DNA from: Minisyncoccota bacterium
GTDB lineage: Bacteria; Patescibacteriota; Minisyncoccia; Phycocordibacterales; CAIRYW01
Length of the DNA: 59,966 nucleotides
Reading direction: 5' to 3'
NCBI GenBank assembly: GCA_041665985.1
Contig: JBAYHV010000001.1
Coordinates: 1 to 59,966, forward strand
In this document: in pieces, positions 1 to 59,966 of the stretch
How the letters are laid out: every line of letters starts with the position of its first letter
Numbering within the stretch: the stretch's first letter is position 1
Made by a program: the position numbers and the translations under genes
The notes under the pieces: model-generated
What the model was told of the DNA's origin: nothing
The model's database searches: none
Seen by the model: the letters and a program-made list of their open reading frames with translations, nothing else

Positions 1-169
1 ACGTACTGCTAACGCACGTAATCTTGGGATCTTTTCATTTGTTGTATATGCCATGTTCATACTTTACATCAGGGAGGTGATGCAAAGGTATTGAACCATT
101 ACGCCCGGTTGACTTTTTTATAATTTTGTTTAATATTTAAAAAAAGAGTTCGTTGATAACGAATACGAA

Positions 170-534
170 CCAAAATCCAATTTCGGCAAGACCAGCAGGG
201 ACACCTCAATCGCCGCATAGCTACCTCGGTTGAGGATGGTAATTAACGGTTACGCGTTGGTTATCTAGCCAATTGCGACCGGAGGGGTTTCTCCGGTCGC
301 TCCAATTTCGGAGAATTAAGCTGTGAAGCCTGTAGCAGTAACAGCTCTTCGAAACGTGTTGCTGATTAGTGGCGAGCGAAAGGCAACACTTATAATCGAC
401 AAATGGTCGTCGATTAGCGGTTGGGACGGGACCACCCTAATCCCAACCGCGCGAATTTCCGCAGTTTCCCCCAAGTGAGAGGTAGCTCAACTTCTTCAGA
501 TTTGATCTGAGGTTGAGCTACCTAAGTTTTTTTT
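170..534 (+). ncRNA. Candidate structured non-coding RNA: seven consecutive hairpins ending in a strong terminator. Identity unknown.
   Basis: No ORF >=60 aa. Stems at 204-235, 275-300 (10 bp gcgaccggag/ctccggtcgc), 319-346, 356-389, 395-414, 419-448 and 480-523. Locally GC-richer than the coding DNA. Confidence 0.3.
480..534 (+). terminator. Rho-independent terminator-like hairpin plus T8
   Basis: aggtagctcaac (480-491) pairs with gttgagctacct (512-523). Inner tcaga/tctga stem. T8 at 527-534. Confidence 0.6.
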
Positions 535-557
535 GATTTCGGCGAGCAGCCAACCAT

Positions 558-585
558 AGCACCTGGGTGCTGAGCTCTGTTTTTG
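558..585 (+). terminator. Short hairpin followed by a T-rich tract
   Basis: agcac/gtgct stem at 558-571, then gagctctgtttttgtcttttt. Confidence 0.35.
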
Positions 586-664
586 TCTTTTTATTGTAAG
601 AGTTTGACAGAAACATCTTGGCACCTAGGTAGGTGGTTCATATTTTCGTTATAAAAAAAATACG

Positions 665-707
665 GAGCGGAATAATCAATGTTAGATTGTTCCGCTCTTT
701 TGCTTTT
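665..707 (+). terminator. Terminator-like hairpin
   Basis: gagcgga (665-671) pairs with tccgctc (691-697), followed by ttttgctttt. Confidence 0.5.
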
Positions 708-716
708 AAAAAATAG

Positions 717-745
717 TTGACAGATTTAAATATAGTTGTTACATT
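717..745 (+). promoter_or_regulatory. Sigma70-like promoter candidate
   Basis: TTGACA (717-722), 17-nt spacer, TACATT (740-745). It lies in an ORF-free region upstream of a 31-codon ORF and a GC-rich structured stretch. Confidence 0.35.
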
Positions 746-1026
746 AATAAATGAAGCGAAGAACATTTAAACTTTGGATTTCACGACAGTAACAACGGTC
801 AATAGACCCTTGAAATTCAGGCGAATATTAATTCGTTTCAAATATGAAAACACGCAAAAACACCACCGTTGAATTGAGCAAAACTCTTCCCACTCCCGCC
901 GGCGGCATTGTCGCCTTCTACATCGGCCACGACCACTGACGCCATGACGCCCTCAAAAGGTCTACCGCTCGGTCTGGCCCGAGTATGGAGACAAAAGCAC
1001 CAATAATAAGCAGTTTAGGTATAACA

Positions 1027-1075
1027 GACGATCACAGGCACTTGGTGCATGCCTGTGATCGTCACCTTTCATTTT
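1027..1075 (+). terminator. Long perfect hairpin followed by a T-rich tract
   Basis: gacgatcacaggca (1027-1040) pairs with tgcctgtgatcgtc (1050-1063), then acctttcattttt. Confidence 0.45.
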
Positions 1076-1090
1076 TGAAGTTTTTTTCAA

Positions 1091-1116
1091 GGCCGAACAG
1101 ATCAGTTCGGCTTTTA
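1091..1116 (+). terminator. Terminator-like hairpin
   Basis: gccgaac (1092-1098) pairs with gttcggc (1105-1111), followed by tttt. Confidence 0.5.
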
Positions 1117-1130
1117 CATTGCCCAAAATT

Positions 1131-1153
1131 ACTTAGGGGTGAAACCCCTAAGT
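1131..1153. other. Perfect 9-bp hairpin flanked by an A-run
   Basis: acttagggg (1131-1139) pairs with cccctaagt (1145-1153), followed by an A-rich tract. It could terminate minus-strand transcription. Confidence 0.4.
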
Positions 1154-1178
1154 AAAAAAAAGAAAAAAAATTGCGCTA

Positions 1179-1187
1179 TGTTATAAT
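1179..1187 (+). promoter_or_regulatory. Extended -10 element (TGtTATAAT) 6 nt upstream of the dnaX ATG, implying a leaderless mRNA
   Basis: TATAAT at 1182-1187 and ATG at 1194. No Shine-Dalgarno sequence is possible in 6 nt. Confidence 0.4.
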
Positions 1188-1193
1188 CTTTTC

Positions 1194-2225
1194 ATGACAA
1201 CACACGAAACACTCTATCGAAAATATCGACCACAAAAATTTAGCGAAGTGATCAATCAAGATGATGTTGTTTCGTTGCTTACAAATTCAATTTCTGAGGA
1301 AAGAATTTCTCATGCATATATTTTTGCAGGATCTCGCGGAACTGGAAAAACTTCTGTTGCAAGAATCTTAGCTAGGGAATTAGGAACAACTGATGATGAC
1401 CTATATGAAATTGATGCTGCTTCAAACAGAGGAATTGATGACATAAGAGCCCTAAGAGAAACAATTGAGACCCTTCCTTTTTCATCACCAAAAAAAGTTT
1501 ATTTAATTGATGAGGCTCACATGCTTACTCGTGAAGCTTGGAACGCCCTTTTGAAAACTTTAGAAGAACCTCCAAAGCATGTTATTTTTATTTTAGCGAC
1601 AACTGAGTTGGAAAAAATTCCAGAAACAATTCAATCACGTTGTCAGGTCTGTGAATTCAAAAAACCAACAAGAGCAATTCTTTCAAAAGTAATTAGTAAA
1701 ATTGCAAAAAAAGAAGGATTTGAAATTGAAGAGGAATCCTCCGATCTTATTTCACTTATGGCAAATGGTTCTTTTAGAGATGCAATAGGAGGACTTCAAA
1801 AAACGATCAGTTCAGTAACAAACAAAATAATTAAGCTCATTGATACAGAAAAATCTTTAGGTGCTCCAAAAGAAGCCTTGATCGAAAAATTTATTGTTTC
1901 AGTAGGAAAGAAGGAAACGGATAATGCACTTAAAGCACTTCACGAAGCAAAAGATAATGATATGAATATGGAACTTTTTGGAAAACTTACACTCGAAAAA
2001 ATTCGAGACATAGTTTTAATAAAATTTTCACCAACCCATGAGCAAAATCTAACTCACCGTTACTCAGAGGAAAGAATTAAATTTATAAAAGAATGTGCTG
2101 GTTCAAAAGAAATGCAGTGGAATGGGGAAGTTCTCAGAAAACTTCTTTTGTCAGTGATGGAATCTGAAAGATCCTTTATTCCTGAACTTTCTCTAGAATT
2201 GTTTGCTATTGGACTTTCTAGCTAA
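1194..2225 (+). CDS. dnaX: DNA polymerase III gamma/tau subunit (short form)
   Basis: YRPQKFSEV..., Walker A GSRGTGKTS, DEAHML Walker B, SRCQ sensor motif. Typical clamp-loader N-terminal AAA+ module. Confidence 0.9.
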   Translation: MTTHETLYRKYRPQKFSEVINQDDVVSLLTNSISEERISHAYIFAGSRGTGKTSVARILARELGTTDDDLYEIDAASNRGIDDIRALRETIETLPFSSPKKVYLIDEAHMLTREAWNALLKTLEEPPKHVIFILATTELEKIPETIQSRCQVCEFKKPTRAILSKVISKIAKKEGFEIEEESSDLISLMANGSFRDAIGGLQKTISSVTNKIIKLIDTEKSLGAPKEALIEKFIVSVGKKETDNALKALHEAKDNDMNMELFGKLTLEKIRDIVLIKFSPTHEQNLTHRYSEERIKFIKECAGSKEMQWNGEVLRKLLLSVMESERSFIPELSLELFAIGLSS

Positions 2226-2341
2226 AATTTTGATTTTTTTGCAAAAAAAAGCTAAAGTATTGAGGCTTTAGTTTTGGTTTTTGTTCGTATGTTTTAAGTG
2301 CCCTTTACTTTATGAACTTTTTACTTTAAACTAATTTACAT

Positions 2342-2412
2342 TACGGGATCGTCTAATGGTAGGACGACGGCTTTTGGAGCCGTCTATCTAGGTTCGAGTC
2401 CTAGTCCCGTAG
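2342..2412 (+). tRNA. tRNA-Gln (anticodon UUG)
   Basis: Hand-folded cloverleaf. Acceptor tacggga/tcccgta (U1-A72), D stem gtct/ggac, anticodon stem acggc/gccgt with loop ttTTGga, T arm ctagg-ttcgagt-cctag. No encoded CCA. Confidence 0.92.
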
Positions 2413-2524
2413 CAAATGAGTGTAGCGAATTTGCTACGGGAAGTGAGTGATGTTATCACTCACGTCTAGGACTCGAAGAGGTTGAGTTTATCGCACGGAG
2501 CAAAGCGAGTACGATACGAAACCT

Positions 2525-2562
2525 GTACCGTCCATGTAATGGAAGAGACTCCTAGTCCCGTA
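2525..2562 (+). repeat. 38-nt perfect direct repeat, copy 1 (gtaccgtccatgtaatggaagagactcctagtcccgta)
   Basis: Identical to 2828-2865. It ends with the last 13 nt of tRNA-Gln. Confidence 0.9.
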
Positions 2563-2827
2563 GCAAAAGAAAGTGCTAGGTAGCACTTTCGACTAGGACG
2601 AGAACAGCGGAGCTATAATTTTTCGGAAGAAAAATTAGCGAGCTGGTGCCTAGACTAAAATTTGCGATAGGCAAATTTTAAGTCGAAGGAGAGATTCCTA
2701 GTCCCGTAGCAAAAATTTACCGTAGGAAAATTTTTCTACGGGAAGAAAGCCCTGGGAGAGCTTTCGCCTAAGGCTCGAAAACCTTTTGAGTCTAAAATTG
2801 ATTTTAAGAAAATTTTAGCCAAAAGGT

Positions 2828-2865
2828 GTACCGTCCATGTAATGGAAGAGACTCCTAGTCCCGTA
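2828..2865 (+). repeat. 38-nt perfect direct repeat, copy 2
   Basis: Identical to 2525-2562. Confidence 0.9.
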
Positions 2866-3054
2866 ATTTATTACAAATAAATTTTTAAACTATTTACTTA
2901 AAATTAAATAATAGTAGTATTGAAAACAGCTTTTCGGCTCAACTTGCGGGTTAAAAACCCAAAGAACGAGGTGTCGACGCCACGCCTACAATGTTCATAC
3001 GAACAAGAGAGTTGACGGTGTAGTTATTTAAACAATAGATCGAAAATTTCTGAT

Positions 3055-3087
3055 AACGTTAACTAAAAAAAAGTTAACGTATTTTTT
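3055..3087. terminator. Hairpin aacgttaac/gttaacgt with an A/T-run loop and flank; possible bidirectional terminator
   Basis: Stem at 3055-3063 / 3073-3080, then atttttt. It lies at the 3' end of the minus-strand ORF 3093-3614. Confidence 0.4.
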
Positions 3088-3092
3088 AAAAT

Positions 3093-3614
3093 CTATTTAA
3101 GGATAAAACCTTTTTCATCCACAGCAACAATGTAATCATCCGAATAGTTTTTATCTACATCCACGCTATCATCGCTAAAAGATTTTTCAACAAAATAGAT
3201 TTTTTGTCCTGGGATAATTTTGAATGATTGTGTTTGGTCGCTTTGTGTTTTAGAGGTCAGACTAATTTCTATTACATCATTATTTTCTGATTTAGTTACG
3301 ACAAAATTAAATCCAGCAAGTGCTTTTTTTGCACTTGCATTTGCTGTTGGGTAGATTAAGTACGCTTTGTCATAATCAGGTGATTCTGCAAAAAGTTGAT
3401 CAGTACTTTGCATTATCGAAGTACTTGTCGAAGTAGGTTTTGTTGATGTTGCTTGTGTAGGGATTGTTTCAATTTTATCACTTGCTATTTTGATATCTGG
3501 AGAATCGGGTAAACTTGAAATTGATGAACTTCCTTGGTATTTAAAAATTAAAAATGCTCCTCCGGAAATGATCAATATAAGCGCAAAAATAATTATTTTA
3601 TATCTTGGGTTCAT
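3093..3614 (-). CDS. Hypothetical membrane-anchored protein (N-terminal TM helix, Ser/Thr-rich linker, C-terminal globular domain)
   Basis: The 173-aa ORF has a hydrophobic N-terminus (IIIFALILIISGGAFLIF) followed by a TSTKPTSTSTS linker. No recognisable family. Confidence 0.65.
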   Translation of the reverse strand: MNPRYKIIIFALILIISGGAFLIFKYQGSSSISSLPDSPDIKIASDKIETIPTQATSTKPTSTSTSIMQSTDQLFAESPDYDKAYLIYPTANASAKKALAGFNFVVTKSENNDVIEISLTSKTQSDQTQSFKIIPGQKIYFVEKSFSDDSVDVDKNYSDDYIVAVDEKGFILK

Positions 3615-3723
3615 AAATTATTTGAATTAAATTGTAAAATCTTACAAATACAATTATACAACCTAAATACAATAATAGTTGCAAACAAAAATTCTGTTGC
3701 TATAATATTTCTACAATTAAATA

Positions 3724-3820
3724 CATATCAAGAGAGCGACGAGAGCCCTGGCTCAAAGACTCGCCAGCAACCCTAAAATTTTAGTAGGTGCTAAATCCAG
3801 CCCATTTGGGAATGATAACG
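3724..3820 (+). promoter_or_regulatory. SAM-I (S-box) riboswitch
   Basis: aTATCAAGAGAG...GAGAGcccTGGCtC..AAGA..GCAACC...GGTGCTAAATCCAGC...GAATGATA matches the S-box core motifs. P1 is tatca/tgata. It sits upstream of metK. Confidence 0.85.
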
Positions 3821-3837
3821 AATATTTTATATTTGAA

Positions 3838-3862
3838 AACTTCCTAAAATGGAGGTTTTTTT
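3838..3862 (+). terminator. Riboswitch expression-platform terminator
   Basis: aacttcc/ggaggtt stem followed by a T-run. Confidence 0.6.
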
Positions 3863-3990
3863 GTTTTATAAAGTCGTATTATTAATAGCATTAATTAACC
3901 CACAAAAAAATTTGTAATCATAATTACTAAACAAAAAATATTTAGTTTAATTATCAATAAAATTTAGGCGGGTAAAAATAAAAAAAATAT

Positions 3991-4980
3991 ATGAAATGGA
4001 CAGCAGAATCAGTGACACCAAAGCACCCAGATAAGCTTTGTGATCGAATTAGTGACTCTATTTTAGATGCATGCCTTGCTCAAGATCCTTACTCTCGCGT
4101 TGCAATGGAATCTTTGGGTGGACATGGAATAGTTACAGTTACAGGCGAGCTTACAACAAATGCATATGTTGATATTCGCCAAATTGTTGAAAAGATCCTA
4201 GGAAAACCATATGGAGTTCAAATAAACGTTGTAAAACAATCAAATGAAATCGCTCAAGGAGTAAATATAGGAGGAGCAGGAGATCAAGGTGTTATGGTTG
4301 GATTTGCTACAAGAGAAACTCCAGAATTAATGCCAAAAGAAGTTATTTTAGCAAGAAGTCTTGGGAGATATATTTATGACAACTATGCATCTTTTGATGG
4401 TAAGACTCAGATCACTTGGGATTCTGATGATGATGCAATTGAAACAGTTGTAGCTTCTTTTCAAAATACAGTAAAAGCTGATCTAGAAAAATATATTAAC
4501 GAATGGCTAAAAGATAAAAAAGTAAAAACTGATCTTAAAATTCACGCAAATCCTGCAGGAGATTGGAGTATCGGAGGATTTGATGCTGATACAGGTCTAA
4601 CGGGAAGAAAAATTGTTGTAGATCAATACGGGCTTAGATGTCCTATTGGTGGAGGGGCATTCTCAGGAAAAGATTCAACAAAAGTTGACCGTTCTGGAGC
4701 ATATATTGCTCGAAAAGAGGCGGTTACAATTTTGAATTCATCAGCAGATTATAAAGAGGTAACTTTTTATCTAGGATACGCAATTGGTATTGCTGAACCA
4801 GTTTGGGCTAAAGCAATGATCGTACTCAATGATGGATCTAGGAAAGAAATAGACTACATTGACAAATTAAGCCTTTTTACACCGAACGCAATTATTGAAA
4901 CTCTAAAACTTAGAGAACCAAAATTTGCAAAAACTGCAGAATGGGGACATTTTGGAAATGATTTTGATTGGGATAAATAG
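3991..4980 (+). CDS. metK: S-adenosylmethionine synthetase (compact form)
   Basis: PDKLCDRISDSILDA, GAGDQGVMVGFA and GGGAFSGKD motifs of methionine adenosyltransferase. Preceded by the SAM riboswitch. Confidence 0.9.
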   Translation: MKWTAESVTPKHPDKLCDRISDSILDACLAQDPYSRVAMESLGGHGIVTVTGELTTNAYVDIRQIVEKILGKPYGVQINVVKQSNEIAQGVNIGGAGDQGVMVGFATRETPELMPKEVILARSLGRYIYDNYASFDGKTQITWDSDDDAIETVVASFQNTVKADLEKYINEWLKDKKVKTDLKIHANPAGDWSIGGFDADTGLTGRKIVVDQYGLRCPIGGGAFSGKDSTKVDRSGAYIARKEAVTILNSSADYKEVTFYLGYAIGIAEPVWAKAMIVLNDGSRKEIDYIDKLSLFTPNAIIETLKLREPKFAKTAEWGHFGNDFDWDK

Positions 4981-5025
4981 AGTAGTTTAAAGTTCTAAGT
5001 TCATAAAGTGACAGGTAAAGAAAAA

Positions 5026-5053
5026 AGACCACACCTTCGGTGTGGTCTTTTTT
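5026..5053 (+). terminator. metK terminator
   Basis: agaccacacc/ggtgtggtct stem plus a T-run. It overlaps the GTG start proposed by the ORF track at 5040. Confidence 0.75.
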
Positions 5054-5105
5054 CCGTTTTCTGTTAACTTTTCTCTGTTATCTAAAATATGGTATTATTT
5101 CCTCA

Positions 5106-5804
5106 ATGATCCTAAATTTTGTAGCATTGCACGCAGGAAGTTGGTTTTTACCAGTCATTATCACAGCTGCGGTTGTTGACAGTATCAACCCTTGCGCTTT
5201 TTCCATTTTATTTTTAACTATAACTTTTCTTTTTAGTCTTGGAAAAAATAGAAAATTTGTTTTGATCGCGGGAGGTGTTTATATATTAGGAATTGCTTTT
5301 GTTTATACTTTTATTGGAATCGGCTTACTTAAAGTCCTCTCATTTTTTGCTGTCCCAAATGGTTTGGCAAAAATTGGAGCAGCTATCCTTATTCTTTATA
5401 CAGTAATAGGACTGATCAATGAATTCATACCCTCGTTCCCATTAAAATTGAAGATTCCTGCAGGTGCACATAAAATGCTTGCATTGGTAATAACTAAAGC
5501 GTCAATCCCAGGTTCTTTTCTTTTGGGAATTCTTGTTGGTGTTTTCGAATTTCCTTGTACGGGCGGGCCTTATCTTTTTGTTTTAAGTTTGCTTCATGAT
5601 CAGGGCCATTTTTGGGAAGGTTTTGGTTATCTTTTGATCTATAACGTTATTTTTATTTTACCGCTTGTTTTAATCCTTGCATTTGCTGTCAATCAAATTG
5701 TATTAGAAAAAATTGAAAAATTACGAAAACTGGAGACCAAAAAATCTCGAACTGCTCTACTTTTGCTACTTCTTCTTATTGGAATTGCGATATACTTTAT
5801 TTAA
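5106..5804 (+). CDS. ccdA: CcdA/DsbD-family thiol:disulfide transmembrane electron transporter
   Basis: Multi-TM protein with the two conserved Cys motifs INPCAF and FPCTGGP. ATG 5106 is preferred because 5040-5053 is the metK terminator. Confidence 0.8.
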   Translation: MILNFVALHAGSWFLPVIITAAVVDSINPCAFSILFLTITFLFSLGKNRKFVLIAGGVYILGIAFVYTFIGIGLLKVLSFFAVPNGLAKIGAAILILYTVIGLINEFIPSFPLKLKIPAGAHKMLALVITKASIPGSFLLGILVGVFEFPCTGGPYLFVLSLLHDQGHFWEGFGYLLIYNVIFILPLVLILAFAVNQIVLEKIEKLRKLETKKSRTALLLLLLLIGIAIYFI

Positions 5805-5824
5805 TTAAAATAAATTCAACTAAT

Positions 5825-6328
5825 ATGATCAACGAAACACCAATGAGTTTTGAAGAACTGAAAAAAAAGATCGAGGAGTTAAAAGAAAAAAAAGGCGTTG
5901 ATCTTTCAATTGAAGAGGATCTGAGCGTTGCTATCATGAATTTAATAAGCCTTGAGGAGCACTTCTTTTTTACAGGCAATAAAACTGGAAAGGATGAGTA
6001 TTACGATATGCTTTATGAGGTAAGAGAAATAAGAAAAGTTCTTTTGGCTCGGATGATCGAGAAAACTGAAGGAGAAACTTGGTGCGTTTCAAAACATTTA
6101 CTGGCAACAACCATGCGTTTGATGGAGGTTGGTACAAAACTTTATTCAGATGGCAAAAAAGAAGATGCAAAAGAGATCTTTGGTTTTGCATACAAAATTT
6201 ACAATTTGTTTTTTGCTTTGAGATTAAAGATCATCAAGGCACCAGAAGTTGCTACACAAATTGAAAATGCTAAGCCTATGACATTTGACGATATCATGGG
6301 AAAATTAGTAGATTGCTGTAAAGAATAA
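5825..6328 (+). CDS. Hypothetical protein (helical, C-terminal CC pair)
   Basis: 167-aa ORF with coding-like composition. No family recognised. Confidence 0.6.
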   Translation: MINETPMSFEELKKKIEELKEKKGVDLSIEEDLSVAIMNLISLEEHFFFTGNKTGKDEYYDMLYEVREIRKVLLARMIEKTEGETWCVSKHLLATTMRLMEVGTKLYSDGKKEDAKEIFGFAYKIYNLFFALRLKIIKAPEVATQIENAKPMTFDDIMGKLVDCCKE

Positions 6329-6329
6329 T

Positions 6330-6426
6330 CCCGCACTGAAATTTTAATTCGATTATGTCCGAATTTAATTTACATATTAATATAAAATAGTCGAAAGATT
6401 TAACAAATTAAAATTCTAGTGACGGG
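6330..6426 (+). repeat. 97-bp MITE-like element with imperfect terminal inverted repeats; its right end is a conserved 38-nt leader abutting the ATG
   Basis: Left end cccgcactgaaattttaattcgattatgtc. Right end gtcgaaagatttaacaaattaaaattctagtgacggg. The same ends occur at 8618-8854, and the right end also at 59635. Confidence 0.6.
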
Positions 6427-6828
6427 ATGAAAAAACATAAAAATAAAAAAACTTTAAATATTATCGGCTGGGTTATTTTGTCTTTAGTTGTTCTGGCGGT
6501 TGTTTATAGTTTTTATTTTGCAATAGCATCCAGAACTCAAACTAGACCTGGTCTCGTACAATTTGCTCAATGTTTAGCTTCAAAAAACATAACAATGTAT
6601 GGAGCTGTTTGGTGTCCTCATTGCCAAAGGCAAAAAGCTTTGTTTGGAGCTGCTTTTCATTATGTTCCTTATGTTGAATGTCCGGATAACCAAAAACTTT
6701 GCCTTGATAAAGAAGTTACAGGGTATCCAACATGGATCACTTCAGATGGTTTCAAATATGAAGGAGAACAAACTCTTGAAACATTATCAGAACTTACACA
6801 GTGTCAATTACCACCTTCAATAAAATAA
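6427..6828 (+). CDS. Membrane-anchored thioredoxin-fold protein (like the Trx domain of VKOR fusions)
   Basis: N-terminal TM helix, then YGAVWCPHCQRQKALFG with a CxxC active site. Confidence 0.75.
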   Translation: MKKHKNKKTLNIIGWVILSLVVLAVVYSFYFAIASRTQTRPGLVQFAQCLASKNITMYGAVWCPHCQRQKALFGAAFHYVPYVECPDNQKLCLDKEVTGYPTWITSDGFKYEGEQTLETLSELTQCQLPPSIK

Positions 6829-6835
6829 TATATAT

Positions 6836-7807
6836 ATGAATAAAAATATTTTTATAACAAGAAAAATTCCAGAAATTGGAATAAAGATGCTAGTAGAAAA
6901 AGGTTACAATGTTGATATTTATCCAAAAGAAAATCCTCCTACCCAAAAAGAAATTATTAAATATTTAAAGAAGAAACCTTATGATGCTGTAATTAGTCTT
7001 CTAACAGATAAGATCGATTCAAAAATTTTTGATATTGCAAAAAGTGTAAAAATATATGCAAATTATGCTGTTGGTTTTGACAATATTGATACGGAGGAAG
7101 CAAAAAAACGAGGAATTATTGCTACAAACACACCTGGTTCCTTTTCCAATTGTATAGCAGAGCAAACTATGGCCTTTATTTTAGGATTGACCACAAGAAT
7201 GGTTGAAGCCGATGATTTTATGCGAGCTGGAAAATATAAAGGTTGGTCACCGATGAATTTTATGGGCACAGATCTTAAAGGAAAAACTCTTGGACTTATT
7301 GGTGCAGGACATATTGGTGGATTGGTTGCTTGCCAAGCACAAAGAGGTTTTGGAGTAAGAGTAATTTACTACGATGTTGCAAGAAATGAGCAAATTGAAA
7401 AAGAATGTAATGCTGAATTTTTTCCAACAGTTGAAGAGGTTTTAAAACAATCAGATATTGTTAGTTTACATGTTCCATTACTTCCTTCAACAAAACATTT
7501 AATAAATGAGAACAATTTAAAATTAATGAAGCCTTCTAGTTTTTTGATCAATACCTCACGAGGGCCAATTGTTGATGAAGTTGCTTTAGTTAAGGCATTA
7601 CAAAACGGAACTATAAAAGGTGCTGGACTTGATGTTTTTGAATTTGAACCAAAGTTGGCAAAAGGCCTTTCAAAGCTTCCAAATGTTATTCTTACTCCGC
7701 ATATTTCATCAGCCCGCCAAAGTGCACGAAATGAAATGGCTACAATTGCTGCTCAAAATGTAATTGATTTTTTTGAGAACGGAAAGCCTAAAAATCAAGT
7801 TAATTAA
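6836..7807 (+). CDS. D-isomer-specific 2-hydroxyacid dehydrogenase (glyoxylate/hydroxypyruvate reductase-like)
   Basis: GLIGAGHIGG NAD-binding fold, and the catalytic region ...NTSRG...D..AL...L.GAGLDV...EP...PH. Confidence 0.85.
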   Translation: MNKNIFITRKIPEIGIKMLVEKGYNVDIYPKENPPTQKEIIKYLKKKPYDAVISLLTDKIDSKIFDIAKSVKIYANYAVGFDNIDTEEAKKRGIIATNTPGSFSNCIAEQTMAFILGLTTRMVEADDFMRAGKYKGWSPMNFMGTDLKGKTLGLIGAGHIGGLVACQAQRGFGVRVIYYDVARNEQIEKECNAEFFPTVEEVLKQSDIVSLHVPLLPSTKHLINENNLKLMKPSSFLINTSRGPIVDEVALVKALQNGTIKGAGLDVFEFEPKLAKGLSKLPNVILTPHISSARQSARNEMATIAAQNVIDFFENGKPKNQVN

Positions 7808-7813
7808 AAACTG

Positions 7814-8473
7814 ATGGCTGAGGAAATAGAAAAAAAAATAAACGGCAAACTTCTTATTGCAAGACATCATGAATCGGAATGGAATAAACTCGGAATCTGG
7901 ACAGGGAGTCGGGATGTTCATTTAACTGAATATGGTTTTAGAAAATCGGTTGAAATGGGAACTTTAATTGAAGGAATAGATATTGATCAAGCTTTTGCTT
8001 CAACTCAAATTCGTTCATACGAAACGCTCCTTGGAATGGAAGAAAAAGCAAATGAACTCGATTTGCCGGTAGAATTTTCATCTGCTTTGAATGAAAGAGA
8101 TTACGGTGATTTTACTGGAAAAAATAAATGGGAAATGAAAGAACAGTTTGGTGATGAGCAGTTTGAATGTATTCGTAGAGATTGGAACTGCCCAATTCCA
8201 AACGGTGAAACTTTGAAAGATGTTTATGAAAGAGTTGTTCCTTATTATAAAGAAAAAATATTACCTTTGGTCCTCCAAGGAAAAAATGTGCTTGTTGTAT
8301 CACACGGAAATGCTATTAGGGCTTTAATGAAATATATTGAAAATATATCTGACGAAGATATTAAAAAAGTTGAAATGATCTTCGGGTGCGTTTTAATGTA
8401 TGATGTTAATGATGAAGGTCTCATGATCACAAAAGAAATTAAATGTGTAGAAACAAACATAATCAACGCATGA
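7814..8473 (+). CDS. gpmA: 2,3-bisphosphoglycerate-dependent phosphoglycerate mutase / histidine phosphatase family
   Basis: LLIARHHESEWNKLGIWTG (RHGxxxWN-type motif), ERDYG, VSHGNAIRAL. Confidence 0.8.
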   Translation: MAEEIEKKINGKLLIARHHESEWNKLGIWTGSRDVHLTEYGFRKSVEMGTLIEGIDIDQAFASTQIRSYETLLGMEEKANELDLPVEFSSALNERDYGDFTGKNKWEMKEQFGDEQFECIRRDWNCPIPNGETLKDVYERVVPYYKEKILPLVLQGKNVLVVSHGNAIRALMKYIENISDEDIKKVEMIFGCVLMYDVNDEGLMITKEIKCVETNIINA

Positions 8474-8475
8474 AT

Positions 8476-8611
8476 CCGGTAGTAGAAAAAGGCAAATACC
8501 AATTGATGACACGCTGGGTAAACCAACTAAACATGAACAATTACACATCAGTCGAAATAAGAAATAATCTAAAGAATTGGCAGTCATCATTTGCCTTTTC
8601 TCACTAACCGG
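8476..8611. repeat. 136-bp segment bounded by ~22-nt imperfect inverted repeats (MITE-like or long hairpin)
   Basis: ccggtagtagaaaaaggcaaat (8476-8497) versus atttgccttttctcactaaccgg (8589-8611). No ORF. Confidence 0.5.
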
Positions 8612-8617
8612 ATGAAC

Positions 8618-8854
8618 CCCGCACTGAAATTTTAATTCGATTATGTCAGAGGCCAGATTAAGAAATTTATTAGAGTGAAGTTTTTCAAGATTATTGAGAA
8701 AGTAACATTAAATATAATTTGGATATAATCAAAAAGTTAAATCTTTTCTTAAAATAATTTATACTGTCATAATATAGTTTGCAAAGCATAATTTAAAATA
8801 TTACAAAAATGAAAACAGTCGAAAGATTTAACAAATTAAAATTCTAGTGACGGG
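8618..8854 (+). repeat. 237-bp member of the same element family as 6330-6426; supplies the 5' leader of pyk
   Basis: It has the same left end (cccgcactgaaattttaattcgattatgtc) and an identical 38-nt right end abutting ATG 8855. Its interior is homologous to 59635-59817 (reverse complement). Confidence 0.65.
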
Positions 8855-9658
8855 ATGAAAAAATCAAAAGCCCAAATTATCGCAACTATAGGTCCAGCAT
8901 CACATAATTACGAAACTCTTTTAGAAATGGTTAATCACCAAATGGATGCTGTTCGTTTAAATTTTTCATGGGATACATTGGAATATCACCAAATACAAAT
9001 TAGAGTCATAAGAGAAGTTGAAAAAAAACTTGGAGTATCAATTCCTGTAATTATGGATCTACCAGGTCCTCGTATTCAAGGAGAAGAAGCTCATTCGTAC
9101 AACATAATGGCAACCTCTGCTCTTACTCCTAGAGATTTTGAATTAGTTCAATTCGGAGTTGCTCAAGGAGTTGAATATATTTCTGTCTCTTATGTAAGTA
9201 GTGCAAAAGATATTATGCTTTGCCGAGAGATTATTCAAAAATATGGAGGAAAATCAAAAATTATTGCCAAAATCGAGAGACAGATCGCCGTTGATCTAAT
9301 TGATGAGATCATAAAAGTAGCAGATGTAATAATGATTGCCCGTGGAGATCTAGGAAATGAGATCGCTCTTGAGAAAATTCCTTTTGTACAAGCTTCAATT
9401 ATAAAAAAGTGCAAGGAAGCAGGGAAACCTGTGATTGTTGCAACTCAAATGATGACCTCAATGATCGCAAATAAGATCCCAAGCCGTGCTGATGTTTCTG
9501 ATGTTTCTAATGCAATTCTTCAAGGAGCAGATGCCGTAATGCTTTCAGAGGAATCTGCTATCGGAAAATATCCAATAGAAACAGTTGCAATGATGGAGCG
9601 TATTGTTCTTGAAGCCGAAGAACATATGGGTAAGGAATTTACTATCAATCCGCTTTAA
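8855..9658 (+). CDS. pyk: Pyruvate kinase, A-domain (TIM barrel) only; lacks the B lid and the C-terminal domain
   Basis: IIATIGPAS, VRLNFSW, MIARGDLGNEI, ATQMM.SM and SDVSNA..GADAVMLSEE motifs. Only 267 aa. Confidence 0.8.
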   Translation: MKKSKAQIIATIGPASHNYETLLEMVNHQMDAVRLNFSWDTLEYHQIQIRVIREVEKKLGVSIPVIMDLPGPRIQGEEAHSYNIMATSALTPRDFELVQFGVAQGVEYISVSYVSSAKDIMLCREIIQKYGGKSKIIAKIERQIAVDLIDEIIKVADVIMIARGDLGNEIALEKIPFVQASIIKKCKEAGKPVIVATQMMTSMIANKIPSRADVSDVSNAILQGADAVMLSEESAIGKYPIETVAMMERIVLEAEEHMGKEFTINPL

Positions 9659-9737
9659 AAAACTAAAACCACGTCTTTGACCTGAGATAAAATGGTAGTA
9701 AAATACTATTTGTTTAATAAGTATTCAAAATAAAGAA

Positions 9738-10043
9738 ATGAAACTAGGACTATCAAAAGAAACATATTTTAGGAATGCTCAAATTTATAAAGTTCTAGGC
9801 AACCCAAAAAGATTAGAGATTCTGAATTTACTGAAGTATGGAGAAATGGGAGTTGAACAAATTTTAAAAATAACAAAAATCTCGAAAGCAAACCTTTCAC
9901 AGCATTTTGGAGTTCTAAAAAAAAGCGGTCTAATAAAAAATAGAAGACAAGGTTTAAATATTTTTTATACGATTGTTAGTCCAAAAATTGTTGATACATG
10001 TAGACTCCTTCAAGACCTCAGAGATAAAAAAATTATTAAATAA
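9738..10043 (+). CDS. ArsR/SmtB-family metalloregulator
   Basis: LGNPKRLEILNLL...ISKANLSQHFGVLKKSGLI winged-HTH signature. Lies upstream of the metal ATPase. Confidence 0.8.
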   Translation: MKLGLSKETYFRNAQIYKVLGNPKRLEILNLLKYGEMGVEQILKITKISKANLSQHFGVLKKSGLIKNRRQGLNIFYTIVSPKIVDTCRLLQDLRDKKIIK

Positions 10044-10073
10044 ATTTAACTATTACTTCGCTCATTATTTTAT

Positions 10074-11939
10074 ATGGACCAAAAGAAAAAAATTAATTTC
10101 AAATTTATTGCAGCAATTATCACCTTTGCTGCAATTATTCTTTTTACTATTCTATTTTTTCTTAATCAAAAAGAAACTGCAAGTCTTGTTTTACAAGTTG
10201 TACTTTTTTTGGGACTATTTCCTATTTGGTATGAAATTATTTCTGAGATACTAAAGAAAAAATTTGGTGTAGATTTTATTGCTGGAATTGCTCTTTTGGG
10301 AACTTTTTTATTTGGAGAATATCTAGCAGGAGCAATTATTTTACTTATGTTAATGGGAGGGCAGAGTTTGGAGGCTTACGCCTTTGAGCGTGCTCGAAAA
10401 GACCTATCCAGACTACTTTCCAGAGCACCAGAATTTGCTCATATAAAAAAGGGAAATGAGATCATTGATATTCCAATAGATGAGGTTTTAGTTGATATGA
10501 TCGCCGTTATAAAATCTGGCGAAGTGGTTCCTGTAGATGGTATTGTTGTTTTTGGACAAACCTTGATCGATGAGGCTACTCTTACAGGAGAGCCTATACC
10601 TGTTAGAAAAGATAAAGGATCACTTGTTTATTCTGGAACAGTTAATACGACAGAAACAATTGAAGTTGAAGTTACAAAACCTGCTTCAGAAAGTAAGTAT
10701 GCTCAGATCATTGACCTTGTAAAAGAAGCTGAATCCACACAAGTTCCATTCGTTCGTTTGGCAGATGAATTTAGTCTTTATTTTACCGCTATTACATTTA
10801 TTATTGGATTTGTCACATGGTATTTTACACATGATATTGTCCGTGTAATTGCAGTGCTTGTAGTTGCGACTCCGTGTCCGCTTATTTTGGCAACCCCTAT
10901 TGCCATCATTTCAGGTATTAGTTTGGCATCTGGAAGAGGTATTGTTGTAAAAAATGGCGGAGTTCTCGAAAAGATCGCTAAAGCTAAAACATTTATTTTC
11001 GATAAAACAGGAACAGTTACACTTGGAGCACCAGATGTTGATGAAGTTTTTGCATATTCAAGATCAAAAGAAGAAATTTTAAAAATTGCATCATCTTTAG
11101 ATCAAATGTCTTCGCATGTTTTGGCAAGATCTTTGGTTAATTATGCAAAAAAAACAGGATTAGAATTAGAAATACCTCAAAAATTTAAGGAACAATTTGG
11201 AGATGGAGTTGAAGGGTTATTGCAAAATGCTCAATATTTTTTCGGTAAATTAGATTACATAAAAGAAAAAGTCAAAAACATTCCTGAAGGTATAGATGCA
11301 AAATATGATGTATACAAGGAACAAGGAAAAATAGTTATGTTTCTTTCAGATGTAGAATCTGTTCTAGGTTTTATTGTATTATCAGATCAAGTTAGACCTG
11401 ATTCAAAAGAACTTTTCTTAGAGTTAAAAAAGGATGGTTTTACTAATATTATTATGTTAACAGGAGACCGTAAGAATGTTGCGGAAAAAATTGGCAAGGA
11501 ATTAGGAATTTCAAATATTATCGCGGATTGCAAACCAGAACAAAAATTAGAAATAATAAATAACACATTAAGTAAGGATAGACCGGTCATTATGGTCGGT
11601 GATGGTATAAATGATGCTCCAGCATTAGCTTCGGCAGATGTTGGTATTGCTTTGGGTGCTAATGGTAAAACTGCGGCAAGTGACAGTGCTGATGCTGTTT
11701 TGATAAATCCATCTATTGGAAGCGTTCATGAACTCGTTCATATATCAAGACATACAATGAAGGTAGCTCTTCAAGGAATTTTATTTGGCATCGGTTTAAG
11801 TATTGTTTTTATGATCCTCGGAGGTTTTGGTTGGATAAGTCCGATCTCAGGAGCCTTAATTCAAGAAGGGATCGATGTTTTGGTAATACTTAACGCCTTA
11901 AGAGTCTCAATGGTTCATCCAAGTGTTCTTGTGCAATAA
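10074..11939 (+). CDS. P1B-type heavy-metal ATPase without an N-terminal metal-binding domain; TPCP transmembrane motif
   Basis: DKTGTVT phosphorylation site, TGEP, MLTGD and VGDGINDAP motifs. The TM motif is VATPCPLILATP. Confidence 0.9.
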   Translation: MDQKKKINFKFIAAIITFAAIILFTILFFLNQKETASLVLQVVLFLGLFPIWYEIISEILKKKFGVDFIAGIALLGTFLFGEYLAGAIILLMLMGGQSLEAYAFERARKDLSRLLSRAPEFAHIKKGNEIIDIPIDEVLVDMIAVIKSGEVVPVDGIVVFGQTLIDEATLTGEPIPVRKDKGSLVYSGTVNTTETIEVEVTKPASESKYAQIIDLVKEAESTQVPFVRLADEFSLYFTAITFIIGFVTWYFTHDIVRVIAVLVVATPCPLILATPIAIISGISLASGRGIVVKNGGVLEKIAKAKTFIFDKTGTVTLGAPDVDEVFAYSRSKEEILKIASSLDQMSSHVLARSLVNYAKKTGLELEIPQKFKEQFGDGVEGLLQNAQYFFGKLDYIKEKVKNIPEGIDAKYDVYKEQGKIVMFLSDVESVLGFIVLSDQVRPDSKELFLELKKDGFTNIIMLTGDRKNVAEKIGKELGISNIIADCKPEQKLEIINNTLSKDRPVIMVGDGINDAPALASADVGIALGANGKTAASDSADAVLINPSIGSVHELVHISRHTMKVALQGILFGIGLSIVFMILGGFGWISPISGALIQEGIDVLVILNALRVSMVHPSVLVQ

Positions 11940-11981
11940 TTGAGGTTTTCTATTTAGATATATACAAGATATAATTTAGAA

Positions 11982-12569
11982 ATGGAAATCCTAATTCAAA
12001 ATATAATTGTTTGGTTTGAGGCCTCAAAATATATTCTTCTTTTTGTCGGTGCTTTTTTTGAAGGTCCTGCAGTTATGGTCGGTGCCGGTTTTTTGTATCA
12101 ACAAGGCCAATTCAATTTTTTTCAAATGTATGCATGTCTTGTTTTAGGAGATTTTAGTGCAGATGTATTCTGGTATGTAGTAGGAAGATTTGGAGCAAGA
12201 AAAATTGTCAATCGATATGGAGGTTTTTTTAATATCACACCGGAAATCATTGATAAAGTCGAAGCTCGTTTTAAAGCATATCAAGATCTAATACTTTGGA
12301 TCTCAAAATTAACAATGGGATTTGGGTTTTCTTTAGCTACGCTTCTAACAGCCGGAATGCTAAAAGTTAAATTTCAAAAATATGCTCTTATAAATATAAT
12401 TGGCGGAATAGTTTGGGTTTTCATACTGGTTTGTGTTGGGTACTTTTTCGGTAATGTTTACGAATTAATAGCAGATCAATTTAAGTGGTTGTTCGTGGTT
12501 GGTTTGATCGCCTTTGTTTACTTTGCACTTAAAATAGTTAACAGTTTTTTGGTGAAAGCTAAGATATAG
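11982..12569 (+). CDS. DedA-family membrane protein
   Basis: FFEGPAVMVGAGFL motif and multi-TM layout typical of DedA/SNARE-associated proteins. Confidence 0.75.
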   Translation: MEILIQNIIVWFEASKYILLFVGAFFEGPAVMVGAGFLYQQGQFNFFQMYACLVLGDFSADVFWYVVGRFGARKIVNRYGGFFNITPEIIDKVEARFKAYQDLILWISKLTMGFGFSLATLLTAGMLKVKFQKYALINIIGGIVWVFILVCVGYFFGNVYELIADQFKWLFVVGLIAFVYFALKIVNSFLVKAKI

Positions 12570-12586
12570 GATATAGAATCTTACTT

Positions 12587-13309
12587 ATGATCTCAATAAT
12601 AATTCCAACATTAAATGAAGAAAAGATCATAGCCAAAACTCTATCTGAATTAAAAAAAATAACGGTAGTTGATCATGAAATTATAGTGACAGATGGAAAA
12701 AGCACTGACAATACTGTAGTAATTGCAAAAAGATATACTCATAAAGTTGTTGAAAACATTTCTGGAAAAAGACAAACAATTGGTGAAGGAAGAAATATGG
12801 GTGCCAATGTTGCTGTCGGGGAATATTTAGTTTTTATGGATGCGGATGTTGAAATTCCAAACGTCAATGATTTTTTTCTTAAGATAATAGACGACTTTCA
12901 AAAAAATAAAAAATTGGTCGCTATATCTGTTTATTTTAAGGTCTTTAAAGATCAAGCGACACTGGGAGATAAAATGTTTTTTAACACTATAAATGCCGTT
13001 TATTTTGTAATGAATAATATTTTTAGAATAGGAGCCGCAGGTGGAGATTTTCAAATGATAAGAGCAGATGCTTTCAGGAGGGTTGGAGGGTTTGATATTA
13101 GGTTAGCTGCTGGTGAAGATAATGAATTATTTTCCCGTCTTTCTAGAATCGGTAGAACAAGGATAGATTCAGGTCTTTACGTTCTGCACACTTCAAGAAG
13201 AGCTCATTCAACGGGCTGGCTTGTACTTTTAGCTACTTGGTTTGGCAATGCAATGTACGCAAGATTCTTTCATAGGTCCTTTAGTAAAGAATGGAAAGTG
13301 ATAAGATGA
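12587..13309 (+). CDS. Family 2 glycosyltransferase
   Basis: ISIIIPTLNEE..., DG.STD, FMDADV (DxD). Confidence 0.85.
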   Translation: MISIIIPTLNEEKIIAKTLSELKKITVVDHEIIVTDGKSTDNTVVIAKRYTHKVVENISGKRQTIGEGRNMGANVAVGEYLVFMDADVEIPNVNDFFLKIIDDFQKNKKLVAISVYFKVFKDQATLGDKMFFNTINAVYFVMNNIFRIGAAGGDFQMIRADAFRRVGGFDIRLAAGEDNELFSRLSRIGRTRIDSGLYVLHTSRRAHSTGWLVLLATWFGNAMYARFFHRSFSKEWKVIR

Positions 13310-13318
13310 CATATATAT

Positions 13319-13342
13319 GTCATTCCCGCGTAGGCGGGAATC
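13319..13342 (+). repeat. REP-like palindrome gtcattcccgcgtaggcgggaatc
   Basis: 8-bp stem attcccgc/gcgggaat. Family members lie at 24307, 24354 (rc), 41226 and 50879 (rc). Confidence 0.75.
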
Positions 13343-13367
13343 TAGGGTTTTTAAATTAATAAAAAAA

Positions 13368-14123
13368 ATGGCACAATTACTTAGAACTAGATTTAAAAAG
13401 GAAATAATATCAGAGTTTTTACCATCAAAAAGACCTTCTAATAAGGTTATTATTTTTTGTGATGGAATGCCTGGTTACTCAATGAGGTTTCAGCTTTGTG
13501 ATTTTTTTTCAAAGAAAGGGTACTGGTGTTTTGTTATTAGATATAGAGGAAGCTGGGAAAGTGATGGAGAACTTTTCAAAAAAAGTCCTCACCTAGATGT
13601 ACTAGATCTAATAAATGAACTTCCAAAAGGTTTTATTGATCTGTGGAGTGGAAAAAAATATTCAATAAAAGATCCAAAAGTTATAATATTTGGATCAAGT
13701 TTTGGAGGACCAGCAGCCCTTCTTTCTTCAAAACATCCTAATGTTAAAAAAGTTATAGTTTTCTCTCCAGTTTTAGATTGGAGAACGATGGGAAATACCA
13801 TTGAACCGATTCCTAAGACCAAAAAATTTGTCGAGGTCGCCTTTGGGAATGCCTATAGAATTGAAAAAAATGGTTGGAAAAAAATTGAAAAAGGAGAACT
13901 TTATAATCCTGCAACAGAACTAGAAAAAATTGACGGAAGTAAATGTTTAATAATGCACGCAAAAGACGACAAAGTAGTTTCAATAAAGCCACTTAAGCCT
14001 TTTATAATTAATACAGGAGCAAAGCTTAATCTGGTAAAAACGGGAGGACATTTAGGTATGGCAGTTTTAGAAAAGAGATTTTATAAAAAGTGTATGAACT
14101 TTATTAAAAATCGTCGCGCTTAA
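13368..14123 (+). CDS. Alpha/beta hydrolase (S9/dienelactone-hydrolase-like)
   Basis: GSSFGG nucleophile elbow with a C-terminal D/H. ATG 13368 is preferred because 13317-13345 is the palindromic repeat (MSFPRRRESR artefact). Confidence 0.7.
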   Translation: MAQLLRTRFKKEIISEFLPSKRPSNKVIIFCDGMPGYSMRFQLCDFFSKKGYWCFVIRYRGSWESDGELFKKSPHLDVLDLINELPKGFIDLWSGKKYSIKDPKVIIFGSSFGGPAALLSSKHPNVKKVIVFSPVLDWRTMGNTIEPIPKTKKFVEVAFGNAYRIEKNGWKKIEKGELYNPATELEKIDGSKCLIMHAKDDKVVSIKPLKPFIINTGAKLNLVKTGGHLGMAVLEKRFYKKCMNFIKNRRA

Positions 14124-14163
14124 TGGACGATTGCGCGACATAATTTCGCAAAATTAAAATAAC

Positions 14164-14709
14164 ATGATCCACTTCATAACAAGTAGCACAAATAAGTTCG
14201 AGGAAGCAAAGAAAATTATTCCAGAATTAGAGCATCTGTCTTTGGGTCTTGATGAAATTCAAGAAATGGATTCAAAAAAAGTTATTGAGAATAAGATCAA
14301 AGAGGCTTTTAAACTTCATCCTGGTCCGTTCATTGTAGAGGACTCGGGAATAAGATTTTTTGCTTTAAATGGTTTTCCAGGACCTCTAGCAAAATGGTTC
14401 CTAAAATCTCTTGGTGTTCAAAAAATTTATGATCTATTACACAAATCAGGAGAGGACGACAAAGCAGAAGCGACTTGCGTGCTTGGGTATGCAAAAACAC
14501 CAGAAGATATCCTATATTTTGAGGGCATGGTTTGGGGTACAATAGTTGCTCCAAAAGGCGAAAATGGTTTTGGACATGATCCAATATTTATGCCAGAAGG
14601 AGCAGATAAAACATTTGCCGAAATGAATGTCGATGAAAAAAACCAGCACAGTTCAAGAAGTAAGGCCTTTGGTCTGCTTAAAAAGTATCTTGAAGCTAGT
14701 GTGTTATAA
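14164..14709 (+). CDS. rdgB: Non-canonical purine NTP pyrophosphatase (Ham1/RdgB family)
   Basis: TSSTNKFEE, EDSG...L.G.PGP, FGHDPIF. Confidence 0.85.
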   Translation: MIHFITSSTNKFEEAKKIIPELEHLSLGLDEIQEMDSKKVIENKIKEAFKLHPGPFIVEDSGIRFFALNGFPGPLAKWFLKSLGVQKIYDLLHKSGEDDKAEATCVLGYAKTPEDILYFEGMVWGTIVAPKGENGFGHDPIFMPEGADKTFAEMNVDEKNQHSSRSKAFGLLKKYLEASVL

Positions 14710-14740
14710 TTATTTAACATTAAAAAATTAATAGAAAAAA

Positions 14741-15238
14741 ATGAGACAAATTTCAAAAAAAGAATATATAGGAATCACAGTTACCCTAGCCGTAGCTTTG
14801 ATCTTCTTCGTTGGAATAAATTTTTGGTCAGCAATTTTTGGAAATTCATCAGCAACAAGCAATACTAATAATCTAAATCAAATTAATCAACAACCTATGG
14901 AGCAAACAACTAAAAACGTTATAACAGAGGGAACTGGAAATGCAGCTGTAGCAGGAAACACAATCACAGTTAATTATGTAGGAATGCTTCAGGATGGAAC
15001 AAAGTTCGATAGTTCTTATGATAGAGGTACGCCATTTTCTTTTGTATTAGGTGCAGGAAATGTGATCAAGGGTTGGGATGATTCATTGATCGGAGCCAAA
15101 GTCGGTGAAAAACTTTCAATTGTTATTCCTCCAGCACTGGCCTATGGACCAAACGGTATTCCTGATGGAAAAGGCGGATACATTATTCCACAAAACGCTA
15201 CACTAGTATTCAACATTGAAGTGGTAGGAATTAAATAA
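14741..15238 (+). CDS. FKBP-type peptidyl-prolyl isomerase, membrane-anchored
   Basis: N-terminal TM helix, then VNYVGMLQDGTKFDSSYDRGTPFSFVLGAGNVIKGWD. Confidence 0.85.
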   Translation: MRQISKKEYIGITVTLAVALIFFVGINFWSAIFGNSSATSNTNNLNQINQQPMEQTTKNVITEGTGNAAVAGNTITVNYVGMLQDGTKFDSSYDRGTPFSFVLGAGNVIKGWDDSLIGAKVGEKLSIVIPPALAYGPNGIPDGKGGYIIPQNATLVFNIEVVGIK

Positions 15239-16468
<1,230 letters not shown>

Positions 16469-16503
16469 TTTTTTCAATAATAGCGAAGGACGTATTTTTT
16501 TTG

Positions 16504-16509
16504 TATAGT
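16504..16509 (+). promoter_or_regulatory. -10-like hexamer TATAGT 6 nt upstream of the uvrB ATG (leaderless candidate)
   Basis: TATAGT at 16504-16509; ATG at 16516. Confidence 0.3.
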
Positions 16510-16515
16510 TGTTGC

Positions 16516-18645
16516 ATGGATCCCGCACAAGAATTTAAATTAGTATCAAAATATAAGCCTGCAGGAGATCAGCCAGAGGCTATAGAAGCCTTAGTTAAAG
16601 GCGTAAAAAAAGGAAATAGATTCCAAACTCTTTTGGGTGTGACTGGTTCTGGAAAGACTTTCACAGCTGCAAATGTCATAAAACAGATAGGTAAGCCAAC
16701 GTTGGTTATAGCTCACAACAAAACCTTAGCGGCTCAATTAGCGCAGGAATATAGAGAGTTTTTTCCAGAAAATGCCGTACATTACTTCGTTTCTTACTAC
16801 GATTACTATCAACCAGAGGCTTATATGCCCGTAAGCGATACATATATCGAGAAGGAAGCTCAGATCAACATAGAAATTGAAAGGCTTCGTCATGCAACAA
16901 CTCAGGCTCTTCTTACTCGAAAAGACGTAATAATTGTCGCTTCTGTCTCTTGTATTTATGGTTTGGGTAGTCCGGAAGAATATGAAAAAGTAAATTTAAA
17001 AATTTCGGTTGGAGATAAAATATCTAGAAATGATCTAGCCAGAAAATTGATCGATATACATTTTGATAGAACAAATGCAGACCTTACTCCAGGACTTTTT
17101 AGAGCTTTAGGAAATACGGTAGAAATAATGCCAGTCAGTGAAAAAATTATTTTCAAGATTGATTTTGTAGGCGAAGAGATTTCTAAAATTTCCAAAGTTG
17201 ATTATGTAACAAGAAATATTATTGAGGAAATTAAAAGTTTTTTTCTTTTTCCAGCAAAGCATTTTATCACTCAAAAAGAGGACAGAGATAGAGCAATAAA
17301 AACAATTAAAGCTGAACTTGAAAAACAGCTTAAAGTTTTTGAAAAAGAAAAAAAACCTCTTGAAGCTGAAAGAATTAAAAGGAGAACAAATTACGATCTA
17401 GCTCTTATTAGAGAAGTTGGATACTGTAACGGAATTGAAAACTACTCAAGACATTTTTCAGGAAAAAAAGAAGGGGAAGCTCCCGATACTTTGCTTTCCT
17501 ACTTTCCAACAAAACGCAGAACAATACAGAATGAACACGGACAGACGCAGACAATAGTGGAACCAGACTTTCTTACAATAATAGATGAATCACACGTTAC
17601 TGTTCCTCAAATTGGCGGAATGTATGCAGGTGATGCCTCACGAAAAAAGACTTTGGTTGATTATGGCTTCAGACTCCCGTCTGCCAAAGATAACAGACCT
17701 CTAAAATTCAATGAATTCGAGGAGAGGGTTGGACAGGTTATTTTTACCTCTGCTACGCCGTCAGTTTTTGAAAAAGAAAATAGTTCTCAAGTTGTTGAGC
17801 AAGTCATTCGACCAACAGGTCTTATTGATCCAAAGATAGAGATAAAACCTATATTTGAAAAAAAAGGGCAAACCCGCCTGTCATCGCCTGCGGGCTCAGC
17901 CTATGGCGGGCAGGTCAAAGATTTTATTACAGAAGCAAAAAGAGAAATTAAAAAAGGATTTAGGGCGATCGGTACGACCTTGACCAAAAAAATGGCTGAA
18001 GATCTTTCTGAATATTTAAAAGAACAAAATATTAAGGCTGAATATCTTCATAGTGAAATTTTAACTATTGATAGAATTACAATTTTGACTGATTTTAGAA
18101 AAGGGAAGTTTGATGTACTTATTGGAGTTAACCTACTTCGAGAGGGATTAGACCTGCCTGAAGTATCGCTTATTGGAATCTTTGACGCAGACAAACAAGG
18201 TTTTTTGCGTTCAGAAACTTCCCTTATTCAAATTATCGGTAGAGCTGCAAGAAATACTGAAGGCAGAGTGATCCTTTATGCTGAACACGAAACAGATGCA
18301 ATGAAAAAAGCGATCTCAGAAACAGAAAGAAGAAGAGTTATTCAGGTTGCTTATAATGTAAAAAATAAAATCACTCCAAAAACTATAATCAAAAAAATTC
18401 AGGATATTACAGATATGATGCAATCAGAACATGACAAAACTGTTAAAGAGGAAATTCTCATTGGCAAAAAAATGCTAGAAAAAAATCCACGCGAGTTTAT
18501 CAGATCAATTGAAAAAGAAATGGAGGAAGCTGTCAAAGAATTAGATTTTGAAACAGCAGCGATCCTCCGTGATGAAATTAAGGAGATCTATAAAAAATTT
18601 CCAGAACTAATTGTTGGAGGTAAGAAAAAAAATCACAAAAAATAG
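16516..18645 (+). CDS. uvrB: Excinuclease ABC subunit B
   Basis: GDQP.AI..L, GVTGSGKT, DESH, and the C-terminal UVR domain (FE.AA.LRDEI). Contains a GC-rich in-frame insertion at about 17871-17913. Confidence 0.93.
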   Translation: MDPAQEFKLVSKYKPAGDQPEAIEALVKGVKKGNRFQTLLGVTGSGKTFTAANVIKQIGKPTLVIAHNKTLAAQLAQEYREFFPENAVHYFVSYYDYYQPEAYMPVSDTYIEKEAQINIEIERLRHATTQALLTRKDVIIVASVSCIYGLGSPEEYEKVNLKISVGDKISRNDLARKLIDIHFDRTNADLTPGLFRALGNTVEIMPVSEKIIFKIDFVGEEISKISKVDYVTRNIIEEIKSFFLFPAKHFITQKEDRDRAIKTIKAELEKQLKVFEKEKKPLEAERIKRRTNYDLALIREVGYCNGIENYSRHFSGKKEGEAPDTLLSYFPTKRRTIQNEHGQTQTIVEPDFLTIIDESHVTVPQIGGMYAGDASRKKTLVDYGFRLPSAKDNRPLKFNEFEERVGQVIFTSATPSVFEKENSSQVVEQVIRPTGLIDPKIEIKPIFEKKGQTRLSSPAGSAYGGQVKDFITEAKREIKKGFRAIGTTLTKKMAEDLSEYLKEQNIKAEYLHSEILTIDRITILTDFRKGKFDVLIGVNLLREGLDLPEVSLIGIFDADKQGFLRSETSLIQIIGRAARNTEGRVILYAEHETDAMKKAISETERRRVIQVAYNVKNKITPKTIIKKIQDITDMMQSEHDKTVKEEILIGKKMLEKNPREFIRSIEKEMEEAVKELDFETAAILRDEIKEIYKKFPELIVGGKKKNHKK

Positions 18646-18727
18646 GCACAACACGATACCTATTTTTTGTGAGTGTTTTTTCATTATTTCATAAAAAACA
18701 TACAATTTTTACCTCAATAAAATACTT

Positions 18728-18755
18728 TTGTCAAAGCGCTTAATTCTGCTATACT
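18728..18755 (+). promoter_or_regulatory. Sigma70-like promoter candidate for uvrA
   Basis: TTGTCA, 16 nt, TATACT. Confidence 0.4.
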
Positions 18756-18808
18756 GTCACCCTATGGCCCAACAAGGGCTCTATTTTGCTGATTAAACAA
18801 ACAAATAT

Positions 18809-21487
18809 ATGGAAAAACACAAACACCCTAGTAGTAGAGCAGAGCTCACTACGGGGCAAGCATATGAAAAACACATAAAAAAGCTTCCAGGCGATATTGA
18901 AAAGATCGTTGTAAAAGGCGCGCGTACACATAATCTAAAAAATATTAGTTTGGAAATGCCCAGAAATAAACTGATCGCTGTAACTGGCCTTTCTGGTTCT
19001 GGAAAGTCTTCTTTTGCTTTTGATACTATTTTTGCTGAAGGACAAAGAAGATATATCGAATCACTTTCTGCATATGCAAGACAATTTTTGAAACAGATGG
19101 ATAAGCCGGACGTAGATGAGATCACAGGACTTTCTCCTGCAATTTCTATTGATCAAAAATCAAGGTCAAACAATCCTCGTTCAACAGTGGCAACAATTAC
19201 TGAAATTTACGATTATTTGCGTATTCTTTTTGCTCGTATCGGAAAACCACATTGTTTAATTTGCGGACGAGAAATAAAAAAACTTTCGAAAGAAGAAATT
19301 CTTGAAACAATTATTGAAACAGTAGAATCAGTAGGGGAAGAAAAAAATAGCAAAAAGGTCATGGGGGTTTCTGTTAGTACTGCGAAATTTAAAATATATT
19401 CTCCGATAGTTGTTGGAAGAAAAGGTGAGTATTATCAAATGCTTTACGATATGCTTGGAAAAGGTTTTGAAAAAGCTTTGATCGACGGAAAAGAAGTTTC
19501 TTTGCGCGAGCGAGTAGAACTTTCAAAAACAAAAAAACACGACATTGATGTTTTAGTTGATGAATTTTATCTTTCAGAACTGAAAGATAGATCAAAAGGA
19601 TTCTTAGAAAGACTTTCTGAATCAATAGAAAGAGGTCTTACTGAATCAAATGGACTACTTAGAATAGTAATGCCAAATGAATCTAAACTTATTTCATCAA
19701 AATTTATGTGCCCCTACGATGGTTTTTCATATCCAGAGGTGGAACCAAGACTTTTCTCATTCAACTCTCCCTACGGGGCTTGTACTGAGTGTAATGGTCT
19801 TGGAACAAGAGATTTCTTCGTTAAAGAAGCTTGTGAAAAATGTCACGGAGCTCGTTTGCGCGATGAAGCTTTAAATGTTTTTCTTTATGACAAAAAAGAT
19901 TCAGAAAATAAAAATGAACATAAAAATATTGTTGAATTAACAAATCTTTCTGTGCGTGATGCAAAAGATTTTTTTGTTAAAATTTCCTTAACTCCAAAAG
20001 AAAAAGAAATTTCTAAAGTTGTTATCAAAGAAATTCTTGCCCGCCTAGATTTTATGATAAACGTAGGTATTGAATATCTTTCACTAGACCGAAGAGCTGG
20101 AACTCTTTCTGGAGGAGAAGCACAAAGAATTCGTCTCGCAACTCAACTTGGAAGTTCTCTTGTGGGTGCGCTTTACGTTTTGGACGAACCAACTATTGGA
20201 CTGCACCAAAGAGACAACGAAAGACTCATAAAAACTCTTTTAAATCTTCGTGATCTTGGAAATACTATTTTAGTTGTAGAACACGATGAGGACACCATGT
20301 TTGCTTCAGATTTTCTTGTAGATATTGGTCCAGGAGCGGGGATTCACGGTGGAAATGTAGTTGTTTCTGGATACCTAGACGATCTTATTACAGCCAAGAA
20401 AAATGATTCCGGCTCGTCTACTCTTGCATATTTGCGTGAAGAAGAAAGAATTGATGTTCCAGAAAAAAGAAGAACGGACAATAAAGGATCAATAAAAATT
20501 GCTGGAGGAAAAATTTTCAACATTAAAAATTTAAATATTGAAGTTCCTCTTGGAAGATTAATTTCTGTCACTGGTGTTTCTGGATCAGGAAAATCTTCTT
20601 TTGTTTATGAAATTTTGTACAAAAACTTGCAAGCAAGATTAGAAAGAAAACACCGCACTGCTGAAACTCATAATGCAACATCATTTTCTGGTTCAGAATA
20701 TGTTTCAAGAACTATTTTAATTGATCAATCACCAATAGGAAGAACTCCGCGTTCAAATCCAGCTACTTACACAGGAGCCTGGACATTTGTTCGTGATCTT
20801 TTTGCCGCAAGTCCAGAAGCTAAAATGAGAGGCTGGGGACCATCACGTTTTTCATTCAACGTAAAAGGAGGACGATGCGAGACTTGCCAGGGAAACGGAA
20901 TGATCGAGGTTGAAATGCATTTTTTGCCGACTGTTTATGTGACATGTGATGTTTGCAACGGAAAAAGATTCATGAAAGAAACCCTTGAAATAAAATATAA
21001 AAAGAAAAGCATCTACGACATTCTTAAAATGACAATTGAAGAGGCTATTATTTTCTTTGAGGATATTCCTGCACTTTACGATAGACTCAAGGTTTTGGAT
21101 GAAGTAGGTCTTTCTTATTTACAGCTTGGACAATCAGCAACAACACTTTCTGGTGGAGAAGCGCAAAGAGTAAAAATTTCTTCAGAACTTTACCGCGCTC
21201 ACAAAGAAAAAACAATTTATCTTTTAGATGAGCCAACTATCGGACTTCATTATGATGATGTAAAAAAATTAATTGAAATCTTAGAAAGACTTGTCTCTCA
21301 TGGAAACACTGTACTTGTAATAGAACACAATATGGATGTAATAAAATCTTCTGATTATATTATCGACATTGGACCAAACGGAGGAGTTGGAGGAGGCGAA
21401 ATAGTAGCAAAGGGAACTCCCGAGGAAGTTGCAAATAATACTAAATCTTACACCGGTCAATATTTGAAGAGGATTCTCAAAAAATAA
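18809..21487 (+). CDS. uvrA: Excinuclease ABC subunit A
   Basis: Two ABC ATPase modules ([18 protein letters not shown]; LSGGEAQR twice) and zinc-finger Cys clusters. The N-terminus carries a 54-bp in-frame insertion. Confidence 0.93.
18826..18856. repeat. 31-nt bulged hairpin element inside the uvrA N-terminal codons
   Basis: ccctagtagtagagcagagctcactacgggg. It is the near-exact reverse complement of 21499-21529. Flanked by the 10-bp direct repeat gaaaaacaca (18812-18821 and 18866-18875). Confidence 0.75.
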
Positions 21488-21498
21488 GAAGAGGCCTG

Positions 21499-21529
21499 CC
21501 CCGTAGTGAGCTTCGCTCTACTACTGGGG
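21499..21529. repeat. Second copy (inverted) of the uvrA-flanking hairpin element
   Basis: ccccgtagtgagcttcgctctactactgggg folds as CCCC/GGGG, GTAGT/ACTAC and GAGC/GCTC stems with single-nt bulges. Confidence 0.75.
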
Positions 21530-21531
21530 TG

Positions 21532-21588
21532 GCAAATAATACTAAATCTTACACAGGACAATATTTAAAGAAGATCCTTAAAAAGTAA
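21532..21588 (+). pseudogene. Orphan duplicate of the last 57 nt of uvrA (would encode [18 protein letters not shown])
   Basis: Aligns base for base with 21431-21487 with a handful of substitutions. Separated from the real stop by 44 bp that contain the hairpin element. Confidence 0.75.
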
Positions 21589-21634
21589 CAAAAGGTTCTA
21601 CTAACCTTACAGATAGACAAAAAAAATACCCTTT

Positions 21635-22039
21635 TTACTGGGTATAGGTATTGGATGCTGTTCTTTTATTTTGACTGAATCCTTTTTCAGAATCCCTGCT
21701 ATAAATGGCCCCGCATCTGGTACATCTCCACTGAGCATTGACCGAATTGTGATGACCGAATATCAGTTCTCTCTCCTCACATCTTGAACTGCAGTAACTC
21801 GTCCATGTAATTCTTTTTCGTGAATTCTTTGTGACACGATCGAGAATTACATACAAGAGAATGATGATCATCGTGATGAGGATAACCATTCCGCAAATCA
21901 CCTCAATAAAAATTTCATTGTGCAAACCAAGGAAATAGAAAACAATCGATGCGCCAATAGCTAAACCAATGACAAATTTCAGAACGTCAAACAAAAGAAC
22001 AATTGAGAATTCAACCTTGCAAAGGAACTCATTTTTCAT
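21635..22039 (-). CDS. Hypothetical small membrane protein with a C-terminal zinc-ribbon-like Cys cluster
   Basis: Two to three TM helices, then CSSRC...CTRC. Has its own promoter copy. Confidence 0.55.
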   Translation of the reverse strand: MKNEFLCKVEFSIVLLFDVLKFVIGLAIGASIVFYFLGLHNEIFIEVICGMVILITMIIILLYVILDRVTKNSRKRITWTSYCSSRCEERELIFGHHNSVNAQWRCTRCGAIYSRDSEKGFSQNKRTASNTYTQ

Positions 22040-22062
22040 AATATCCTAATAAAACTTGGATG

Positions 22063-22091
22063 ACATTAACTCTTACTCATTAATGTGTCAA
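22063..22091 (-). promoter_or_regulatory. Sigma70-like promoter (TTGACA-17-TAATGT) followed by an AGGA Shine-Dalgarno sequence, copy 1
   Basis: Read on the minus strand. It is part of a ~68-bp repeat (22033-22100) that is nearly identical to 22519-22586. Confidence 0.55.
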
Positions 22092-22525
22092 TCTGCAAAA
22101 AAAATACTTAACAAATAATAGAAGTAATTAACTTTACTTGTACGTAAAAAAATGGCCTCCTTATCAATAGGAGGCACTAGAATTCCTTCGTCTTCTTGAA
22201 TTTCACTAGAAACATTAATTGCAATTGAGGTACTGCTCGAAGGTGTCTGGCAAATTATAATATCCAAACATAAATATCGAATAGGTTTCTTTGAGTTGTG
22301 TGTCAATCTGTGAACCCGTCCAGATTCTTCTTTATAAACATAAACGAAACGCCAGAGCCCAATACAACAAACAGTTATGCTGATTATGGATGTGATAGGC
22401 AACTCAAGAATCGTACACATTTGGGAAGATACTCCAAGAGCGTGCAATACCATTGAAACACAAGTTAATTCGCCAACAAAAGTCAAAAAGATAAAAATAG
22501 CAATGAGCAGAATAATTTTTTTCAT
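22088..22525 (-). CDS. Hypothetical small membrane protein
   Basis: 145-aa ORF with N-terminal TM helices rich in Cys. It has the same duplicated promoter/5' UTR as the neighbouring gene. Confidence 0.5.
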   Translation of the reverse strand: MKKIILLIAIFIFLTFVGELTCVSMVLHALGVSSQMCTILELPITSIISITVCCIGLWRFVYVYKEESGRVHRLTHNSKKPIRYLCLDIIICQTPSSSTSIAINVSSEIQEDEGILVPPIDKEAIFLRTSKVNYFYYLLSIFFAD

Positions 22526-22548
22526 AATATCCTAATAAAACTTGGATG

Positions 22549-22577
22549 AGATTAACTCTTACTCACTAATGTGTCAA
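22549..22577 (-). promoter_or_regulatory. Sigma70-like promoter (TTGACA-17-TAATCT), copy 2
   Basis: Second copy of the ~68-bp promoter/leader repeat, with 3 mismatches. Confidence 0.5.
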
Positions 22578-22630
22578 TCGGCAAAAAAATAGCGAAAGTT
22601 TTTTGAACCTTTCGCTGTTAGATAGATCAG

Positions 22631-22852
22631 CTAGATCTTCTTTCCACCCTCAGTGCGATGAATGGTAATAAAGAACCTTTGAGGATCACCGAATCTTGTT
22701 GTGCAAAAGGCACACTCGCACTCAATGACCGTTTCATCAAAGCCAGGATTAACGCGATCTGTCGCGGAAATCTCCGTAAAAGTTCCTACATTCCCACATA
22801 CCCGACATTCGAGACCAGTAGGTATATTTTTAATAACTCTCGTAATGTGCAT
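22631..22852 (-). CDS. Hypothetical 73-aa Cys-rich (zinc-ribbon-like) protein
   Basis: CRVC...CECAFC arrangement. Locally higher GC than the neighbours. Confidence 0.45.
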   Translation of the reverse strand: MHITRVIKNIPTGLECRVCGNVGTFTEISATDRVNPGFDETVIECECAFCTTRFGDPQRFFITIHRTEGGKKI

Positions 22853-22892
22853 AGTTTTTGTTCTGTTCGTATGTTAATCTAAAATATATCCA

Positions 22893-24221
22893 ATGAATAG
22901 TCAATCCTTTAAAACTACAAAGATCCTGCCGGCAGGCAGGCAGGTCCCAAGCACTCCAGGTGTGTATTTTTTTCTTGGAAAAAATAAAAAAATACTTTAT
23001 ATAGGCAAGGCTACTTCTCTTAAAGATAGAGTTAAAAGTTATTTTACTCGTGATATTGCCGAAGTTAGAAGTCCTCTAATTGAAAAAATGGTTCTGGAAG
23101 CAAAAAGTATTGAATGGAAAAAAACTGATTCCGTTTTAGAAGCTCTTTTACTTGAAGCTGATCTGATAAAAAAATTTAGACCACCCTACAACACAAAAGA
23201 AAAAGACGACAAAAGTTTTAATTGTATTGTTATTACCAAGGAAGATTTTCCTCGTCTTTTAATTGTTCGAAAACGTGAAATAAATTTCACCAACCTCAAA
23301 ACTCCTACCTCAAAACTTGCAACTGTTTTCGGTCCCTATCCTCACGGAGCTCAGCTCAAAGAAGCGCTAAAGATCATAAGAAAAATTATTCCTTACAGAG
23401 ATCAAAAATGCATATTAGCGGTAGATCAACTTATTAAAAAACATAAACCGATCCCAACAAATTTTTCTGGAGAAAAACTTGAAGGGACAAGGCCTTGTTT
23501 CAATCAACAAATAGGACTTTGCCCAGGAACCTGTACAGGAGAAATTTCAAAAAAAGATTACACAAAGCAAATCAAAAAACTTGAGCTTTTGTTGTCTGGA
23601 AATATCAAAAAACTTTCTAATGTTTTAGAAAAAGAGATGACCTCTGAGGCCAAGAAAAAAAACTTTGAATCAGCAGGGAAGTTGCGAAATACTTTGTATG
23701 CTCTGACTCATATTCAAGACATCGCTCTTATCAAGTCTGATCAACTCACACCTCACATCTCGAAACTCGAAACTCCATTCCGTATCGAAAGTTACGACAT
23801 CGCACATCTTGGAGGCGAATCAACTATTGGTGTAATGATAGTTCTTGAAGATGGAGAAATTAACAAAAATTTGTACCGAAAATTCAACATAAAAACAGCA
23901 ATAAAAAGCGATGACACCGGAGCCCTCAGAGAAGTGCTCACAAGGCGTTTAAACCACCCAGAATGGCCTTACCCGAGCCTATTTGTCATAGATGGAGGCA
24001 AAAACCAGCTTAATTTGGCCTCTAAAGTGCTAAAAGAGAGGAATATCTCAATACCGGTAGTTTCCGTTTTAAAGGATGAATTTCACAAAGCAAAAGAAAT
24101 TTTAGGCGACAAAAATTTTGCCGAAAAATATGAAAAAGAAATTCTTTTGAGTAATAATGAAGCTCACCGATTTGCTATTACTGCGCACAGAAAAAAAAGA
24201 AGAAAACAATTTTTGGTTTAG
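22893..24221 (+). CDS. uvrC: Excinuclease ABC subunit C, short form without the C-terminal (HhH)2 domain
   Basis: GIY-YIG (GVYFF...ILYIGKA), UVR domain, EndoV-like region ...NEAHRFAI..HRKKR, then stop at 442 aa. Confidence 0.9.
   Translation: MNSQSFKTTKILPAGRQVPSTPGVYFFLGKNKKILYIGKATSLKDRVKSYFTRDIAEVRSPLIEKMVLEAKSIEWKKTDSVLEALLLEADLIKKFRPPYNTKEKDDKSFNCIVITKEDFPRLLIVRKREINFTNLKTPTSKLATVFGPYPHGAQLKEALKIIRKIIPYRDQKCILAVDQLIKKHKPIPTNFSGEKLEGTRPCFNQQIGLCPGTCTGEISKKDYTKQIKKLELLLSGNIKKLSNVLEKEMTSEAKKKNFESAGKLRNTLYALTHIQDIALIKSDQLTPHISKLETPFRIESYDIAHLGGESTIGVMIVLEDGEINKNLYRKFNIKTAIKSDDTGALREVLTRRLNHPEWPYPSLFVIDGGKNQLNLASKVLKERNISIPVVSVLKDEFHKAKEILGDKNFAEKYEKEILLSNNEAHRFAITAHRKKRRKQFLV
22925..22944. 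repeat. GC-rich palindrome cctgccggcaggcaggcagg inside uvrC codons 11-17 (LPAGRQV)
   Basis: Same family as cctgcctgccggcaggcagg at 42465-42484. Confidence 0.7.
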
Positions 24222-24306
24222 AGGAGAGACCTCTCAAGAGGAGGACTCACCTCTAAACATTATCTAAAATTTTAATTTCTCGTAGTTTTTAACTGTTATT
24301 TTTTTT

Positions 24307-24330
24307 GTCATTCCCTTGAAGAAGGGAATC
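24307..24330 (+). repeat. REP-like palindrome gtcattcccttgaagaagggaatc
   Basis: Stem attccct/agggaat; compensatory variant of the 13319 family. Confidence 0.7.
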
Positions 24331-24353
24331 TAGTTTGTTTTTTAGCTTTCCTG

Positions 24354-24377
24354 GATTCCCGTCTGCGCGGGAATGAC
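24354..24377 (-). repeat. REP-like palindrome, inverted copy (ggattcccgtctgcgcgggaatgac)
   Basis: Forms a head-to-head pair with 24307-24330, upstream of ddl. Confidence 0.7.
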
Positions 24378-24415
24378 AACATGCAATATTTTTTAAAAAG
24401 GTATAAAATGAAGGC

Positions 24416-25384
24416 ATGAAAAAAAGAGTTGCAGTCTTAAGAGGTGGTCCTTCCACAGAACACGAAGTTTCTTTAAAAACAGGAACGAGTGTTTTGAGTA
24501 ATCTACCTTCCGATAAATATGAAGCGATCGATATTTATATCGATACCGACGGAGTGTGGCATCAAAAAGGAGTTCCGATGAATCCTCAAGATATTCACAA
24601 AATTGCTGATGTAGCTTTTGTTGCAATGCACGGTCAATACGGCGAAGACGGAACTGTTCAAAAAATTCTAGAAAATATTGGAATTCCATTTACAGGATCA
24701 AGATCATTGGCTTCTGCAATCGGAATGAACAAGACTATTGCAAAAGATTTTTTTAAAAAACAGGGAATTAAAACTCCATATCACAAGGTCTACAAAAAAA
24801 GTGAATACACACCCGAACTTGCAGGTGTTATTTTTAGAACTTTTCCTCAACCATCAGTCATCAAGCCAAACAAAGGAGGTTCATCTATTGGTGTATCCAT
24901 TGTTTACAAAATTCCAGAAATTGAGGAAGGCTTAAGAAAAGCTTTTGAAAGTTGTGATGAAATTATTATTGAAGAATGTATCAAAGGAAAAGAAGCTACT
25001 TGCGGTGTAATAGAAAACTTTAGAGATAAAGACCACTACGCCCTTATGGCAGTAGAAATTGTTCCAAAATCTCATCAAAAATTCTTCGATCACGAATCAA
25101 AATACAGCAGTGAAAGTGGAGCGGATGAAATTTGTCCAGGAAATTTTTCAAGAGAAGAAACAGAAGAAATTCAAAAACTCGCAGTCCTAGCTCATCAAGC
25201 CGTTGGAGCAAATCATTATTCTCGAACAGACTTCATGGTTCATCCAAAGCGAGGTGTTTTTGCTCTTGAAATTAATACTCTTCCAGGACTGACCGAAGCC
25301 TCACTTCTTCCAAAAGAAATTAAAGCTATCGGTTCTTCATATGCCGAACTCCTAGAACACCTTGTAGAATTGGCGTTAGGTTAA
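24416..25384 (+). CDS. ddl: D-alanine--D-alanine ligase
   Basis: VLRGGPS.EHEVSL.TG, HG..GEDG..Q..LE, and an ATP-grasp C-terminal E.N..PG. Confidence 0.9.
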   Translation: MKKRVAVLRGGPSTEHEVSLKTGTSVLSNLPSDKYEAIDIYIDTDGVWHQKGVPMNPQDIHKIADVAFVAMHGQYGEDGTVQKILENIGIPFTGSRSLASAIGMNKTIAKDFFKKQGIKTPYHKVYKKSEYTPELAGVIFRTFPQPSVIKPNKGGSSIGVSIVYKIPEIEEGLRKAFESCDEIIIEECIKGKEATCGVIENFRDKDHYALMAVEIVPKSHQKFFDHESKYSSESGADEICPGNFSREETEEIQKLAVLAHQAVGANHYSRTDFMVHPKRGVFALEINTLPGLTEASLLPKEIKAIGSSYAELLEHLVELALG

Positions 25385-25403
25385 TAAATATTTCTAAAAT
25401 AAT

Positions 25404-25976
25404 ATGATCGGATCGAAACAGAATTCTATTTATATCTTTATAGACGCTTCTAATGTTTGGAGCGTAATAAAATCTGTACGGAAATTTATTGAGTACAAAG
25501 ATTTAAAAAGTTATTTTATGAAGAAGTTTGACTCAAATAATGTTGAAGTGTTTTATTACGATGCTTATCCAAAGATCGGTACAAGAGAATATAATTTGGA
25601 TGCCAAACATAAATTTTTTACATATCTCAAAAAAGGACTTAGTTTTACTGTCAGAAAAAAAGAATTGAAAAGGATTTCGGTTGTAGATAAAAATGGAGAA
25701 TCCGTTATAGAAAAAGGAAATATGGATGTTGAGATAACTATCGATGCCATGCATTTTAAGGATAAATACAGCACAGCTGTGTTTTTTACAGGTGATTGTG
25801 ATTTTTTACCTTTAGTAAATTATTTAAAAAATGATAGCAAAAAAGTTTATATTTTTTCATCAAAGGACAGTATTTCTCATGAACTAAAAACTGGAGGAGA
25901 TGGATATTTTGATATAAGAGAAATTCCTGAATTATGGGGAAAAGGCCTAAATCATAGGGAAAGTAACATAAACTAA
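25404..25976 (+). CDS. NYN-domain (LabA/DUF88-like) putative RNase
   Basis: IFIDASN...GNMDVEITIDAM...FTGDCDFLPLV pattern of acidic residues. Confidence 0.75.
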   Translation: MIGSKQNSIYIFIDASNVWSVIKSVRKFIEYKDLKSYFMKKFDSNNVEVFYYDAYPKIGTREYNLDAKHKFFTYLKKGLSFTVRKKELKRISVVDKNGESVIEKGNMDVEITIDAMHFKDKYSTAVFFTGDCDFLPLVNYLKNDSKKVYIFSSKDSISHELKTGGDGYFDIREIPELWGKGLNHRESNIN

Positions 25977-26238
25977 AACCACCCTCAATTAAGAGGGTGG
26001 CTCTGCGATGTATAACCCTATCAGTTATGGTAAACCAATAGACTTTTATAGTATACGTGCAAGAGGTAAAAAGGCAATAGTAATTTATTAACATACTAAA
26101 GACCTTGCGATTTCGGGTAAATAAGTTAAAATATCTGAACCTAGGTAGTTTTTAGTGCAATTTTGCCTCAAATTATCCTAATTTGATCGATTTTTGAAGT
26201 TTATTTTTCTAGTTTTTATTTTATTGTATTTAAATCCT

Positions 26239-26311
26239 GGGCCCATAGCTCATCTGGTAGAGCGCTTCATTTGCACTGAAGAGGTGAGCGGTTCGAGTCC
26301 GCTTGGGTCCA
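26239..26311 (+). tRNA. tRNA-Ala (anticodon UGC)
   Basis: Hand-folded. Acceptor gggccca/tgggtcc with G3:U70, D arm gctc..gagc, anticodon loop ttTGCac, T arm agcgg-ttcgagt-ccgct. Confidence 0.92.
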
Positions 26312-26323
26312 CAATAAAAACTA

Positions 26324-26349
26324 ATCGCCTTTTTATGGGCGATTTTTTT
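26324..26349 (+). terminator. tRNA-Ala terminator
   Basis: atcgcc/ggcgat stem followed by T7. Confidence 0.7.
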
Positions 26350-26352
26350 GTT

Positions 26353-26483
26353 GTGGACCCAAAGCGAGTAAAAGATTTTACTCGCGTGCGGACTCGAAGA
26401 CCTTTTGAGACTATTTTGTGAGTTTGCGAAACAAAATATCCAAAAGGTGTACTGAAACTGTAAGTTTCGAATGTCCGCTTGGT
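26353..26483 (+). repeat. Structured module built from an inverted then a direct copy of the tRNA-Ala 3' end (same architecture as at tRNA-Gln)
   Basis: In order: gtggacccaa (26353-62), hairpin 26364-85, gcggactcgaa (26388-98), accttttg...caaaaggt stem, GTAC, gaaac/gtttc hairpin, tgtccgcttggt. Confidence 0.75.
26449..26471 (+). repeat. 23-bp perfect direct repeat gtactgaaactgtaagtttcgaa, left copy
   Basis: Identical to 27694-27716. The flanks remain partly similar for about 12 more nt. Confidence 0.9.
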
Positions 26484-26535
26484 AAAACGAAACAAAAGAG
26501 TTAAGCTATTGTCAATATTAACTAAAATTAAATAA

Positions 26536-27546
26536 ATGATAAAAATAAAATTGCTTAGATCGGCACTTGTCGGTTTGCTATTTCTATTTCCAGTTTTTGC
26601 TTCAGCTGTACATGTAAATGGTTACTACAGAAGCAACGGTACATATGTTAATAGTTATGAACGTACAGCTCCCGACGGGAATCCATACAACAATTATAGC
26701 TATCCTGGAAATTATAATCCTAATACTGGAAATATAACTGGAGGTAATTCTCAAACTTATTTAAGTAATTACTATAATAACTCTTCAAGTGGAAGTAATT
26801 ATTCATCAGGATACAGTTACCCTACTATTCCAAGTTGTCCATTAAATTCATATGCAAGTGGATCATCATGTAAATGTAACTATGGTTATTCAGTAAGTGG
26901 CTCTAGCTGTGTTTCTGATGATTCCATATGCCAAGATCAACTAGGATACAGTTCCAGTTATGATTCATTGAGTGGTAATTGTAAGTGTAGTTACGGATAT
27001 GTAATTGGAACATCTGGAAAGTGTGTAAACGCCAATAGCTACTGTTCAGATAAATTAGGAATAATGTCACAATATAATAGTTCTTCAAAAAAATGTGAGT
27101 GTATGGCAGGATACAGTTTTGACGGCTCAAGTTGTACTTACCAAGCAACAGATTATTCATACACAACTGATAATAACTACTCCTCCAATAACTCAATTTC
27201 GTGCCCAATAAATTCTCATGTTAACCCAAGCGATTCAACAAAATGTATTTGTGATACGAATTATCAGAACAACATAACAAATAATGGATGTATTTTTAAA
27301 ATAACAAAAACCAACACAGAAATTTGCCAAGATAGTTATGGTCCTAATGCAGATTGGGCTGGCACTAAAATTAGCGATACGCAATTAAATTGTAGTTGCA
27401 AGACTGATTATGTTTGGAATAATTCAAAAACTGCCTGTATTTATTATATTCCTCCATCAGTAGTTGAATCTAATTATGTTTCAGCAGATACAACTATAAA
27501 CAATTTACCTCCAAAAGTGGAACCTAAAAAAAATAGAATCGACTAA
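26536..27546 (+). CDS. Secreted Cys-rich repeat protein (signal peptide; S/Y/N-rich region; five CxC-x2-[GN]Y...C modules)
   Basis: N-terminal signal-like LLFLFPVFASA. Repeats are SCKCNYGYSVSGSSC, NCKCSYGYVIGTSGKC, KCECMAGYSFDGSSC, KCICDTNYQ...GC and NCSCKTDYVW...AC. Confidence 0.7.
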   Translation: MIKIKLLRSALVGLLFLFPVFASAVHVNGYYRSNGTYVNSYERTAPDGNPYNNYSYPGNYNPNTGNITGGNSQTYLSNYYNNSSSGSNYSSGYSYPTIPSCPLNSYASGSSCKCNYGYSVSGSSCVSDDSICQDQLGYSSSYDSLSGNCKCSYGYVIGTSGKCVNANSYCSDKLGIMSQYNSSSKKCECMAGYSFDGSSCTYQATDYSYTTDNNYSSNNSISCPINSHVNPSDSTKCICDTNYQNNITNNGCIFKITKTNTEICQDSYGPNADWAGTKISDTQLNCSCKTDYVWNNSKTACIYYIPPSVVESNYVSADTTINNLPPKVEPKKNRID

Positions 27547-27693
27547 AGTAAAAATGAACAACGCACCAAGAATTATTAAAGAAAACTCAACAACAACCAA
27601 AGCAACAAGTACTTCGTCGATAAAGACTCAAACTAAAAGCAATTGGTGGAATACTTTTATAAGTTGGTTCGGGAAATAAGAAGTGCTCTTGTG

Positions 27694-27716
27694 GTACTGA
27701 AACTGTAAGTTTCGAA
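27694..27716 (+). repeat. 23-bp perfect direct repeat, right copy
   Basis: Identical to 26449-26471. The two copies bracket the Cys-rich protein gene. Confidence 0.9.
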
Positions 27717-27728
27717 CATCCACCTGTT

Positions 27729-28055
27729 CTACGAAAAAAATCTTCCTAAAATTGCTTTCCATCCTGAACTACGTCTTCTTCCACAGCACCACATAAACCC
27801 CCAATCTATTGTAGGTTTTCCACATTGAACACATTCAACAATTTTTTCTTCATCATCACTTGTTTCAAATTTAATTTGACAATCCTCGCATCTACGAAAA
27901 TAGATCTTTCCTAATCTTGGAGGTGATTTTATATAAACGCCTATATAAATCATTTTTCCTTTGCACTCTGGACAAAATTCTTTTTTTTCGTCAAACTCAC
28001 AACTTGTCTCACATGTAGGACAAATATACTCATATTTCCTTTCAGCTTGTTTCAT
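27729..28055 (-). CDS. Hypothetical multi-zinc-ribbon protein
   Basis: Four CxxC pairs (CPTC, CPEC, CEDC, CVQC) in 108 aa. Confidence 0.55.
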   Translation of the reverse strand: MKQAERKYEYICPTCETSCEFDEKKEFCPECKGKMIYIGVYIKSPPRLGKIYFRRCEDCQIKFETSDDEEKIVECVQCGKPTIDWGFMWCCGRRRSSGWKAILGRFFS

Positions 28056-28102
28056 TTGGTTATTATATCAAAGTCTAAACTTCTTGAATTTATAAAAACT
28101 GA

Positions 28103-28108
28103 TATAAT
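28103..28108 (+). promoter_or_regulatory. TATAAT hexamer 7 nt upstream of ATG 28116 (leaderless candidate)
   Basis: gaTATAATtaacccaATG. Confidence 0.3.
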
Positions 28109-28115
28109 TAACCCA

Positions 28116-29072
28116 ATGACCCGAGACTCGATCATTAAAGAAATAAGTACAAGACATAATGTAAGTACAATTTACGTGAAAGGTATCGTGGATTCTGTGC
28201 GCCCAGAATATTACCTAGAAGATTCAAAAAAAATAATTGATGAGAAACCGAAACCTTTTGTTAAATGGGTTGGAGGAAAAAGACAACTTTTAAAACAATT
28301 TCGTTCGATGAATCTTTATCCTCCTGAAAAATTTGATGTAAAAAAAGGGAGATACTTTGAGCCTTTTGTTGGTGGAGGAGCAGTTTTTTTTGACCTACTT
28401 CCAGAGAAAGGATTTCTTTCTGATTTAAACAAAGAACTTGTTACTACATATAATGCTATCAAAAATGATGTAGAAAAATTAATTATTTCTCTCAAGAAGC
28501 ACAAAATAAATAAAGAATATTTTTTAAAAATTCGTGCTCAAGATCCTAATAAGTTAAAAGATATAGATGTTGCTTCTCGTTTTATATACCTTAATAGAAC
28601 ATGTTTTAACGGTTTATATAGAGTAAATTCTAAAGGTGGTTTTAATGTTCCGTATGCAGGAAATAAAAATCCTCTTATTTGTGATGAGGATAATTTAAGA
28701 AAAGTTTCAAAAGCACTTCAGAGTATTGACATCAAACATCAAGATTACAAAAAAGTTCTCAAGAAAGCGAGAAAAGGAGATTTTATTTATTTTGATCCGC
28801 CTTATTACCCAATTAATAAAACATCATCCTTTACATCCTACACAACTGAGGGATTTTTGGATAAGGAACAAATAGAACTTCGTGATACTGTTATTGAATT
28901 GAACAAGAAAGGGTGTTTTGTAATGCTTTCTAATTCCGATACACCCTTTATAAATAAAATTTATTCTGGATTAAAAGGCATTTGTATCACAAAAGTTCAA
29001 GCCGGTCGCATGATTAACTCAAAAGCTTCAGGCAGAGGAAAAATTTCAGAGGTTCTGGTAACTAACTATTAA
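28116..29072 (+). CDS. Dam-family (D12 class) N6-adenine DNA methyltransferase
   Basis: KWVGGKRQLL, EPFVGGGAVFF, NRTCFNGLYRVN..G.FNVPY and FDPPY motifs. The start is uncertain: the track ORF begins at 28047, ATG 28116 is preferred. Confidence 0.85.
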   Translation: MTRDSIIKEISTRHNVSTIYVKGIVDSVRPEYYLEDSKKIIDEKPKPFVKWVGGKRQLLKQFRSMNLYPPEKFDVKKGRYFEPFVGGGAVFFDLLPEKGFLSDLNKELVTTYNAIKNDVEKLIISLKKHKINKEYFLKIRAQDPNKLKDIDVASRFIYLNRTCFNGLYRVNSKGGFNVPYAGNKNPLICDEDNLRKVSKALQSIDIKHQDYKKVLKKARKGDFIYFDPPYYPINKTSSFTSYTTEGFLDKEQIELRDTVIELNKKGCFVMLSNSDTPFINKIYSGLKGICITKVQAGRMINSKASGRGKISEVLVTNY

Positions 29073-29082
29073 TATAATATTT

Positions 29083-29844
29083 ATGGCAAATAACAATTCC
29101 TGGAAGAAAATTTTTGAAGACAATAAGATTTTGAAACATGATTTTTCTAAATCACCTTTTTATTTGTCTGCCGAAATGATTAAAAAATCAGTACAGGAAT
29201 TTACTAAGACTAGTGAAAAAGAAGTTCGTTGTCTGTGTAAAATGGATACAAGAGAAAGTCTTCCTGAAATAATGAGAAATAATAACTTAATTTTATTACC
29301 TGTAAAAAATAAATATTATGTAATTGTAAAAGGTGAAGGTTTTGTTGATATTCCTGAGATAGTAAGTCCAACTGAAATATACAATACTAAATTAGGTTTT
29401 GATTTAGAAACCTCTAAAATAGGTAATTCAGAGATGCAACATCTAGATTTCGCCTATGCATCAAGTTTAATAAGGACATTTATGGACGATCCTTCTTTAG
29501 TTCTTACAATAAGAGGGCGAAAATATACCCCTGAGTTCGATTTTAAAATTAATCAACAAAATATAAAAGTCAAAGGTGTTCAAACAGAGGTGGATGCTGG
29601 GTATGAAGGAAAAGATAAAGTTGTATTAATTGAAGCAAAAAATTCTAAAACAAAAAATACAATAATTCGGCAATTATATTATCCATTTAGACAATGGAGC
29701 GAACATACTAATAAGAATGTATATTTACTTTTTTTTGAAAAAAGAAAGAATGAATATCTTATTTGGCAGTATACATTTGAAAATAAAAATGATTATAATT
29801 CCATTAAATTGATTAAATCAAAAAAATATAAAATCAATAAATAA
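29083..29844 (+). CDS. Putative type II restriction endonuclease (PD-(D/E)XK-like)
   Basis: Sandwiched between two methyltransferases. VDAGYEG..VVLIEAKNS fits D...ExK. No family recognised by eye. Confidence 0.5.
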   Translation: MANNNSWKKIFEDNKILKHDFSKSPFYLSAEMIKKSVQEFTKTSEKEVRCLCKMDTRESLPEIMRNNNLILLPVKNKYYVIVKGEGFVDIPEIVSPTEIYNTKLGFDLETSKIGNSEMQHLDFAYASSLIRTFMDDPSLVLTIRGRKYTPEFDFKINQQNIKVKGVQTEVDAGYEGKDKVVLIEAKNSKTKNTIIRQLYYPFRQWSEHTNKNVYLLFFEKRKNEYLIWQYTFENKNDYNSIKLIKSKKYKINK

Positions 29845-29850
29845 AGTTTT

Positions 29851-30609
29851 ATGAAAAGTGAAATCGGAATAAAAAAATTACATCCTGACGAATTTGAACT
29901 AGAATGTACAACTGTCTGGGCTTTTCCTCGTCGTGGTAATTGGGCAACTCACGCATCAGACTGGAGAGGAAACTGGGCACCAGAAGTTGTTAGAAATTTA
30001 ATCCTAAGATATTCAAAAGAAAAAGATCATTTACTTGATTGTATGATTGGAGGAGGAACAACAGCAATTGAAGCAAAGATATTAAATAGGCATATTACCT
30101 GTATTGATGTAAATGAAAAAGCCCTAGAACGAACAAAGAAAGCTCTTGAATTTACGATTGATAATAAAGCAAAACAAAGAGTTGTTAAATGTGATGCTAG
30201 AAATATGAGTTTTATAAAAGATGGGGAAATAGATTTTGTTTTAACTCATCCTCCTTATGCGGATATTATAAAATATAGTGAAGGGAAAATTGAAGAAGAT
30301 TTGTCTGGTATACATGATATAAATGCTTTTATTGATGAAATAGAAAAAGTCGCAAAAGAATTGTTTAGAGTTTTAAAGAAAGGAAAATACTGTGCAATTC
30401 TGATGGGAGATACACGCAGAAATAAAATGTACCAACCTCTTGCTTTTAAGGTTATGGAAAAATTTTTGAAAGTCGGATTTGTTTTAAAAGAGGACATAAT
30501 AAAAAGACAATTTAATTGCAAGGCAACTGGTTTTTGGGTCACAAAATCAAAAGAATCAAATTTCTTGTTAATAATGCATGAGCACCTCTTTATCTTCCAA
30601 AAGATTTAA
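29851..30609 (+). CDS. SAM-dependent DNA methyltransferase, second MTase of the cluster
   Basis: LDCMIGGGTT (motif I) and LTHPPYADII ((D/N/S/H)PPY motif IV). Confidence 0.7.
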   Translation: MKSEIGIKKLHPDEFELECTTVWAFPRRGNWATHASDWRGNWAPEVVRNLILRYSKEKDHLLDCMIGGGTTAIEAKILNRHITCIDVNEKALERTKKALEFTIDNKAKQRVVKCDARNMSFIKDGEIDFVLTHPPYADIIKYSEGKIEEDLSGIHDINAFIDEIEKVAKELFRVLKKGKYCAILMGDTRRNKMYQPLAFKVMEKFLKVGFVLKEDIIKRQFNCKATGFWVTKSKESNFLLIMHEHLFIFQKI

Positions 30610-30639
30610 TTTAATAATTGATATATAATTATTAATGTA

Positions 30640-31536
30640 ATGACCCACTACGGAAAAAGATTTTTTAGTTTTTTAAACACCAACAAAGCAGGAATATTTT
30701 TCTGCGTTGTTTTTGTAATCGTTCTCGTCGGAATAAATATTGCAGGAAATGCACTTTATAATAATTTTTTTATACCAAATTACTTTGATCATCCTGTATC
30801 TGACAATTCATTTTCTGGTTCCGATTTATCTTCATCAGATTGCAATGTTACAGGAATAAATATTCACGGGGATATTGTGACCTACAACCCACGCGATGCT
30901 TTTAACGATCAAGGCAACCTAACACTTGATCAAACCTCCGCAGACTACGTCACAGAGGCTGTAGCAGATGCTCAAACCAAAGATAATATCAAAGCAATAG
31001 TTGTTGAAGTAGATTCAGGCGGAGGCTCTGGTATGGCAGGAGAAGAAATGATGCGAGCTTTCAAGGATTCTAAAAAACCCGTTATCGCTTTTATTAGAGA
31101 AGGTGGAATGTCCGCTGCATATTTGGCAGCTACTGGGGCTCAAACAATTTTTGCCTCAAAACTTTCAGATGTAGGAAGTATTGGAGTAACAATGTCTTAT
31201 CTCCAAGAAGCTGGAAAAAATCAAAAAGAAGGTCTTTCATATGTAGATCTAAGTTCAGGTAAATTTAAAGATTCTGGAAATCCAGCTCGGCTTTTAACTA
31301 AAGATGAAAAACAACTTTTCATGCGCGATATAAATATCAGCTACGAGTATTTTGTGAGTTTAGTGTCACAAAATCGTAACCTAAGTATTGAAAAAGTGAA
31401 GGCTCTAGCTGATGGTTCTAGCGTGATGGGTGAGCAAGCTTTAAAAGACGGTTTGGTGGATAAGATCGGCTTACTTCCTGATGTTGAGAACTACATCTCT
31501 GAAAAGATCGGCGAAAAAACAAAAATTTGCTGGTAG
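30640..31536 (+). CDS. sppA: Signal peptide peptidase SppA (S49 family, 36K type)
   Basis: N-terminal TM helix, then IKAIVVEVDSGGGS and GGMSAAYLAATGA. Confidence 0.85.
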   Translation: MTHYGKRFFSFLNTNKAGIFFCVVFVIVLVGINIAGNALYNNFFIPNYFDHPVSDNSFSGSDLSSSDCNVTGINIHGDIVTYNPRDAFNDQGNLTLDQTSADYVTEAVADAQTKDNIKAIVVEVDSGGGSGMAGEEMMRAFKDSKKPVIAFIREGGMSAAYLAATGAQTIFASKLSDVGSIGVTMSYLQEAGKNQKEGLSYVDLSSGKFKDSGNPARLLTKDEKQLFMRDINISYEYFVSLVSQNRNLSIEKVKALADGSSVMGEQALKDGLVDKIGLLPDVENYISEKIGEKTKICW

Positions 31537-31692
31537 GGAAGCAAAACTTGATTGAAAAAACGTAAATATGGTCGATTTTAACCATGTATTTACGTTTTTC
31601 ATTATAAATAAAATAAAATAGAATCCTTCTTGCCTTTTTATTAAATATTTATATACTGTGACAATTAAATTATAAGTAACAAATAAAAAAAT

Positions 31693-31824
31693 ATGTCAGA
31701 AGAAGTATATGATATTGCAAAGGAGAATGATTTAACTTTCGATGAGGCAATGGAAATTCAAGAATTGGTAGACGAAAAAGGAATGGAAGTAAGTGAAGCT
31801 TTTGAAATGTGGGAAGAAAGATAA
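31693..31824 (+). CDS. Candidate 43-aa acidic small protein (MSEEVYDIAKENDLTFDEAMEIQELVDEKGMEVSEAFEMWEER)
   Basis: ATG-to-TAA ORF found by eye, followed by a strong terminator. Below the 60-aa ORF-track cutoff. Confidence 0.35.
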   Translation: MSEEVYDIAKENDLTFDEAMEIQELVDEKGMEVSEAFEMWEER

Positions 31825-31849
31825 CATTTAAATAGTTCTTAAAATAAAA

Positions 31850-31881
31850 AACCTCGTCCGCCTAAACGGACGAGGTTTTTT
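31850..31881 (+). terminator. Rho-independent terminator
   Basis: aacctcgtccg/cggacgaggtt 11-bp stem plus a T-run. Confidence 0.75.
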
Positions 31882-32133
31882 ATTTGTCTAAATATACAAA
31901 ATCTTTGGTATAATTCACTTGTCTAAATCTTACAAACTAATCTCAAAAACAATGTCAAAAAAATCACAAAAAGCGAGCGATCTAAAAAGCGGAGGAAAAA
32001 ATCTTAAAGCAAAAAACGCTTCATTAAAATCAAAACCATTTTCTGTTGCTGATGTTTCAACATCAAGAAGAGGAAGATAAGGGTAAGTTGAAAGTTATAA
32101 AGTCCATGAGGTTTATAAAGTAATAATGAACAT

Positions 32134-33117
32134 ATGAAGAATAAATCGGAACAAAAAAATAACTTAGTAATATATCAAGCAAAAAACGGAGCTATTGAGC
32201 TACGTGGGGATTTTGAGCATGAGAATATTTGGGCAACACAGGCTCAAATTGCCCAATTATTTGACGTTACCCCTCAAAATATTACCTTGCATTTGAATAA
32301 TATATATAAGGATAAAGAACTCAATATGAAGGCAACTTGTAAGGAATCCTTACAAGTTCAAATCGAAGGAAAAAGAAGAATAGAAAGATCTGTTAAATTT
32401 TACAACGTAGATACAATTATTGCAGTCGGTTATAGAATTAATTCAGTAATGGGAACTAATTTCCGTATCTGGGCAACAAAAACTCTCAAAGAACATATTA
32501 CAAAAGGCTACACCGTAAATCGCAAACAAATTGCCAAAAATTACGAGGCCTTTATGAAGTCTGTTTCAGATATTCAAGCACTTTTACCTGAACATATTAC
32601 ACTTGATCCAAAAGCAGTTTTGGAACTGATCAAGGAATTTTCTAGTACCTGGATATCTCTTGATGCATACGATAAAGAATCTCTTACCGTTATTGGGACA
32701 ACAAAAAAATCAATCAGATTAACTGGACAGGAATTGGCAAATGCTATCCACAATCTCCGAGCAGAATTAATTAAAAATGATAAGGCAACAGATATTTTTG
32801 CCCAAGAAAGAAGAACTGGAAACATTGAAGGAATTGTTGGAAACGTGATGCAATCTTTTGGAGGAAAAGATGTTTATAGAACGATAGAAGAAAAAGCTGC
32901 GCACTTACTTTACTTCATGGTAAAAAATCACCCATTTGTAGACGGAAACAAACGCTCCGGTGCTTTTTCTTTTGTATGGTTTTTGAGAAAGGCCAAGGCT
33001 AAGAAAACTAGAAACATAAATCCTAGCGCTCTTACTGCACTTACACTTTTGATCGCAGAAAGTAATCCCGAGAAAAAAGACCAAATGATTGCATTGGTAA
33101 CACAGATGTTAAAATAA
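32134..33117 (+). CDS. RhuM-family N-terminal domain fused to a Fic/Doc (Doc-type) domain
   Basis: N-terminus: ...FDV..QNI..HL.NIY...EL...VKFYN.D.IIAVGYR.NS..G..FR.WAT. C-terminus: HPFVDGNKR (Doc motif). Confidence 0.8.
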   Translation: MKNKSEQKNNLVIYQAKNGAIELRGDFEHENIWATQAQIAQLFDVTPQNITLHLNNIYKDKELNMKATCKESLQVQIEGKRRIERSVKFYNVDTIIAVGYRINSVMGTNFRIWATKTLKEHITKGYTVNRKQIAKNYEAFMKSVSDIQALLPEHITLDPKAVLELIKEFSSTWISLDAYDKESLTVIGTTKKSIRLTGQELANAIHNLRAELIKNDKATDIFAQERRTGNIEGIVGNVMQSFGGKDVYRTIEEKAAHLLYFMVKNHPFVDGNKRSGAFSFVWFLRKAKAKKTRNINPSALTALTLLIAESNPEKKDQMIALVTQMLK

Positions 33118-33126
33118 ATAAAAAAA

Positions 33127-33972
33127 ATGGCATTCGATAAATATTCAGCAGTGTGGGTATCGCATTCTTCAATGGGAGATTTTTTGAAATGTCCGCGCGC
33201 TTATTATTTACATAATGTATATAAGGATCCAAAAACAAAAAGAAAAATAAGTATTATTAATCCTTCTCTTTCTCTTGGTTTGGCAGTACATACAACACTC
33301 GAAGCTCTAAAGAATATTCCTGTGGAAGAAAGGATGAAAAGAGACCTTTTAGCAGATTATGAAGAAGCTTGGAAAGCTGTTTCAGGAAAAATAGGAGGCT
33401 TCAAAAACGCCGAAGAAGAAGCCGAGTTTAAAGAACGAGGCAAAGCAATGATAGAGAGAGTTATAAAAAACCCAGGACCAATTACCGAAAAGACAGTTAG
33501 AATAAAAGAATCTAATAATGGTATGCCACCAAATTTTATTCTTTCTGACGAAGAAAATATTATTTTATGCGGTCTGATCGACTGGCTTGAATATATTGAG
33601 AAGGACGACAGTGTTCGTATTTTGGATTTTAAGACTGGTAAACACGACGAAACAGAAGATTCATTGCAACTTCCAATTTATCTTTTACTTTTGAATGCTC
33701 TACAAAAAAGAAAAGTAACAGGCGCTTCCTATTGGTATCTTGATAGAGATGATAAGCCTATTGATATGCCTTTGCCAACCATCAAGCAATCAGAAGAAAA
33801 AGTTCTTGCGGTTGCGAAACAAGTAAAAAATGCCCGTGAGAAAAAAATATTTCTTTGTCCAAAAGGCGAAGGAGGATGTTTTGCTTGTAAACCATTTGAA
33901 GCAATTTTAGAAGGGAAGGCAGAATATTTAGGTGTTGGAGGTTATGGTTGCGATATTTATTCCGCCAAGTGA
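33127..33972 (+). CDS. PD-(D/E)XK nuclease, RecB/Cas4-like with a putative Fe-S Cys cluster
   Basis: N-terminal KCPRAYY. GLIDW...ILDFKTGK (D..DxK) and QLPIYLLL (QxxxY). C-terminal CPKGEGGCFAC. Confidence 0.7.
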   Translation: MAFDKYSAVWVSHSSMGDFLKCPRAYYLHNVYKDPKTKRKISIINPSLSLGLAVHTTLEALKNIPVEERMKRDLLADYEEAWKAVSGKIGGFKNAEEEAEFKERGKAMIERVIKNPGPITEKTVRIKESNNGMPPNFILSDEENIILCGLIDWLEYIEKDDSVRILDFKTGKHDETEDSLQLPIYLLLLNALQKRKVTGASYWYLDRDDKPIDMPLPTIKQSEEKVLAVAKQVKNAREKKIFLCPKGEGGCFACKPFEAILEGKAEYLGVGGYGCDIYSAK

Positions 33973-34050
33973 GAGATATCGCGAGAAGTAAACAAAGTGA
34001 AACTTTTCATGATATCCGAGCGCAGGCGGAACAAAGGTTTTAATCCCTTT
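33971..34050 (+). repeat. ~80-nt dispersed repeat, intergenic copy
   Basis: gagagatatcgcgagaag...tccgagcgcaggcggaacaaaggttttaatcccttt aligns with 37932-38013. Confidence 0.6.
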
Positions 34051-34201
34051 ATTCTTTGTAGAAAAATCTATGTGATATAATTTATCTATTAAAAGAATAA
34101 TTTTTCATAATTATATGGCAAAAGGAGAATCTCATAAAAAAGAAAAGAAGAAGGCAAAAAAAGCAAAGAAATAATTTTGTAGGTTGATAACATATTGAAA
34201 A

Positions 34202-34226
34202 AACGCCTATTTTAAGGCGTTTTTTT
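34202..34226 (+). terminator. Rho-independent terminator
   Basis: aacgcct/aggcgtt stem plus T6. It follows a 19-codon Lys-rich mini-ORF (34115-34174). Confidence 0.7.
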
Positions 34227-34327
34227 GTACCTGAAAAAGCATTAACCTTTGGGATCATTTTTCCGTGATATCATTTTAATAAATAGCAGTGTTCGTTCAA
34301 CAATCAAATAAATAGAAGGGTAATCTT

Positions 34328-35707
34328 ATGAAAATAATCCAAGGTGGGATGGGTGTTGGTGTTTCTGGCTGGCAACTTGCGAAAGCGGTTTGTTTGGCTG
34401 GATGCGTTGGCACACTGTCAGGTACAGCAGCACCAGAATTACTGGTGAATGCTCTAATCAAGGGTGACATCGGCGGACATTTTCGCCGAGCACTTAAATC
34501 CTTTCCTTTTCCCAATATTTCGGAAGAAGTTCTTGCAGAGTATTTTGTGGAGGAGGGAATACAAACTGGAAAAAAACATGCGGTGCCGATGTTTGGTTTG
34601 AACTCATCGAGAGGGCTCATTGCTCTCACGATATGTGCGAACTTTGCGTTGGTGTATTTGGCCAAGGAGGGTCACAACCAAACCGTATTCATCAATTATC
34701 TGGAGAAAATTCAGATACCTCACATTTACAGTATTGTGGGGGCGATGCTCGCAGGAGTAGATGGCATCGTAATGGGTGCGGGAATTCCCCATCAAGTACC
34801 AAAGATCATTGACGCAATTTTGGCGGGTGCAAAATTGGAATACATACTTGATGTCACAGGAGGAAGTGCAGAGAACCCAGTGAAAATAGAATTCGATCCA
34901 GTTGCATTTTTGGGAGGATCACTTTCTTGCACACGTCCAAAATTCTATCCAATCGTTTCGTCTTATGTGCTCGCTGCACGTCTTGCGAAAAATTGTGATG
35001 GATTCATTGTTGAGTCGCCGACAGCCGGTGGTCACAATGCTCCTCCAAGAAAAGGAAAAGATGCAGTGTATAGTCCTGAGGGTATTCCTCTCTACGGTCC
35101 GAAAGATAATGTGGACTGGGAAAAAATGAGAGGACTCGGTAAACCTTTTTGGATCGCAGGTAGCATGGCTTCACCAGAAGCTCTTCAGTTTGCTCTTGCA
35201 CAAGGTGCGGAAGGAATTCAGGCAGGCACGATCTTTGCGTTTTGTGTGGAGTCGGGTATTGCAAAGATTTTCAAAAGGGAAGTTTGTCGGAGAGTTTTCT
35301 TCGGAGAACCTCTTGTAGTTAGGACAGATTTCGATGCCTCGCCAACTGGATTTCCTTTCAAAGTAGTGTGCTTGTCCGGTACGCTCTCGGAAGAAAGTGT
35401 TTACGAGAGTCGTTGCCGTGTTTGCGACAAAGGATATCTGCGCGAACTTTATGTTCGGGACGATGGAAAAATAGGTTTTCGTTGTCCTGCTGAGCCTGTG
35501 TCTGAGTATTTGCGAAAAGGCGGAAAGCTGGAGGACACTGAGAAAAAAGTCTGTTTGTGCAACGGGCTTTTAGCTACTGTTGGACTCGGGTCCGACAAAT
35601 TAGCAATTCTTACTTCCGGTGATGACTTGAGTTCTCTTTCGAAACTTCTGAAGCACGAGGGGGATTTATACACCGCAGAGGACGCCATTAAGTACCTACT
35701 ATCCTAA
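34328..35707 (+). CDS. Nitronate monooxygenase / FabK-like FMN-dependent oxidoreductase family
   Basis: IIQGGMGVGVS, GAGIP and ESPTAGGH motifs. Markedly GC-richer than the surrounding genes. Confidence 0.75.
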   Translation: MKIIQGGMGVGVSGWQLAKAVCLAGCVGTLSGTAAPELLVNALIKGDIGGHFRRALKSFPFPNISEEVLAEYFVEEGIQTGKKHAVPMFGLNSSRGLIALTICANFALVYLAKEGHNQTVFINYLEKIQIPHIYSIVGAMLAGVDGIVMGAGIPHQVPKIIDAILAGAKLEYILDVTGGSAENPVKIEFDPVAFLGGSLSCTRPKFYPIVSSYVLAARLAKNCDGFIVESPTAGGHNAPPRKGKDAVYSPEGIPLYGPKDNVDWEKMRGLGKPFWIAGSMASPEALQFALAQGAEGIQAGTIFAFCVESGIAKIFKREVCRRVFFGEPLVVRTDFDASPTGFPFKVVCLSGTLSEESVYESRCRVCDKGYLRELYVRDDGKIGFRCPAEPVSEYLRKGGKLEDTEKKVCLCNGLLATVGLGSDKLAILTSGDDLSSLSKLLKHEGDLYTAEDAIKYLLS

Positions 35708-35713
35708 ACAACC

Positions 35714-35746
35714 GCACGTGAAATAAAAACTCACGTGCATTTTTTT
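35714..35746 (+). terminator. Rho-independent terminator
   Basis: gcacgtga/tcacgtgc stem plus a T-run. It overlaps the GTG start proposed by the ORF track at 35735. Confidence 0.7.
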
Positions 35747-35782
35747 ATGGACATCTTATTTTACAAAGGCTACAATTATTTT

Positions 35783-36556
35783 ATGGAAGGCCTAGAAAAT
35801 TCATGGTTCGAAACAAAATTTGTTAATCCTCGCACCGTAGAAGGTGAGCCTCAAACCGAGCGTATTGAATATGCAAAAGAATTTTTTGAAACATTAGGTA
35901 ACGAAGATATTCGTTTTAGTGGAGCCTCTCTTGTAGGATCCACTATGAAGGGAGTTGGCTATGATGAATCTTCCGATATTGACGCTGCAATTTTTTATAA
36001 TGAAAAACCCAAAAAAGAGCTTCTCCCAGAACGAGAATTTTTTGGAATAAAGCATCCAGCTGAAAAAGCTCTTGTTTATTCATTTGAAGATGATTTTTTA
36101 AAATTTAAAATGAAATTTGAAAAAAATAAAATAGATGAAGGAAAAAAAATTTTTGAAATTGATAGCAGGCCAGCAATGATGGATCTGGGATTTTATTTTA
36201 AAAAATCTTTTTTTGGAAAAACAAAGATTGATCCAGAAGATATGTCCGGAATAGCACAGATGTTTTATGAACTTTCATATTCAATTATTGAAACAAATAA
36301 TCCTAAGGCAATAATGCCTATCAGTAATGTTGTCGAGGCTATGAGAAAAGTAGTTGCTGATGCAGATAATGAAATGATGGCAACTATTATTGGAAATATT
36401 TTTAGTTTTGCAACTCCTTTTATTAATACTGAATACAATAAATATTCTATGCGAGTCACTGATCCAGTAAATAAGGAGGTATACGTAAACTCACGATTAA
36501 ATATGTTAAAACAAACACTTCAAAATAAATTCGGATTATCTTTAAGGAAAGACTAA
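35783..36556 (+). CDS. Hypothetical protein with a Pol-beta-like nucleotidyltransferase motif
   Basis: VGSTMKGVGYDESSDIDAAIF fits G[GS]-x(9-13)-DxD. ATG 35783 is preferred (TACAAT 6 nt upstream); 35747 is also possible. Confidence 0.55.
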   Translation: MEGLENSWFETKFVNPRTVEGEPQTERIEYAKEFFETLGNEDIRFSGASLVGSTMKGVGYDESSDIDAAIFYNEKPKKELLPEREFFGIKHPAEKALVYSFEDDFLKFKMKFEKNKIDEGKKIFEIDSRPAMMDLGFYFKKSFFGKTKIDPEDMSGIAQMFYELSYSIIETNNPKAIMPISNVVEAMRKVVADADNEMMATIIGNIFSFATPFINTEYNKYSMRVTDPVNKEVYVNSRLNMLKQTLQNKFGLSLRKD

Positions 36557-36604
36557 TTTTTTCATCTTCACCATTTTACTAAATTTGTATGTTAAAATTT
36601 AAAA

Positions 36605-37498
36605 ATGAAAGCATTTCTTCAAGCAATTTTTACAATAAAAAACTTACTAAAAACTTTTGGCGTATTAATTGTAATTGGATCTATTGTTGGATATGAAGAA
36701 TACAGAAACTATCAACTTTCAAGCCAATTAAAAGTAACTGAAGCAAATCTCCAGGCTAAAATAAGTGAGACTCAAAATGTTTTGGCGCAGATCCTAACTC
36801 AAAACTCATCATTAAATACTGCTGTTCAAAATGTTCAAAGTAGTGGCGAGGCGTATTCTGCCCAAGCAGGACAAATTTCTAATGTGGCTAGTACTTTGTA
36901 CAGATTGAGTAAAACTGATCCAAAGCTTTTAGAAAAATATTCAAAGGTATATTTTTTAAACGAAAATTATAAACCAGCATCTTTAACAAATATTGATCTG
37001 AACTTTCTTTACAACAAAGACAGCAACCTTCAGATAAATACCCAGATTTCTTCATATCTTGCAACTTTTCTCAAAGCTACTCAAAATGCTGGACTTAATT
37101 TGAAAATTATTTCCGCTTACAGATCATTTGGAACACAAGCCATACTTAAATCAAGTTACAAAATGACCTATGGAGCAGGAACGGCAAATAGTTTTTCTGC
37201 CGATCAAGGATATTCGGAGCATCAATTAGGTACGGCTTTAGATTTTACAACAGTAGCTGTTGGAGACACTTTTTCTAGCTTTGATAAAACACCAGAATAT
37301 ACATGGCTTACAAATAATGCCTATTTATATGGTTTTATTCTTTCTTATCCTGCTAATAATAAATATTATGTTTATGAACCTTGGCACTGGAGATTTGTTG
37401 GCGTTGATCTTGCAACAAAACTACATAGAGATGGCATCAATTTTTATGAACTAGATCAAAACATAATAAATGATTACCTAAGTGTAATGTTTGATTAA
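36605..37498 (+). CDS. M15-family D-alanyl-D-alanine carboxypeptidase (VanY-like)
   Basis: N-terminal TM helix. SAYRSF..Q, SEHQLGTALDF and EPWHWRF metal-site motifs. Confidence 0.8.
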   Translation: MKAFLQAIFTIKNLLKTFGVLIVIGSIVGYEEYRNYQLSSQLKVTEANLQAKISETQNVLAQILTQNSSLNTAVQNVQSSGEAYSAQAGQISNVASTLYRLSKTDPKLLEKYSKVYFLNENYKPASLTNIDLNFLYNKDSNLQINTQISSYLATFLKATQNAGLNLKIISAYRSFGTQAILKSSYKMTYGAGTANSFSADQGYSEHQLGTALDFTTVAVGDTFSSFDKTPEYTWLTNNAYLYGFILSYPANNKYYVYEPWHWRFVGVDLATKLHRDGINFYELDQNIINDYLSVMFD

Positions 37499-37778
37499 AT
37501 TTATGAGCGAATTAGAAGAAATTAAAAAAGAACTGCAAATTATTAAAGAGCGGAACAATCGTGTTGAGGTTGATAAAACTTGGGAAACAAGTTTTTCTCG
37601 TAAAATTTTAATTTCAATTTTAACCTACACAGTAATCGTCATTTTTCTTTTTATTAATGATTTCCCGAAGCCATTTTTAAATCCAATTGTTCCAACAATT
37701 GGATTTATTCTTTCAACACTCACCGTTCCTTTTTTCAAAAAAATTTGGGTAAATAAAATTTTAAAAAATTCTAAATGA
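37491..37778 (+). CDS. Hypothetical small membrane protein
   Basis: 95-aa ORF with a coiled N-terminus and two TM helices. Overlaps its neighbours by a few nt (operon-like). Confidence 0.5.
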   Translation: MIKFMSELEEIKKELQIIKERNNRVEVDKTWETSFSRKILISILTYTVIVIFLFINDFPKPFLNPIVPTIGFILSTLTVPFFKKIWVNKILKNSK

Positions 37779-38266
37779 TAAGATGGTTTAGAATCGTTAG
37801 AAGAAAAGTGCGAAGAAAAACTAGCGCTCAAAGTAAAAAGAGCAAGGTTGCTTTGGCGTTGCATAAAGATGCAGCGAAAGCCCTTGTACTTTCTCGACTT
37901 GAATATTTCAGCCAATTCTATTCCGACGAGCGAGAGACGGCGCAAGAAACGAGTAATACGAAGTTTCTTATGACGTCCGAGCGAAGTCGGAACAAGAGGT
38001 TTAATACCTCTTACAATTTCACTTATAATTCAGTTAAAATAAAATCAACAAAAACAAGATGGGGAAGTTGTTCTAGTAAAGGAAACCTAAATTTTAGTTA
38101 TAAAATTGCTTTGTTACCCGAACACCTTGCTGACTATCTTGTGGTCCACGAGCTTTGCCACTTAGGAGAATTCAATCACTCCGAAAACTTTTGGAATTTA
38201 GTAGAAAAAACAATTCCTGATTTTGCACAAAGGAGACATGAGTTAAAAAAAATAAAACTGGACTAA
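37775..38266 (+). CDS. YgjP/DUF45-family (M48-like) metal-dependent hydrolase
   Basis: KTRWGSCSSKGNLNFS, DYLVVHELCHL.E.NHS..FW (HExxH). Carries an in-frame copy of the ~80-nt repeat. Confidence 0.8.
   Translation: MIRWFRIVRRKVRRKTSAQSKKSKVALALHKDAAKALVLSRLEYFSQFYSDERETAQETSNTKFLMTSERSRNKRFNTSYNFTYNSVKIKSTKTRWGSCSSKGNLNFSYKIALLPEHLADYLVVHELCHLGEFNHSENFWNLVEKTIPDFAQRRHELKKIKLD
37932..38013 (+). repeat. ~80-nt dispersed repeat, intragenic in-frame copy
   Basis: gagagacggcgcaagaaacgag...tccgagcgaagtcggaacaagaggtttaatacctctta. Translated as ...ERETAQETSNTKFLMTSERSRNKRFNTS... Confidence 0.6.
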
Positions 38267-38305
38267 ACTTAGTGTGCAGATGAAAAAACATGTTAAAATA
38301 TTTTA

Positions 38306-38491
38306 GTGTCAACAAATGATAAATTGATCGGACTAGTAGCAATAATGGTCATTATAATTACTTTCGGATGGTGTGCTAAACTTTTATTAGGAACACCATT
38401 TGCAAAACAGGTTGAGATAGGAACACAGGTCATCAAATCTGGTGTCTCCCCAGCGAACAAGGATTTATTACAACAAAATGGAAATTATTAG
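38306..38491 (+). CDS. Hypothetical single-TM small protein
   Basis: 61-aa ORF (GTG start) with LIGLVAIMVIIITFGW. A similar 27-codon TM mini-ORF follows at about 38509-38592. Confidence 0.35.
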   Translation: MSTNDKLIGLVAIMVIIITFGWCAKLLLGTPFAKQVEIGTQVIKSGVSPANKDLLQQNGNY

Positions 38492-38600
38492 ATAATATTA
38501 TAAGCACATGGATACGAAACAACTTAAAGTAACAGGTCTACTAATTATTATTGTGGCGTCATTTGGTTGGATACTTAAGCTCATTCTTTAATCTAACCTC

Positions 38601-39077
38601 ATGGCAGAAGAATTCACAGAGGGAGATGCTTATTCCTGGCAAAATGAAGGTCAAACACCAGAGGAAAAAACAGCTTTTGTTCTCAAAGAACTTGAGGAGT
38701 TTAATAGTGTCTCAGAACCTCACAAAGAAGATCTTGATCGAGCATATGACAAGGCCAATTTTTGGGCACTTCATATATCCGATTACGCAAAGGCTGATGG
38801 CGACAAAAAACTAATTCAGGAGGCCTTAATAAAAACAAAGGCCAAAATTGCAAAGCATTATTTGACTGATTTCAAATACATGGAGAACCTAGAAGTGAGC
38901 GATTTTGAGAGGATCTACAATCTAATAAAATTCTTAAATTTAAAGAATAATATGGATTTTCTACTCAAATCATCTGATCCAGAATCACAAAAGAAGCAAA
39001 AAGAGGCTTTACTCGGCAAAATTGATGAGATTTTAGGTGCAATAGCCGCGAATTACCCCGAAATATTAGAATCTTAG
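38601..39077 (+). CDS. Hypothetical acidic protein
   Basis: 158-aa ORF, preferred over the overlapping 38551-38814 frame on composition. Confidence 0.55.
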   Translation: MAEEFTEGDAYSWQNEGQTPEEKTAFVLKELEEFNSVSEPHKEDLDRAYDKANFWALHISDYAKADGDKKLIQEALIKTKAKIAKHYLTDFKYMENLEVSDFERIYNLIKFLNLKNNMDFLLKSSDPESQKKQKEALLGKIDEILGAIAANYPEILES

Positions 39078-39221
39078 CAATCTATGCCCTTTTCGAGGCT
39101 ATTTTCTTAGGGATCAGCTTTGTTTTTAAGGCTTTTTATGATACTCTTTTGCTTATAATTACAGGCTTTAATGCTTTTAATTTAAAATTCTTATTAAATA
39201 TTTATCAATAATTAAAGACTT

Positions 39222-41216
39222 ATGAACGCATATATCATATTTTCTATAGTAGCAGCGGTAATTGCTATCGCTTACGGACTTTTTATAAGCAAGCTTATTT
39301 TGAAAAAACCAGCAGGAAATGCTCGAATGCAAGAGATTGCAACAGCTATTCAGCAAGGTGCCAAGGCTTATTTGAACAGACAATATAAGACAATTGCGAT
39401 CATTGCAGTTGTTTTGTTTGTTGTTTTATGGGTGGCTCTTGGATATGTTACTGCTTTTGGTTTTGCAGTTGGAGCACTTTTTTCTGCCCTAGCAGGATAT
39501 GTTGGAATGAACGTTTCTGTTAGAGCAAACGTTCGAACAGCAGAAGCTGCAAGAAAAGGCTTGGCTCAAGCATTAAAGATCGCTTTTGACGGAGGTTCAG
39601 TTACCGGACTTCTTGTAGTTGGTCTTGCACTTCTAGGTGTTACTGGTTTTTATGCAATTTTCCATGATGTAAATGCTCTTATTGGCCTTGCATTTGGAGC
39701 CAGTCTTATTTCTGTGTTTGCTCGTCTTGGAGGAGGGATCTTCACAAAAGCAGCAGACGTAGGAACAGACCTTGTAGGAAAAGTTGAGGCAGGAATTCCA
39801 GAAGATGATCCAAGAAACCCAGGAGTTATTGCTGATAACGTTGGAGACAACGTTGGAGATTGCGCCGGAATGGCAGCTGACCTTTTTGAAACATATGCAG
39901 TTACAACAATTGCCGTTATGATCCTTGGCGCTTCAATTTTTAGTGGAGATCAAAATGCTCTTCTGTATCCATTAGTTATTGGAGGAGTTGCTGTAATCGC
40001 ATCAATCATCGGAACTTGGTTTGTGAGACTTGGAAAATCAAAAGATATTATGAACGCTTTGTACAAAGGATTAATTGCATCAGGAGTTCTTTCTGCAATT
40101 GCATTTTATCCAGTTACAAAATTATTAATGTCAGATAACGGAGTTTATTCTTTTGCACAATTATTTGGATCACTTATTGTTGGACTTGTTGTCACAGCAT
40201 TGATCGTTGTTATCACAGAATATTACACATCAACAAAATATGCTCCAGTAAAATCAATTGCCTCCGCATCACTTTCTGGACACGGAACAAACATTATTCA
40301 AGGACTTGCTATCTCAATGAAATCAACAGCACTTCCTTTACTTGCAATTGTTGCAGGAATTTTGGTGAGTTATTCATTTGCACAATTGTACGGAATTGCT
40401 ATCGCTGCAATGAGTATGCTTTCAATGGCAGCGATCGTTGTTGCAATTGATGCTTACGGACCAATTACAGATAACGCAGGAGGAATTGCAGAAATGGCAG
40501 AGCTTCCAAAAGAAGTTCGTGATATTACAGATCCTCTAGATGCAGTTGGAAACACAACAAAAGCAGTTACAAAAGGTTATGCAATTGCTTCAGCCGGACT
40601 TGCAGCTCTTGTACTTTTTGCTTCATACACAACAGAAGCTCAAAAAGGATTGCATGCAATTGGATTTTCACTTAACGATCCAAAAGTTATCGTAGGATTA
40701 TTCCTAGGAGGATTACTTCCATATTATTTCGCAGCGCTTTCAATGGAAGCTGTAGGAAAAGCTGCTGGAAAAGTTGTTGACGAAGTTCGAAGACAATTTA
40801 GGGAAATTAAAGGAATCATGGATGGAAGCGCAAAACCAGATTACGCACGAGCAGTAGATATTGTTACAACAGCAGCTATCAAAGAAATGATCGTTCCTGC
40901 ACTTATTCCAGTTATCGTTCCTATCTTTGTAGGATTCGTTCTTGGACCAGTTGCACTTGGAGGACTTCTTGTTGGAAGTATTGTAACAGGACTATTCGTT
41001 GCTATCTCAATGACATCAGGTGGTGGAGCTTGGGACAATGCAAAGAAACTTATTGAAGAAGGACATCACGGAGGAAAAGGAAGCGATGCTCACAAAGCAG
41101 CAGTTACAGGAGATACAGTTGGAGATCCATACAAGGACACAGCAGGACCTGCGATCAACCCAATGATTAAGATTCTAAACATCGTAGCTCTTCTGATTAT
41201 TCCGTTCATAATCTAA
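39222..41216 (+). CDS. hppA: Membrane-bound proton/sodium-translocating pyrophosphatase
   Basis: [27 protein letters not shown] and GDTVGDP.KDT signature motifs. About 16 TM helices. Confidence 0.93.
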
Positions 41217-41225
41217 AAATCTTTT

Positions 41226-41249
41226 GTCATTCCCGCGCAGGCGGGAATC
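41226..41249 (+). repeat. REP-like palindrome gtcattcccgcgcaggcgggaatc
   Basis: Lies immediately after the hppA stop. Same family as 13319. Confidence 0.75.
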
Positions 41250-41276
41250 CAGTAAAAAAATAGAGAATCAAAAAAA

Positions 41277-41312
41277 CCCGTTCGTTCGCCTAGGCGAACG
41301 AACGGGTTTTTT
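41277..41312 (+). terminator. Strong Rho-independent terminator
   Basis: cccgttcgttcgcc/ggcgaacgaacggg stem plus T6. Confidence 0.8.
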
Positions 41313-41342
41313 GGTATAGCTTCTTGATGATATAATACGAGT

Positions 41343-42449
41343 ATGAAAACTCCTTTAAACATCCTGAAAATAACCATTTTGACCTTTGTTTTTCCTCTTT
41401 TTGCCTTTGCCTCGACAAATACAGGCTTTAGTGTGGCTTCATGGATCCCATATTGGTCGCAGGACCTTGGAATTCCAACTTTGCAGGCAAATTTAAGCAA
41501 ATTCGATATCATCACGCCTTTTGCATATGAGGTTGATAGTAAAGCGCATCTAGTAGATAAACTAAAAATTTCAAAAAATATCTGGGCTACAACTTTTGAT
41601 CAAGCACGAAACAAAAACATAAAAATAGTTCCTTCAATTCTCTGGACTGCAAAAAAACAAATGCATAATGTATTTTCTGATACCACACTGAGAATTAATC
41701 ATGAGAATGAAGTTGTAGATATGGTGACAAATAATAATTTTGACGGAGTAGAGATAGATTACGAGGGAAAGAACGATGCCGACAAAGATATTTTCTCAAC
41801 CTTTATAACAGAACTTTCAAACAAGCTTCACAGTAAAAATAAAATTTTAGTTTGTACCGTTGAAGCAAGGATGTATGATACTGCGCCTGCAAGCGTTCCT
41901 GCTAATAAAAAATTTCCTTGGGCAAACGATTGGTCTGTTATGAATAATTATTGTGATCAAGTTCGTATTATGGCTTACGATGAATATTCGGCTGTCTTTC
42001 AAAGTAATAAATTTAAAACAACAATTCCTTTATACAATTCTGTTTCAAACGCATCCATAGATTACGTTACAAAAATTTCTGCGTATGCAGTAACTAGAAT
42101 TGATCCAAAGAAAATTATTTTGGGAATTCCTTCTTATGGTTATGATTTTACATATTCTACAAAAGGAAAAACTAGATCAGTCCAAAGATTTGGAGCTAAA
42201 TCATATCTTAGAGCTGTGGCTGTTGCGGATTATTACAAAGCTGTAATAAAAGATACAGGAGGCGGTGAAAAATATTTTACTTATACGGCAAAAGGAAAAA
42301 ATCACTATGTTGTTTTTGCAGATGCAAATACGATCAATGCTAGATTTGCTTTGGCAAAAAAATTAGGCCTTGGCGGAGCCGCTTTATTTAAAATTGATGG
42401 ATTAGAGGATCCAAAAATGTGGAACAGCCTTGAATTGGCAATAAAATAG
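41343..42449 (+). CDS. Glycoside hydrolase family 18 (chitinase / YaaH-like), secreted
   Basis: Signal peptide. FDGVEIDYE catalytic DxxDxDxE motif. Confidence 0.8.
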   Translation: MKTPLNILKITILTFVFPLFAFASTNTGFSVASWIPYWSQDLGIPTLQANLSKFDIITPFAYEVDSKAHLVDKLKISKNIWATTFDQARNKNIKIVPSILWTAKKQMHNVFSDTTLRINHENEVVDMVTNNNFDGVEIDYEGKNDADKDIFSTFITELSNKLHSKNKILVCTVEARMYDTAPASVPANKKFPWANDWSVMNNYCDQVRIMAYDEYSAVFQSNKFKTTIPLYNSVSNASIDYVTKISAYAVTRIDPKKIILGIPSYGYDFTYSTKGKTRSVQRFGAKSYLRAVAVADYYKAVIKDTGGGEKYFTYTAKGKNHYVVFADANTINARFALAKKLGLGGAALFKIDGLEDPKMWNSLELAIK

Positions 42450-42464
42450 AAATTATTAATTAAA

Positions 42465-42484
42465 CCTGCCTGCCGGCAGGCAGG
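42465..42484. repeat. Perfect 20-nt GC-rich palindrome cctgcctgccggcaggcagg
   Basis: Lies after the GH18 stop. A related copy sits inside uvrC at 22925. Confidence 0.75.
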
Positions 42485-42493
42485 TAAATAAAT

Positions 42494-42721
42494 ATGTTTG
42501 ACGATAAAAAAGCATACAAAGAGCAAAAAAATATTTTGGAAAGAATTCAAAAGGATTCCTATTTGATCCGCGAACAAATTTTAGACTATTATTTTGATAG
42601 ATATCCAGACGATGAGGCAGAAGCTCTTGAATATTTACGTGGAATAAGAAATTATCTTGATGAAGCATACAAAGACATAGATTTTATTTTGAAGGATCTT
42701 GATAATAAGCTCGGATATTAA
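42494..42721 (+). CDS. Hypothetical 75-aa protein
   Basis: ORF only; no motif recognised. Confidence 0.45.
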   Translation: MFDDKKAYKEQKNILERIQKDSYLIREQILDYYFDRYPDDEAEALEYLRGIRNYLDEAYKDIDFILKDLDNKLGY

Positions 42722-42945
42722 ATTTCACCTAAAAAAACTCAATTTTACGAAAATCCCTCTGAGCTCCAGGGGAATTTTCGTAAAAAGATAGGGCTAAAAC
42801 CTTTGAGGTATAAGGGATTTCAAAAGGGTACATTCACAGCCTCCACTTTTCATTTCGGAGTGTCTTTTGCACAGTTTTTTTCTTAAAATTCTTGCTAAAA
42901 TTATTGATACAAAATAAAAAGTTATCAGCCAGTTAATTAATAAAT

Positions 42946-45282
42946 ATGAGTTCCTCAAAAAGTAAAAAAACTGTCGCAAAAAAGGAAGAAGTTTTTGTTT
43001 CAAAAGTTCAAAAGAGAGATGGATCGATTGTACCTTTTAATACAGAGAAAGTAGTTTCTGCTGTATACAAATCTATGATCGCATCTGGGGAAGGCTCTCT
43101 TAAAGAAGCAGAAATGGTGGCAAATAAGGTTTTTGCTGATGTTGTAAAGATCGCAAAAAAATACAAAAACTTTGTTCCAACAGTTGAAGGAATTCAAGAT
43201 AGTGTTGAGAAGGAACTCATTTTAGGTGAATACGTAAAAACAGCGAAGGCTTACATTCTTTATCGCGATAAACGATCAAAACTCCGTGAAAAAGGACTAC
43301 AGGTTCCTGAACATTTAAAAAAATTAGTGGGTGCTAGTAAAAAATATTTCCGAACAGAGCTTGGAGAATTTATGTACTACCGAACTTATTCAAAATGGAT
43401 CGACGCAGAACAAAGAAGGGAGACTTGGATTGAAACTGTAAATCGCTACATGGCTTTCATGAAGGAAAATCTTGGCGATAAATTAAAAGAAAGCGAGTAC
43501 AAGGAAGTTGAAGAAACAATTTTGAAACAAGACGCTCTTCCTTCAATGAGACTTTTGCAATTTGCAGGAACAGCAGCAGCAAAAACAAATGTTTGCGCAT
43601 ACAATTGTTCATTCGTTGCACCAGAATGTTTTCAAGATCTTGCAGAAATAATGTACATCCTAATGTGCGGAACTGGCGCAGGATTTTCTGTTGAGAGTCA
43701 AAATGTTCAAAAGTTTCCACAAATTTTAATTCAATCAGGAGCAAAAAAATCTACATATGAAATTCCTGATAGTAAAGAAGGATGGGCTGATGCTTTAACT
43801 CACGGCATGAATGTTTGGGCAAGCGGAAAGGATGTTGAATTTGATTTTTCCAAATTGCGTCCAGCGGGAGCAAGACTAAAAACTATGGGAGGAAAATCAT
43901 CTGGCCCTGATCCGATCAGAAAACTTCTTACATTTACAAGAGAAAAAATGTTAACTCGCCAAGGAAAGAGGCTTCGCAACATCGATGTTCACGATATTAT
44001 TTGTATGATCGGTGAATGCGTTGTTTCAGGAGGCGTACGACGAAGTGCTCTTATTTCACTTTCTGATCTTGATGACAATGACATCAGAGATGCTAAAAAA
44101 GGCGCATTTTATAATACAGAACCTCAAAGAATGCTTTCAAACAACTCTGCAGTCTATATTCAAAAGCCAACAGCGGCTGAATTTATGGATGAATGGATCG
44201 CTTTGATGAAATCCGGAACAGGAGAAAGAGGCATTTTCAACAGAGGATCACTCGCAAAAACATTGCCAGAAAGAAGAATTAAGGTTTTGAAAGAAACCGA
44301 AGGATATTTTGATGCAACAGGAACAACTATTATCGGTTCTATTGGAACAAACCCTTGCGGAGAAATTATTCTTCAATCAAAACAATTTTGTAACTTAACA
44401 AACGTTGTTGCACGAGCAGAAGACACAAAAGAATCATTGCTTCGTAAAATTAGAGTTGCAACAATTATTGGAACATATCAATCAACTCTTACAAATTTTC
44501 CCTATTTATCAAAAAGATGGAAAGAAAATTGTGAAAAAGAAAGACTATTAGGAATTGGACTAGCAGGACAATGGGATAACGACATGGTAAGAAAACCACA
44601 GATCCTTGAAACTCTAAAACTAGAAACAATAAAAATAAATAAAATTTATGCAAAAAGATTCGGAGTAAACGAATCAACAGCGATAACTTGCGTAAAACCA
44701 GATGGAAACTCTTCACAAACTTTTGATTTCTCATCAGGAATGCACCCTCGTTATTCAAAATATTATATTCGAAGAATTAGAATTGCAGCAACAGATTCAC
44801 TTTTCAAAATGTTGAAGGATCAAGGAATTCCATATTTCCCAGAAGTTGGACAAAATGCTGAGAGCGCAACAACTTATGTTTTGGAATTTCCAGTTAAGGC
44901 TCCAGCGGGTTCGATCTTCAAAGATGATCTAACAGCTCTTGATCAACTTGAACACTGGAAAGTTGTGAAAGTAAATTACACAGAGCACAATCCTTCAGTA
45001 ACAATTTCAATTGGCGAGAATGAATGGATAGAAGTAGCAAACTGGATCTACACAAACTGGGATATCGTTGGAGGTCTTTCATTCCTTCCTCGAGAAAATC
45101 ACGTTTATCAACTTGCTCCATACGAAAAAATTGATGAAAAAAGATATTTAGAACTTTCTAAAAAACTAAAGAATCTAGATTACTCAAAGATTATGATCTA
45201 CGAAAAGAAGGACGAAACTGAAGTAAAAAGGGAATTAGCGTGTGTTTCTGGAGTTTGTGAGATAGATGAGATTCCAAAATAG
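42946..45282 (+). CDS. nrdJ: Class II (adenosylcobalamin-dependent) ribonucleotide reductase with an N-terminal ATP-cone
   Basis: ATP-cone VQKRDGSIVPFN.EK. Also NPCGEI, and a C-terminal Cys pair (CVSGVCE). Confidence 0.88.
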   Translation: MSSSKSKKTVAKKEEVFVSKVQKRDGSIVPFNTEKVVSAVYKSMIASGEGSLKEAEMVANKVFADVVKIAKKYKNFVPTVEGIQDSVEKELILGEYVKTAKAYILYRDKRSKLREKGLQVPEHLKKLVGASKKYFRTELGEFMYYRTYSKWIDAEQRRETWIETVNRYMAFMKENLGDKLKESEYKEVEETILKQDALPSMRLLQFAGTAAAKTNVCAYNCSFVAPECFQDLAEIMYILMCGTGAGFSVESQNVQKFPQILIQSGAKKSTYEIPDSKEGWADALTHGMNVWASGKDVEFDFSKLRPAGARLKTMGGKSSGPDPIRKLLTFTREKMLTRQGKRLRNIDVHDIICMIGECVVSGGVRRSALISLSDLDDNDIRDAKKGAFYNTEPQRMLSNNSAVYIQKPTAAEFMDEWIALMKSGTGERGIFNRGSLAKTLPERRIKVLKETEGYFDATGTTIIGSIGTNPCGEIILQSKQFCNLTNVVARAEDTKESLLRKIRVATIIGTYQSTLTNFPYLSKRWKENCEKERLLGIGLAGQWDNDMVRKPQILETLKLETIKINKIYAKRFGVNESTAITCVKPDGNSSQTFDFSSGMHPRYSKYYIRRIRIAATDSLFKMLKDQGIPYFPEVGQNAESATTYVLEFPVKAPAGSIFKDDLTALDQLEHWKVVKVNYTEHNPSVTISIGENEWIEVANWIYTNWDIVGGLSFLPRENHVYQLAPYEKIDEKRYLELSKKLKNLDYSKIMIYEKKDETEVKRELACVSGVCEIDEIPK

Positions 45283-45363
45283 TAGGTCGTGTTAAGAGGT
45301 CTTGTTTATGATATTATTATAGATATAGATTTTGAGACGAATGTAAAGTATTGAAAAAAATAG

Positions 45364-45460
45364 ATTCGTTATATTGGGGAAGTCTGGTGTAAATCCAGCA
45401 CAGTACCGCTACGGTAACCTTGAATTTTTTAAGGAAGTCCGAGTACCAATATAATGAGAA
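45364..45460 (+). promoter_or_regulatory. Cobalamin (B12) riboswitch
   Basis: GGGGAAgtcTGGTGtAAATCCAgCACAGtACCGCtACGGTAAcc...GGAAGTCCGAgtACC (B12-box-like). P1 is ttatattgg/ccaatataa. Confidence 0.8.
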
Positions 45461-45530
45461 AATTGTCTTGTCGATCCTCGAGTAAGGGATGGCGGAAACC
45501 TAAAAGTATTTAAAACTTTTGATATCCTAA

Positions 45531-45555
45531 CCCCTCTCACCCGAGAGGGGTTTTT
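45531..45555 (+). terminator. Riboswitch expression-platform terminator, ending 6 nt before ATG 45562
   Basis: cccctctc/gagagggg stem plus T5. Confidence 0.7.
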
Positions 45556-45561
45556 GGTATT

Positions 45562-47388
45562 ATGGAAACAAAATTTTCAACAACAGAATATGAATTTGAT
45601 TTGGAAAAATCAATAGAAGGCGAAATTAGGCCTGATAATTTTGAAATACCTAAACCTATAGAGCAAACAAATGAATTCACTCAAAGTACTGAAAGTAGTA
45701 CAAAATCTGGTTTACAGCTGGTTGTGGAAAAATATGCCATAAAAGAAGAAGATTGGAATATGACATGGAGCGGTGGAGGAGAAAGATTTGAAAAAGGAGA
45801 AATTTTTGATGAAAATGGTTCTATTACAGAAAAAATTTCGCAAGAAAACTCAGCTGATAACGCAATGTTAATAGCGCATTTTGAAATGGTGGATCATTTT
45901 AAAAGTAATTCCACTGAAGGATATGTATTGCCAGACTGGACTGTGAAATCAGAAACAGGAGAAATTCTTGAAGTAAATGTTACTGTCGCTTTTCTTGTGG
46001 ATGGTAGAATTTATTACGAAACATGGACGCATACGGCCGAACAAAAAGAATCAGAAGAGGATGAATTAATAAAAGAAGAGACAGATTCAGATGAGGTTTT
46101 AGCAGATCAAGAAATAGATTTAAATAATACAGAAGATCCTATTGTTGAGGATGAAATTGAATCAATCGAACCAGTGCTAGTTATTGCTACAGATAAAGAA
46201 ATTCAAGCTCAATCAGTAGCACAGGAAAAAACTGAAACTCTAGTCACAGAACAAATTCTTAGAAACACTGAGTCTCAAATTATAAATTCTGTTTCTGTTG
46301 AAAATACCCATATCAATGTGCAAGAAATAAACAATGTAGCACGGATTGAGATAATCATAGATGAGAATGAAAAAACAAATGATCCTATAGATAAAAATGA
46401 GACCATCGAACTAGTATCGGACATAAATTCACAGCCAGAGGTAGAAACAGAACTTGTTGTTACGGAACCAAAAATAGTTCCAGAGGATAAGCAAACCGAA
46501 GCAGCACCAATTAATAAAAAAGAAATTGTTGAAAGTGTTCACACTGAAACAGTGGTAAAAGAAACTGTTAAGGAAGTACAGACAAAAAAAGTAGAATCAA
46601 AAATTGCTGAAGAAAAAATATTGGACAAAGAGTTTGATGTAAAAGTAGTAGATGAAACAAAAGAAGTACACTTTGAAAGAAAAGAAACAGATAAAGAAAT
46701 TAAAGAAGTTTCCTCCGAAATTATTTCAGAGATCTTTTCATCAGAAAAAAGACCAACTGATGCAAGTTCTCAAAAAGAAGAAAAAGAGGCAGTTCAAATA
46801 AGAGAAGCTTCAAATAAAGAAATCAAAAAAGAAGAGAGACCTCAAACTGACAAAGCGATCGAATCGCCTTATGTTGAAGATATTAAAATAGTCCTAGAAG
46901 TAACTTCTTCTAAAATTGAGAGTGCAAATATAAAAACAGAAATTAATGAAAATCCTGCAATAAATGTCGATAAGAGTATAAAAAATGAAGTGGAAGCAAA
47001 AAAAGATATTTCAAATACTGAAAAGAAGGCATCCGAAACTAATTCATCTGAAATTGTAGAAACTTCGCCTAGAACAGTTGAAAATATCGATGAAAAAACT
47101 GTTTCTTCGATAGTTTTAGCTGAATCCAGAACACAAACAAATGAAGCCATAAGAATAAGAACAAATAGGGAGGAAGTTCAAAAAACTTCAAACCAAAACG
47201 AGTCATTCCTAAGAGCTCTTGGATTGCATAGATCGCAAAACCAAACAGAAAGGAGAGCAAGACCTTTTTATCAAACAAACACATCAAATCAACCTGCAAA
47301 TAAACAATCAAAAACTATTGTCGAAGAAAAAATAATTCCTTCAACCACAAATGCATTAAACGGTATTACTTTGAAAAGAGCTGCATAG
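45562..47388 (+). CDS. Uncharacterised 608-aa highly acidic protein (globular ~170-aa N-terminal domain, then a long E/K/T/V/I-rich low-complexity region)
   Basis: A 1.8-kb uninterrupted ORF in AT-rich DNA. No signal peptide or TM helix and no recognisable family. Lies directly downstream of the cobalamin riboswitch. Confidence 0.7.
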   Translation: METKFSTTEYEFDLEKSIEGEIRPDNFEIPKPIEQTNEFTQSTESSTKSGLQLVVEKYAIKEEDWNMTWSGGGERFEKGEIFDENGSITEKISQENSADNAMLIAHFEMVDHFKSNSTEGYVLPDWTVKSETGEILEVNVTVAFLVDGRIYYETWTHTAEQKESEEDELIKEETDSDEVLADQEIDLNNTEDPIVEDEIESIEPVLVIATDKEIQAQSVAQEKTETLVTEQILRNTESQIINSVSVENTHINVQEINNVARIEIIIDENEKTNDPIDKNETIELVSDINSQPEVETELVVTEPKIVPEDKQTEAAPINKKEIVESVHTETVVKETVKEVQTKKVESKIAEEKILDKEFDVKVVDETKEVHFERKETDKEIKEVSSEIISEIFSSEKRPTDASSQKEEKEAVQIREASNKEIKKEERPQTDKAIESPYVEDIKIVLEVTSSKIESANIKTEINENPAINVDKSIKNEVEAKKDISNTEKKASETNSSEIVETSPRTVENIDEKTVSSIVLAESRTQTNEAIRIRTNREEVQKTSNQNESFLRALGLHRSQNQTERRARPFYQTNTSNQPANKQSKTIVEEKIIPSTTNALNGITLKRAA

Positions 47389-47401
47389 ATGCTAATTATT
47401 T

Positions 47402-49063
47402 ATGAATAACTTCAACAAAATTGAATATTACGATCTAAAAGATGAATCCTTGCAAGGAAGATTACCTGATGTTGTTGGCCGAAGTGAAGAAATTGAACGT
47501 ATTAATCGTGTAATAAATAGACGAATAAATAATAATATTCTTTTAATGGGGCCAAGCGGAATAGGTAAAACAACTCTTGTATATGGCTGGATCAAAAAAA
47601 TTAGCAAAGAAAAAAAATACGATCATCTTAAATTCATTCAATTTGACTCAGGTCATTTATTAAATTTAATAAATTCTGGCGAACAGGACAGCGAACTTTC
47701 TTATGTGCTAAATCAATTACCAGCATGCATCTTGTTTATTGATAATTTTGGAAGAATTGCAAATAATAATATTAGTTTAGTAAATTATATGGCAAAAATA
47801 TATAATTTATTACTCAAAAAGCCTGAAATAAGAATAGTCCTTACTCTTGAACCTCATGAATATTCTTGGATAGAAAGGGAGTATCCATCATTTATAAAAT
47901 TATTTGAATCTATTGCAGTAAAAGAACAGAGCATGAATGATTATGTTCATATTCTTGAAAAAAAACTGCCGTATCTTAATCAAACCAGTCACATTATTGT
48001 ACCAACGGAAACTATTAAGGAAATTATCTCTCTTGCAAAACGTTTTCCAAATCTAGGACAACTGCCTCAATCTGGTATAAGTATATTGGATGAATCAATT
48101 GCTTTTGCAGTTTCAAATGAACAAAAAGTTTTATCTGAAAATATTGTTGCTGGTATTATTTCAAGCAAGGTAGGCATACCAAAAACACAACTAAATCATG
48201 ATGAAATAGGAATATTGAATGATCTTGAAAATACTCTTAATCAGCACATCATCAGTCAAAAAAATGCAATTGCAAAGATCACAAAAACTTTACAAAGAGC
48301 AAAGCTTGGTATCAAAAATCAAAATAGGCCTTTGGGATCTTTCTTGATACTTGGACCGTCTGGAGTTGGAAAAACAGAAACAGCAAAAATAATTGCCCAG
48401 ACTTTTTTTGGCCGTTCTGAAAGTTTTATTAGGTTTGATATGTCTGAATTTGGACAAGATCACACCGTCCAGCGCCTAATAGGAGCTCCTGCAGGCTATA
48501 TTGGATACGAAGGAGGAGGAGCGCTTACAAACGCCCTTAAAAAGGAGCCGCACAGCCTTATATTGCTAGATGAAATAGAAAAGGCGCATCCAAAGGTATT
48601 TGATATTTTTCTTCAAGTTCTTGATGATGGACGCTTAACCTCTGGTCAAAATGAGACCGTTGATGCCCGCAATTCAATAATAATGGCAACATCTAATATT
48701 GGGGTGCAAGACATTGTCAAAGAATTTGAATTGGGAGCGGATCTTTCAGATGAATCATTTATTCAGGAAAAAATAATTCCCGCTTTAGAAAAAGTATTTA
48801 GATTGGAATTCATAAATAGATTTGATAGTATAATTATTTTTAACCCTCTAACTCTTGACGGTCTTGTTGAAATTGCTCTACTTGAAATTAAAAAAGTGGA
48901 AAAACGCTTAGCTAAACATAAAGTTCAATTTGATATAGACCCGAGCGTACTTCAAAATAAGATCAAGGATCTAGTTGATCTGCGTTTTGGAGCGCGTCCA
49001 GTAAAAAGATTTATTGAGGAAACCTGTGAATCATTATTAGCGCAATCTCTTTTGAACAAATAA
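47402..49063 (+). CDS. Clp/Hsp100-family AAA+ ATPase, reduced (no N-domain or M-domain; degenerate first Walker B)
   Basis: NBD1: VVGRSEEIERI..., GPSGIGKTT, but FIDNF where DE would be expected. NBD2 is intact: GPSGVGKTE, LLDEIEKAH, ATSN, GARP..R. Confidence 0.8.
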   Translation: MNNFNKIEYYDLKDESLQGRLPDVVGRSEEIERINRVINRRINNNILLMGPSGIGKTTLVYGWIKKISKEKKYDHLKFIQFDSGHLLNLINSGEQDSELSYVLNQLPACILFIDNFGRIANNNISLVNYMAKIYNLLLKKPEIRIVLTLEPHEYSWIEREYPSFIKLFESIAVKEQSMNDYVHILEKKLPYLNQTSHIIVPTETIKEIISLAKRFPNLGQLPQSGISILDESIAFAVSNEQKVLSENIVAGIISSKVGIPKTQLNHDEIGILNDLENTLNQHIISQKNAIAKITKTLQRAKLGIKNQNRPLGSFLILGPSGVGKTETAKIIAQTFFGRSESFIRFDMSEFGQDHTVQRLIGAPAGYIGYEGGGALTNALKKEPHSLILLDEIEKAHPKVFDIFLQVLDDGRLTSGQNETVDARNSIIMATSNIGVQDIVKEFELGADLSDESFIQEKIIPALEKVFRLEFINRFDSIIIFNPLTLDGLVEIALLEIKKVEKRLAKHKVQFDIDPSVLQNKIKDLVDLRFGARPVKRFIEETCESLLAQSLLNK

Positions 49064-49262
49064 AAATATGAATCTCGTTAGAGAAGTTTTGTTTGGAATT
49101 AGAGAAATATATTAGAAAAAATAAACAATGACAATTTCTTACATAAAATCGAATATACTACGGAAACGCCAGATATTACCAATATTTTCATATATTATAA
49201 TGAGTCGTAATTTAACAGATTTAAATTTTGGAACCGCTTAGGCGCTTCCTTTCTCTAACAGG

Positions 49263-49580
49263 ATGAATAAAAAAGAGATCCTACAAAAAAATGAACTACT
49301 GCGGACAAATAATACTGAATCAACAGTAAGCATTTCTGCTTTATCATTAGATCAAGTCGAAAGTGTATACGCTGAAAGAAAAAATATGCTTTCTGGTATT
49401 GAAATGTATATCAATCCGCATTTTCAATCAATATTAAGAATAAAAATAAATAATGAAAGAAAACAACTGCTCGACATACTCGCAGCAAATACAAAGAAAA
49501 CACATGTAGTCGAAAAACCAGCACAAATTTTAGATGATAGATACTTTATACAAAAACATTTAGATCAAAACATTTTTTAA
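49263..49580 (+). CDS. Hypothetical 105-aa protein
   Basis: ORF immediately upstream (4-nt gap) of the TraG/VirD4-like ATPase. Confidence 0.45.
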   Translation: MNKKEILQKNELLRTNNTESTVSISALSLDQVESVYAERKNMLSGIEMYINPHFQSILRIKINNERKQLLDILAANTKKTHVVEKPAQILDDRYFIQKHLDQNIF

Positions 49581-49584
49581 ATTT

Positions 49585-50865
49585 ATGACATCAGTAAACA
49601 TAGGAATAAATGAATACCGTGGCAACAAAAGATCGATCGGATATCAGGACCAAGACAGATTGCGTCATATGTACATGATCGGAAAAACTGGAGTTGGTAA
49701 ATCTACTATTTTTCAAAATATGTGCCTGCAAGATATCAAAAATTCACAAGGAGTGTGCTTTATTGATCCCCATGGAGAATCAATTGATTGGCTACTTCAG
49801 CATATACCTAAAGAAAGATTAGAAGACGTTGTTTTGTTTGATCCAAGTGATACCGAATTTCCTTTTGGATTAAATTTACTTGAAGCAAAAGATGAGCAAG
49901 AAAAAGATTTTTTGGTCAGTGAATGTATCCAAATTTTCTATAAATTATTTGATCCAGAAAAAAGCGGTATCATTGGCCCTCAATTTGAGCATTGGCTTAG
50001 AAACGCTGCTTTGACGGTAATGGCAGGTCCAAGTGGAGGAAGTATCATTGAAATACCGAAATTATTTGTTGATCAGGAATTTTTAATGAACAAACGGAAG
50101 TATTTGACCGACCCGCTTGTTATTGATTTTTGGACAAAACAAATGGCTAAGACATCGGATTTTCATAAAAGTGAAATGCTAAATTACTTTATGTCTAAAT
50201 TTGGATATTTCATGAACAATAAGTTAATGCGGAATATTATTGGACAGCATTCGAGCAGTTTCAAATTTGACAGTTTAATGGATAGCAATAAAATACTTTT
50301 AGTTAATCTTTCAAAAGGAAAAATCGGAGAAGTAAGCGCTCACATGCTTGGATTAATTTTGGTATCAAAATTACAAGCAGCAATTTTAAAGAGGGCAAAC
50401 AGGCCACAAGATGAACGTCTGCCTTTTTATCTTTATGTTGATGAATTTCAAAACTTTACGACTGATTCATTCATTAGTTTACTCAGTGAATCGCGAAAAT
50501 ATGGCCTAGGAGTGCACATTACCAATCAATATCTTGCACAATTGCCTAGCACTATAAAAGACGCTGTATTAGGCAACGTAGGAACTATCCTTTCATTTGA
50601 AGTGGGGGTTGAAGACGCTCAAATATTAGCAAAAGAATTTGAGCCAATAACAATTAATGATTTTTTGGGTCTGCAAAGATTTAATTTTTACATAAAGCTT
50701 ATGATCAACGGAAAGACAAGTAATGTATTTTCTGGAATTAGCATTCCTCCAGAACAAATCCAAAAAAATACAGCTCCAAAAGAAGCAATAATTTCGTTGA
50801 ATCGATTATCCTATGGATCGCCTCAATTGCTTGTTGACGAAAAAATCAAAAATTATCTAGAATAA
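49585..50865 (+). CDS. TraG/TraD/VirD4-like (coupling-protein-type) P-loop NTPase, soluble
   Basis: GKTGVGKST Walker A, FIDPHGE, YLYVDEFQNF Walker B, SESRKYGL..H..NQ. Confidence 0.65.
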   Translation: MTSVNIGINEYRGNKRSIGYQDQDRLRHMYMIGKTGVGKSTIFQNMCLQDIKNSQGVCFIDPHGESIDWLLQHIPKERLEDVVLFDPSDTEFPFGLNLLEAKDEQEKDFLVSECIQIFYKLFDPEKSGIIGPQFEHWLRNAALTVMAGPSGGSIIEIPKLFVDQEFLMNKRKYLTDPLVIDFWTKQMAKTSDFHKSEMLNYFMSKFGYFMNNKLMRNIIGQHSSSFKFDSLMDSNKILLVNLSKGKIGEVSAHMLGLILVSKLQAAILKRANRPQDERLPFYLYVDEFQNFTTDSFISLLSESRKYGLGVHITNQYLAQLPSTIKDAVLGNVGTILSFEVGVEDAQILAKEFEPITINDFLGLQRFNFYIKLMINGKTSNVFSGISIPPEQIQKNTAPKEAIISLNRLSYGSPQLLVDEKIKNYLE

Positions 50866-50878
50866 TTGATAAAGCTCT

Positions 50879-50903
50879 GGATCCCCATTTCCACGGGGAT
50901 GAC
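50879..50903 (-). repeat. Diverged REP-like palindrome (ggatccccatttccacggggatgac)
   Basis: Stem atcccc/ggggat; compensatory variant of the attccc/gggaat family. Confidence 0.55.
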
Positions 50904-50916
50904 AGCAAGGAAACAA

Positions 50917-51501
50917 ATGAAAAACTACATAGAAATAATAAAAAAAGGAGGAATCGGAGTAATGCCAACTGACACAATTTTAGGCATTATTGGCAGTGCC
51001 TTTTCAAAAAAAGCTGTAAAAAGGATCTATGAGGTCAGAGGGCGCGATAAAAACAAGCCCTTAATAATTCTTATTGAAAATATATCTGAACTAAAAAAAT
51101 TCGGTATAAAAAATATTCCAGAAAAAGAATTAAAGAAAATATGGCCAAATAAGGTCTCAATAATTTTTGAAGCAAAAAGTACAAAATTTAAATATTTGCA
51201 TAGAGACACAAATACCCTGTGCTTTAGAATGCCAAAAAATAAATTTATTCAAAGTATTCTCAAAAAAACAGGTCCATTGGTAGCACCCAGTGCCAATCCA
51301 CAAGGAAAACCTTTTGCAAAAAATATAACTGAGGCCAAAAAATACTTTGGAGATAAAGTTGATTTTTTTATTAAAAATAATTCAAAAAATACAACTTCCT
51401 CTACAATTCTAAAATATTTATCAAAGGAAAAAGTATTTGAATTGGTAAGGGAAGGAGATGTAACAGAGAATGGACTTAGGTCAAAAATCCTGATAAAATA
51501 A
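50917..51501 (+). CDS. tsaC: L-threonylcarbamoyladenylate synthase (YrdC/TsaC)
   Basis: GGIGVMPTDTILG, Y..RGRDKNKPL and APSANP motifs. ATG 50917 is preferred over TTG 50866, which would read through the palindrome. Confidence 0.85.
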   Translation: MKNYIEIIKKGGIGVMPTDTILGIIGSAFSKKAVKRIYEVRGRDKNKPLIILIENISELKKFGIKNIPEKELKKIWPNKVSIIFEAKSTKFKYLHRDTNTLCFRMPKNKFIQSILKKTGPLVAPSANPQGKPFAKNITEAKKYFGDKVDFFIKNNSKNTTSSTILKYLSKEKVFELVREGDVTENGLRSKILIK

Positions 51502-51509
51502 GCCTTAAT

Positions 51510-52202
51510 ATGAAAAAAAAAGACCGAGCTCCAATAGTTATTTCCCTTGGAGGTTCTCTTATTGTTCCGGAAGCAATTGACACTGATTTTATAAAAAAGT
51601 TTAAAGCAATTATAGATAAAGAGGTTGGTCTCGGAAAAAGATTTATTATTATTTGCGGAGGAGGAAGAATCGCTCGAAACTACCAAATTGCAGGACAAAA
51701 AATAACCAAACTTAGATCAGCTGATATCGATTGGCTGGGAATCCACTCAACACGTCTTAATTCTCAACTGATTAAGACTATTTTTTTGCCTAAAGTTGAG
51801 GAAATTGTAGTTCATGATCCTCATGAAAAAATTACATTTAAAAAATCAATTTTGGTAGCCGCTGGATGGAAACCAGGGTGGTCAACTGACTATGATGCAA
51901 TTTTACTTGCAAAAAGATTTAAGGCGACAAAAGTAATTAATCTTTCAAACATTGATTATGTTTGTGATAAAGATCCCAAAAAACATTCAGATGCAAAAGT
52001 ACTATTAAATATTACATGGAAAGATTATAGAAAATTAATTCCTACTAAATGGTCTCCTGGATTAAGTTCTCCTTTTGATCCAATTGCTTCAAAGGAAGCC
52101 GAAAAATCAAATATTAAAGTGGCTGTAATTAGTGGAGAAAACCTAGACCAACTAGATAACTTCATATACGACAAACCCTTCGAGGGAACTTTGATATACT
52201 AA
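51510..52202 (+). CDS. pyrH: UMP kinase, archaeal-type (amino-acid kinase fold)
   Basis: ISLGGSLIVPE...D..FIK.F, ICGGGRIAR, G...STD, NIDYV...DP layout resembling archaeal PyrH. Confidence 0.7.
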   Translation: MKKKDRAPIVISLGGSLIVPEAIDTDFIKKFKAIIDKEVGLGKRFIIICGGGRIARNYQIAGQKITKLRSADIDWLGIHSTRLNSQLIKTIFLPKVEEIVVHDPHEKITFKKSILVAAGWKPGWSTDYDAILLAKRFKATKVINLSNIDYVCDKDPKKHSDAKVLLNITWKDYRKLIPTKWSPGLSSPFDPIASKEAEKSNIKVAVISGENLDQLDNFIYDKPFEGTLIY

Positions 52203-52206
52203 TAAC

Positions 52207-52527
52207 ATGTCTGAGCAACAAGAAAACCCCATAGAAAAAAGAATACCTACTAAAGGAGATCTAATAGAAGCTCTAAGATACGCGTCAACAAAAACTACCG
52301 GAGAAAAAAATCATGTTGTTGATAATGTCTATGCAAGACTAGAGACAGAATTTAATTTTGGTGAAGATGTTGGTTGGAACGATGAAAATATTTTAGATTT
52401 TAAATTAGCAACACAAAAACTTAAATTAATTGTTGATAAAAAAATAAAACAAATTTCTCCTGATTCAACAAAATTTATATGGGTAGCTGATGGTTCCGAA
52501 TATGATGGTAGAAAACTAATCAACTAA
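52207..52527 (+). CDS. Hypothetical 106-aa protein
   Basis: ORF only. Confidence 0.45.
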   Translation: MSEQQENPIEKRIPTKGDLIEALRYASTKTTGEKNHVVDNVYARLETEFNFGEDVGWNDENILDFKLATQKLKLIVDKKIKQISPDSTKFIWVADGSEYDGRKLIN

Positions 52528-52591
52528 TACAACTATTTTTTTATAAAAAAATCCTTTGATTTCGTAAATATTACTATGTTATAATTCAACA

Positions 52592-52948
52592 ATGAAAAGG
52601 GTAACAAAAAAAGAAATTTCAACTAACGAACTACTTAAAATAGTTACTAAGGGTTTTGATAAATCAAGTAAAGATTTAGGTGAATTGGCTAGAATGGTTG
52701 CAAAAGGTTTTGACGCAGCAAGTAAAGATTTAAATGATTTTAAATCTGACATGAATTCTTTTAAAGATGAGATGTATTCCTTCAAAGACGATATGTATTT
52801 GTTTAAAAAAGATACAGAAGAAAATTTTGAAAAAATAAGAGGAGATATTTTTAACCTTGGGGACAGATACGTCTCGAGATTTGATTTTGATAATCTACTT
52901 GTACGTTTTAGTCGTCTTGAACAAAAACTTCAGGGAAAGAAAAAATAA
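52592..52948 (+). CDS. Hypothetical coiled-coil protein with internal repeats
   Basis: Repeats KGFDKSSKDLGE / KGFDAASKDLND and SDMNSFKDEMYSFKDDMYLFKKD. Confidence 0.5.
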   Translation: MKRVTKKEISTNELLKIVTKGFDKSSKDLGELARMVAKGFDAASKDLNDFKSDMNSFKDEMYSFKDDMYLFKKDTEENFEKIRGDIFNLGDRYVSRFDFDNLLVRFSRLEQKLQGKKK

Positions 52949-52954
52949 TCAGGT

Positions 52955-53176
52955 TTAGTCTACTAGCACAACAACTTTTTCTCCAGTGATCTCAGCAAAT
53001 CCTTTTTTAATAGGGATATTTTTTTCTTTAGTTCTTATTTCTCCTTCTTTAAGTAAAGTAATAAGTGGAATGTGTCCTTTGAGCACTGTTATTTCACCAT
53101 CTTGCGCAGGCAAAGTCACTTCGGTGGTTTCACCTTCATAAACAGTCCCTTGTAATGAGTAAATTTTTATTTGCAT
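52955..53176 (-). CDS. atpC: F-type ATP synthase epsilon subunit, beta-sandwich domain only
   Basis: Last gene of the atp operon. 73 aa ...G..GIL..H.PLIT.L..G...; the C-terminal helical hairpin is absent. Confidence 0.75.
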   Translation of the reverse strand: MQIKIYSLQGTVYEGETTEVTLPAQDGEITVLKGHIPLITLLKEGEIRTKEKNIPIKKGFAEITGEKVVVLVD

Positions 53177-53207
53177 AAATTTTCTTAAATTCTAAATCCT
53201 AATTTCT

Positions 53208-53270
53208 AAATTCTAAACAATACCTAAATTCAAATTTTTAATATTAAAATTTTGAATTTGTTTAGAATTT
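53208..53270. repeat. 63-nt near-perfect AT-rich palindrome between atpD and atpC
   Basis: aaattctaaaca (53208-19) pairs with tgtttagaattt (53259-70). The inner arms aaattcaaattttta / taaaattttgaattt are nearly complementary. Confidence 0.7.
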
Positions 53271-53289
53271 AGTATTTCAATATTCGTGC

Positions 53290-54708
<1,419 letters not shown>

Positions 54709-55635
54709 TTAATTTTGATTTTCCAACGCCTCCTTACCAGAAGTAATTTCGATCAGTTCTTTGGTAATTTGAGCCTGTCTTGTTTTGTTAAATAAAATCG
54801 TAAGCTCTCCGATCATATCTTTTGCATTTTCTGATGCATTCTTCATCGCCACCATTCTGGAAGAATGCTCTGAAGCATTGGCCTCCAAAATACTGTGAAG
54901 AATTTCAATTTCAACCAAGGCAGGGACTAATTCCTTTACAACAGTCTCAACATTTGGTTCATATTTATATTCAAAATTATCATTCAGAGCAGTTTTTCTC
55001 AGTTCTGAAAATTTTCCTGTGACTGGAATAATATTTTCAATAACTTTTTTTAAAACATCAGTCTCAAGAGGAAGTAACGGGCGAACCACAACTTCTTGTT
55101 TTAGAGCTGAAATAAAATTTGTATAAACTAAAAAAACCCTATCGTAAGTTTTATTTTCAAAAAGTGAAATAATTTTTTTGGCAATTGGCTCAACCTGAAA
55201 AAGTTCAGCAAAATCTCCAATACCTTCAAAACTTGAAACAACATTTGAGCCTCTTCTATTAAAATAATCTCGTCCTCTTTTTCCGATAGCAATTATTTCC
55301 GATCCTGAATGTTCATTTAAAGCAATTTCAGTTTTTCTGATGACATTGCTATTAAATGATCCAGCGAGACCTTTGTCTGAAGTAATAACAACAAAAAGAT
55401 CTTTTCCTCCTGTTCTAACGTCAAAAAGTGGAGAAGATTTTCTTGGAAGCTCGCCTAATTTTTCTTCAATATGCTTTAAAATACTTAAAGCATAAAGGGC
55501 AAATGGACGTCCTTTGATCGCAGAAGCCTCACTCTTGCGCATTTTAACAGCAGAAACAGCTTCCATAGCCTTTGTAATTTGCCTAATGTTTTGAGTTGAG
55601 CGTATTCTGTTTTTAATTTCTCTTCCTGTTGCCAT
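54709..55635 (-). CDS. atpG: F-type ATP synthase gamma subunit
   Basis: EIK.RI.S..N..QITKAME.VSA.K... N-terminus and ...QA.ITKEL.EI C-terminus. Confidence 0.9.
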   Translation of the reverse strand: MATGREIKNRIRSTQNIRQITKAMEAVSAVKMRKSEASAIKGRPFALYALSILKHIEEKLGELPRKSSPLFDVRTGGKDLFVVITSDKGLAGSFNSNVIRKTEIALNEHSGSEIIAIGKRGRDYFNRRGSNVVSSFEGIGDFAELFQVEPIAKKIISLFENKTYDRVFLVYTNFISALKQEVVVRPLLPLETDVLKKVIENIIPVTGKFSELRKTALNDNFEYKYEPNVETVVKELVPALVEIEILHSILEANASEHSSRMVAMKNASENAKDMIGELTILFNKTRQAQITKELIEITSGKEALENQN

Positions 55636-55843
55636 TTTATTTTCTTATGGAACCTAACTTAAAAATAAACGCTTATTAATAAAAACTGAAAACACAGCTT
55701 GAACATTTAAATCCAAAAATTTTAGTAAAAAATTAAGTTTCGTCAGTCTACATAGCGAAGCTATGCCTCCTTCCTCATCCTTCATTTTTTCCTTTAAAAT
55801 TTTAAAATTTACTTTGTTCATTATTTTTAACTTAGATTCCTAA

Positions 55844-57373
55844 TTATTTGTTCCAATAGTTAGCAGTAAAATCTGCGACAGTTTCTTTTAGTTTTGCTTG
55901 AGTTTCTTCTGATAGGTCAGCTGTCTCAAAGATTGTTTTAAGAATTTCTGGATGTCTTTCTTTTAGGAAAGTTAGAAATTGTTTTTCATATCTCTTAATG
56001 TCAGCAACTGGAATTTCATTTAGAAGTCCGTTTGCAGCGACAAAAATAATTGCAGCAATTTCATTAAATGATTGATCCTCGTATTGTGGCTGTTTCAAAA
56101 GTTCTGTAAGGCGTGATCCAAGTTCCAATTGTTTCTTTGTAGCAGGATCAAGATCAGAACCAAATTGTGCAAAGGCTGCAAGTGAACGGAACTGAGCAAG
56201 ATCGAGTTTCATTCTTCCAGCAACTTTTTTCATCGCTTTTGTTTGAGCACTTGAACCTACACGAGACACAGAAAGCCCAACGTTAATAGCTGGTCGAAGT
56301 CCTGAGTTGAAAAGATCTGATTCCAAAAAGATCTGTCCGTCAGTAATTGAAATTACGTTTGTTGGAATATAAGCAGAAATATCTCCAGCTTGTGTTTCAA
56401 TAACAGGAAGGGCAGTAATAGAACCTCCTCCGTACTCTTTTGAAAGCCTTCCTGCACGTTCAAGTAGTCTTGAATGCAAATAAAATACGTCTCCAGGATA
56501 AGCTTCTCGTCCTGGCGGTCTCTTTAATAAAAGGGAAATTTGTCTGTATGCCCAAGCATGTTTTGATAGATCATCATAAACAATAAGAGCATCTTTTCCC
56601 TGATCCATAAAAAATTCAGCAATAGCACAACCTGTAAAAGGCGCTAAGTACTGCAGTGATGCTGGGTCAGAAGCTGAAGCAGAAACTACAATTGTATATT
56701 CCATTGCTCCCATCTTTTTTAGTTTTTCTACAATTTGTGCAACTTTTGATTCTTTTTGACCGATAGCAACATATATACAAATAGGGACATTTTTTTCTTT
56801 TCCTTGGTGAATGATAGCATCGATCGCAATTGCAGTCTTTCCAGTTTGTCTATCACCAATAATAAGTTCTCTTTGTCCTCGTCCGATCGGGATCATTGCG
56901 TCAATCGCTTTGATACCTGTGTGAAGTGGAACACTAACACCTTGTCTTGTAATAACTCCAGGAGCAATTTTTTCCAAGGGATAAAATTTTGATTTTGATT
57001 CAACAATTGGTCCTTTTCCATCTTTGATCTCTCCAAGACCATTAACCACTCTTCCGATAAGTTCTCCGGATACAGGAATAGAAAGAATTCTTCCTGTTGA
57101 ACGAACTTTACTACCTTCTCTTAAACGAAGGTCGTTTCCTAAAATAATTGCACCAACACTATCTTCCTCAAGGTTAAGAGCAAGACCAAAAACTTTTTTG
57201 TCATCCATATCTGTAAATTCAAGCATTTCAGAATACTTTGCCTTTGAAAGTCCAGAGACGATCGCTACACCATCCGAAATTTTAACAACTTCACCAACGT
57301 ACTCTAAAGCTGGATCATTTGTGATGTCAGATATTTCTTTCTTCAATTCTTCTATTATTGTATTTTTATTCAT
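55844..57373 (-). CDS. atpA: F-type ATP synthase alpha subunit
   Basis: GDRQTGKTA Walker A, and the overall F1-alpha sequence. Confidence 0.95.
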
Positions 57374-57527
57374 ATTAATTAAGTCAAAATTTAAAACTCA
57401 AAAGGCAAAATTGCAATTCAAAATTTAAAATTTTTAGACACACAACACTCGCTGTGCAAATGTTGTAACTTTTTATTTTTTACTTGTAATTTTGACCTTT
57501 GCATTTTGATTTTTGATTTTATATTTC
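57374..57527. repeat. ~150-bp intercistronic repeat (atpA-atpH spacer), copy 1
   Basis: Homologous to 57912-58061. Shared blocks are gcaaaattgcaatt, acaacaYtcgctKtgcRaatgttgtaactt and tttttacttgtaattttgacctYtgcatt. Confidence 0.75.
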
Positions 57528-57911
57528 CTAATTTACGAGTTTTGATCTCATTTTTTGTAACTTCGATTTTATTGTTGTATCAATAACCAGATCGTTTATC
57601 TTTATTTCAGAACCTCCTAGCAATGTCTTGTCTTCAATAAAAGTAACTTCTGCTTTTTTTCCAAAAACATTTTCTATTTTTGGAGCATCATGGATCGATA
57701 AGGCTTTAATTATTACATCAACAATACCTTTTTCAGTATTCCATTCTTTTTTAAATGATCTGAGAATAGCAGGGGATTTAGAAGCAAGACGTTTTGAAAC
57801 AATAACTTTTGCGAAAGCTTTAATAATTTCACCTGCTTCTTCTTTTGTTTTTGCGTGAGAAATTTTCTTCGCTAAAAGAATTCCAATTTTTTTTGAAGAA
57901 TTTTTGTTCAT
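57528..57911 (-). CDS. atpH: F-type ATP synthase delta (OSCP) subunit, shortened
   Basis: Position within the operon. The C-terminal ...LLGGSEIKINDLVIDTTIKSKL resembles the OSCP C-terminus. Only 127 aa. Confidence 0.65.
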   Translation of the reverse strand: MNKNSSKKIGILLAKKISHAKTKEEAGEIIKAFAKVIVSKRLASKSPAILRSFKKEWNTEKGIVDVIIKALSIHDAPKIENVFGKKAEVTFIEDKTLLGGSEIKINDLVIDTTIKSKLQKMRSKLVN

Positions 57912-58061
57912 CTTAATTCAAAGTTAAAAAGTCAAAATGCAAAATTGCAATTTAAAATTCAAAAATTTGGAAATACAACATTCGCTTTGCGAATGTTGTA
58001 ACTTATTAATTTTTACTTGTAATTTTGACCTCTGCATTATGATTTTTGAATTATTTTACGT
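57912..58061. repeat. ~150-bp intercistronic repeat (atpH-atpF spacer), copy 2
   Basis: Contains a perfect 11-bp apical hairpin acaacattcgc ttt gcgaatgttgt (57975-57999). Confidence 0.75.
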
Positions 58062-58571
58062 TTAGCCGTTAATTTTTGAAAACTCTTTTGAAGCTTCGTC
58101 TTTAAGAGTTACTTTTGATCTTTCATCGATATATTTTCCGACTGTTTTTTCAATAACATCAGAAACAAGAGTACCAACTTCTTTTTTGATATCTCGTCTA
58201 AGTTTCTCATTTTCTTCACGAATCTTTTGTTCACCTTGAGTTATAACTGCTTCTGCTTGTTTCTTTGCATCTTCCAGAAGACTTTTTTTAAGAACTGAAG
58301 CACTTACTTCTGCATTCTTAATTATTTTTTCAGATTCAGTGCGCGCTTTGTCCATTACTTTTTTTTGCTCTTCAGCGCTTTCTTGAAGCATTTTTTCCAT
58401 GTTTGAAGCACTATCTTTTGCTCCTTGAATAGATCTCTCTTTTTCTTCAATCGATTTCATAAGAGGCTTGTAGAGAAGTTTGGTCAAGATAAATACCAGC
58501 AAGCCAAAGTTTATAGCTTGTGCAACAAGCTCCTTCCATTCAATTCCTAATGAAGAAACGAGATTTCCCAT
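58062..58571 (-). CDS. atpF: F-type ATP synthase subunit b
   Basis: N-terminal TM helix plus a long charged helix. Operon position. Confidence 0.8.
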   Translation of the reverse strand: MGNLVSSLGIEWKELVAQAINFGLLVFILTKLLYKPLMKSIEEKERSIQGAKDSASNMEKMLQESAEEQKKVMDKARTESEKIIKNAEVSASVLKKSLLEDAKKQAEAVITQGEQKIREENEKLRRDIKKEVGTLVSDVIEKTVGKYIDERSKVTLKDEASKEFSKING

Positions 58572-58575
58572 TGGT

Positions 58576-58803
<228 letters not shown>

Positions 58804-58899
58804 TTATTATTAATAATTAACAAACAAATAGAGCCTTAAAAGGCTTTATTTGTGCATTATATTACAAGGATTGGAGTAATTCAAGCTTAAATTTTTCTC

Positions 58900-59634
58900 T
58901 TAATGTTCTTCGTGAAGCTGAGTAGCAGAAGTAAGGAACATCATAGCGAGCACGGAAAATACAAGTGCCTGAATGAAACCAACAAAAAGCTCAAGACCTA
59001 AGAAAGGAATAGGAACAATGTATGGGGCAAGAAGAGAAATAATAAGCATAAGTACACTTCCTGCAAAAATGTTTCCAAAAAGTCGGAAAGTAAGAGAAAC
59101 AACTCTTGAAACTTCTCCGATCAATTCCAGGATTCCAACAAAAAAACCAATCGGCTTTGTAAATGGGTTCACAAGAAATTTTCCAACGTGATGTTTAAAT
59201 CCAATATTTTTAATTCCAACAACATGAGTTGAAACTACAAGAATAACAGCTAGGGCTAAGGTCATATTAATATCTGAGTTGGCTGTTCTAAGCAAAGGTA
59301 CAAATTCTCCTTCTTTATGCAAACCAATAGTCTCAACTCCAGGAAGCGTTCCAACCCAGTTTGAAATTAAAATATAAAAGAAAATTGTTCCAACAAATGG
59401 CAAATATTTTTTAACAGTTTCTTTACTTCCTGCAAATGAGGCCATGAAATCTATAAAAGCCTCAAATACTATATGGAGAAAGGCTGTAAATTTTCCACCT
59501 TTTTTGATAGCTCTATAAGAGATAGCCGCAAAAATAGTCAAGATCAGAATAGCTACCCAAGATGCAAGCAGGGTATTAGTTACAGGAAAATTTCCAATTT
59601 CAAATACTTTTTCTGCTACGATTGATATTTTCAT
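58900..59634 (-). CDS. atpB: F-type ATP synthase subunit a
   Basis: Multi-TM protein with LTFRLFGN (conserved Arg) motif. Confidence 0.9.
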   Translation of the reverse strand: MKISIVAEKVFEIGNFPVTNTLLASWVAILILTIFAAISYRAIKKGGKFTAFLHIVFEAFIDFMASFAGSKETVKKYLPFVGTIFFYILISNWVGTLPGVETIGLHKEGEFVPLLRTANSDINMTLALAVILVVSTHVVGIKNIGFKHHVGKFLVNPFTKPIGFFVGILELIGEVSRVVSLTFRLFGNIFAGSVLMLIISLLAPYIVPIPFLGLELFVGFIQALVFSVLAMMFLTSATQLHEEH

Positions 59635-59817
59635 CCCGTCACTAGAATTTTAATTTGTTAAAGCTTTCGACTATTTTTATTCGATATATTGACTAAGCCA
59701 TGTTTTGCAAAAATATACTATATTTTGATATTTTAAGCTATTTAAAAAAGATTTAACTTTGATTATGTTCAAAGGGTCTTTCCAACTCCTTCCACTTTAT
59801 ATTGAAAAACTTTACTT
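59635..59817 (-). repeat. Third copy of the conserved leader/upstream element (as at 8618-8854), abutting the atpB start codon
   Basis: The reverse complement reads ...gtcgaaagctttaacaaattaaaattctagtgacggg-ATG. Its interior is homologous to 8683-8854. Confidence 0.65.
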
Positions 59818-59966
59818 TATAAAGTTCCTCGTAGCAAGCTGACGAGGTATTAAATACCAGAACTCGCTTTTACCACAAGAGTATTTCCAATTTCTACACG
59901 AGCAGAGCTCGTAAGAAATTTAGGTCGCTCGTACTTAATCCGCCCCAAGGGGCGGGGTATTTACCC

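Follow-up and report, generated by a model that had tools for sequence, protein, structure and literature searches.

What occupies the 1.2 kb in front of dnaX in a 701-kb genome? The window, which denotes here the whole analysed stretch of 59,966 nucleotides from a patescibacterial genome of 34% GC, opens with 1,193 nucleotides in which, as the initial annotation had stated, no open reading frame of 60 or more amino acids is found (the longest has 56) and which make up the second-longest ORF-free stretch of the assembly. With an overall GC content of 0.42 they are the richest among the long ORF-free stretches, the others lying between 0.25 and 0.40, and the GC-rich block described before is clearly visible at 851–1000, where values reach 0.58–0.60. 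Three explanations had been put forward for this region, namely large or novel structured RNAs, decayed copies of tRNA-linked modules and a small-peptide locus; of these, the last is the best supported by our analysis, known large RNAs received no support, and decayed modules are represented by a short signature only. Rather than one large RNA, the 1.2 kb in front of dnaX is a composite, consisting of the end of an insertion sequence (IS) at 1–103 and of the dus–dnaX spacer at 104–1193 (Table 1).

The view of positions 1–1193 as wholly intergenic fails at the left edge, since the first 103 bases belong to an IS with its transposase start on the minus strand. These bases are 100% identical to C3:39067–39169, where a full copy of the element specifies a protein of 289 aa that carries rve, rve_3 and HTH domains; the rve core, the terminal inverted repeats and the presence of multiple copies together identify a DDE (rve) element. 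By inspection the inverted repeats read GTCAACACCTTTGCATCAC and GTTCAATACCTTTGCATCAC, the repeat ends with ...GGTATTGAACCATTACG at position 103, and CATTACG terminates all five ends found for this IS family, which represent two subfamilies. The dus gene of this genome adjoins the other copy, on C3, in the same orientation. The element appears to have landed 5 nt upstream of the −35 box of promoter P1, and the contig breaks at the IS. At the opposite edge, the ATG of dnaX is located at 1194, 6 nt downstream of the TGtTATAAT motif, and because the start codon lies so close behind the predicted −10 element, dnaX is probably leaderless. Neither the IS end nor the REP-like repeat and the two-unit layout of the spacer had been reported in the initial annotation.

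Table 1. Features of the ORF-free stretch upstream of dnaX, in window coordinates
Feature	Positions	Strand	Basis or remark
IS end, IS of about 945 bp	1–103	-	N-terminus of an rve-type transposase encoded 57->1; contig starts inside the IS
Promoter P1, TTGACT-16-TAATAT	109–137	+	Consensus scan; 5 nt past the IS end
Unit 1, predicted transcript (about 390 nt, ORF-less, about 50% GC, nine serial hairpins)	145–534	+	Fold
Predicted intrinsic terminator T1	480–534	+	Stem of about 19 pairs with bulges (arms of 15 nt, 93% complementary), then T8
Long imperfect hairpin with T-rich loop insert	552–638	+	Fold
Predicted intrinsic terminator T2	664–707	+	14-pair stem, then TTTTGCTTTT; terminator scan and fold
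Promoter P2, TTGACA-17-TACATT, extended −10 TG	717–745	+	Aligns with the promoter just past dus in same-genus G003
Structured leader of unit 2, about 90 nt	752–843	+	Element order as in G003
31-codon sORF MKTRKNTTVELSKTLPTPAGGIVAFYIGHDH	844–939	+	Codon-position bias; slot position in family
CAAAAGGTCTACCG, tRNA-linked module signature	954–967	+	Then hairpin 968–984; partner arm 803–811
Perfect 14-bp hairpin	1027–1063	+	Repeat/hairpin scan
Predicted intrinsic terminator T3	1089–1118	+	GCCGAAC..GTTCGGC, then TTTT
REP-like palindrome TTACTTAGGGGTGAAACCCCTAAGTAA	1129–1155	.	At least 11 genomic copies of (a)acTTAGGGGnnnnnCCCCTAAgt
Predicted dnaX promoter (TGtTATAAT at 1179–1187)	1171–1196	+	Read from sequence

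The dus-to-dnaX gene order is kept in at least 14 of the 27 relatives, with spacers of 0–900 nt, and the spacer studied here can be matched to two of them as two separate units. Unit 1 maps to the sister species G001 (109–184 and 486–647; local alignments scoring 67 and 66, with a null maximum of 46; nhmmer E 0.026), and the unit 2 region maps to the sister species G003 (699–956 and 1049–1137; scores 53 and 38 against a null maximum of 37; nhmmer E 3e-4). Within unit 1, P1 shares 87% identity over 38 nt with the sequence right after the dus stop codon in G001, a member of the same genus, and in a BLAST comparison nothing else of the G001 spacer aligned with this stretch. The alignment scores come from two stretches, 75 nt at the 5' end and the region of the terminator, and the middle 300 nt have no counterpart in G001. 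The predicted transcript folds at −150.3 kcal/mol (z −6.5), with hairpins such as those at 275–300, 393–416 and 417–450; it contains no ORF, matches no Rfam family and showed no consistent frame in codon-phase scans. Unit 1, extending from P1 to T1, may therefore be described, at the level of prediction, as an ORF-less, hairpin-rich RNA that is kin to the single unit of G001, and it is possible that it represents a novel RNA. With unit 1 lacking an ORF, the two units may differ in function.

Unit 2 begins at P2, which had been singled out before as a good promoter and which turned out to be the best promoter-like match in the scanned positions 1–3200 (10/12, with TG). The leader that follows shares with G003 the order of its elements, that is, an outer stem, a small GGTC/GACC hairpin, a second hairpin and ATGAAAA, and the motif GAAC(A/T)TTTA(A/T)AACT is common to unit 2, G003 and G008. 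The 31-codon ORF noted downstream of the promoter is indeed present. Its GC content by codon position is 0.47/0.47/0.66 with the stop codon and 0.48/0.45/0.68 without it, and C makes up 0.61–0.67 of third positions vs. 0.23–0.33 of the others, in a genome with a mean GC3 of about 0.25 and a GC3 of 0.20 in dnaX. No other intergenic ORF in the genome combines GC-richness at every codon position with a C3 above 0.6. Such three-base periodicity and codon bias, marks of coding sequence, are likewise displayed by the ORFs of 12 other family genomes; phase bias alone, over 31 codons, is modest evidence of coding. It is the third-position C of 61%, taken together with orphan GC3-rich ORFs at the same place in those 12 genomes, that argues best for the small-peptide locus. 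Blastp among the slot ORFs and Pfam searches revealed neither amino-acid conservation nor homologues of the sORF, and the one nucleotide block conserved between this genome (G000) and G003 is located, by inspection, within the ORF in G000 and past a double stop codon in G003. Composed of P2, the leader, the sORF, the perfect 14-bp hairpin and T3, unit 2 would be the local form of a promoter–leader–orphan-ORF unit of the family, which, if translated, most likely yields a short fast-evolving peptide, or else would be the recently shortened remnant of such a gene.

A slot with promoter, leader and orphan "MK..." ORF was found in 13 of the 18 family genomes, with GC3 values of 0.68–0.85 vs. about 0.25 as the genome mean, and in none of nine genomes from other families in the order. 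These GC3-rich ORFs span 25–170 codons, and three of them encode signal peptides. The promoters are the best-conserved parts of the slot (87% for G000 vs. G001); when G012 and G014 are compared, the first 85 nt are 92% identical and the ORF bodies barely align. The slot ORFs diverge faster than their flanks, which does not fit ordinary purifying selection. At the protein level they could not be aligned in all-vs-all blastp, and a blastx search with the region as query and every ORF of the relatives' spacers as target returned Dus only, so that the frameshifted pseudogene for which the initial annotation had allowed did not emerge from the translated search. Pfam gave no match for six slot ORFs, and for the 168-aa slot ORF of G002 a word-index plus full HMMER search through 1.84 billion representative proteins yielded no real homologue. 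Searches with the region by BLAST and nhmmer, covering 40 relatives, every dnaX-upstream locus and a phage collection, recovered only the two genus-level partial matches, and among the metagenome and genome contigs scanned with DnaX as the anchor no relative exceeded 91% DnaX identity.

Cumulatively, these comparisons suggest that the dus–dnaX spacer of this family may serve as an expanded, fast-turnover slot for small, self-contained accessory transcription units, and that this genome would carry two of them in tandem. With guarded confidence, we favour the interpretation that the stretch is an IS end joined to a two-unit accessory slot, in which unit 2 specifies a peptide or is the remnant of a peptide gene and the terminators insulate dnaX. 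Since the genomes of ultra-small CPR bacteria contain hardly any spare DNA, neutrality is improbable for a kilobase that is not housekeeping sequence and stays at a fixed slot across a family, its promoters conserved and its GC-rich content changing. Should the mini-genes be expressed, they would be candidate peptides or RNAs specific to the lineage and used in host interaction, and the slot would be a natural site to study gene birth or turnover in minimal genomes.

The hairpins to which attention had been drawn are all present, at 275–300 (10 bp), 480–523 (followed by T8), 1027–1063 (14 bp) and 1129–1155 (12 bp). Minimum free energy folding produced about nine hairpins in 145–534 and about six in 752–1120, and perfect hairpins of at least 8 bp occur at a density of 4.6 per kb vs. 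1.0 per kb genome-wide. Folding z-scores for the two regions were −6.5 and −4.4 on the plus strand and −6.2 and −4.0, that is, nearly equal, on the minus strand; because both strands fold equally well, the stems are Watson–Crick palindromes that carry no strand signal. In T1, T2 and T3 a GC-rich stem-loop is followed by a T-run on the transcribed strand, as defined for Rho-independent terminators. T1 is homologous to a G001 hairpin followed by T7, with G(A/T)TTTCGGC coming next in both species, and T3 lies collinear to the final terminator ahead of dnaX in both G001 and G003. The long imperfect hairpin behind T1 aligns with a 66-nt hairpin of G001 and shows, by inspection, one compensatory stem change from T:A to C:G. 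The recurrence of the aatttcgg motif held in a modified form: the exact 8-mer AATTTCGG (179, 304) occurs at chance level, with 6 copies in the window vs. 3.5 expected, and a looser pattern is enriched, in that 7 of the 29 hairpins in 12 spacers, vs. about 1 expected, have A(A/T)TTT(T)C no more than 14 nt behind them on the plus strand. This pattern was encountered once on the mirror strand. Hairpins with A(A/T)TTT(T)C or a T-run behind them form a polar arrangement, restricted to the plus strand. With the exception of the REP-like one, none of the hairpins recurs elsewhere in the genome or among 40 relatives. The hairpins and U-rich tracts may act as serial intrinsic terminators or as 3'-end protectors, and the serial terminators would then shield the leaderless dnaX promoter from upstream transcription.

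The hairpin closest to dnaX is a copy of the REP-like repeat of this genome, 11 copies of which match TTAGGGG-N3-7-CCCCTAA with at most one mismatch per arm. Copies of the palindrome bracket two Y1_Tnp genes (IS200/RAYT-like) at C40:503–766 and C10:23965–24228, whose products match Pfam Y1_Tnp and may be of RAYT or IS200 type. Short, GC-rich palindromes present in at least 11 nearly identical copies, with copies flanking Y1_Tnp genes, are reminiscent of REP/REPIN elements and their RAYTs, but this hairpin is the only one that fits, the others being single-copy. The similarity to tRNA-linked modules of Patescibacteria proposed for 950–1000 stood up in part. The 14-nt signature CAAAAGGTNTACYG has three matches in 60 kb vs. 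0.01 expected, the other two being known modules; here it is followed by a hairpin and has a complementary arm upstream, a 9-nt stretch pairing with 956–964, and the 5' arm is degenerate. In contrast to the modules, in which 35–45 nt separate the arms, about 142 nt do so at this site, which is not beside a tRNA; no tRNA was found in 1–1193, and the repeats include no copy, inverted or direct, of the end of a neighbouring gene. Model R1, a covariance model of the module trained on 10 of the 11 copies detected in the genome and having the core ACCTTTTGAG - hairpin - CCAAAAGGTGTAC - hairpin, scored three tRNA-Gln modules at E-values of 7e-22, 3e-8 and 0.011 and detected nothing in 104–1193. The signature and its partner arm suggest a single broken or expanded module.

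In Bacillota the SRP RNA gene (ffs/scr) is located upstream of dnaX, and the region resembles it in being GC-rich, in having its own predicted promoter and terminator and in its position directly upstream of dnaX, which is not a defining trait. This analogy, along with the failure to detect SRP RNA and RNase P RNA elsewhere in the assembly, is what speaks for a housekeeping RNA in disguise (SRP RNA, RNase P RNA, 6S RNA or tmRNA), an explanation that is close to refuted and to which we assign practically no probability. No Rfam family matched in 1–1300, at the gathering threshold or at E ≤ 10, which also removes the known structured RNAs from the earlier list of candidates. SRP RNA, whether as RF00169, RF01854 or a match to a hand-written domain IV pattern (nothing convincing), was not recovered here, and it was not found in the genome or in 30 relatives; moreover, the sequence is unconserved even inside the genus. 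The partner proteins were also not found: the Ffh M domain PF02978 (SRP_SPB) had 0 matches in this genome, in 31 relatives and in 81 genomes of the phylum, the SRP54 GTPase domain PF00448 had none over the cut-off here or in the 31 relatives, TIGR00064 (FtsY) gave no match, and no ORF of at least 150 aa contains a DTAGR motif. Synteny is no ground for annotating the region as SRP RNA, with the SRP system as a whole not found in the lineage. Models for RNase P RNA, 6S RNA and tmRNA had no match at E ≤ 10 in the stretch. The tmRNA is on C11, and since same-genus relatives possess an RNase P RNA (79–98 bits) that lies far from dnaX, the lack of one here probably reflects a gap in the assembly. 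We also consider it unlikely that the region encodes a novel structured small RNA acting in trans, or two of them, with the folds as the product and the 31-codon frame incidental. The strong folds and GC-richness in a 34% GC genome, the units' own promoters and terminators, the lack of an ORF in unit 1 and the C-rich unpaired tracts UUUCCCCC and CUUCCCACUCCC that precede hairpins both here and in relatives are consistent with such RNAs, but neither sequence nor length is kept between species whose DnaX proteins are 89–91% identical, most stems are perfect palindromes with equal folding on both strands, and a structural RNA would not be expected to show the three-base periodicity seen in the sORF region; the homologues are too few for a covariation test.

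Alternatively, the spacer could be non-functional debris, left by mobile hairpins (tRNA-linked modules, REP-like repeats, MITEs) and by rearrangements beside the IS. The IS end and the REP-like copy, the module signature with its partner arm, the variation of slot length from 0 to 900 nt and the several small repeat families of this genome all point in this direction. We regard it as rather improbable in view of the single-copy status of all but the REP-like hairpin, the silence of the module model, the conservation of promoters while the bodies drift, and the GC-richness with GC3 bias across at least six genera, where junk in a 34% GC genome should drift to AT. Far less probable still is a type I toxin–antitoxin-like nature of unit 2, with the start codon of a toxic peptide hidden by long-range 5'–3' pairing. 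The 13 nt at 1067–1079, past the perfect 14-bp hairpin, are 92% complementary to the start-codon region (837–849), which would suit such a locus, as would the strong promoter, the long structured leader, the tiny ORF and the tandem, hypervariable units; the peptide, however, is mostly polar and has no hydrophobic stretch of transmembrane length, no antisense (minus-strand) promoter was found in 1–1193, and neither the GC3-rich codon usage nor the secreted versions of 160–170 aa in relatives fit.

The accessory slot that we favour has its closest parallel in 'moron'-like accretion cassettes and sORF transcripts, with which it shares a sigma-70-type promoter of its own, a tiny ORF and a terminator between two housekeeping genes, the unit being present, absent or different in close relatives. 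It differs from them in that no prophage is involved and the dus–dnaX slot is fixed family-wide, promoter and leader persist as the body changes, the GC3 bias of the ORF is foreign to the genome, and one of the two units has no ORF. More speculatively, and with a low probability in our estimation, the slot might be a dedicated cassette site, where unrelated, GC3-biased orphan micro-genes of 25–170 codons, some of them secreted, are continually replaced or born behind a conserved promoter and leader; two allelic cassette types would be stacked in this genome, and the GC bias would reflect a recombination hot spot (GC-biased conversion) or the repeated capture of foreign, possibly host-derived, DNA.

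The stretch was also considered as oriC and rejected: only two DnaA boxes, with 2 mismatches, are present in 1–1300, and box clusters are located on C19 and C34. Perfect DnaA boxes, which do not accompany the slot promoter in this genome, adjoin it in five relatives.

The window comprises bases 1-59,966 of contig C1 in a 701-kb assembly of 40 contigs (94% complete, 34% GC), and the nearest relatives of the genome are MAGs labelled Parcubacteria, Paceibacterota or "Saccharibacteria", which places it in the Patescibacteria (CPR). As the initial annotation had stated, an ORF scan of positions 1-1193, directly before dnaX, detected none with at least 60 aa; this is the second longest ORF-free stretch of the assembly and the one with the highest GC among the long ones. 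The hairpins, the promoter at 717-745 (P2), the GC-rich block and the 31-codon reading frame (sORF) described there were each found again; the count of the exact motif AATTTCGG, taken to be recurrent, is not above chance.

Positions 1-103 are identical to C3:39067-39169, the end of an IS copy of ~945 bp on contig C3 whose 289-aa transposase has rve, rve_3 and HTH domains, and are thus an IS end themselves. Since the transposase start codon falls at position 57 on the minus strand and is read into the contig start, the lack of an ORF at 1-103 is an artefact of the contig break. The stretch from 104 to 1193 is the dus-dnaX spacer: dus is the gene immediately before dnaX, in the same orientation, in at least 14 of 27 relatives, the spacers measuring ~0 to ~900 nt. 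In the genome under study dus is found on C3, followed by ~250 nt and then by the other IS copy in matching orientation, and the likely order is dus-IS-P1-...-dnaX, where P1 is the promoter at 109-137. P1 is native and not IS-borne: the same-genus sister species G001 has a counterpart of P1 (87% over 38 nt) directly after the dus stop codon, with no IS there. A literature search, aimed at SRP, found no description of this slot between dus and dnaX.

Each of the five ends of this rve-type IS family terminates in CATTACG. Beyond it come 5-6 variable bases and then TTGAC(A/T), which in four of the five belongs to a full sigma-70-like promoter directed outwards from the IS; the IS apparently inserts immediately 5' of -35 boxes. 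A repeat of ~100 nt (…GAGAGATGTCGCGAAAGACGA…TTTCATGACATCCGA…GACGGAACAAA…), probably a MITE-like family, is present at no fewer than three sites in the genome.

Within the spacer, local alignment and nhmmer, for which only two homologues of the region, genus-level and partial, were available, matched separate parts to separate sister species. Positions 109-184 and 486-647 correspond to the single 370-nt spacer of G001, the common parts being the promoter and 5' end, a terminator hairpin with its T-run, G(A/T)TTTCGGC and a long hairpin. Positions 699-956 and 1049-1137 correspond to the second sister species, G003, which shares the promoter, the leader and ATGAAAA... and, further on, the final hairpins preceding dnaX. 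The spacer can thus be described as two tandem units, whose function we infer solely from their anatomy. The middle 300 nt of unit 1 hold about seven unique hairpins, with neither a G001 counterpart nor an ORF.

Features of the region before dnaX and related sites elsewhere (T1-T3, predicted intrinsic terminators)
Feature	Position	Strand	Remarks
Unit 1	P1 to T1 (480-534, T8)	+	~390 nt, predicted transcript
Long hairpin	552-638		between unit 1 and unit 2
Terminator T2	664-707		between unit 1 and unit 2
Unit 2	P2, ~90-nt leader, sORF 844-939, perfect 14-bp hairpin 1027-1063, T3	+
Elements 3' of unit 2			REP-like hairpin, then leaderless dnaX promoter (TGtTATAAT, 6 nt, ATG)
IS family ends	window 98-114; C3:39060-39070; C3:~100; C12:~100; C4:~35550
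~100-nt repeat sites	~250 nt between dus and IS in locus L002 (C3:37567-40669); C23:~9388; C20:~8052
REP-like palindrome sites	C40:466-1017; C10:23711-24508; window 1129-1155; at least 6 others
DnaA-box genomes (loci)	G002 (L033), G010 (L053), G011 (L045), G013 (L040), G015 (L042)

The sORF of unit 2 has GC of 0.47, 0.47 and 0.66 at the three codon positions, with C at 61% of third positions, compared with a third-position GC (GC3) of 0.20 in dnaX and an average of 0.25 in ORFs of at least 100 aa. An ORF beginning ATG AAA occupies the same position of the slot in 13 of 18 family genomes, including this one; nine genomes from other families of the order showed none. These ORFs have GC3 of 0.68-0.85. 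Ahead of them, immediately following dus, stands a promoter of the form TTGACA-17-TAnnAT, and between promoter and ORF runs a 100-150-nt leader that includes a CA-rich tract. Ten of the ORFs span 25-59 codons; the other three have 162-170 codons and carry signal peptides. At the protein level the ORFs cannot be aligned with one another, Pfam gives no match, and the 168-aa version proved an orphan when searched among 1.84 billion representatives. For one pair of congeneric species, identity is 92% in the promoter region, and the ORF body barely aligns. While the three-base periodicity argues for coding, present or recent, an ordinary gene is made less likely by the absence of conservation at the protein level, and we read unit 2 as a putative fast-evolving micro-gene or the shortened remnant of such a gene.

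Folding was compared with shuffled sequences, giving z-scores of -6.5 for 145-534 and -4.4 for 752-1120, and the reverse complements also fold well (-6.2 and -4.0, respectively). Because both strands fold better than shuffles, the stems are Watson-Crick palindromes and folding is uninformative on strand. Among 29 perfect hairpins from 12 spacers, seven have A(A/T)TTT(T)C within 14 nt on the 3' side on the plus strand (~1 expected; one on the mirror strand), and T-runs come after many other spacer hairpins. Such a strand bias is consistent with hairpins that resemble terminators or protect 3' ends on putative transcripts running towards dnaX.

Known structured RNAs are excluded. The Rfam check returned no family match, even at E≤10. 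The tmRNA is located on C11, and RNase P RNA (RF00010) is present, far from dnaX, in 27 of 30 relatives, the three same-genus ones among them; it was not found in this assembly, probably owing to an assembly gap. Assigning SRP RNA by synteny is not tenable, since the models RF00169 and RF01854 match none of 31 genomes (this one and 30 relatives) and searches for the SRP proteins came up empty. An Ffh M domain was seen in none of 31 relatives and in none of 81 sampled Patescibacteria genomes (completeness 90% or higher), and an SRP54-type GTPase domain (Ffh/FtsY) in none of 31 genomes; in the genome under study FtsY was not found and no ORF contains DTAGR, while all 14 control genomes gave matches. 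Either the lineage as a whole has truly lost the SRP system, or the first-look filter is blind to it.

Decayed copies of the hairpin modules found behind tRNAs were also suggested initially. The signature CAAAAGGTNTACYG is present at 954-967, its only other matches in 60 kb being the two known modules (0.01 expected), and has a partner arm at 803-811, so that the pair encloses the sORF start. However, a covariance model of the module core, for which 10 of the eleven genomic copies were used and which finds the three modules behind tRNA-Gln at 2434-2855 (E 7e-22, 3e-8 and 0.011), has no match in 104-1193. The pair may represent a single module, broken or expanded, and does not account for the region. 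An origin of replication is unlikely, with no DnaA-box cluster in the region, as is a type I toxin-antitoxin locus, because the sORF peptide is polar and an antisense promoter was not found; no phage similarity was detected.

In five family genomes, this one not among them, a perfect DnaA box (TGTGGATAA) lies directly 5' of the slot promoter after dus, suggesting possible control of that promoter by DnaA in those relatives. The hairpin at 1129-1155 is one of at least 11 near-identical palindromes, (a)acTTAGGGGnnnnnCCCCTAAgt, in the genome under study, and copies lie on both sides of two of its four Y1_Tnp genes, which by sequence is a REP/RAYT-like arrangement in a CPR genome. Three other GC-rich ORFs have GC3 of 0.56-0.64 (C4:24684-25313, C12:182-631 and C32:1487-2197, the last encoding a 236-aa membrane-anchored orphan) and resemble genes that are foreign or carry a special bias.

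Follow-up and report, generated by a model that had tools for sequence, protein, structure and literature searches.

Tandem non-coding modules that copy the tRNA 3' half in both orientations: an apparently undescribed family at tRNA genes of CPR/Saccharibacteria-like bacteria

tRNA genes are classic landing sites for mobile DNA, and the CPR is a huge and poorly understood branch of bacteria with tiny genomes. The stretch of DNA analysed here (59,966 nt in full, hereafter the window) carries a tRNA-Gln gene whose 3' end is repeated, directly and inversely, in the sequence that follows it. This locus raises the question of whether such an array represents DNA cassettes accreted at a tRNA gene or a structured RNA transcribed together with the tRNA. 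Our analysis indicates that the array comprises three members of a widespread, unannotated and apparently undescribed family of non-coding modules located at tRNA 3' ends in CPR/Saccharibacteria-like bacteria. The array has the following features.

2342-2412/2413, + strand: tRNA-Gln(UUG), called by ARAGORN and matched by the Rfam tRNA model (62.2 bits)
2393-2417, + strand: segment X, copy 1 (from the sequence; repeat family D1)
2418-2441, + strand: loop GAGTGTAGCGA with a GCGNAGC-like tip, then inverse acceptor and trailer ATTTGCTACGGGA (2429-2441)
2443-2463, + strand: hairpin 1, 9 bp (2443-2451/2455-2463) with a GTT loop (from the sequence and folds)
2466-2477, + strand: inverse T-loop and T-stem CTAGGACTCGAA, the 5' arm of closing stem P1 of unit 1
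2478-2549, + strand: core of unit 1, a class A three-way junction (model R1, covariation and fold)
2550-2568, + strand: segment X, copy 2, TCCTAGTCCCGTAG plus CAAAA, the 3' arm of unit 1
2569-2604, + strand: start of unit 2, with hairpin GAAAGTGCT-AGGT-AGCACTTTC at 2569-2590 (from the sequence and fold)
2605-2695, + strand: core of unit 2, class B (alignment A3 with 13 homologues from other loci)
2696-2714, + strand: segment X, copy 3, TCCTAGTCCCGTAG plus CAAAA
2715-2779, + strand: start of unit 3, with a loop, inverse acceptor and trailer AAAATTTTTCTACGGGA (2727-2743) and hairpin 1' (2745-2765)
2780-2852, + strand: core of unit 3, class A (R1 match 2768-2858, 76.4 bits)
2853-2865, + strand: segment X, copy 4, TCCTAGTCCCGTA

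The tRNA-Gln gene does not encode CCA, and its trailer begins with CAAAT. The first copy of X consists of the T-loop, the 3' strands of the T-stem and the acceptor, G73 and the trailer CAAAT, that is, the 3' half of the tRNA. A sequence-only reading of this locus had reported that the last 13 nt of the tRNA recur three more times downstream. Indeed, TCCTAGTCCCGTA was found on the + strand at 2399, 2550, 2696 and 2853, with spacings of 151, 146 and 157 nt; when up to two mismatches were allowed, four copies were observed vs 0.32 expected, and none of 100 shuffles reached four. Copies 1 to 3 of X are longer (approximately 19-25 nt including trailer CAAA), and copy 4 is followed by A instead of G73 and then by an AT-rich flank. 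The perfect repeat of 38 nt (2525-2562 = 2828-2865) described in the same reading proved to be 39 nt long, since 2524-2562 in unit 1 is identical to 2827-2865 in unit 3; the extended repeat spans 44 nt with 95% identity.

The inverse copies were equally distinct in unit 1. Positions 2429-2441 are complementary to 2405-2417 at 13 of 13 positions, and trailer CAAAT is included as had been noticed; positions 2466-2477 are complementary to 2393-2404 at all 12 positions. Hairpin 1 splits this inverse copy precisely at the boundary of T-stem and acceptor, in agreement with the earlier description. The further claim that every unit carries an inverse T-arm and acceptor applies to units 1 and 3. In unit 3, the inverse acceptor with trailer is 17 nt long (complementarity 88%) and the inverse T-arm, GCCTAAGGCTCGAA at 2766-2779, is decayed; in unit 2 (2569-2714), the inverse T-arm copy, GACTAGGACGAGAA at 2591-2604, is decayed too, and the inverse acceptor is missing. 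The succession of a variable hairpin, GTAC, a small hairpin and the next direct copy was likewise confirmed in two of the three units: unit 1, matched by model R1 at 2466-2555 with 69.2 bits, consists of P2 (2479-2524), GTAC (2525-2528), P3 (TCCAT-GTA-ATGGA, 2531-2543) and AGAGAC, and unit 3 of P2 (2780-2827), GTAC (2828-2831), P3 (2834-2846) and AGAGAC. The core of unit 2 differs, with CAGC-GGAG-hairpin-CGAG-CTG, GTG and CCTAGAC-hairpin-GTCGAAGG followed by AGAGAT. The order of classes in the array is therefore A-B-A.

No ORF of at least 40 aa was present in 2225-3093, as the absence of an ORF across the array had led us to expect. Both strands of the region fold far better than shuffled sequences (z of -9.6 for + and -12.6 for -). 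The identical array is present in an independent ENA contig and is therefore not a one-off misassembly. In the terminator check of the window, no terminator was detected between tRNA-Gln and the units or within the array; the array can thus be co-transcribed with the tRNA.

The second tRNA gene of the window is also followed by a unit, and a decayed one lies beyond it.

26239-26312, + strand: tRNA-Ala(UGC), from tRNA calls
26313-26482, + strand: tRNA-Ala unit (R1 match 26387-26476, 84.1 bits; terminator scan; fold)
27627-27721, + strand: decayed class A unit with GGTACTGAAACTGTAAGTTTCGAA kept (weak R1 match, 22.8 bits, E = 0.0015; sequence)

In the tRNA-Ala unit, a terminator-like hairpin (26323-26344) with a T-run precedes the inverse acceptor GTGGACCCA (26353-26361). 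Hairpin 1 (26364-26385) separates this acceptor copy from the inverse T-arm GCGGACTCGAA (26388-26398), and a class A core leads on to the direct copy TCCGCTTGG at 26474-26482. Its arms have Ala-specific sequence. No promoter-like site was found after the terminator-like hairpin in the tRNA-Ala region. The decayed unit is located 1.2 kb past the tRNA-Ala unit, beyond an ORF for a putative 336-aa secreted protein. The tRNA-Ala unit with its own arms, the two core classes in A-B-A order and a CPR family of more than 100 loci had escaped the sequence-only reading.

A metagenome scan for a tRNA 3' half followed by an inverse T-arm copy yielded 112 loci, nearly all at tRNA-Gln, with about one estimated by chance; ARAGORN called tRNA-Gln in 104 of 115 scanned extracts. 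Units also occur elsewhere at tRNA-Met, tRNA-Asp and tRNA-Thr with tRNA-specific arms, with one core class thus shared by five tRNA species, and a function specific to Gln (GatCAB or GlnRS mimicry) was dropped accordingly. The arms follow each host's own tRNA sequence, and the inverse copy matches the T-arm of its own tRNA even where T-loops differ. When 609 kb were searched with the class A model, all 26 strong matches lay directly 3' of a tRNA on the same strand. The folded modules measure approximately 100-150 nt. Exact inverse acceptors were present in 17 of 100 loci only, and about a quarter of loci, the tRNA-Gln of the window among them, had an inverse copy split by hairpin 1, the automatic unit finder and the contiguous/split classifier being crude and used qualitatively only. 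The units thus occur at other loci, covary and vary between relatives, contrary to the outcome by which the earlier reading could have been refuted. At the gathering threshold, Rfam 15 matched only tRNA and known riboswitch families in the window and 19 other unit-bearing loci, and a permissive search (E up to 10) of 2200-3100 gave only chance microRNA matches on palindromes; a family that copies tRNA tails in both orientations is therefore without an Rfam entry. Full-text literature searches returned no account of such elements. The Gln pattern had no match in 2.9 million viral contigs, and a phage origin was rejected on this ground. A generic scan of viral contigs for a T-loop and its inverse also catches convergent tRNA pairs and was uninformative.

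Comparison of the loci gave a common architecture. X is the tRNA 3' half from T54 to the discriminator, often with a few trailer bases. A module consists of X', which is complementary to X and in some cases interrupted by a hairpin where T-stem and acceptor meet, followed by a core and a second direct X; a trailer hairpin, H0, sits between the tRNA and X'. Pairing of X' with X forms a closing stem that remakes the duplex of the 3' half of the tRNA gene. Since the X that ends one module also opens the following one, modules form head-to-tail chains. Each core folds as a three-way junction, and the cores belong to a few recurring conserved classes. In class A, 93.8% of cells pair vs 57% in shuffled alignments, with a covariation score of 0.71 vs 0.16; the corresponding values for class B are 94.2% vs 72.6% and 0.61 vs 0.19. 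Unpaired junction bases are conserved (GAA, RUAC and GAGA in class A; GGAG and CGAG in class B), and both classes have a conserved bulge of 1-2 nt in the 3' arm (GAG-A(Y)-TCC). In minimum free energy (MFE) folds, the inverse copy pairs on average with 16.8 of the 20 nt of the tRNA 3' half (mean dG -50 kcal/mol).

The + strand, which is tRNA-sense, was more stable than the - strand in 62 of 67 units (p = 4e-12). Read on the + strand, single helix mismatches comprised 15 G.T vs 3 A.C; there were 29 purine-purine mismatches and no C.C or C.T, T.T being the only pyrimidine-pyrimidine type. These mismatch spectra and folding energies indicate that the tRNA-sense strand folds as a single strand. A small antisense RNA to the tRNA trailer, transcribed from the minus strand, is consequently scarcely credible and was rejected: both strands of the window fold well and the P1 arms could gain two G.U pairs on the - strand, but the energy asymmetry opposes it, the mismatch spectrum is compatible with + folding only, and the loops are specific to the + strand. 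GNA triloops numbered 29 of 64 on + vs 3 of 65 on -, and GCGNAGC occurred 44 times on + vs 3 times on -.

The loops also bear on the nature of the folded strand, since d(GCGNAGC) and GNA loops are characteristic of DNA mini-hairpins. GNRA loops accounted for 9 of 78 and UNCG loops for none, and G.U pairs made up approximately 3% of cells in covarying helices, rarer than other non-pairs. Furthermore, a terminator-like hairpin lies between tRNA and unit in approximately 43 of 100 loci, including the tRNA-Ala of the window. On the basis of this hairpin, the DNA-type loops, the few GNRA and absent UNCG loops and the rare G.U pairs, we lean to single-stranded DNA rather than a transcript as the folded species.

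Several observations concern gain and loss of units. The direct copy X matched the host's own tRNA with at most one mismatch in 12 in 59 of 100 loci vs 10% when cross-paired, and X fits the tRNA more closely than X' complements it. CCA follows the last copy alone in 8-9 loci, where CAA comes after the first; in one of the arrays (L120), the last copy also bears a native-looking flank. The right-hand boundary of the X duplication varies from 0 to approximately 45 nt beyond the discriminator. Among relatives with DnaX 89-91% identical, one locus (L005) had no unit and another (L004) a different unit set. Arrays mix classes; L075 has two identical tandem units, and the cores at tRNA-Gln and tRNA-Asp of one genome (L126) are mutually closest (81% identity). 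Units flank cargo ORFs at L029/L089, L120, L097, L072 and the tRNA-Ala of the window, the cargo ORFs in L120 and L089 having no Pfam match, and islands (R-M genes, cargo ORFs) adjoin some units. The fetched loci contained internal duplications only and no empty/filled alleles; excision/insertion polymorphism was not seen directly.

The recombinase or HUH enzyme that the sequence-only reading had proposed to look for was not encountered. Pfam searches of window ORFs of at least 100 aa revealed no recombinase, transposase, HUH nuclease or reverse transcriptase domain, and clustering of neighbouring ORFs from 115 loci gave no recurrent recombinase; none of these enzyme types recurs beside the 100 loci. 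An enzyme acting on the units is accordingly hypothetical. Upstream genes are dnaX-like, pyrG and ftsEX. The flanking ORFs of 173 aa (3093-3614) and 336 aa (26536-27546) look secreted or membrane-bound and lack enzyme domains, and both were discarded as candidates. Small GIY-YIG ORFs, near units in only about 10 of 100 loci, are too few to be the mechanism and were also rejected.

Our tentatively preferred reading, to which we give somewhat less than even odds, is that the units are non-coding insertion cassettes accreting at tRNA 3' ends and acting as folded single strands. A cassette would insert at the tRNA 3' half, or duplicate across it, and thereby leave the direct X...X repeat; cassettes would accrete in tandem, at times with a small cargo gene; the relevant structure would be the folded tRNA-sense strand, whose stem mimics the tRNA-gene target, and the enzyme would be supplied in trans. 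By analogy, the folded strand might function like an integron attC or the forked-hairpin attP of CTX phage. As in attC arrays, every tandem unit terminates in a direct repeat that the primary site also has, and contains an imperfect inverted repeat around a variable structured centre, with a single-strand fold whose strand specificity the data support; ORF-less cassettes exist there too, and occasional units follow a cargo gene. Unlike attC sites, the units have arms that copy the 3' half of a tRNA rather than RYYYAAC/GTTRRRY boxes (2413-2870 has one GTTRRRY, inside P2, and no RYYYAAC, as chance would give, the expected numbers being 0.54 and 0.34), their cores group into classes of conserved sequence whose junction bases are conserved too, and the platform is a tRNA gene; with respect to intI/attI, the ORFs of at least 100 aa in the 60-kb window have no Phage_integrase or other recombinase domain. 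In IMEX elements of the CTX phage type, a folded single-stranded attP mimics dif, is integrated by host XerCD and forms tandem arrays. The units share with them two inverted partial target copies approximately 100 nt apart in a forked hairpin that remakes the target duplex, the lack of a self-encoded recombinase and tandem accretion at the target; they differ in targeting a tRNA 3' half instead of dif, in being only about 150 nt long with no phage genome attached and in a stem without an evident pair of inverted recombinase-binding arms. As in tRNA-gene islands and CIMEs, the inserted DNA is flanked by direct repeats of the tRNA 3' end, some loci have CCA and the native flank at the last copy, units accrete serially and the tRNA 3' flank is a variable hotspot; here, however, no integrase domain was found in window ORFs of at least 100 aa, and the inserts are approximately 130-200 bp of conserved, covarying structure, each with an inverse target copy. 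Of the explanations previously offered, the evidence favours accreting mini-elements and attC-like substrates in combination, but sequestration of the tRNA 3' half by the trailer stays live. If DNA is the folded species, the family would constitute a new cassette-accretion platform, with the tRNA gene as attI, a folded single-strand site and an enzyme to be found. Several points count against the cassette reading: conserved unpaired junction bases and covarying stems of variable length are typical of functional RNAs; the split X' with hairpin 1 has a tRNA-like topology (acceptor stem, one arm, T-stem) that is sensible for RNA; the fit of X' to the T-arm of each tRNA would, under simple insertion, need later compensatory evolution or templating; and the enzyme is hypothetical, the Gln array is co-transcribable and polymorphism was not directly observed.

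The chief rival, which we consider rather unlikely, is a co-transcribed structured RNA, in which the units belong to the tRNA primary transcript and compete for the tRNA 3' half. X' would pair either with the tRNA 3' half, unfolding the tRNA, or with the downstream decoy X, closing P1 of the three-way-junction domain, as a three-part switch or processing cassette gating tRNA folding or maturation; such a device would alternatively be the first cis-acting RNA switch gating tRNA folding. Its other form would have tRNA-like ends through which RNase P and RNase Z may free each unit as a stable RNA, and hairpin 1 does lie where a tRNA has its D and anticodon arms. Examples of tRNA-linked stable RNAs with tRNA-like ends are species 1 and 2 of phage T4 and the products of mascRNA-type processing. 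The units resemble these in adjoining tRNAs on the same strand and in termini that can form an acceptor-like stem, a possible target of tRNA-processing enzymes (predicted here as a potential fold only); they differ in that the stem copies the neighbouring tRNA's own sequence and in that many units lack the acceptor part. The constant position directly 3' of the tRNA on the same strand, the strong covariation and conserved junction bases of both core classes, the tolerance of wobble and purine mismatches on the + strand, the pairing of the tRNA 3' half in MFE folds (16.8/20) and the tRNA-Gln array free of internal terminators are all consistent with RNA. They are opposed by the terminator-like hairpin ahead of the unit in about 43% of loci, after which the tRNA-Ala of the window lacks a promoter-like site, and by close relatives with different units or none, which would be odd for a tRNA-maturation device. 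Moreover, X is better conserved than X', the opposite of what a pairing-driven switch predicts, exact inverse acceptors are scarce (17/100), the loops are unlike the typical bacterial RNA repertoire, and near-perfect helices of at least 40 bp would presumably be RNase III substrates. If RNA it is, a structured RNA domain would be linked in an unprecedented way to how the tRNA beside it folds or is processed.

More speculatively, and with real doubt on our part, protein-less mobile modules might locate tRNA genes by base-pairing: X', or the terminal X of a transcript or single-stranded copy, would anneal to the 3' half of the gene and direct target-primed insertion with tail duplication, so that the same core could be re-targeted to Gln, Ala, Met, Asp and Thr. 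CPR bacteria would then harbour a mobile element of a new, nucleic-acid-guided class. In a related and improbable scheme, a non-autonomous retroelement or other base-pairing-guided element has a unit transcript or single-stranded copy ending in X, to which the nicked tRNA gene anneals and primes copying, with a target-derived X duplication of variable length at whichever tRNA was hit. The target-perfect direct repeat with its boundary 0 to about 45 nt past the discriminator, one core class at five tRNA species, closely related cores at two tRNAs of one genome and the lack of an element-encoded protein fit this scheme; yet no reverse transcriptase is found in window ORFs of at least 100 aa or recurrently near the loci, X' is unexplained by the model alone, and the model is purely inferential. 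Inert scars, in the sense of decayed att sites or pseudo-tRNA fragments that ordinary integrase-bearing islands left behind as they repeatedly integrated and excised, are very improbable. A directly repeated tRNA 3' end is the classic integration signature and islands adjoin some units, but the sequence between the repeats is conserved over more than 100 loci with compensatory changes, which largely refutes this reading; ordinary integration yields no inverse copies, and no integrase domain is present in window ORFs of at least 100 aa.

The assertion that the array is neither of the CRISPR kind nor simply a terminator nor a plain att scar in decay holds in all three respects. A CRISPR array, in which a conserved repeat of 25-40 nt alternates with unique spacers of comparable length, usually beside cas genes, was rejected in view of the period of 146-157 nt, the 13-25 nt common to all units and the structured homologues between them; Cas domains were absent from the window save a weak Cas4-like PD-(D/E)XK match 30 kb off. 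TIGR-Tas systems place a tandem interspaced guide RNA array beside a Tas protein with a Nop domain (PMC12045711); this domain is absent from the scanned window ORFs of at least 100 aa. Those ORFs likewise have no Y1_Tnp or HUH domain as in IS200/IS605 or REP/RAYT elements, which have subterminal hairpins and make no target duplication, whereas the units are flanked by direct repeats of 13-25 nt. No Rfam ribozyme model matched. The idea that the class A junction is a hammerhead (catalytic core CUGANGA...GAAA...UH) or another ribozyme was rejected, GAA and RUA being present and CUGANGA absent. REP/BIME and MITE repeats are similarly short, non-coding, hairpin-forming and strand-asymmetric, often lie after genes and are sometimes tandem; in contrast, strong matches of the units occur only at tRNA 3' ends (609 kb) and are not dispersed, their arms are templated on the adjacent tRNA, and their cores are three-way junctions. 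Whether DNA or RNA, the family provides several new covarying motifs for modelling, and the units explain "pseudo-tRNA fragments" and assembly breaks behind CPR tRNA genes.

Behind the tRNA-Gln of the window lay three units, i.e., folded modules of about 100-150 bases chained head to tail, each composed of X', a core, and X, where X is the tRNA 3' half (T54 to the discriminator, often with trailer bases) and X' is its complement.

Features of the tRNA-Gln array
2342-2412, + strand: tRNA-Gln(UUG), called by ARAGORN and Rfam; X, from T54 to G73 plus a few trailer bases (trailer CAAAT), extends to 2417
2418-2428: loop after tRNA-Gln, GAGTGTAGCGA
2429-2568: unit 1; X' split by hairpin 1 (an insert at the T-stem/acceptor boundary), class A core, X
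2569-2714: unit 2; hairpin, decayed X' limited to the T-arm, class B core, X
2727-2865: unit 3; X' split by hairpin 1', class A core, X

The sequence-only reading had described this locus as a tandem array built from copies of the tRNA tail, and the observation as a whole was confirmed. The 3'-terminal 13 nt of tRNA-Gln was repeated three further times in direct orientation (four copies against 0.32 expected), with spacings of 151, 146, and 157 nt. A 9-bp hairpin parted an exact inverse acceptor plus trailer (2429-2441) from an exact inverse T-loop plus T-stem (2466-2477), a perfect repeat was present (2524-2562 and 2827-2865), and 2225-3093 contained no ORF of at least 40 aa. The hairpin with the inverse acceptor recurred at 2702-2743, a stretch comprising the trailer of copy 3 and the beginning of unit 3. 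The identical array was present in an independent ENA assembly, and neither an internal terminator nor an internal promoter was detected when the array was scanned. The window is chromosomal DNA of a CPR/Saccharibacteria-like bacterium; its dnaX-like gene was best matched by uncultured Saccharibacteria MAGs.

In the predicted fold of each unit, a closing stem formed by X' and X (P1) enclosed a three-way junction, with folding z-scores of -3.5 to -7.8 using RNA and DNA parameters alike. The order in the class A core was P2, GTAC, P3 (GTA loop), and GAGAC, P2 and P3 being core hairpins; that in class B was CAGC-GGAG-hairpin-CGAG-CTG, GTG, and CCTAGAC-hairpin-GTCGAAGG. In the first class A alignment, containing 24 units from four tRNA species, compensatory double changes were found at 12 of 12 predicted pairs; GAA, TA of GTAC, and the GTA loop were invariant in this class. 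With 34 model hits (alignment A2), 93.8% of the class A cells were paired against 57% after shuffling, and the covariation score was 0.71 against 0.16 (slid controls, at most 0.14). The corresponding values for class B (alignment A3, 14 units including unit 2) were 94.2% against 72.6% and 0.61 against 0.19 (slid controls, at most 0.12), with double changes at 12 of 16 pairs. The cores are truly structured, and no unit class matched any Rfam family.

The arms matched the tRNA of their own locus more often than those of cross-paired loci: 59 of 100 against 10% for a downstream direct copy with at most 1 mismatch in 12, 48 of 100 against 17% for a perfect inverse T-stem, and 17 of 100 against 1.4% for a perfect inverse acceptor. 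X was better conserved than X', and a mean of 16.8 of the 20 tRNA 3'-half bases were paired to the inverse copy in MFE folds.

Among the loci from other genomes and metagenomes, L007 (DnaX identity, 51%) had a single unit behind its own tRNA-Gln. Its arms fitted the T-stem of that tRNA (CCAAG, not CCTAG), and its core was homologous to window unit 2, the pairing being kept with different hairpin sequences. L004 (91% identity) had one class A unit and a class B remnant, and L005 (89% identity) had no unit behind tRNA-Gln. In L005 (5147-6300), a tRNA-Gln with an encoded CCA and a simple terminator was directly followed by a long ORF in place of units; the tRNA 3' flank is therefore a variable hotspot. 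Upstream of tRNA-Gln, a promoter-like block, TTGATTTTTTTGCAAAAAAAAGCTAAAGTAT, was conserved in the window (2222-2262, about 85 nt from the tRNA) and in L004 and L005, its two closest relatives.

A metagenome scan with the pattern TTCGAGTCCNNGNCCNNNAG, a 40-70 nt gap, and GGACTCGAA, which is itself biased towards tRNA-Gln, yielded 112 stretches, where by our estimate chance would give about 1; ARAGORN called tRNA-Gln in 104 of 115 extracts. The 12-nt T-stem plus acceptor segment existed in 30 versions among 100 distinct loci. The units are not restricted to tRNA-Gln: tRNA-Met (initiator and elongator), tRNA-Asp, and tRNA-Thr of other loci also bore them, with arms fitting their own T-loops (TTCAATT, TTCGATT, and TTCAAGT), and by our count a unit was borne by about 7 of the 12 non-Gln tRNAs of the CPR loci. 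All strong class A matches in the 609 kb searched were directly 3' of a tRNA on the same strand.

The window has one other tRNA, which also carries a unit.

Features around tRNA-Ala
25404-25976: gene for a 190-aa NYN-domain (PIN-like ribonuclease) protein, immediately upstream of tRNA-Ala
26239-26312: tRNA-Ala, with its own class A unit through 26482
26323-26344: terminator-like hairpin between tRNA-Ala and its unit
26536-27546: ORF of a 336-aa Cys-rich secreted protein, separating the tRNA-Ala unit from the decayed unit
27627-27721: decayed class A unit, GGTACTGAAACTGTAAGTTTCGAA retained, no tRNA adjoining
28047-33972: variable island downstream of tRNA-Ala

The terminator-like hairpin was followed by GTGGACCCA (inverse of the tRNA-Ala acceptor), a hairpin, GCGGACTCGAA (inverse of its T-arm), the class A core, and TCCGCTTGG (its T-stem and the beginning of its acceptor, copied in direct orientation); the class A model scored 84 bits on this unit. 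No promoter-like site was found across the whole region scanned around it. The decayed unit was the one off-site class A match of the window, and a weak one; the 336-aa ORF, with a unit on either side, resembles a cargo gene. The island encoded a D12 Dam-like methylase, a DUF6996/DUF6997 protein, an N6_N4 methylase, a RhuM/Fic protein, and a PD-(D/E)XK (Cas4-like) nuclease, so placed that the R-M genes come after the decayed unit, and no integrase was seen in it. Elsewhere in the window, a SAM riboswitch (3722-3821) stood ahead of metK (3991-4980), and an AdoCbl riboswitch (45352-45501), just behind a B12-dependent ribonucleotide reductase, stood ahead of a 608-aa ORF (45562-47388) that gave no Pfam hit.

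CAA followed the first tail copy in 51 of 100 loci, and in 8-9 loci CCA was confined to the last tail copy. In L120, the tRNA body was followed by a bare unit and then by a 125-aa ORF with a second unit; beyond them, a perfect X bearing CCA led into a conserved flank of native type. A second unit, 0.9-1.7 kb away and with an ORF between, was also present in L029/L089, L097, and L072. Two identical class A units stood in tandem in L075 (12606-12710 and 12776-12880; 170-nt period), indicating recent duplication, or possibly a repeat that was collapsed or expanded during assembly; L051, a related contig, stopped within the tandem repeat. The two units of L024 corresponded, in reversed order, to unit 3 (79% identity) and unit 1 (62%) of the window, and in L126 the unit at tRNA-Gln and that at tRNA-Asp were mutually closest (81%). 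Taken together, the units make up a large family in CPR bacteria: three-way-junction modules templated on tRNA tails and folded on the tRNA-sense strand, which are arrayed at tRNA 3' ends and undergo turnover there.

The + strand fold was stabler than the - strand fold in 62 of 67 units (mean, 6.2 kcal/mol; p = 4e-12). When helices were set by Watson-Crick pairs only and single mismatches were tallied, 15 G.T against 3 A.C were counted, together with 29 purine-purine, 10 T.T, and no C.C or C.T. The folding strand is the tRNA-sense strand, and beside these counts RNA from the minus strand is scarcely credible. The loop repertoire is unusual: GNA triloops numbered 29 of 64 on the + strand and 3 of 65 on the - strand, GCGNAGC occurred 44 and 3 times, respectively, and only 9 of 78 tetraloops were GNRA and none UNCG. 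GNA and GCGNAGC are classic DNA mini-hairpins of exceptional stability. G.U was scarce in the covarying helices (12 of 353 cells, with other non-pairs in 22), and in about 43 of 100 loci, including the window tRNA-Ala, tRNA and unit were separated by a terminator-like hairpin. These loop, G.U, and terminator observations lean towards a DNA-level fold.

Our tentative reading is that the units are non-coding insertion cassettes, in which the folded X':X stem would mimic the tRNA-gene target in a manner functionally like integron attC or CTX-phage attP, with the enzyme supplied in trans. The main rival, somewhat less probable, is a co-transcribed RNA in which X' would pair by turns with the tRNA 3' half and with the decoy X, or which would be processed via its tRNA-like ends. 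Window ORFs of at least 100 aa contained no Nop domain and no recombinase, transposase, HUH nuclease, or reverse transcriptase. A target-primed or guide-directed retroelement is improbable. Inert scars, set against the covariation of the cores, are very improbable. By the defining tests of integrons, integrase islands, CRISPR, TIGR, and IS200/REP elements, the family fell outside each of them, and a literature search found no description of such units. They are best classed with accreting recombination cassettes, as a variant, with a real chance of something more novel.

Of the recurrent families obtained by clustering genes next to the loci, those inspected were housekeeping genes, except for small GIY-YIG ORFs. 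These nuclease ORFs (about 90-146 aa) lay within about 1 kb of tRNA-Gln units in about 10 of 100 loci (L055, L057, L059/L080, L099, L106, L073, L069, L092, and L118), and may be cargo or free-standing homing endonucleases. Beyond the last tRNA-Gln end, many genomes had two more conserved motifs, CCAACTYGTGMTAGG...CTTAGYAAGGTCG and CAGTCATGTGAGACNGACCGAG (L054, L097, L100, L116, L120, L124, and L125, in this group after the last tRNA-tail copy; L034, L048, L056, L088, L101, and L111), which may represent a further structured element.

Follow-up and report, generated by a model that had tools for sequence, protein, structure and literature searches.

The window analysed here, a stretch of 59,966 nucleotides from a Minisyncoccota bacterium (contig JBAYHV010000001.1, forward strand), carries a tRNA-Ala(TGC) gene in which CCA is not encoded, and downstream of it a module of hairpins, a gene for a secreted-looking protein, the remnant of a second module and a cluster of restriction-modification (R-M) genes; the tRNA-Gln gene of the same window is followed by three modules of its own (Table 1). 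The module at tRNA-Ala copies the 3' part of its host gene (X) in both orientations, as a divided inverted arm (X'a and X'b) and as a direct repeat, X(down). A bidirectional terminator-like hairpin (26323-26344) occupies the spacer between gene and inverted arm. The inverted acceptor gtggacccaa (26353-62) belongs to an 18-nt inverted repeat that includes the trailer (26303-20 versus 26345-62, 94% complementary), and because X'a has an A facing U70 (the 5' strand has G3), it is the complement of the 3' strand rather than a copy of the 5' strand. The second part of the arm, gcggactcgaa, is complementary to 26292-302 at 11 of 11 positions. In the long hairpin P2, the proximal helix reads ACCUUUUG-A-G / C-CAAAAGGU, the distal helix covaries and the apical part contains a GAG...CGAA motif. 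The 23-mer that follows includes the hairpin P3 (gaaac-tgtaa-gtttc, 26454-68, with a UGUAA loop), and GTTTCGAA within it resembles the T-arm sequence GGTTCGAA. The direct copy GTCCGCTTGG (26473-82) lies in X(down), which is identical to tRNA-Ala at 12 of 16 positions. Relative to dinucleotide shuffles, the fold of 26286-26490 scores z = -13. The motifs and coordinates given for this region in a preliminary description, made from the sequence alone, are all correct and far above chance.

Table 1. Features of the tRNA-Gln and tRNA-Ala loci, in window positions.
Feature	Position	Strand	Remarks
tRNA-Gln and three differing modules	2342..2865	+	
tRNA-Gln	2342-2413	+	
tRNA-Gln modules	about 2414-2565, 2566-2711, 2712-2865	+	each terminates in a copy of the tRNA-Gln 3' end
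tRNA-Ala(TGC), host gene	26239..26312	+	ARAGORN; Rfam tRNA, 64 bits
X, tRNA-Ala 3' part copied by the module	26292-26312	+	starts at the T-loop
Spacer L1, tRNA-Ala to inverted arm	26313..26344	+	
X'a, trailer and acceptor 3' strand, reverse-complemented	26345..26362	+	inverted repeat I3
Scaffold hairpin (hp), gcgagtaaaa/ttttactcgc	26364..26385	+	interrupts the inverted arm at the acceptor/T-stem junction
X'b, T-stem 3' strand and T-loop, reverse-complemented	26388..26398	+	inverted repeat I17
P2, long hairpin	26400..26448	+	alignment A1, RNAalifold
23-mer, junction GUAC-UG, hairpin P3 and GAA	26449..26471	+	
X(down), decayed direct copy of the tRNA-Ala 3' end, tGTCCGCTTGGt	26472..26483	+	
Interposed gene, secreted-looking 336-aa protein	26536..27546	+	between full and truncated modules
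41-codon ORF	27554..27679	+	end overlaps the H2 sub-module remnant
Truncated second module	27675..27716	+	3' half of sub-module H2 (AATAAGAAGTGCTCTTGTGG) joined to GUAC-P3-GAA

The array at tRNA-Gln, which the preliminary description had likened to the Ala locus by a conserved block, is real. The 3' end of tRNA-Gln is present in copies at 2400, 2551, 2697 and 2854, and covariance model R1 matches 2471-2547 and 2773-2850. The block ACCTTTTGAG...CCAAAAGGTGTAC is common to the Ala (26400-52) and Gln (2781-2831) loci, and within the window a 13-mer from it occurs exactly only in these two places.

A different picture emerges for the 23-mer, whose two perfect copies (26449-71 and 27694-716) had been taken for direct repeats that bracket a cargo gene. 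Both lie inside a 60-nt direct repeat with an overall identity of 72%, and even with up to three mismatches no match is expected by chance (100 shuffles). The 23-mer is, however, a constant part of a whole family of modules, namely its GUAC-P3-T-loop unit, with matches in at least 119 contigs from metagenomes; its second copy belongs to a truncated module, of which it forms the 3' part. It is thus a common dispersed repeat, yet one tied to tRNA loci, 78 of 125 copies among the matches listed lying at most 200 nt downstream of a same-strand tRNA. The possibility that it is dispersed and unrelated to tRNA genes, raised earlier as an objection, accordingly holds in its first half and fails in its second. 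Covariance model R1 finds the truncated module as a partial match (27676-27716, 18.5 bits); its H2 motif, which sits between RUAC and P3 in two other loci (L021 and L035), here precedes the 23-mer. The flank 3' of the second 23-mer has no significant match to the tRNA-Ala end or to any other tRNA, which speaks against a decayed copy of either.

Between the two 23-mers lie, as reported before, the gene for a Cys-rich protein (20 Cys, with a signal-peptide-like N-terminus) and the 41-codon ORF, which is probably not a gene; the R-M cluster downstream, which had also been noted, comprises a D12 methyltransferase, a DUF6996/6997 protein and an N4/N6 methyltransferase. Elsewhere in CPR the Cys-rich protein has widespread homologues (59-65% identity), whose genes lie in other surroundings. 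No tRNA was found near their genes in the loci with DNA, and no module adjoins the gene in L244, the single locus read. One homologue comes after a Ddl gene, the same as in the window. The arrangement module-gene-module is seen at other loci, where the genes are unrelated. With the NYN gene that adjoins the locus as anchor for synteny, the nearest homologues (80% identity) fall within type I R-M loci that have no tRNA-Ala, so that they offer no empty-site comparison.

The module behind tRNA-Ala belongs to a very large, hitherto uncatalogued family of small hairpin elements of Patescibacteria that encode no protein. Contigs representing one genome per species contain at least 119 loci of the family, and the metagenome contigs with a copy likewise number at least 119; in the genome and metagenome matches listed all labelled contigs belong to Patescibacteria (CPR); the loci were sampled through core motifs, and frequencies are biased accordingly. 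Units measure about 90-300 nt and share one layout: X, a spacer that often includes a terminator, X', P2, RUAC-NG, P3 with its UGUAA loop, and a direct X that starts from the T-loop. At tRNA hosts X' is divided into acceptor arm, hairpin and T arm; this order holds for 67 of the 68 elements that have both inverted arms, with a gap of mostly 22-26 nt that folds as a hairpin, and some of these hairpin sequences are found at more than one locus. The units sit at tRNA genes and at some protein genes, in each case at the 3' end, and the host gene stays intact. Where the host is a protein gene, the direct repeats span its terminal codons, stop codon included (for example rplK, L017, L063 and L073). 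Among the matches listed, 59 of 125 copies lie at most 600 nt downstream of a same-strand tRNA, and for only two of 125 is the nearest tRNA within 600 nt on the opposite strand. The junction with X falls in the T-loop: of 65 copies, 30 are identical without a break from T54 onward and 16 from a point 5-6 nt later; the listed examples have 1-2 extra nucleotides between the constant end of P3 and X.

Searches for known relatives of the family came back empty. At Rfam gathering scores the window yields only tRNA and two riboswitches, and the modules have no credible match at E<=10 (over 26200-27800) or, in eight related loci with long forms among them, at E<=1. The modules thus match no Rfam 15 family, those of hammerhead, twister, pistol, hatchet and HDV-like ribozymes, group I/II introns, tmRNA, HEARO/omega RNAs and ROOL/GOLLD included. 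Neither the 23-mer nor the P2 pattern matches any of the 2.9 million viral contigs of IMG/VR, which indicates that the element is not phage-borne. No recombinase or transposase stands beside the copies, and only housekeeping genes recur among the neighbours at some 240 loci; Pfam detects no recombinase or transposase domain in the window ORFs scanned near tRNA-Ala and tRNA-Gln. In L197 and L231 large serine recombinase ORFs adjoin tRNA-Ser, and in L154 they are located close to a module. Literature searches on structured RNAs and tRNA-linked elements of CPR turned up no account of the family, and its architecture is unmatched among the mobile elements and RNA families with which we compared it.

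How faithfully do the arms reflect their host? In 141 tRNA-adjacent copies representing 18 tRNA identities, the inverted T, inverted acceptor, direct T and direct acceptor arms match their own tRNA at 9.1, 7.7, 8.0 and 8.3 of 10 positions, and tRNAs of other identity at 7.3, 6.3, 6.7 and 5.7 of 10, respectively. Modules at further tRNA genes thus exist, and their outer arms follow the host tRNA around a constant inner scaffold, as the preliminary description had supposed. It had also judged a transposon with fixed terminal inverted repeats a poor fit, and rightly so: the only terminal inverted repeats are host-gene copies, different at every host, and the target duplication has a variable length of 10-35 nt, whereas MITEs and classical DNA transposons have element-specific repeats and a short duplication of fixed length. 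At 186 positions where the tRNA and the downstream copy differ, X' agrees with the tRNA at 165 and with the downstream copy at 8. Mismatches between the upstream X and X' comprise 53 G.T, 75 A.C and 157 others, with no excess of wobble pairs. The arms do not covary with each other; they decay as neutral copies, without compensation.

The core behaves differently from the arms. In alignment A1 double changes affect 10 of 19 pairs, and each pair of P3 has undergone 18-70 of them, with CG 43, AU 37, UA 25 and GC 8 times at one position. The proximal helix of P2 exchanges its whole sequence while staying paired (CCCGAUUG/CAAUUGGG, AGGUUGCC/GACAACCU); its 88 distinct variants contain 616 Watson-Crick pairs, 43 G.T and 24 A.C. 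The core helices thus show the compensatory changes by which a conserved structured nucleic acid is recognised, and the nucleotides of RUAC, UGUAA and GAG...CGAA are invariant across distant CPR lineages. A comparison of G.U with A.C, meant to identify the strand, gave a weak and inconsistent signal, the two being equal in P3 and in the hairpin and G.U modestly ahead in P2. A reading of P3 as an anticodon arm (CU-GUA-AG, like the loop of tRNA-Tyr) is ruled out by positions 32/38, which covary as Watson-Crick pairs.

How might such modules come to lie behind so many genes? Orthologous tRNA-Ser loci differ in the types and numbers of their modules, and the native terminator is always found 3' of the last X copy, which implies that the spacer hairpin is part of the inserted unit. 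One MAG, CAYUPH01, has near-identical scaffolds behind different tRNAs on its contigs (L001, L008 and L010). We envision, with belief and doubt in about equal measure, that the modules are non-autonomous insertion elements that copy the end of the host gene when they insert. In such a scenario selection would act on the core, probably because insertion requires it as a folded single strand, either RNA or top-strand DNA; the inserting enzyme would be encoded elsewhere in the genome; and the arms would be made or rewritten from the target upon arrival and decay later. The host gene would be left intact and its native flank displaced downstream. Successive arrivals could generate arrays such as that at tRNA-Gln, and accessory genes, for example the Cys-rich gene, may become trapped between modules. 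In arrays of identical tandem modules, slippage between X repeats could substitute for new insertions. It weighs against the scenario that the analysis met with no insertion event, no empty allele of the tRNA-Ala locus, no free intermediate and no mobilising enzyme. The conserved junction nucleotides, the apical GAG...CGAA and the plus-strand G.U are also compatible with a functional RNA.

The preliminary description had gone on to propose a targeting or copying mechanism templated by the tRNA gene, which is plausible. The complementarity to the 3' strand and the neutral decay of the arms favour copying; the arms, however, occupy slots among conserved parts (spacer motif, hairpin and P2), so that a single continuous copying of the target cannot yield the layout. 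Conceivably, the element is a programmable module of nucleic acid without any protein and the arms are working guides rather than scars, the split antisense and sense arms pairing with the chosen gene end and directing either a host enzyme or catalysis by the core itself to insert the element and rebuild the gene end, but we think this rather improbable.

From a mechanistic perspective, several known systems share individual traits with the family. CTXphi-type IMEX, which use XerCD and a single-stranded attP hairpin, exploit a host enzyme through a folded single strand that mimics a target duplex, and a circle of the form [X-loop-X'-body] would by one strand exchange give X-loop-X'-body-X. The analogy is topological only: their target is dif, whereas the targets here are many gene ends (tRNAs from T-loop to 3' end and protein genes with ends unrelated in sequence), with no dif-like 28-bp XerC/XerD site, and no Xer enzyme, circle or phage is known to take part. 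IS200/IS605 elements and REP/BIME sequences with their RAYT (HUH Y1) enzymes also comprise small hairpins after a conserved tetranucleotide (GTAG in REPs, RUAC in modules), extragenic 3'-end sites and mosaic sub-modules, and in IS608 a short internal guide pairs with the flanking target. That pairing spans 4-5 nt in IS200/IS605 as against 10-25 nt in the modules, and REPs have neither host-derived arms nor a direct target copy. Elements of this class, PATE among them, are marked by a Y1 HUH transposase gene in the genome that the repeats flank; no TnpA, RAYT or HUH gene is found among the neighbours of the copies. Integron cassettes resemble the modules in that their attC sites are defined by structure, vary in sequence and act as folded single strands on which an enzyme works in trans, and in that unidirectional arrays hold single promoterless accessory genes between sites. 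The modules differ in having no R''/L''-L'/R' boxes in their consensus, no GTTRRRY core, IntI or attI, and no adjacent integrase; their arrays begin at a tRNA gene, to the end of which they are anchored, and their arms copy the host.

Bridge (seek) RNAs of IS110/IS1111 likewise combine a conserved scaffold with variable segments that match both target strands, but they lie inside an element beside its DEDD recombinase gene and present guides of 4-9 nt in internal loops, directed at adjacent half-sites. In the modules both arms cover the same 10-25 nt; no DEDD/Tnp ORF or other recombinase is adjacent, and the units stand alone or in arrays between housekeeping genes. The 178-bp repeats of E. 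coli tyrT are tandem units after a tRNA, each with its last 19 nt, and plant mitochondrial t-elements mimic acceptor and T arms at transcript ends as processing signals; neither has an inverted arm, a core common to many genes or a family-wide distribution. With self-cleaving ribozymes the resemblance seems to be one of topology only (a three-way junction with substrate-like arms). Among specific RNA models, the hammerhead has a similar topology but its CUGAUGA/GAAA core is missing, and for a group I intron P1/IGS the core is far too small and Rfam gives no match. In an H/ACA-like pocket no unpaired target dinucleotide would remain between the arm pairings; to our knowledge, such guide RNAs occur only in archaea and eukaryotes.

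Alternatively, the modules may be functional structured RNAs, 3' trailers co-transcribed with tRNAs or mRNAs whose arms are functional pairing partners, be it in tRNA-like processing or as decoys, as antisense guides against the tRNA 3' half, or as small ribozymes with substrate arms around a three-way-junction core. The strict same orientation as the host gene, the strong predicted folds, the covarying helices with their invariant junction and loop nucleotides in distant lineages, the G.U that recurs at one P2 position on the plus strand and the Gln array, in which no terminator-like site separates the tRNA from the modules, are all consistent with this idea. X(down) together with X'a-hairpin-X'b could also form a closing helix like that of acceptor and T-stem, in a topology reminiscent of a type-I hammerhead or a tRNA mimic. 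We nevertheless hold it to be unlikely, since many copies, that at tRNA-Ala included, sit 3' of an intrinsic-terminator-like hairpin, the arm mismatches have no wobble bias, X' and X(down) show no compensation, and G.T and A.C mismatches are similarly rare in P3 and the hairpin. No Rfam ribozyme or other RNA family matches even at E<=10, and such an RNA gives no role to X(down), to the arrays or to the turnover at orthologous sites.

The tRNA-targeting islands of phages, ICEs and Prochlorococcus tycheposons also use the tRNA 3' end, duplicate it from the T-loop onward, leave the gene intact and, integrating repeatedly, build arrays in which cargo genes lie between partial tRNA repeats. The modules could accordingly be scars or att-proximal ends of such integrase-driven islands that have mostly lost their bodies, the direct copies being attL and attR. 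Direct repeats of the tRNA 3' part (8.0-8.3 of 10) that begin in the T-loop (T54 in 30/65), the classical integrase crossover, speak for this origin; Williams reportedly set out classes of tRNA att sites in 2002. So do the restored host gene ends, stop codons included, the accessory genes between modules, the variable R-M genes after tRNA-Ala and the serine recombinase ORFs at L197, L231 and L154. An integrase is absent, however, from the great majority of the approximately 240 loci, a serine recombinase occurring at a few tRNA-Ser loci, and one integrase family cannot serve more than 18 different tRNA ends plus protein-gene ends with one scaffold. The inverted X' and the covarying core are foreign to known att sites, complete units reach only 90-170 nt and the viral contigs scanned contain none, all of which makes island scars a distinctly doubtful explanation. 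Far less probable still is a local origin without any mobile element, whereby template switching in replication or fold-back at the T-arm and terminator creates the inverted and direct duplications and gene conversion spreads a common hairpin. T-arm and terminator are indeed inverted repeats by nature, the arms complement the 3' strand exactly by Watson-Crick pairing and a palindromic TTCGAA lies on both sides of the core. Such events cannot, however, yield a conserved, covarying core of 75 nt in hundreds of unlinked loci of distant genomes, nor account for its presence at protein-gene ends.

We infer that the insertion elements favoured here would be mobile, pass through a single-strand intermediate, depend on a trans-acting enzyme and possess a way of writing their arms. 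If they are mobile, an element of about 100 nt without any protein settles harmlessly at many essential genes by copying the gene end in both directions, which is absent from the transposons, integrative elements, REP-like repeats and RNA families compared. As the elements are unannotated, their repeats of tRNA ends can mislead predictions of tRNAs, att sites and islands in CPR MAGs. Patescibacteria form a vast radiation of tiny genomes that is still poorly understood; the family is abundant throughout it and seems to structure the variable regions, and the accessory 'cassettes' of one gene each, that lie downstream of tRNAs. Discovery of the enzyme and of the way the arms are written could bring to light a new principle of recombination or guiding; were the arms indeed guides, this would amount to a new nucleic-acid-guided integration or a new class of ribozyme, native to CPR.

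Downstream of tRNA-Ala(TGC), on a contig from a Candidatus Paceibacterota MAG, all motifs listed in the preliminary description are present at their coordinates. The 18-nt inverted repeat to which the inverted acceptor copy belongs extends into the tRNA trailer (26303-20 versus 26345-62, 94% complementary), and the inverted T-arm is complementary to 26292-302 at 11/11 positions. Given that the acceptor arm carries an A opposite U70 and runs on into the trailer, it represents a complement of the 3' strand and not a copy of the tRNA 5' strand. A bidirectional terminator-like hairpin separates tRNA-Ala from its module, in which a T stands between the constant GTTTCGAA and GTCCGCTTGG. The Ala region folds far more strongly than shuffled sequence (z = -13), and the same comparison for the Gln array, the modules after tRNA-Gln, gives z = -10.6. 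The 23-mer GTACTGAAACTGTAAGTTTCGAA occurs exactly twice in the window against 0 expected, and exact matches to CCAAAAGGTGTAC lie downstream of tRNA-Gln and tRNA-Ala only.

The tRNA-Ala module is not peculiar to this locus but belongs to a family. When one genome per species was scanned for the pattern ACCTTTTGAG-N20-45-CCAAAAGGTGTAC, at least 119 stretches matched, and among the matches listed all are from Patescibacteria/CPR assemblies (Paceibacterota, 'Saccharibacteria', Kaiser-, Taylor-, Nomura- and Lloydbacteria, other MAGs and one single-cell genome); the 23-mer alone is found in at least 119 metagenome contigs. A viral collection scanned with both patterns gave 0 matches, no Rfam family matches the modules at whatever threshold used, and searches of the literature on CPR structured RNAs and tRNA-linked elements turned up no account of the family. 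R1, a covariance model built from 118 copies, recognizes four places only in the window and detected dozens of further diverged copies in the loci compared (L-numbers).

tRNA genes of the window and places recognized by covariance model R1
Feature	Position	R1 score (bits)	Remark
tRNA-Gln	2342-2413		one of the two tRNA genes in the window
Gln module 1	2471-2547	28	
Gln module 3	2773-2850	72	
tRNA-Ala(TGC)	26239-26312		second of the two tRNA genes
Ala module	26392-26471	79	
Partial GUAC-P3	27676-27716	18.5	

Read on the host-gene strand from alignments and inspection, the short form begins with X(up), the 3' end of the host gene, followed by a spacer L1 (a conserved loop of the GAACGNAGUGAA type or a hairpin resembling a terminator) and by X', the reverse complement of X. 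The core then consists of P2, a long hairpin in which an A is bulged and the apex carries a GAG...CGAA motif, and P3, whose 4-6 bp stem is capped by the loop UGUAA, with RUAC-NG between them; the unit closes with X(down), which repeats the host end in direct orientation. At tRNA hosts X' comprises acceptor arm, A, scaffold hairpin, GU and T-arm, ending with the T-loop complement CGAAR. Long forms carry extra conserved blocks between X' and X, namely GCCGGAG..CGAGGCGG, GGUGAG-hairpin-CGCAAG, a 3' hairpin and GUGACC. The optional hairpin sub-module H2 (GACUUUAUUUUCUUA...UUAGAAAAYAAGAAGUGCUCUUGYGG) occurs at 27675-27694 of the window and in L021, L035 (two copies), L047 and L075, and its position inside modules varies: it lies in the spacer or separates RUAC from P3. 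Partial tRNA copies enclose some of the 'CGCAAG-type' modules (L014 2640-2860, L029 5400-5620, L002 2730-2900), with the 5' half upstream or a variable-loop/T-arm junction and an intact tRNA adjoining; breakpoints in the T-loop and variable loop thus occur in several configurations.

How closely do the arms follow the host gene? Among the matches listed, a same-strand tRNA lies no more than 600 nt upstream of 59/125 genome-scan copies, whereas the nearest tRNA within 600 nt is on the opposite strand for only 2/125; of the 23-mer copies listed, 78/125 have a same-strand tRNA within the preceding 200 nt. The suggestion that the outer arms vary with the host tRNA is borne out and extends to 141 tRNA-adjacent copies of 18 identities. 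Scored as mean matches out of 10 against the own tRNA, shuffled sequence and a tRNA of other identity, the inverted T arm reaches 9.1, 6.4 and 7.3, the inverted acceptor arm 7.7, 6.35 and 6.3, the direct T part 8.0, 5.85 and 6.65, and the direct acceptor part 8.3, 6.1 and 5.7, respectively. The order acceptor arm, gap of mostly 22-26 nt with the scaffold hairpin, T arm is kept in 67/68 copies with both inverted arms. Uninterrupted direct identity begins at T54 in 30/65 cases and 5-6 nt further on in 16/65, and in listed examples 1-2 additional nucleotides lie between the constant P3 end and X. Protein-gene ends bear the same core as well, at rplK more than once and also in L017, L063 and L073; there the direct repeat spans the final codons with the stop codon, and the inverted copy comes directly after it.

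The arms behave as decaying copies would, not as selected helices. At 186 aligned positions where the tRNA and its downstream copy differ, X' takes the side of the tRNA 165 times and that of the downstream copy 8 times, so there is no compensation between X' and X(down); mismatches between the tRNA end and X' have no wobble excess (G.T 53, A.C 75, other 157). In the core, P3 pairs of A1, an alignment of copies, show both-sided changes in 18-70 of 118 sequences (at one position CG 43, AU 37, UA 25, GC 8), and the distal P2 helix likewise covaries. The genome-scan pattern fixes the proximal P2 helix, but in the family the helix varies: 88 distinct copies picked by the 23-mer alone show several versions (CCCGAUUG/CAAUUGGG, ACCUUGCC/GACAAGGU, AGGUUGCC/GACAACCU and others), with 616 Watson-Crick, 43 G.T and 24 A.C pairs. 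A recurrent G.U at one P2 position may weakly favour folding of the + strand; in P3 and the scaffold hairpin, G.T and A.C are rare to an equal degree.

Insertion boundaries can be read at tRNA-Ser(ACT), where four related contigs have a common upstream flank and three also a common downstream gene. These three share the same native terminator after the last X copy, which indicates that the inserted unit is [spacer - X' - core - X], between tRNA end and native flank. L217 and L132 have one short module each, with unlike spacers and distal P2, L148 a single long module, and L156 a long module plus a short one truncated at its 5' side: the same site is filled by different units in close relatives. 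Within one MAG (contigs L001, L008, L010), near-identical scaffolds are found at tRNA-Arg, tRNA-Lys(UUU) and tRNA-Lys(CUU). After the encoded CCA end of tRNA-Ser (...CCGCCA), L156, L209 and L234 share AGTCGTGCTAG(C/T)(A/G)C, which in L156 opens an insert of ~530 nt ending in a CGAGAC..GCCCG motif.

The 23-bp repeats had been proposed to bracket a cargo gene, a view we correct. The 23-mer is the constant GUAC-P3 module of the family, its GTTTCGAA mimicking the T-arm sequence GGTTCGAA, and is therefore a common dispersed repeat rather than a duplication made by insertion in the window. Directly before the second copy lies AATAAGAAGTGCTCTTGTGG, the 3' half of H2, which in L021 and L035 is located between RUAC and P3; the R1 score of this region comes from GUAC-P3 alone, and the following CATCCACCTGTTC matches neither tRNA-Ala nor other tRNAs of the data set. 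Together, these features place the Cys-rich gene between a complete and a truncated module. This layout recurs in 13 intervals of 0.5-4 kb between same-strand modules, mostly with one to few ORFs, the longer of which are mutually unrelated (among others, L108 has a Fic-domain protein and L239 two single-gene units in succession). The L239 units (98-1200 and 1685-2415), between modules after tRNA-Ser-type repeats, have shared ends, starting with a hairpin containing CGAGACAC-ATG and ending with GGTCAAG..CTTGACCAACCACAGTTCTAAC-CGAGACAGCCCG, and look like a second, gene-carrying element type on the same sites. The Cys-rich protein is one of a family found widely in CPR, and its closest homologues, 59-65% identical, occur in other settings; in L244, 34-nt direct repeats (ATC(T/G)CCACCTCAAAAGGCAAGCACAAAAAGCAGC; 1-34 and 407-440) surround small ORFs upstream of a homologue, and a D12 methyltransferase comes after that homologue, as it does after the gene in the window.

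Among other genes of the window, the NYN-domain gene adjoining tRNA-Ala (25404-25976) has 80% identical homologues between hsdS and hsdR of a type I R-M locus (L120, L121) or downstream of R-M methylase and specificity genes (L122, L123), which suggests that it travels with defence loci. The DUF6996/DUF6997 protein (29083-29844), flanked by two DNA methyltransferase genes, is the likely restriction component of this R-M cluster. A SAM riboswitch (3722-3821; Rfam, 55 bits) immediately precedes the S-adenosylmethionine synthetase gene (3991-4980), an ordinary arrangement, and an AdoCbl riboswitch (45352-45501, 61 bits) lies just past a ribonucleotide reductase-like gene (42946-45282), whose Pfam matches include the B12-dependent RNR insertion domain, and before an ORF at 45562-47388.

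What, then, are the modules? They are read most economically as non-autonomous insertion elements that form one family. As an alternative, they could act as a functional trailer RNA or a ribozyme, for which the covariation of the core speaks and against which the decay of the arms does. The modules might instead be scars of integrase-driven islands or, least probably, products of local fold-back duplication, which would not account for one core recurring at many hosts. As to the islands, no recurrent recombinase or transposase was found in the scanned ORFs around the window's two tRNAs or among the neighbours of ~240 loci, and a large serine recombinase lies near tRNA-Ser at a few loci only. 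Such ORFs abut or overlap divergent tRNA-Ser pairs that also bear modules (L197 1204-3044, L231 89-1284), and a homologous ORF (L154 62-1688) lies ~770 nt upstream of a module; they may mark integrase-bearing elements on the same tRNA.

For non-autonomous insertion elements, we envision that the folded core is the part maintained, that the arms would be made from the target when the element arrives or afterwards and then decay, and that the duplicated end would keep the host gene intact. One strand of the target might be exchanged, at the 5' edge of X, with a single-stranded circle [X-spacer-X'-core], yielding X-spacer-X'-core-X; such an exchange, comparable to that of CTXphi at dif in a topological analogy, would reproduce the observed module order exactly. 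The main difficulty lies in explaining the arms of new hosts, which occupy separate slots of a conserved scaffold. Conceivably, the universal palindromic T-loop TTCGAA seeds short-patch template switching in quasi-palindromes, by which they arise. The element does not show the defining features tested for Rfam RNA families, MITEs, integron cassettes, IMEX elements and IS110 bridge RNAs, nor the integrase gene of tRNA-targeting islands, and we rate it as a new kind of element.

Follow-up and report, generated by a model that had tools for sequence, protein, structure and literature searches.

What does a cobalamin riboswitch control when the gene that follows it encodes a protein of no recognisable family? 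The known cargo of these switches comprises corrinoid transport, corrinoid biosynthesis or salvage and B12-independent isozymes, with the btuB, cob/cbi, metE and nrdDG operons as representatives. The question is raised by a stretch of 59,966 nt, referred to as the window (Minisyncoccota bacterium, GCA_041665985.1, contig JBAYHV010000001.1, positions 1 to 59,966, forward strand), whose host belongs to the GTDB lineage Bacteria; Patescibacteriota; Minisyncoccia; Phycocordibacterales; CAIRYW01. Much of bacterial diversity falls to the Patescibacteria, most of which are uncultured and rely on hosts for metabolites; for the majority of their conserved genes no function is known. The original prediction for this locus described a single regulated gene with a Clp-like neighbour; instead, a conserved four-gene cassette was identified as the putative regulated unit. 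Positions 45352 to 50865 of the window are one copy of a conserved Patescibacteria operon with a cobalamin (AdoCbl-class) riboswitch as leader, the four genes encoding an acidic protein (gene 1), a ClpB-type AAA+ protein (gene 2), a probably helical protein of ~100 aa (gene 3) and a soluble TrwB/VirD4-like ATPase of 426 aa (gene 4). Riboswitch, terminator and operon architecture are directly evident in the window, and all three are conserved. All features described below lie on the + strand.

The riboswitch and its expression platform

The aptamer (45352-45501) was identified by an Rfam match, an own covariance model (R1) and covariation. Rfam cmscan at the gathering threshold returned a full-length match to RF01482 with 60.8 bits against a cut-off of 50 (E 9.7e-9), and a second family of clan CL00101 likewise exceeded its own cut-off at the aptamer and was suppressed as overlapping. 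The original prediction had named RF00174, whereby the assignment as cobalamin riboswitch holds and the best-scoring model is RF01482, both families belonging to clan CL00101; the motifs it had quoted (GGGAA, GGTGTAAATCC, CACAGTACCGCTACGGTAA and AAGTCCGAGTACC) are all present in the sequence. Model R1 assigns the window aptamer 158 bits, and across 825 kb its matches were confined to the + strand directly 5' of gene 1, in 42 loci; with filters off, two more loci (L047 and L042) and a marginal one (L023) were added. Eight of eight further loci (L011, L012, L013, L029, L044, L046, L049 and L051) score above the Rfam cut-offs with RF01482 or RF01689, as do the leaders of L001 and L002, and several orthologous leaders fall under these cut-offs. 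Altogether the aptamer recurs 5' of homologous genes in ~45 other loci, with compensatory base changes. Within an alignment of 44 aptamers (42 distinct), 87.7% of the cells are paired as compared to 35-46% when the partners are slid, and compensatory changes on both sides were found in 32 of 39 pairs (covariation score 0.379 versus 0.04-0.08 for the slid controls), the pairing counts being somewhat inflated because the alignment was fitted to the covariance-model structure. The association of aptamer and gene exceeds chance. No report of native cobalamin riboswitches in Patescibacteria was found in the searchable literature.

Downstream of the aptamer an intrinsic terminator (45529-45555) serves as expression platform, as judged from a stem followed by a T-run and from the minimum-energy fold of the leader, which contains it. 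Its stem (45529-45552) comprises 10 pairs, 6 of them G-C, closed by the loop ACCC, and the T-run TTTTT covers 45551-45555; only GGTATT separates this run from the ATG at 45562, hence the 6-nt distance given by the original prediction is borne out. The terminator 3' arm, GAGAGGGG, is at the same time the sole Shine-Dalgarno-like sequence before the ATG. A crude automated scan found a hairpin with U-tract in 43 of 45 orthologous leaders, at a median of 16 nt from the ATG. A competing antiterminator (45479-45538) is predicted, in which GAGUAAGGG (45479-45487, part of the aptamer 3' hairpin) pairs with the terminator 5' arm AUCCU..CCCCUCUC (45524-45538): in the minimum-energy fold of the transcription intermediate 45460-45541 this helix replaces the aptamer 3' hairpin, according to thermodynamic prediction. 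In many orthologous leaders an aptamer element (e.g., CCCGAGCAGGA) is repeated as the terminator 3' arm. The locus thus shares with the known cobalamin riboswitches (CL00101: RF00174, RF01482, RF01689) the aptamer core with its B12 box, the covarying helices and the combination of intrinsic terminator and competing, here predicted, antiterminator, which implies repression by corrinoid. What differs is the cargo, in which an acidic orphan is combined with an AAA+ unfoldase, a small protein and an ATPase resembling coupling proteins.

The riboswitch is predicted to control the open reading frame at 45562, as the terminator ends 6 nt before its ATG, a gap into which no promoter fits. A consensus scan alone yielded two overlapping, weak sigma-70-like promoter candidates (45292-45361; TTAAGA-17-TATTAT and TTGAGA-18-AAAAAT, 9/12 matches each) between the stop codon of the upstream gene nrdJ and the aptamer. 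Scanning revealed no terminator between this stop codon and the aptamer, nor elsewhere from 45282 to 45529, and read-through from nrdJ is therefore possible. Within the cassette, genes 1 and 2 as well as genes 3 and 4 are closely spaced and no + strand terminator was found in the window scan; genes 2 and 3 are separated by a 200-nt spacer in the window, so that an internal promoter may exist in this copy.

Conservation and genomic context

GTDB species-representative genomes were scanned and one locus was recovered from each of 44 Patescibacteria species genomes, all of which carry the cassette. The arrangement of switch and operon is present in about 45 species of ultra-small Patescibacteria, and wherever the leader is part of a locus, a riboswitch-like element followed by a terminator almost invariably lies directly 5' of the cassette. 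The comparison with related genomes that the original prediction had called for thus came out in its favour, since homologues are linked to cobalamin riboswitches whatever gene lies upstream. Within +/-9 kb of the loci only the four cassette genes recur, the flanking genes sampled being unrelated housekeeping genes; the cassette sits among such genes in lineage-congruent synteny, and no integrase, transposase or relaxase was found adjoining it. Type IV secretion system (T4SS) genes (virB4, virB6) were not found within 9 kb of the cassette. By Pfam and NCBIfam, and by Foldseek for the fold of the gene 1 head domain, the cassette is devoid of membrane proteins, channels and known corrinoid-binding or transport domains. 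A description of the four-gene cassette was not found in the searchable literature.

The upstream neighbour in the window, nrdJ (42946-45282), encodes an AdoCbl-dependent class II ribonucleotide reductase of the RTPR type with an N-terminal ATP-cone, as identified by Pfam (ATP-cone, RNR_Alpha, RNR-II_ins_dom and Ribonuc_red_lgC) and by NCBIfam TIGR02505 RTPR, the latter at 275 bits and under its cut-off of 340. It is the sole B12 enzyme seen in the window. Its adjacency to the cassette, to which the original prediction drew attention, is real in the window and is not conserved: in 3 of ~50 loci nrdJ and cassette are within 9 kb of each other, nrdJ adjoining the cassette in the window and in L001 and lying 5 kb downstream of it in L046, and on one additional contig (P0010) the cassette is preceded by nrdJ and a PduO-type adenosyltransferase. 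The link of the cassette to nrdJ is incidental.

Properties of the encoded proteins

Gene 1 (45562-47388) encodes a protein of 608 aa with a pI of 4.5 and 22% D+E. It has no match in Pfam, NCBIfam or PADLOC, and the proposal of a regulated cargo unlike the usual B12 regulon and without recognisable family was in this respect correct. An exhaustive phmmer search against 1.84 billion representatives returned 15 significant matches besides the query, one of them an unrelated repeat protein, and every complete locus possesses a gene 1 orthologue at the equivalent cassette position. Gene 1 is a member of a real, previously unnamed family, the layout of which comprises an N-terminal alpha/beta head of ~125 aa, a long acidic disordered body (300-700 aa in the family, with a net charge of about -12 per 100 aa) and a basic C-terminal tail. 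Neither a signal peptide nor a lipobox or membrane segment was found in gene 1.

The compact alpha/beta head (45697-46071, about residues 46-170) was modelled by AlphaFold2 on the basis of a 14-sequence alignment (pLDDT 88.4, pTM 0.77), which yielded the order H-E-E-H-H-E-E-E. Foldseek searches of this model against PDB and BFVD revealed nothing significant (best E 0.02 and 0.01, TM <=0.42), the weak PDB matches being haem-PAS, PsbP and EagT6 (best E 0.02, TM <=0.32); a PDB profile search with gene 1 returned nothing under E 0.04. An iterated HMM finds the head in 36 loci, and further loci carry divergent heads whose relationship is still recognisable. Head identity drops to 20-40% across loci, as compared to 67-86% for gene 4. 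The 14 closest homologues all share a histidine on the long head helix, and in the wider family the best-conserved head histidine is replaced in ~8 of 34 members. The head matches no known B12-binding family, and that it might bind a corrinoid is weakly supported. As compared to known corrinoid proteins (BtuF, BtuB, BtuG/BtuH, BtuM, ECF-CbrT, PF02310), gene 1 lacks any sequence match (Pfam, NCBIfam) or fold match (Foldseek against PDB), and only the regulatory logic, i.e., repression by a cobalamin riboswitch, is common to both.

The last 60 residues of gene 1 (47206-47385) are net basic and end with ...ALNGITLKRAA. Among 48 distinct orthologues the tail consensus is LNGITL[RK][RI]AA (family form ...LNGITL[KR]xAA), with alanine at position -1 in 41 and at position -2 in 39; the last 60 residues carry a net positive charge in 34 of the 48, and a G.EIL.R.LG motif lies ~60 aa before the C-terminal end. 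The earlier description of the region behind the head as lacking a recognisable family stands; with its conserved basic segment and the terminal motif the tail is, however, not featureless. Many T4SS substrates carry a net-positive C-terminal tail, a property that is conserved in gene 1 as well.

Gene 2 (47402-49063, 553 aa) was identified as a ClpB-type double AAA+ unfoldase by Pfam (AAA_2, 3e-58, and ClpB_D2-small), NCBIfam and alignment to PDB entries, which agrees with the reduced Clp-like ATPase that had been predicted to follow gene 1; more precisely, it is a reduced Clp/Hsp100-type double AAA+ protein. The NCBIfam ClpB model (TIGR03346) assigns it 385 bits, far under the cut-off of 1232, and the alignment covers ClpB residues 166-399 weakly (56 bits) and 532-835 strongly (262 bits), hence the N domain and the M domain are absent. 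Like ClpB/Hsp104 and ClpV of the type VI secretion system it possesses two AAA+ modules, the second of which (D2) is ~50% identical to ClpB D2, together with a ClpB_D2-small domain; unlike in ClpB/Hsp104, the first (D1) is inactive. The D1 Walker B glutamate is missing in 50 of 50 orthologues, leaving a degenerate module without catalytic glutamate and pore-loop tyrosine, and Walker A, Walker B and pore loop of D2 are invariant. A conserved ClpP-docking tripeptide [ILV]G[FL] was not found in the D2 loop (residues 431-453) of the 50 orthologues, the loop having the same length as in ClpB. Judged from these residues, only the second ATPase ring is predicted to be catalytic and docking to ClpP would be impossible. 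Without the M domain gene 2 lacks the DnaK-coupling element, and the missing ClpP-docking loop, the missing N and M domains and the degenerate D1 together argue against its being a partner of a protease or a disaggregase of the canonical kind. PADLOC matches link it to candidate defence systems with ClpB-like components (PDC-M37B, 6e-39; DolB, 1e-35).

Gene 3 (49263-49580, 105 aa), which all complete loci carry between genes 2 and 4, is without family match above noise in Pfam, PADLOC and NCBIfam; the encoded protein possesses a conserved C-terminal motif, [VI]L[DN]xxYFxQKxL. The protein is adaptor-like and its C-terminal motif docking-like, and we take the ...AA-tailed gene 1 protein, gene 3 protein and unfoldase to parallel the ssrA (..LAA)/SspB/ClpX system.

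Gene 4 (49585-50865) encodes a soluble VirD4/TrwB-like P-loop ATPase of 426 aa (orthologues 424-433 aa), as assigned from its AlphaFold2 fold and from the source annotation, which reads 'TraG/TraD family ATPase VirD4'. The model (pLDDT 75.5, pTM 0.78, low confidence for residues 290-330) finds its best Foldseek match in TrwBdeltaN70 (E 1e-7, probability 1.00, TM 0.52-0.55 over ~420 columns), the next structural neighbours being Cag-beta, DotL, HerA and VirB4; it shows the TrwB-type fold including the all-alpha domain, and Walker A and B motifs are present. With type IV coupling proteins (TrwB, VirD4, Cag-beta, DotL) gene 4 thus shares the TrwBdeltaN70 fold, but it differs from them by the absence of a transmembrane anchor and of virB4, virB6 or a relaxase nearby and by scores under the NCBIfam cut-offs. 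Reading of the sequence revealed no N-terminal membrane segment, the NTPase domain beginning at the very start (Walker A at residues 33-40). The Pfam model TrwB_AAD_bind reaches 26.0 bits overall against a cut-off of 20.5, yet no single stretch passes; the NCBIfam TraD and VirD4-like models stay far under their cut-offs (e.g., 44.8 vs 366), with a weak match to the DNA-translocating ATPase CedD, and PADLOC gave matches to mad8 and HerA (7e-12 and 9e-9). A survey of 2,918 Patescibacteria genomes reported 5,713 VirD4-like coupling-protein homologues, 148 of them near virB4, and considered exaptation possible (PMC12102498, Microb Genom 2025). Gene 4 very probably belongs to this orphan population, being likewise annotated as VirD4/TraG/TraD, far from virB4 and abundant in Patescibacteria. 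The survey mentions neither the cassette nor an acidic partner, a Clp-like partner or a cobalamin riboswitch (zero occurrences of riboswitch, Clp, AAA and acidic).

Working model and competing interpretations

Taken together, a B12-starvation-induced module of substrate, unfoldase and coupling ATPase, probably serving corrinoid acquisition or handling, is the explanation to which slightly more than even confidence is attached. Its leader would act as a transcription-termination OFF switch, as suggested by architecture and thermodynamic folding: with corrinoid bound, the aptamer 3' hairpin would be held, the terminator (45529-45555) would form and transcription would stop 6 nt before the ATG; with corrinoid scarce, the 3' part of the aptamer would pair with the terminator 5' arm and allow RNA polymerase to read through into the four genes. 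The gene 1 protein is assumed to be client or cargo, recognised by its C-terminal tail as are type IV secretion substrates and ssrA-tagged proteins. Next, the Clp-like ring may unfold or thread it, whereby the gene 3 protein may serve as adaptor, and the gene 1 protein may then be passed to the coupling-protein-like hexamer formed by gene 4. The module would most likely serve to acquire corrinoid, or to handle it, for the class II ribonucleotide reductase, because it would be made only under B12 scarcity and because this reductase is the sole B12 enzyme seen in the window.

The relation of a client to its machine is supported by the conserved AA tail, the basic tail on an acidic body, the combination of intact D2 and dead D1 in the absence of a ClpP loop, the TrwB-like fold of gene 4 and the divergence of the head as compared to gene 4; the occurrence of nrdJ near the cassette in the window, L001, L046 and the P0010 contig counts as a B12 link besides the riboswitch. 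Against the model as a whole stand a head unlike known B12 binders, a cassette without membrane protein, channel or known corrinoid domain, a gene 4 without anchor, no T4SS genes within 9 kb and the spacer between genes 2 and 3.

A further-reaching form of this explanation, in which a B12-starvation-induced effector is delivered, is regarded as unlikely, albeit worth stating. Here the fast-evolving acidic protein would be the cargo, its basic ...LNGITL[KR]xAA tail a translocation signal, the D2-only Clp ring its unfoldase and the small protein the adaptor; the VirD4-like hexamer would feed a separately encoded Patescibacteria T4SS, and the head would then capture corrinoid, or pirate it, at the host cell or within it. 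We know of no T4SS with a dedicated Clp-type unfoldase and of none under riboswitch control. If true, both a protein-export module under riboswitch control and a T4SS-type pathway with an unfoldase of its own would be firsts, and obligate epibionts would be seen to acquire vitamin B12 by a new mechanism.

Among the alternatives, a response to failing dNTP synthesis fares best, although it too is held to be improbable. It assumes that when AdoCbl for NrdJ is low the module offsets the failing dNTP synthesis rather than procuring B12, for which movement of DNA or deoxynucleotides by an FtsK/HerA/VirD4-type translocase or a remodelling of the replication machinery might be envisaged. The OFF-switch architecture fits this equally well, and the logic resembles riboswitch control of B12-independent isozymes (metE, nrdDG) in other bacteria; moreover, gene 4 belongs to the FtsK/HerA/VirD4 superfamily, with HerA DNA translocases and TrwB as neighbours and weak matches to TraD and CedD, and no recognisable corrinoid-binding or transport domain is encoded in the cassette. 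However, genes for nucleases, nucleoside kinases, DNA-binding proteins or membrane channels are likewise missing from the cassette, DNA is an unlikely partner for a disordered protein of such acidity, and the conserved C-terminal peptide signal together with a dedicated unfoldase points to a protein and not to DNA as substrate.

A narrower view along the lines of the original prediction is considered less probable again. In it gene 1 is the only B12-relevant cargo and serves in the cytoplasm to capture or store corrinoid, which its head would bind, with the ATPases as co-located housekeeping chaperones. This view draws on the confidently modelled small alpha/beta head, whose strand-strand-helix-helix-strand-strand-strand order is that of PAS-like ligand-binding domains, on haem-binding PAS domains being the weak top Foldseek matches and on the long-helix histidine that is invariant in the 14 closest homologues. 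These fold matches are, however, not significant (E >=0.02, TM <=0.32) and the histidine is not universal; genes 2-4 accompany gene 1 without exception in the loci, with all other neighbours varying, and both the acidic disordered body of 300-700 aa and the conserved ...AA tail are left unexplained.

Very little weight is given to a defence or mobile-element module built around the HerA/VirD4-like and ClpB-like ATPases, with B12 sensing being secondary. The PADLOC matches of gene 2 (PDC-M37B, DolB) and gene 4 (mad8, HerA) and the fast evolution of gene 1, which resembles conflict-driven selection, would fit such a module, but the former reflect generic AAA+ and P-loop similarity. The housekeeping surroundings, the lineage-congruent synteny and the lack of an adjoining integrase, transposase or relaxase speak against it, as does the 67-86% identity of the ATPases across loci, a pattern typical of core functions that are inherited vertically, and the metabolite riboswitch leader, conserved in about 45 of 45 loci, favours a metabolic role. 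Finally, that the hairpin 45529-45555 is a mere nrdJ terminator, with riboswitch-like sequence modulating the nrdJ 3' end and the open reading frame at 45562 being expressed independently, has next to no likelihood: nrdJ transcripts probably do end at or pass through this hairpin, as there is no other terminator from 45282 to 45529, but aptamer and terminator precede the cassette also where the upstream gene is SLFN_AlbA_2, ParB-like, thioredoxin-reductase-like, an MFS transporter or divergent, and the 6 nt between U-tract and ATG leave no space for a promoter.

Implications

With the starvation-induced module as preferred reading, corrinoid scarcity is now tied as a physiological signal to one of the most conserved unexplained gene sets of the Patescibacteria. 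The orphan VirD4-like ATPases that had already been flagged as puzzling (5,713 copies, 148 near virB4) very probably belong to this gene set, and the cobalamin riboswitch regulon would gain a class of cargo beyond transport, biosynthesis and isozyme replacement. Since the ligand class of the riboswitch is known, the hypothesis lends itself to direct testing. If the module acquires B12, it would explain how the AdoCbl-dependent ribonucleotide reductase of these organisms is supplied and would reveal a new mechanism of uptake or piracy.

The riboswitch and its genomic surroundings

Rfam cmscan at gathering threshold identified an AdoCbl riboswitch aptamer (RF01482) at positions 45352-45501 of the + strand, with a score of 60.8 bits as compared to the curated cut-off of 50 (E 9.7e-9) and with all 149 model positions aligned. 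The match was reproduced when the short region alone served as cmscan input, and a second family of the cobalamin clan reached its own cut-off at the same positions, being hidden as overlapping. The cobalamin riboswitch originally predicted ahead of ORF 45562 was confirmed in this way, including the motifs quoted for it; RF00174 had been named as the model to be matched, and while the clan held true, its relative RF01482 was found to score best. The terminator scan revealed an intrinsic terminator on the same strand (stem 45529-45552 with 10 pairs, 6 of them G-C, loop ACCC and TTTTT), which is included in the minimum-energy fold of the leader. Its U-tract ends at 45555, so that the predicted distance of 6 nt to the ATG at 45562 is exact, and its 3' arm (GAGAGGGG) is the sole Shine-Dalgarno-like element ahead of this start codon in the window. 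The gene thus preceded (gene 1, 45562-47388, +) encodes the expected acidic protein of 608 aa (pI 4.5, 22% Asp+Glu), and the reduced Clp/Hsp100-type ATPase said to follow it was found at 47402-49063 (+; gene 2).

Upstream of the leader, the gene taken for a B12-dependent ribonucleotide reductase is indeed nrdJ (42946-45282, +), encoding an RTPR-like, AdoCbl-dependent class II enzyme with ATP-cone, whose stop locates at 45282. The terminator scan of the window found no terminator between nrdJ and the aptamer; two weak promoter-like sites reside there, and transcription into the leader may in this genome start at these sites or result from nrdJ read-through. Just 5' of nrdJ and separated from it by a gap of 224 nt (42722-42945), a very acidic ORF of 75 aa (42494-42721, 25% D+E) was observed, which is without family match and is conserved in the homologous locus L001 of a close relative (4895-5122). 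The window harbours a second metabolite riboswitch, namely a SAM (S-box) riboswitch (RF00162, 3722-3821, +, 55.2 bits versus a cut-off of 44.4) about 170 nt 5' of the methionine adenosyltransferase gene metK (3991-4980). Positions 28047-33972 are low in GC (0.29-0.31 over 28-31 kb) and resemble a restriction-modification or defence island, with genes for a D12-class N6-adenine DNA methyltransferase, a DUF6996/DUF6997 protein, an N6_N4 methylase, an S49 peptidase, a RhuM/Fic protein and a PD-(D/E)XK nuclease. The remaining genes of the 60-kb window are housekeeping genes.

A conserved four-gene cassette

Gene 1 homologues were always found to be followed by a Clp-like gene of 553-555 aa, an ORF of 84-123 aa and a P-loop ATPase of 426-430 aa, and these four genes occur in identical order in every locus recovered. 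The unit is consequently a four-gene cassette and not, as first assumed, a single regulated gene with a Clp-like neighbour. Within the window, genes 2 and 3 (the latter at 49263-49580) are separated by an AT-rich non-coding spacer of about 200 nt (49064-49262) with a promoter-like match at 49122-49149; in L001, the closest relative, this spacer is absent and both genes overlap by 4 nt. The spacer may have arisen by insertion or may contain an internal promoter. As gene 4 (49585-50865) is 75-86% identical where the acidic proteins share only 22-36% identity, and the conserved N-terminal head of the latter is not conserved enough for this purpose, gene 4 served as query for a scan of one genome per GTDB species, whereby 44 loci were recovered. 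Their informative labels point to Patescibacteria (Parcubacteria/Paceibacterota, Nomura-, Kaiser- and Doudnabacteria); of the automated MAG labels, many give 'Candidatus Saccharibacteria' and five give 'uncultured Gammaproteobacteria', probably in error.

All-against-all clustering identified no gene beyond the cassette that is common to more than nine loci. The recurrent neighbours sampled are housekeeping genes (MFS transporter, RNase J, cytidylyltransferase, Mur ligases), each confined to a single lineage, and no conserved B12 transport or biosynthesis genes were found among the locus neighbours. The gene 5' of the cassette varies, being Schlafen/AlbA-like in locus L002, divergently transcribed in L003 and thioredoxin-reductase-like in L006. 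Among the loci with DNA, nrdJ lies directly 5' of the cassette only in the window and in L001, and on the P0010 contig the order is nrdJ, a PduO-type cob(I)alamin adenosyltransferase gene, a gap of 308 nt and the cassette. With nrdJ locating within 9 kb in only three loci, the tie to the adjacent B12-dependent reductase drawn in the original prediction was rejected, and the riboswitch belongs to the cassette and not to nrdJ. On the 3' side, the cassette of the window is adjoined without gap by tsaC/sua5 (L-threonylcarbamoyladenylate synthase) and an archaeal-type UMP kinase gene (50866-52202), with no + strand terminator found between cassette and tsaC/sua5; both genes may be co-transcribed with the cassette in this genome and in L001. 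Most other loci lack this arrangement, which recurs only in L012 and L015.

Conservation of the leader

Directly 5' of the gene 1 homologue, Rfam matches at gathering threshold were identified in L001 and in L002, a distant relative of high GC content with an unrelated upstream gene, while all other first-round loci revealed a sub-threshold cobalamin-clan match at the same place and strand in E-value mode. A covariance model trained on five aptamers with Rfam-derived structure was subsequently used to search 54 sources (825 kb in total), yielding E-values that are rough owing to a shortened calibration. It returned 44 matches, all on the + strand and all immediately 5' of gene 1, with none away from the gene 1 leader, which documents the linkage to riboswitches that had been proposed as a check in related genomes. 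With filters off, the last three complete loci had their best match at the expected position (L047 33 bits, L042 21 bits and L023 a marginal 12 bits), and the loci without match are contigs ending short of the leader. As an independent check, RF01482 or RF01689 exceeded the curated Rfam cut-offs in eight of eight further loci tested, including distant cassettes whose head escapes HMM detection. In the alignment of 42 distinct aptamer sequences, 87.7% of cells are paired as compared to 35-46% with partners slid by 1-3 columns, and 32 of 39 pairs show two-sided changes; as the alignment was fitted to our own model these figures are somewhat inflated, the contrast to the slid control still being large.

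RF01689 (AdoCbl-II or variant class) outscores RF01482 in the leaders of L011 (4518-4591) and L029 (4620-4730), and, judged from these sequences, lineages may differ in the corrinoid form sensed ahead of the same operon. The riboswitch of two further loci (L006, 6742-6879; L007, 230-367) contains an almost perfect palindrome forming a hairpin of about 140 nt. This hairpin matches plant miRNA-precursor models on both strands and resembles a MITE-like or hairpin insertion that a variable aptamer loop tolerates.

Switch logic

In nearly every leader the aptamer is followed by a G+C-rich hairpin with U-tract and then by the start codon. Of 45 leaders, 43 were found by a crude automated scan to carry hairpin and U-tract, the median distance between U-tract and ATG being 16 nt; the automated picks were wrong in a few leaders, including that of the window, and these were inspected by eye. 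In many leaders a piece of the aptamer 3' hairpin (e.g., CCCGAGCAGGA) recurs as 3' arm of the terminator, and as a consequence of this duplication the terminator 5' arm can pair with either copy. For the transcription intermediate 45460-45541 of the window, the predicted fold pairs GAGUAAGGG (45479-45487) with the terminator 5' arm, which costs the aptamer its 3' hairpin, whereas the terminator stays intact in the predicted fold when the aptamer structure is enforced. Architecture and thermodynamics thus suggest an OFF switch of standard design, in which the ligand would induce termination.

The acidic protein

Searches of Pfam, NCBIfam and PADLOC with gene 1 gave no match, and word-indexed searches with the N-terminal 193 aa or the head alignment returned no homologues. 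Exhaustive phmmer against 1.84 billion cluster representatives, however, revealed 15 significant matches besides the query, including one repeat protein that is unrelated. The initial description of a protein without recognisable family accordingly holds for the family databases and not beyond them, as sequence comparison shows the acidic protein to be a member of a real family. The homologue alignment indicates a modular build, with a variable N-terminus preceding a conserved head of about 125 aa (motifs EDW..TY, FDG.EL.D..G.SLT, H..ML.H, PY.LPDW and YETWSH), an acidic low-complexity body of 300-700 aa, the length of which is not conserved, and C-terminal motifs. The latter comprise G.EIL.R.LG about 60 residues before the C-terminus and the terminal ...LNGITL[KR]xAA, the last residue being Ala in 41 and the penultimate one in 39 of 48 distinct orthologues. 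In 34 of these 48 the C-terminal 60 residues have a net positive charge, the remainder of the protein carrying a net charge of about -12 per 100 residues. Halfway along the body, which cannot otherwise be aligned, orthologues share a short conserved motif, [TS]LE[ED][RK][ILV]x[DE]L[FL] (e.g., in L004, L006, L008, L019, L021, L030 and L050), with EVSSEIISEIFSSE (~aa 382-395) as possible counterpart in the window; this motif may serve for binding of a partner protein.

With an iterated HMM the head was identified in 36 loci. The most distant cassettes still begin with a gene for an acidic protein (650-890 aa), which mostly retains the ...AA end and mostly has an N-terminal domain of a recognisably related type (W.K.A.S.GGD, G.ETS[IV]T, RH..ILE.LY and YFADEKG.IS[FY]E). 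AlphaFold2 modelling of the head from a 14-sequence alignment yielded a confident model (pLDDT 88.4, pTM 0.77) of element order H-E-E-H-H-E-E-E. Foldseek identified no significant structural neighbour in the PDB (best E 0.02, TM at most 0.32) or in BFVD, by which assignment to a known fold was rejected, and a profile search of PDB sequences with gene 1 came back empty. The top non-significant PDB matches are haem-PAS domains, PsbP and EagT6, and a PAS-like head, suggested by element order, is only a lead. A His on the long helix of the head, invariant in the first 14 sequences, was first entertained as candidate cobalt ligand and then down-weighted, since about 8 of 34 members of the wider family have another residue at this position.

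The partner proteins

The alignment of gene 2 with ClpB is weak for residues 166-399 (56 bits) and strong for residues 532-835 (262 bits), meaning that the N domain and the coiled-coil M domain are missing. The D1 Walker B Glu is missing from all 50 orthologues, its place being taken by N, D, G or S, and the pore-loop Tyr region of D1 lacks conservation, whereas D2 is invariant in Walker A, Walker B and the GAPxGY pore loop. ClpA, ClpC and ClpX feature a loop with a ClpP-docking tripeptide; no such tripeptide is conserved in the 50 orthologues, the loop being of ClpB length. Dead D1, invariant D2 and the lack of the tripeptide together argue for a stand-alone unfoldase driven by D2 only, which is predicted to differ from canonical disaggregases and not to partner a protease. 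Gene 3 encodes about 100 aa with a conserved C-terminal [VI]L[DN]xxYFxQKxL and is without family assignment.

The gene 4 product shows weak Pfam/NCBIfam matches to TrwB, TraD, VirD4 and HerA. Its AlphaFold2 model (pLDDT 75.5, pTM 0.78) best matches TrwBdeltaN70 (E 1e-7, probability 1.00, TM 0.52-0.55, about 420 columns), followed by Cag-beta, DotL, HerA and VirB4; unlike true coupling proteins, however, it lacks an N-terminal membrane anchor. At 90% identity its very large family falls into at least 7,991 clusters, the majority being unnamed or named 'VirD4/TraG/TraD family ATPase'. For 49585-50865 a public JGI record gives the VirD4-like product as 396 aa (P0017, 93% coverage), whereas a length of 426 aa with an upstream ATG is supported by all orthologues and by the ORF as read in the window. 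A VirD4-like homologue of Southlakia epibionticum was reported as not essential, and exaptation was considered possible (PMC12102498); this report on VirD4-like homologues makes no reference to a riboswitch or to Clp-like or acidic partners.

Proposed function and alternative explanations

It is established that a bona fide cobalamin-class riboswitch with terminator platform heads a four-gene operon, and that this pairing is conserved in at least 45 species-level lineages independent of the flanking genes. Corrinoid scarcity would lead to transcription of the operon, whereupon the gene 1 protein would act as dedicated client, recognized via its conserved basic C-terminal tail with two final alanines. 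The D2-only Clp ring would unfold or thread this client, with the small gene 3 protein helping, and hand it over to the coupling-protein-like hexamer formed by gene 4. Such a route from client via D2-only unfoldase to coupling ATPase is deduced to be the most likely mechanism. It is supported by three parallels, namely the ssrA tag with the SspB adaptor and the ClpX unfoldase, the positively charged C-terminal signals of T4SS substrates, which VirD4 recognizes, and the handling of T7SS substrates by EccA and EccC. As low B12 is the condition linked to expression and NrdJ is the sole B12-dependent enzyme observed nearby, the purpose of the cassette is most plausibly the obtaining or handling of corrinoid. 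Against acquisition of B12 speak the lack of a membrane component and of a known corrinoid-binding fold within the cassette, the candidate ligand His not being universal, and the absence of T4SS genes near the cassette.

The main rival assumes a B12-sparing response to dNTP starvation, for example DNA or deoxynucleotide handling by a FtsK/HerA/VirD4-type motor. A narrower reading considers gene 1 alone as cytoplasmic corrinoid-storage protein; this original single-protein view leaves the inseparable ATPases, the disordered body and the tail unexplained. A defence or mobile-element module, for which the PADLOC matches were judged to reflect generic ATPase similarity, and a hairpin (45529-45555) serving merely as terminator of nrdJ, the possibility raised against the original prediction, are both contradicted by the conservation pattern.

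The riboswitch adds a new member to a known class, and its cargo is new for cobalamin riboswitches. Full-text literature searches revealed no relevant report of cobalamin riboswitches in Patescibacteria/CPR/Parcubacteria or linked to type IV secretion. The four-gene module matches no described system: judged by defining features, it qualifies neither as a T4SS coupling protein locus nor as a known corrinoid binder, and its gene 2 neither as ClpB nor as ClpA/C/X. Riboswitch-controlled effector export together with corrinoid piracy is a minority reading which, if true, would represent a categorically new kind of system.
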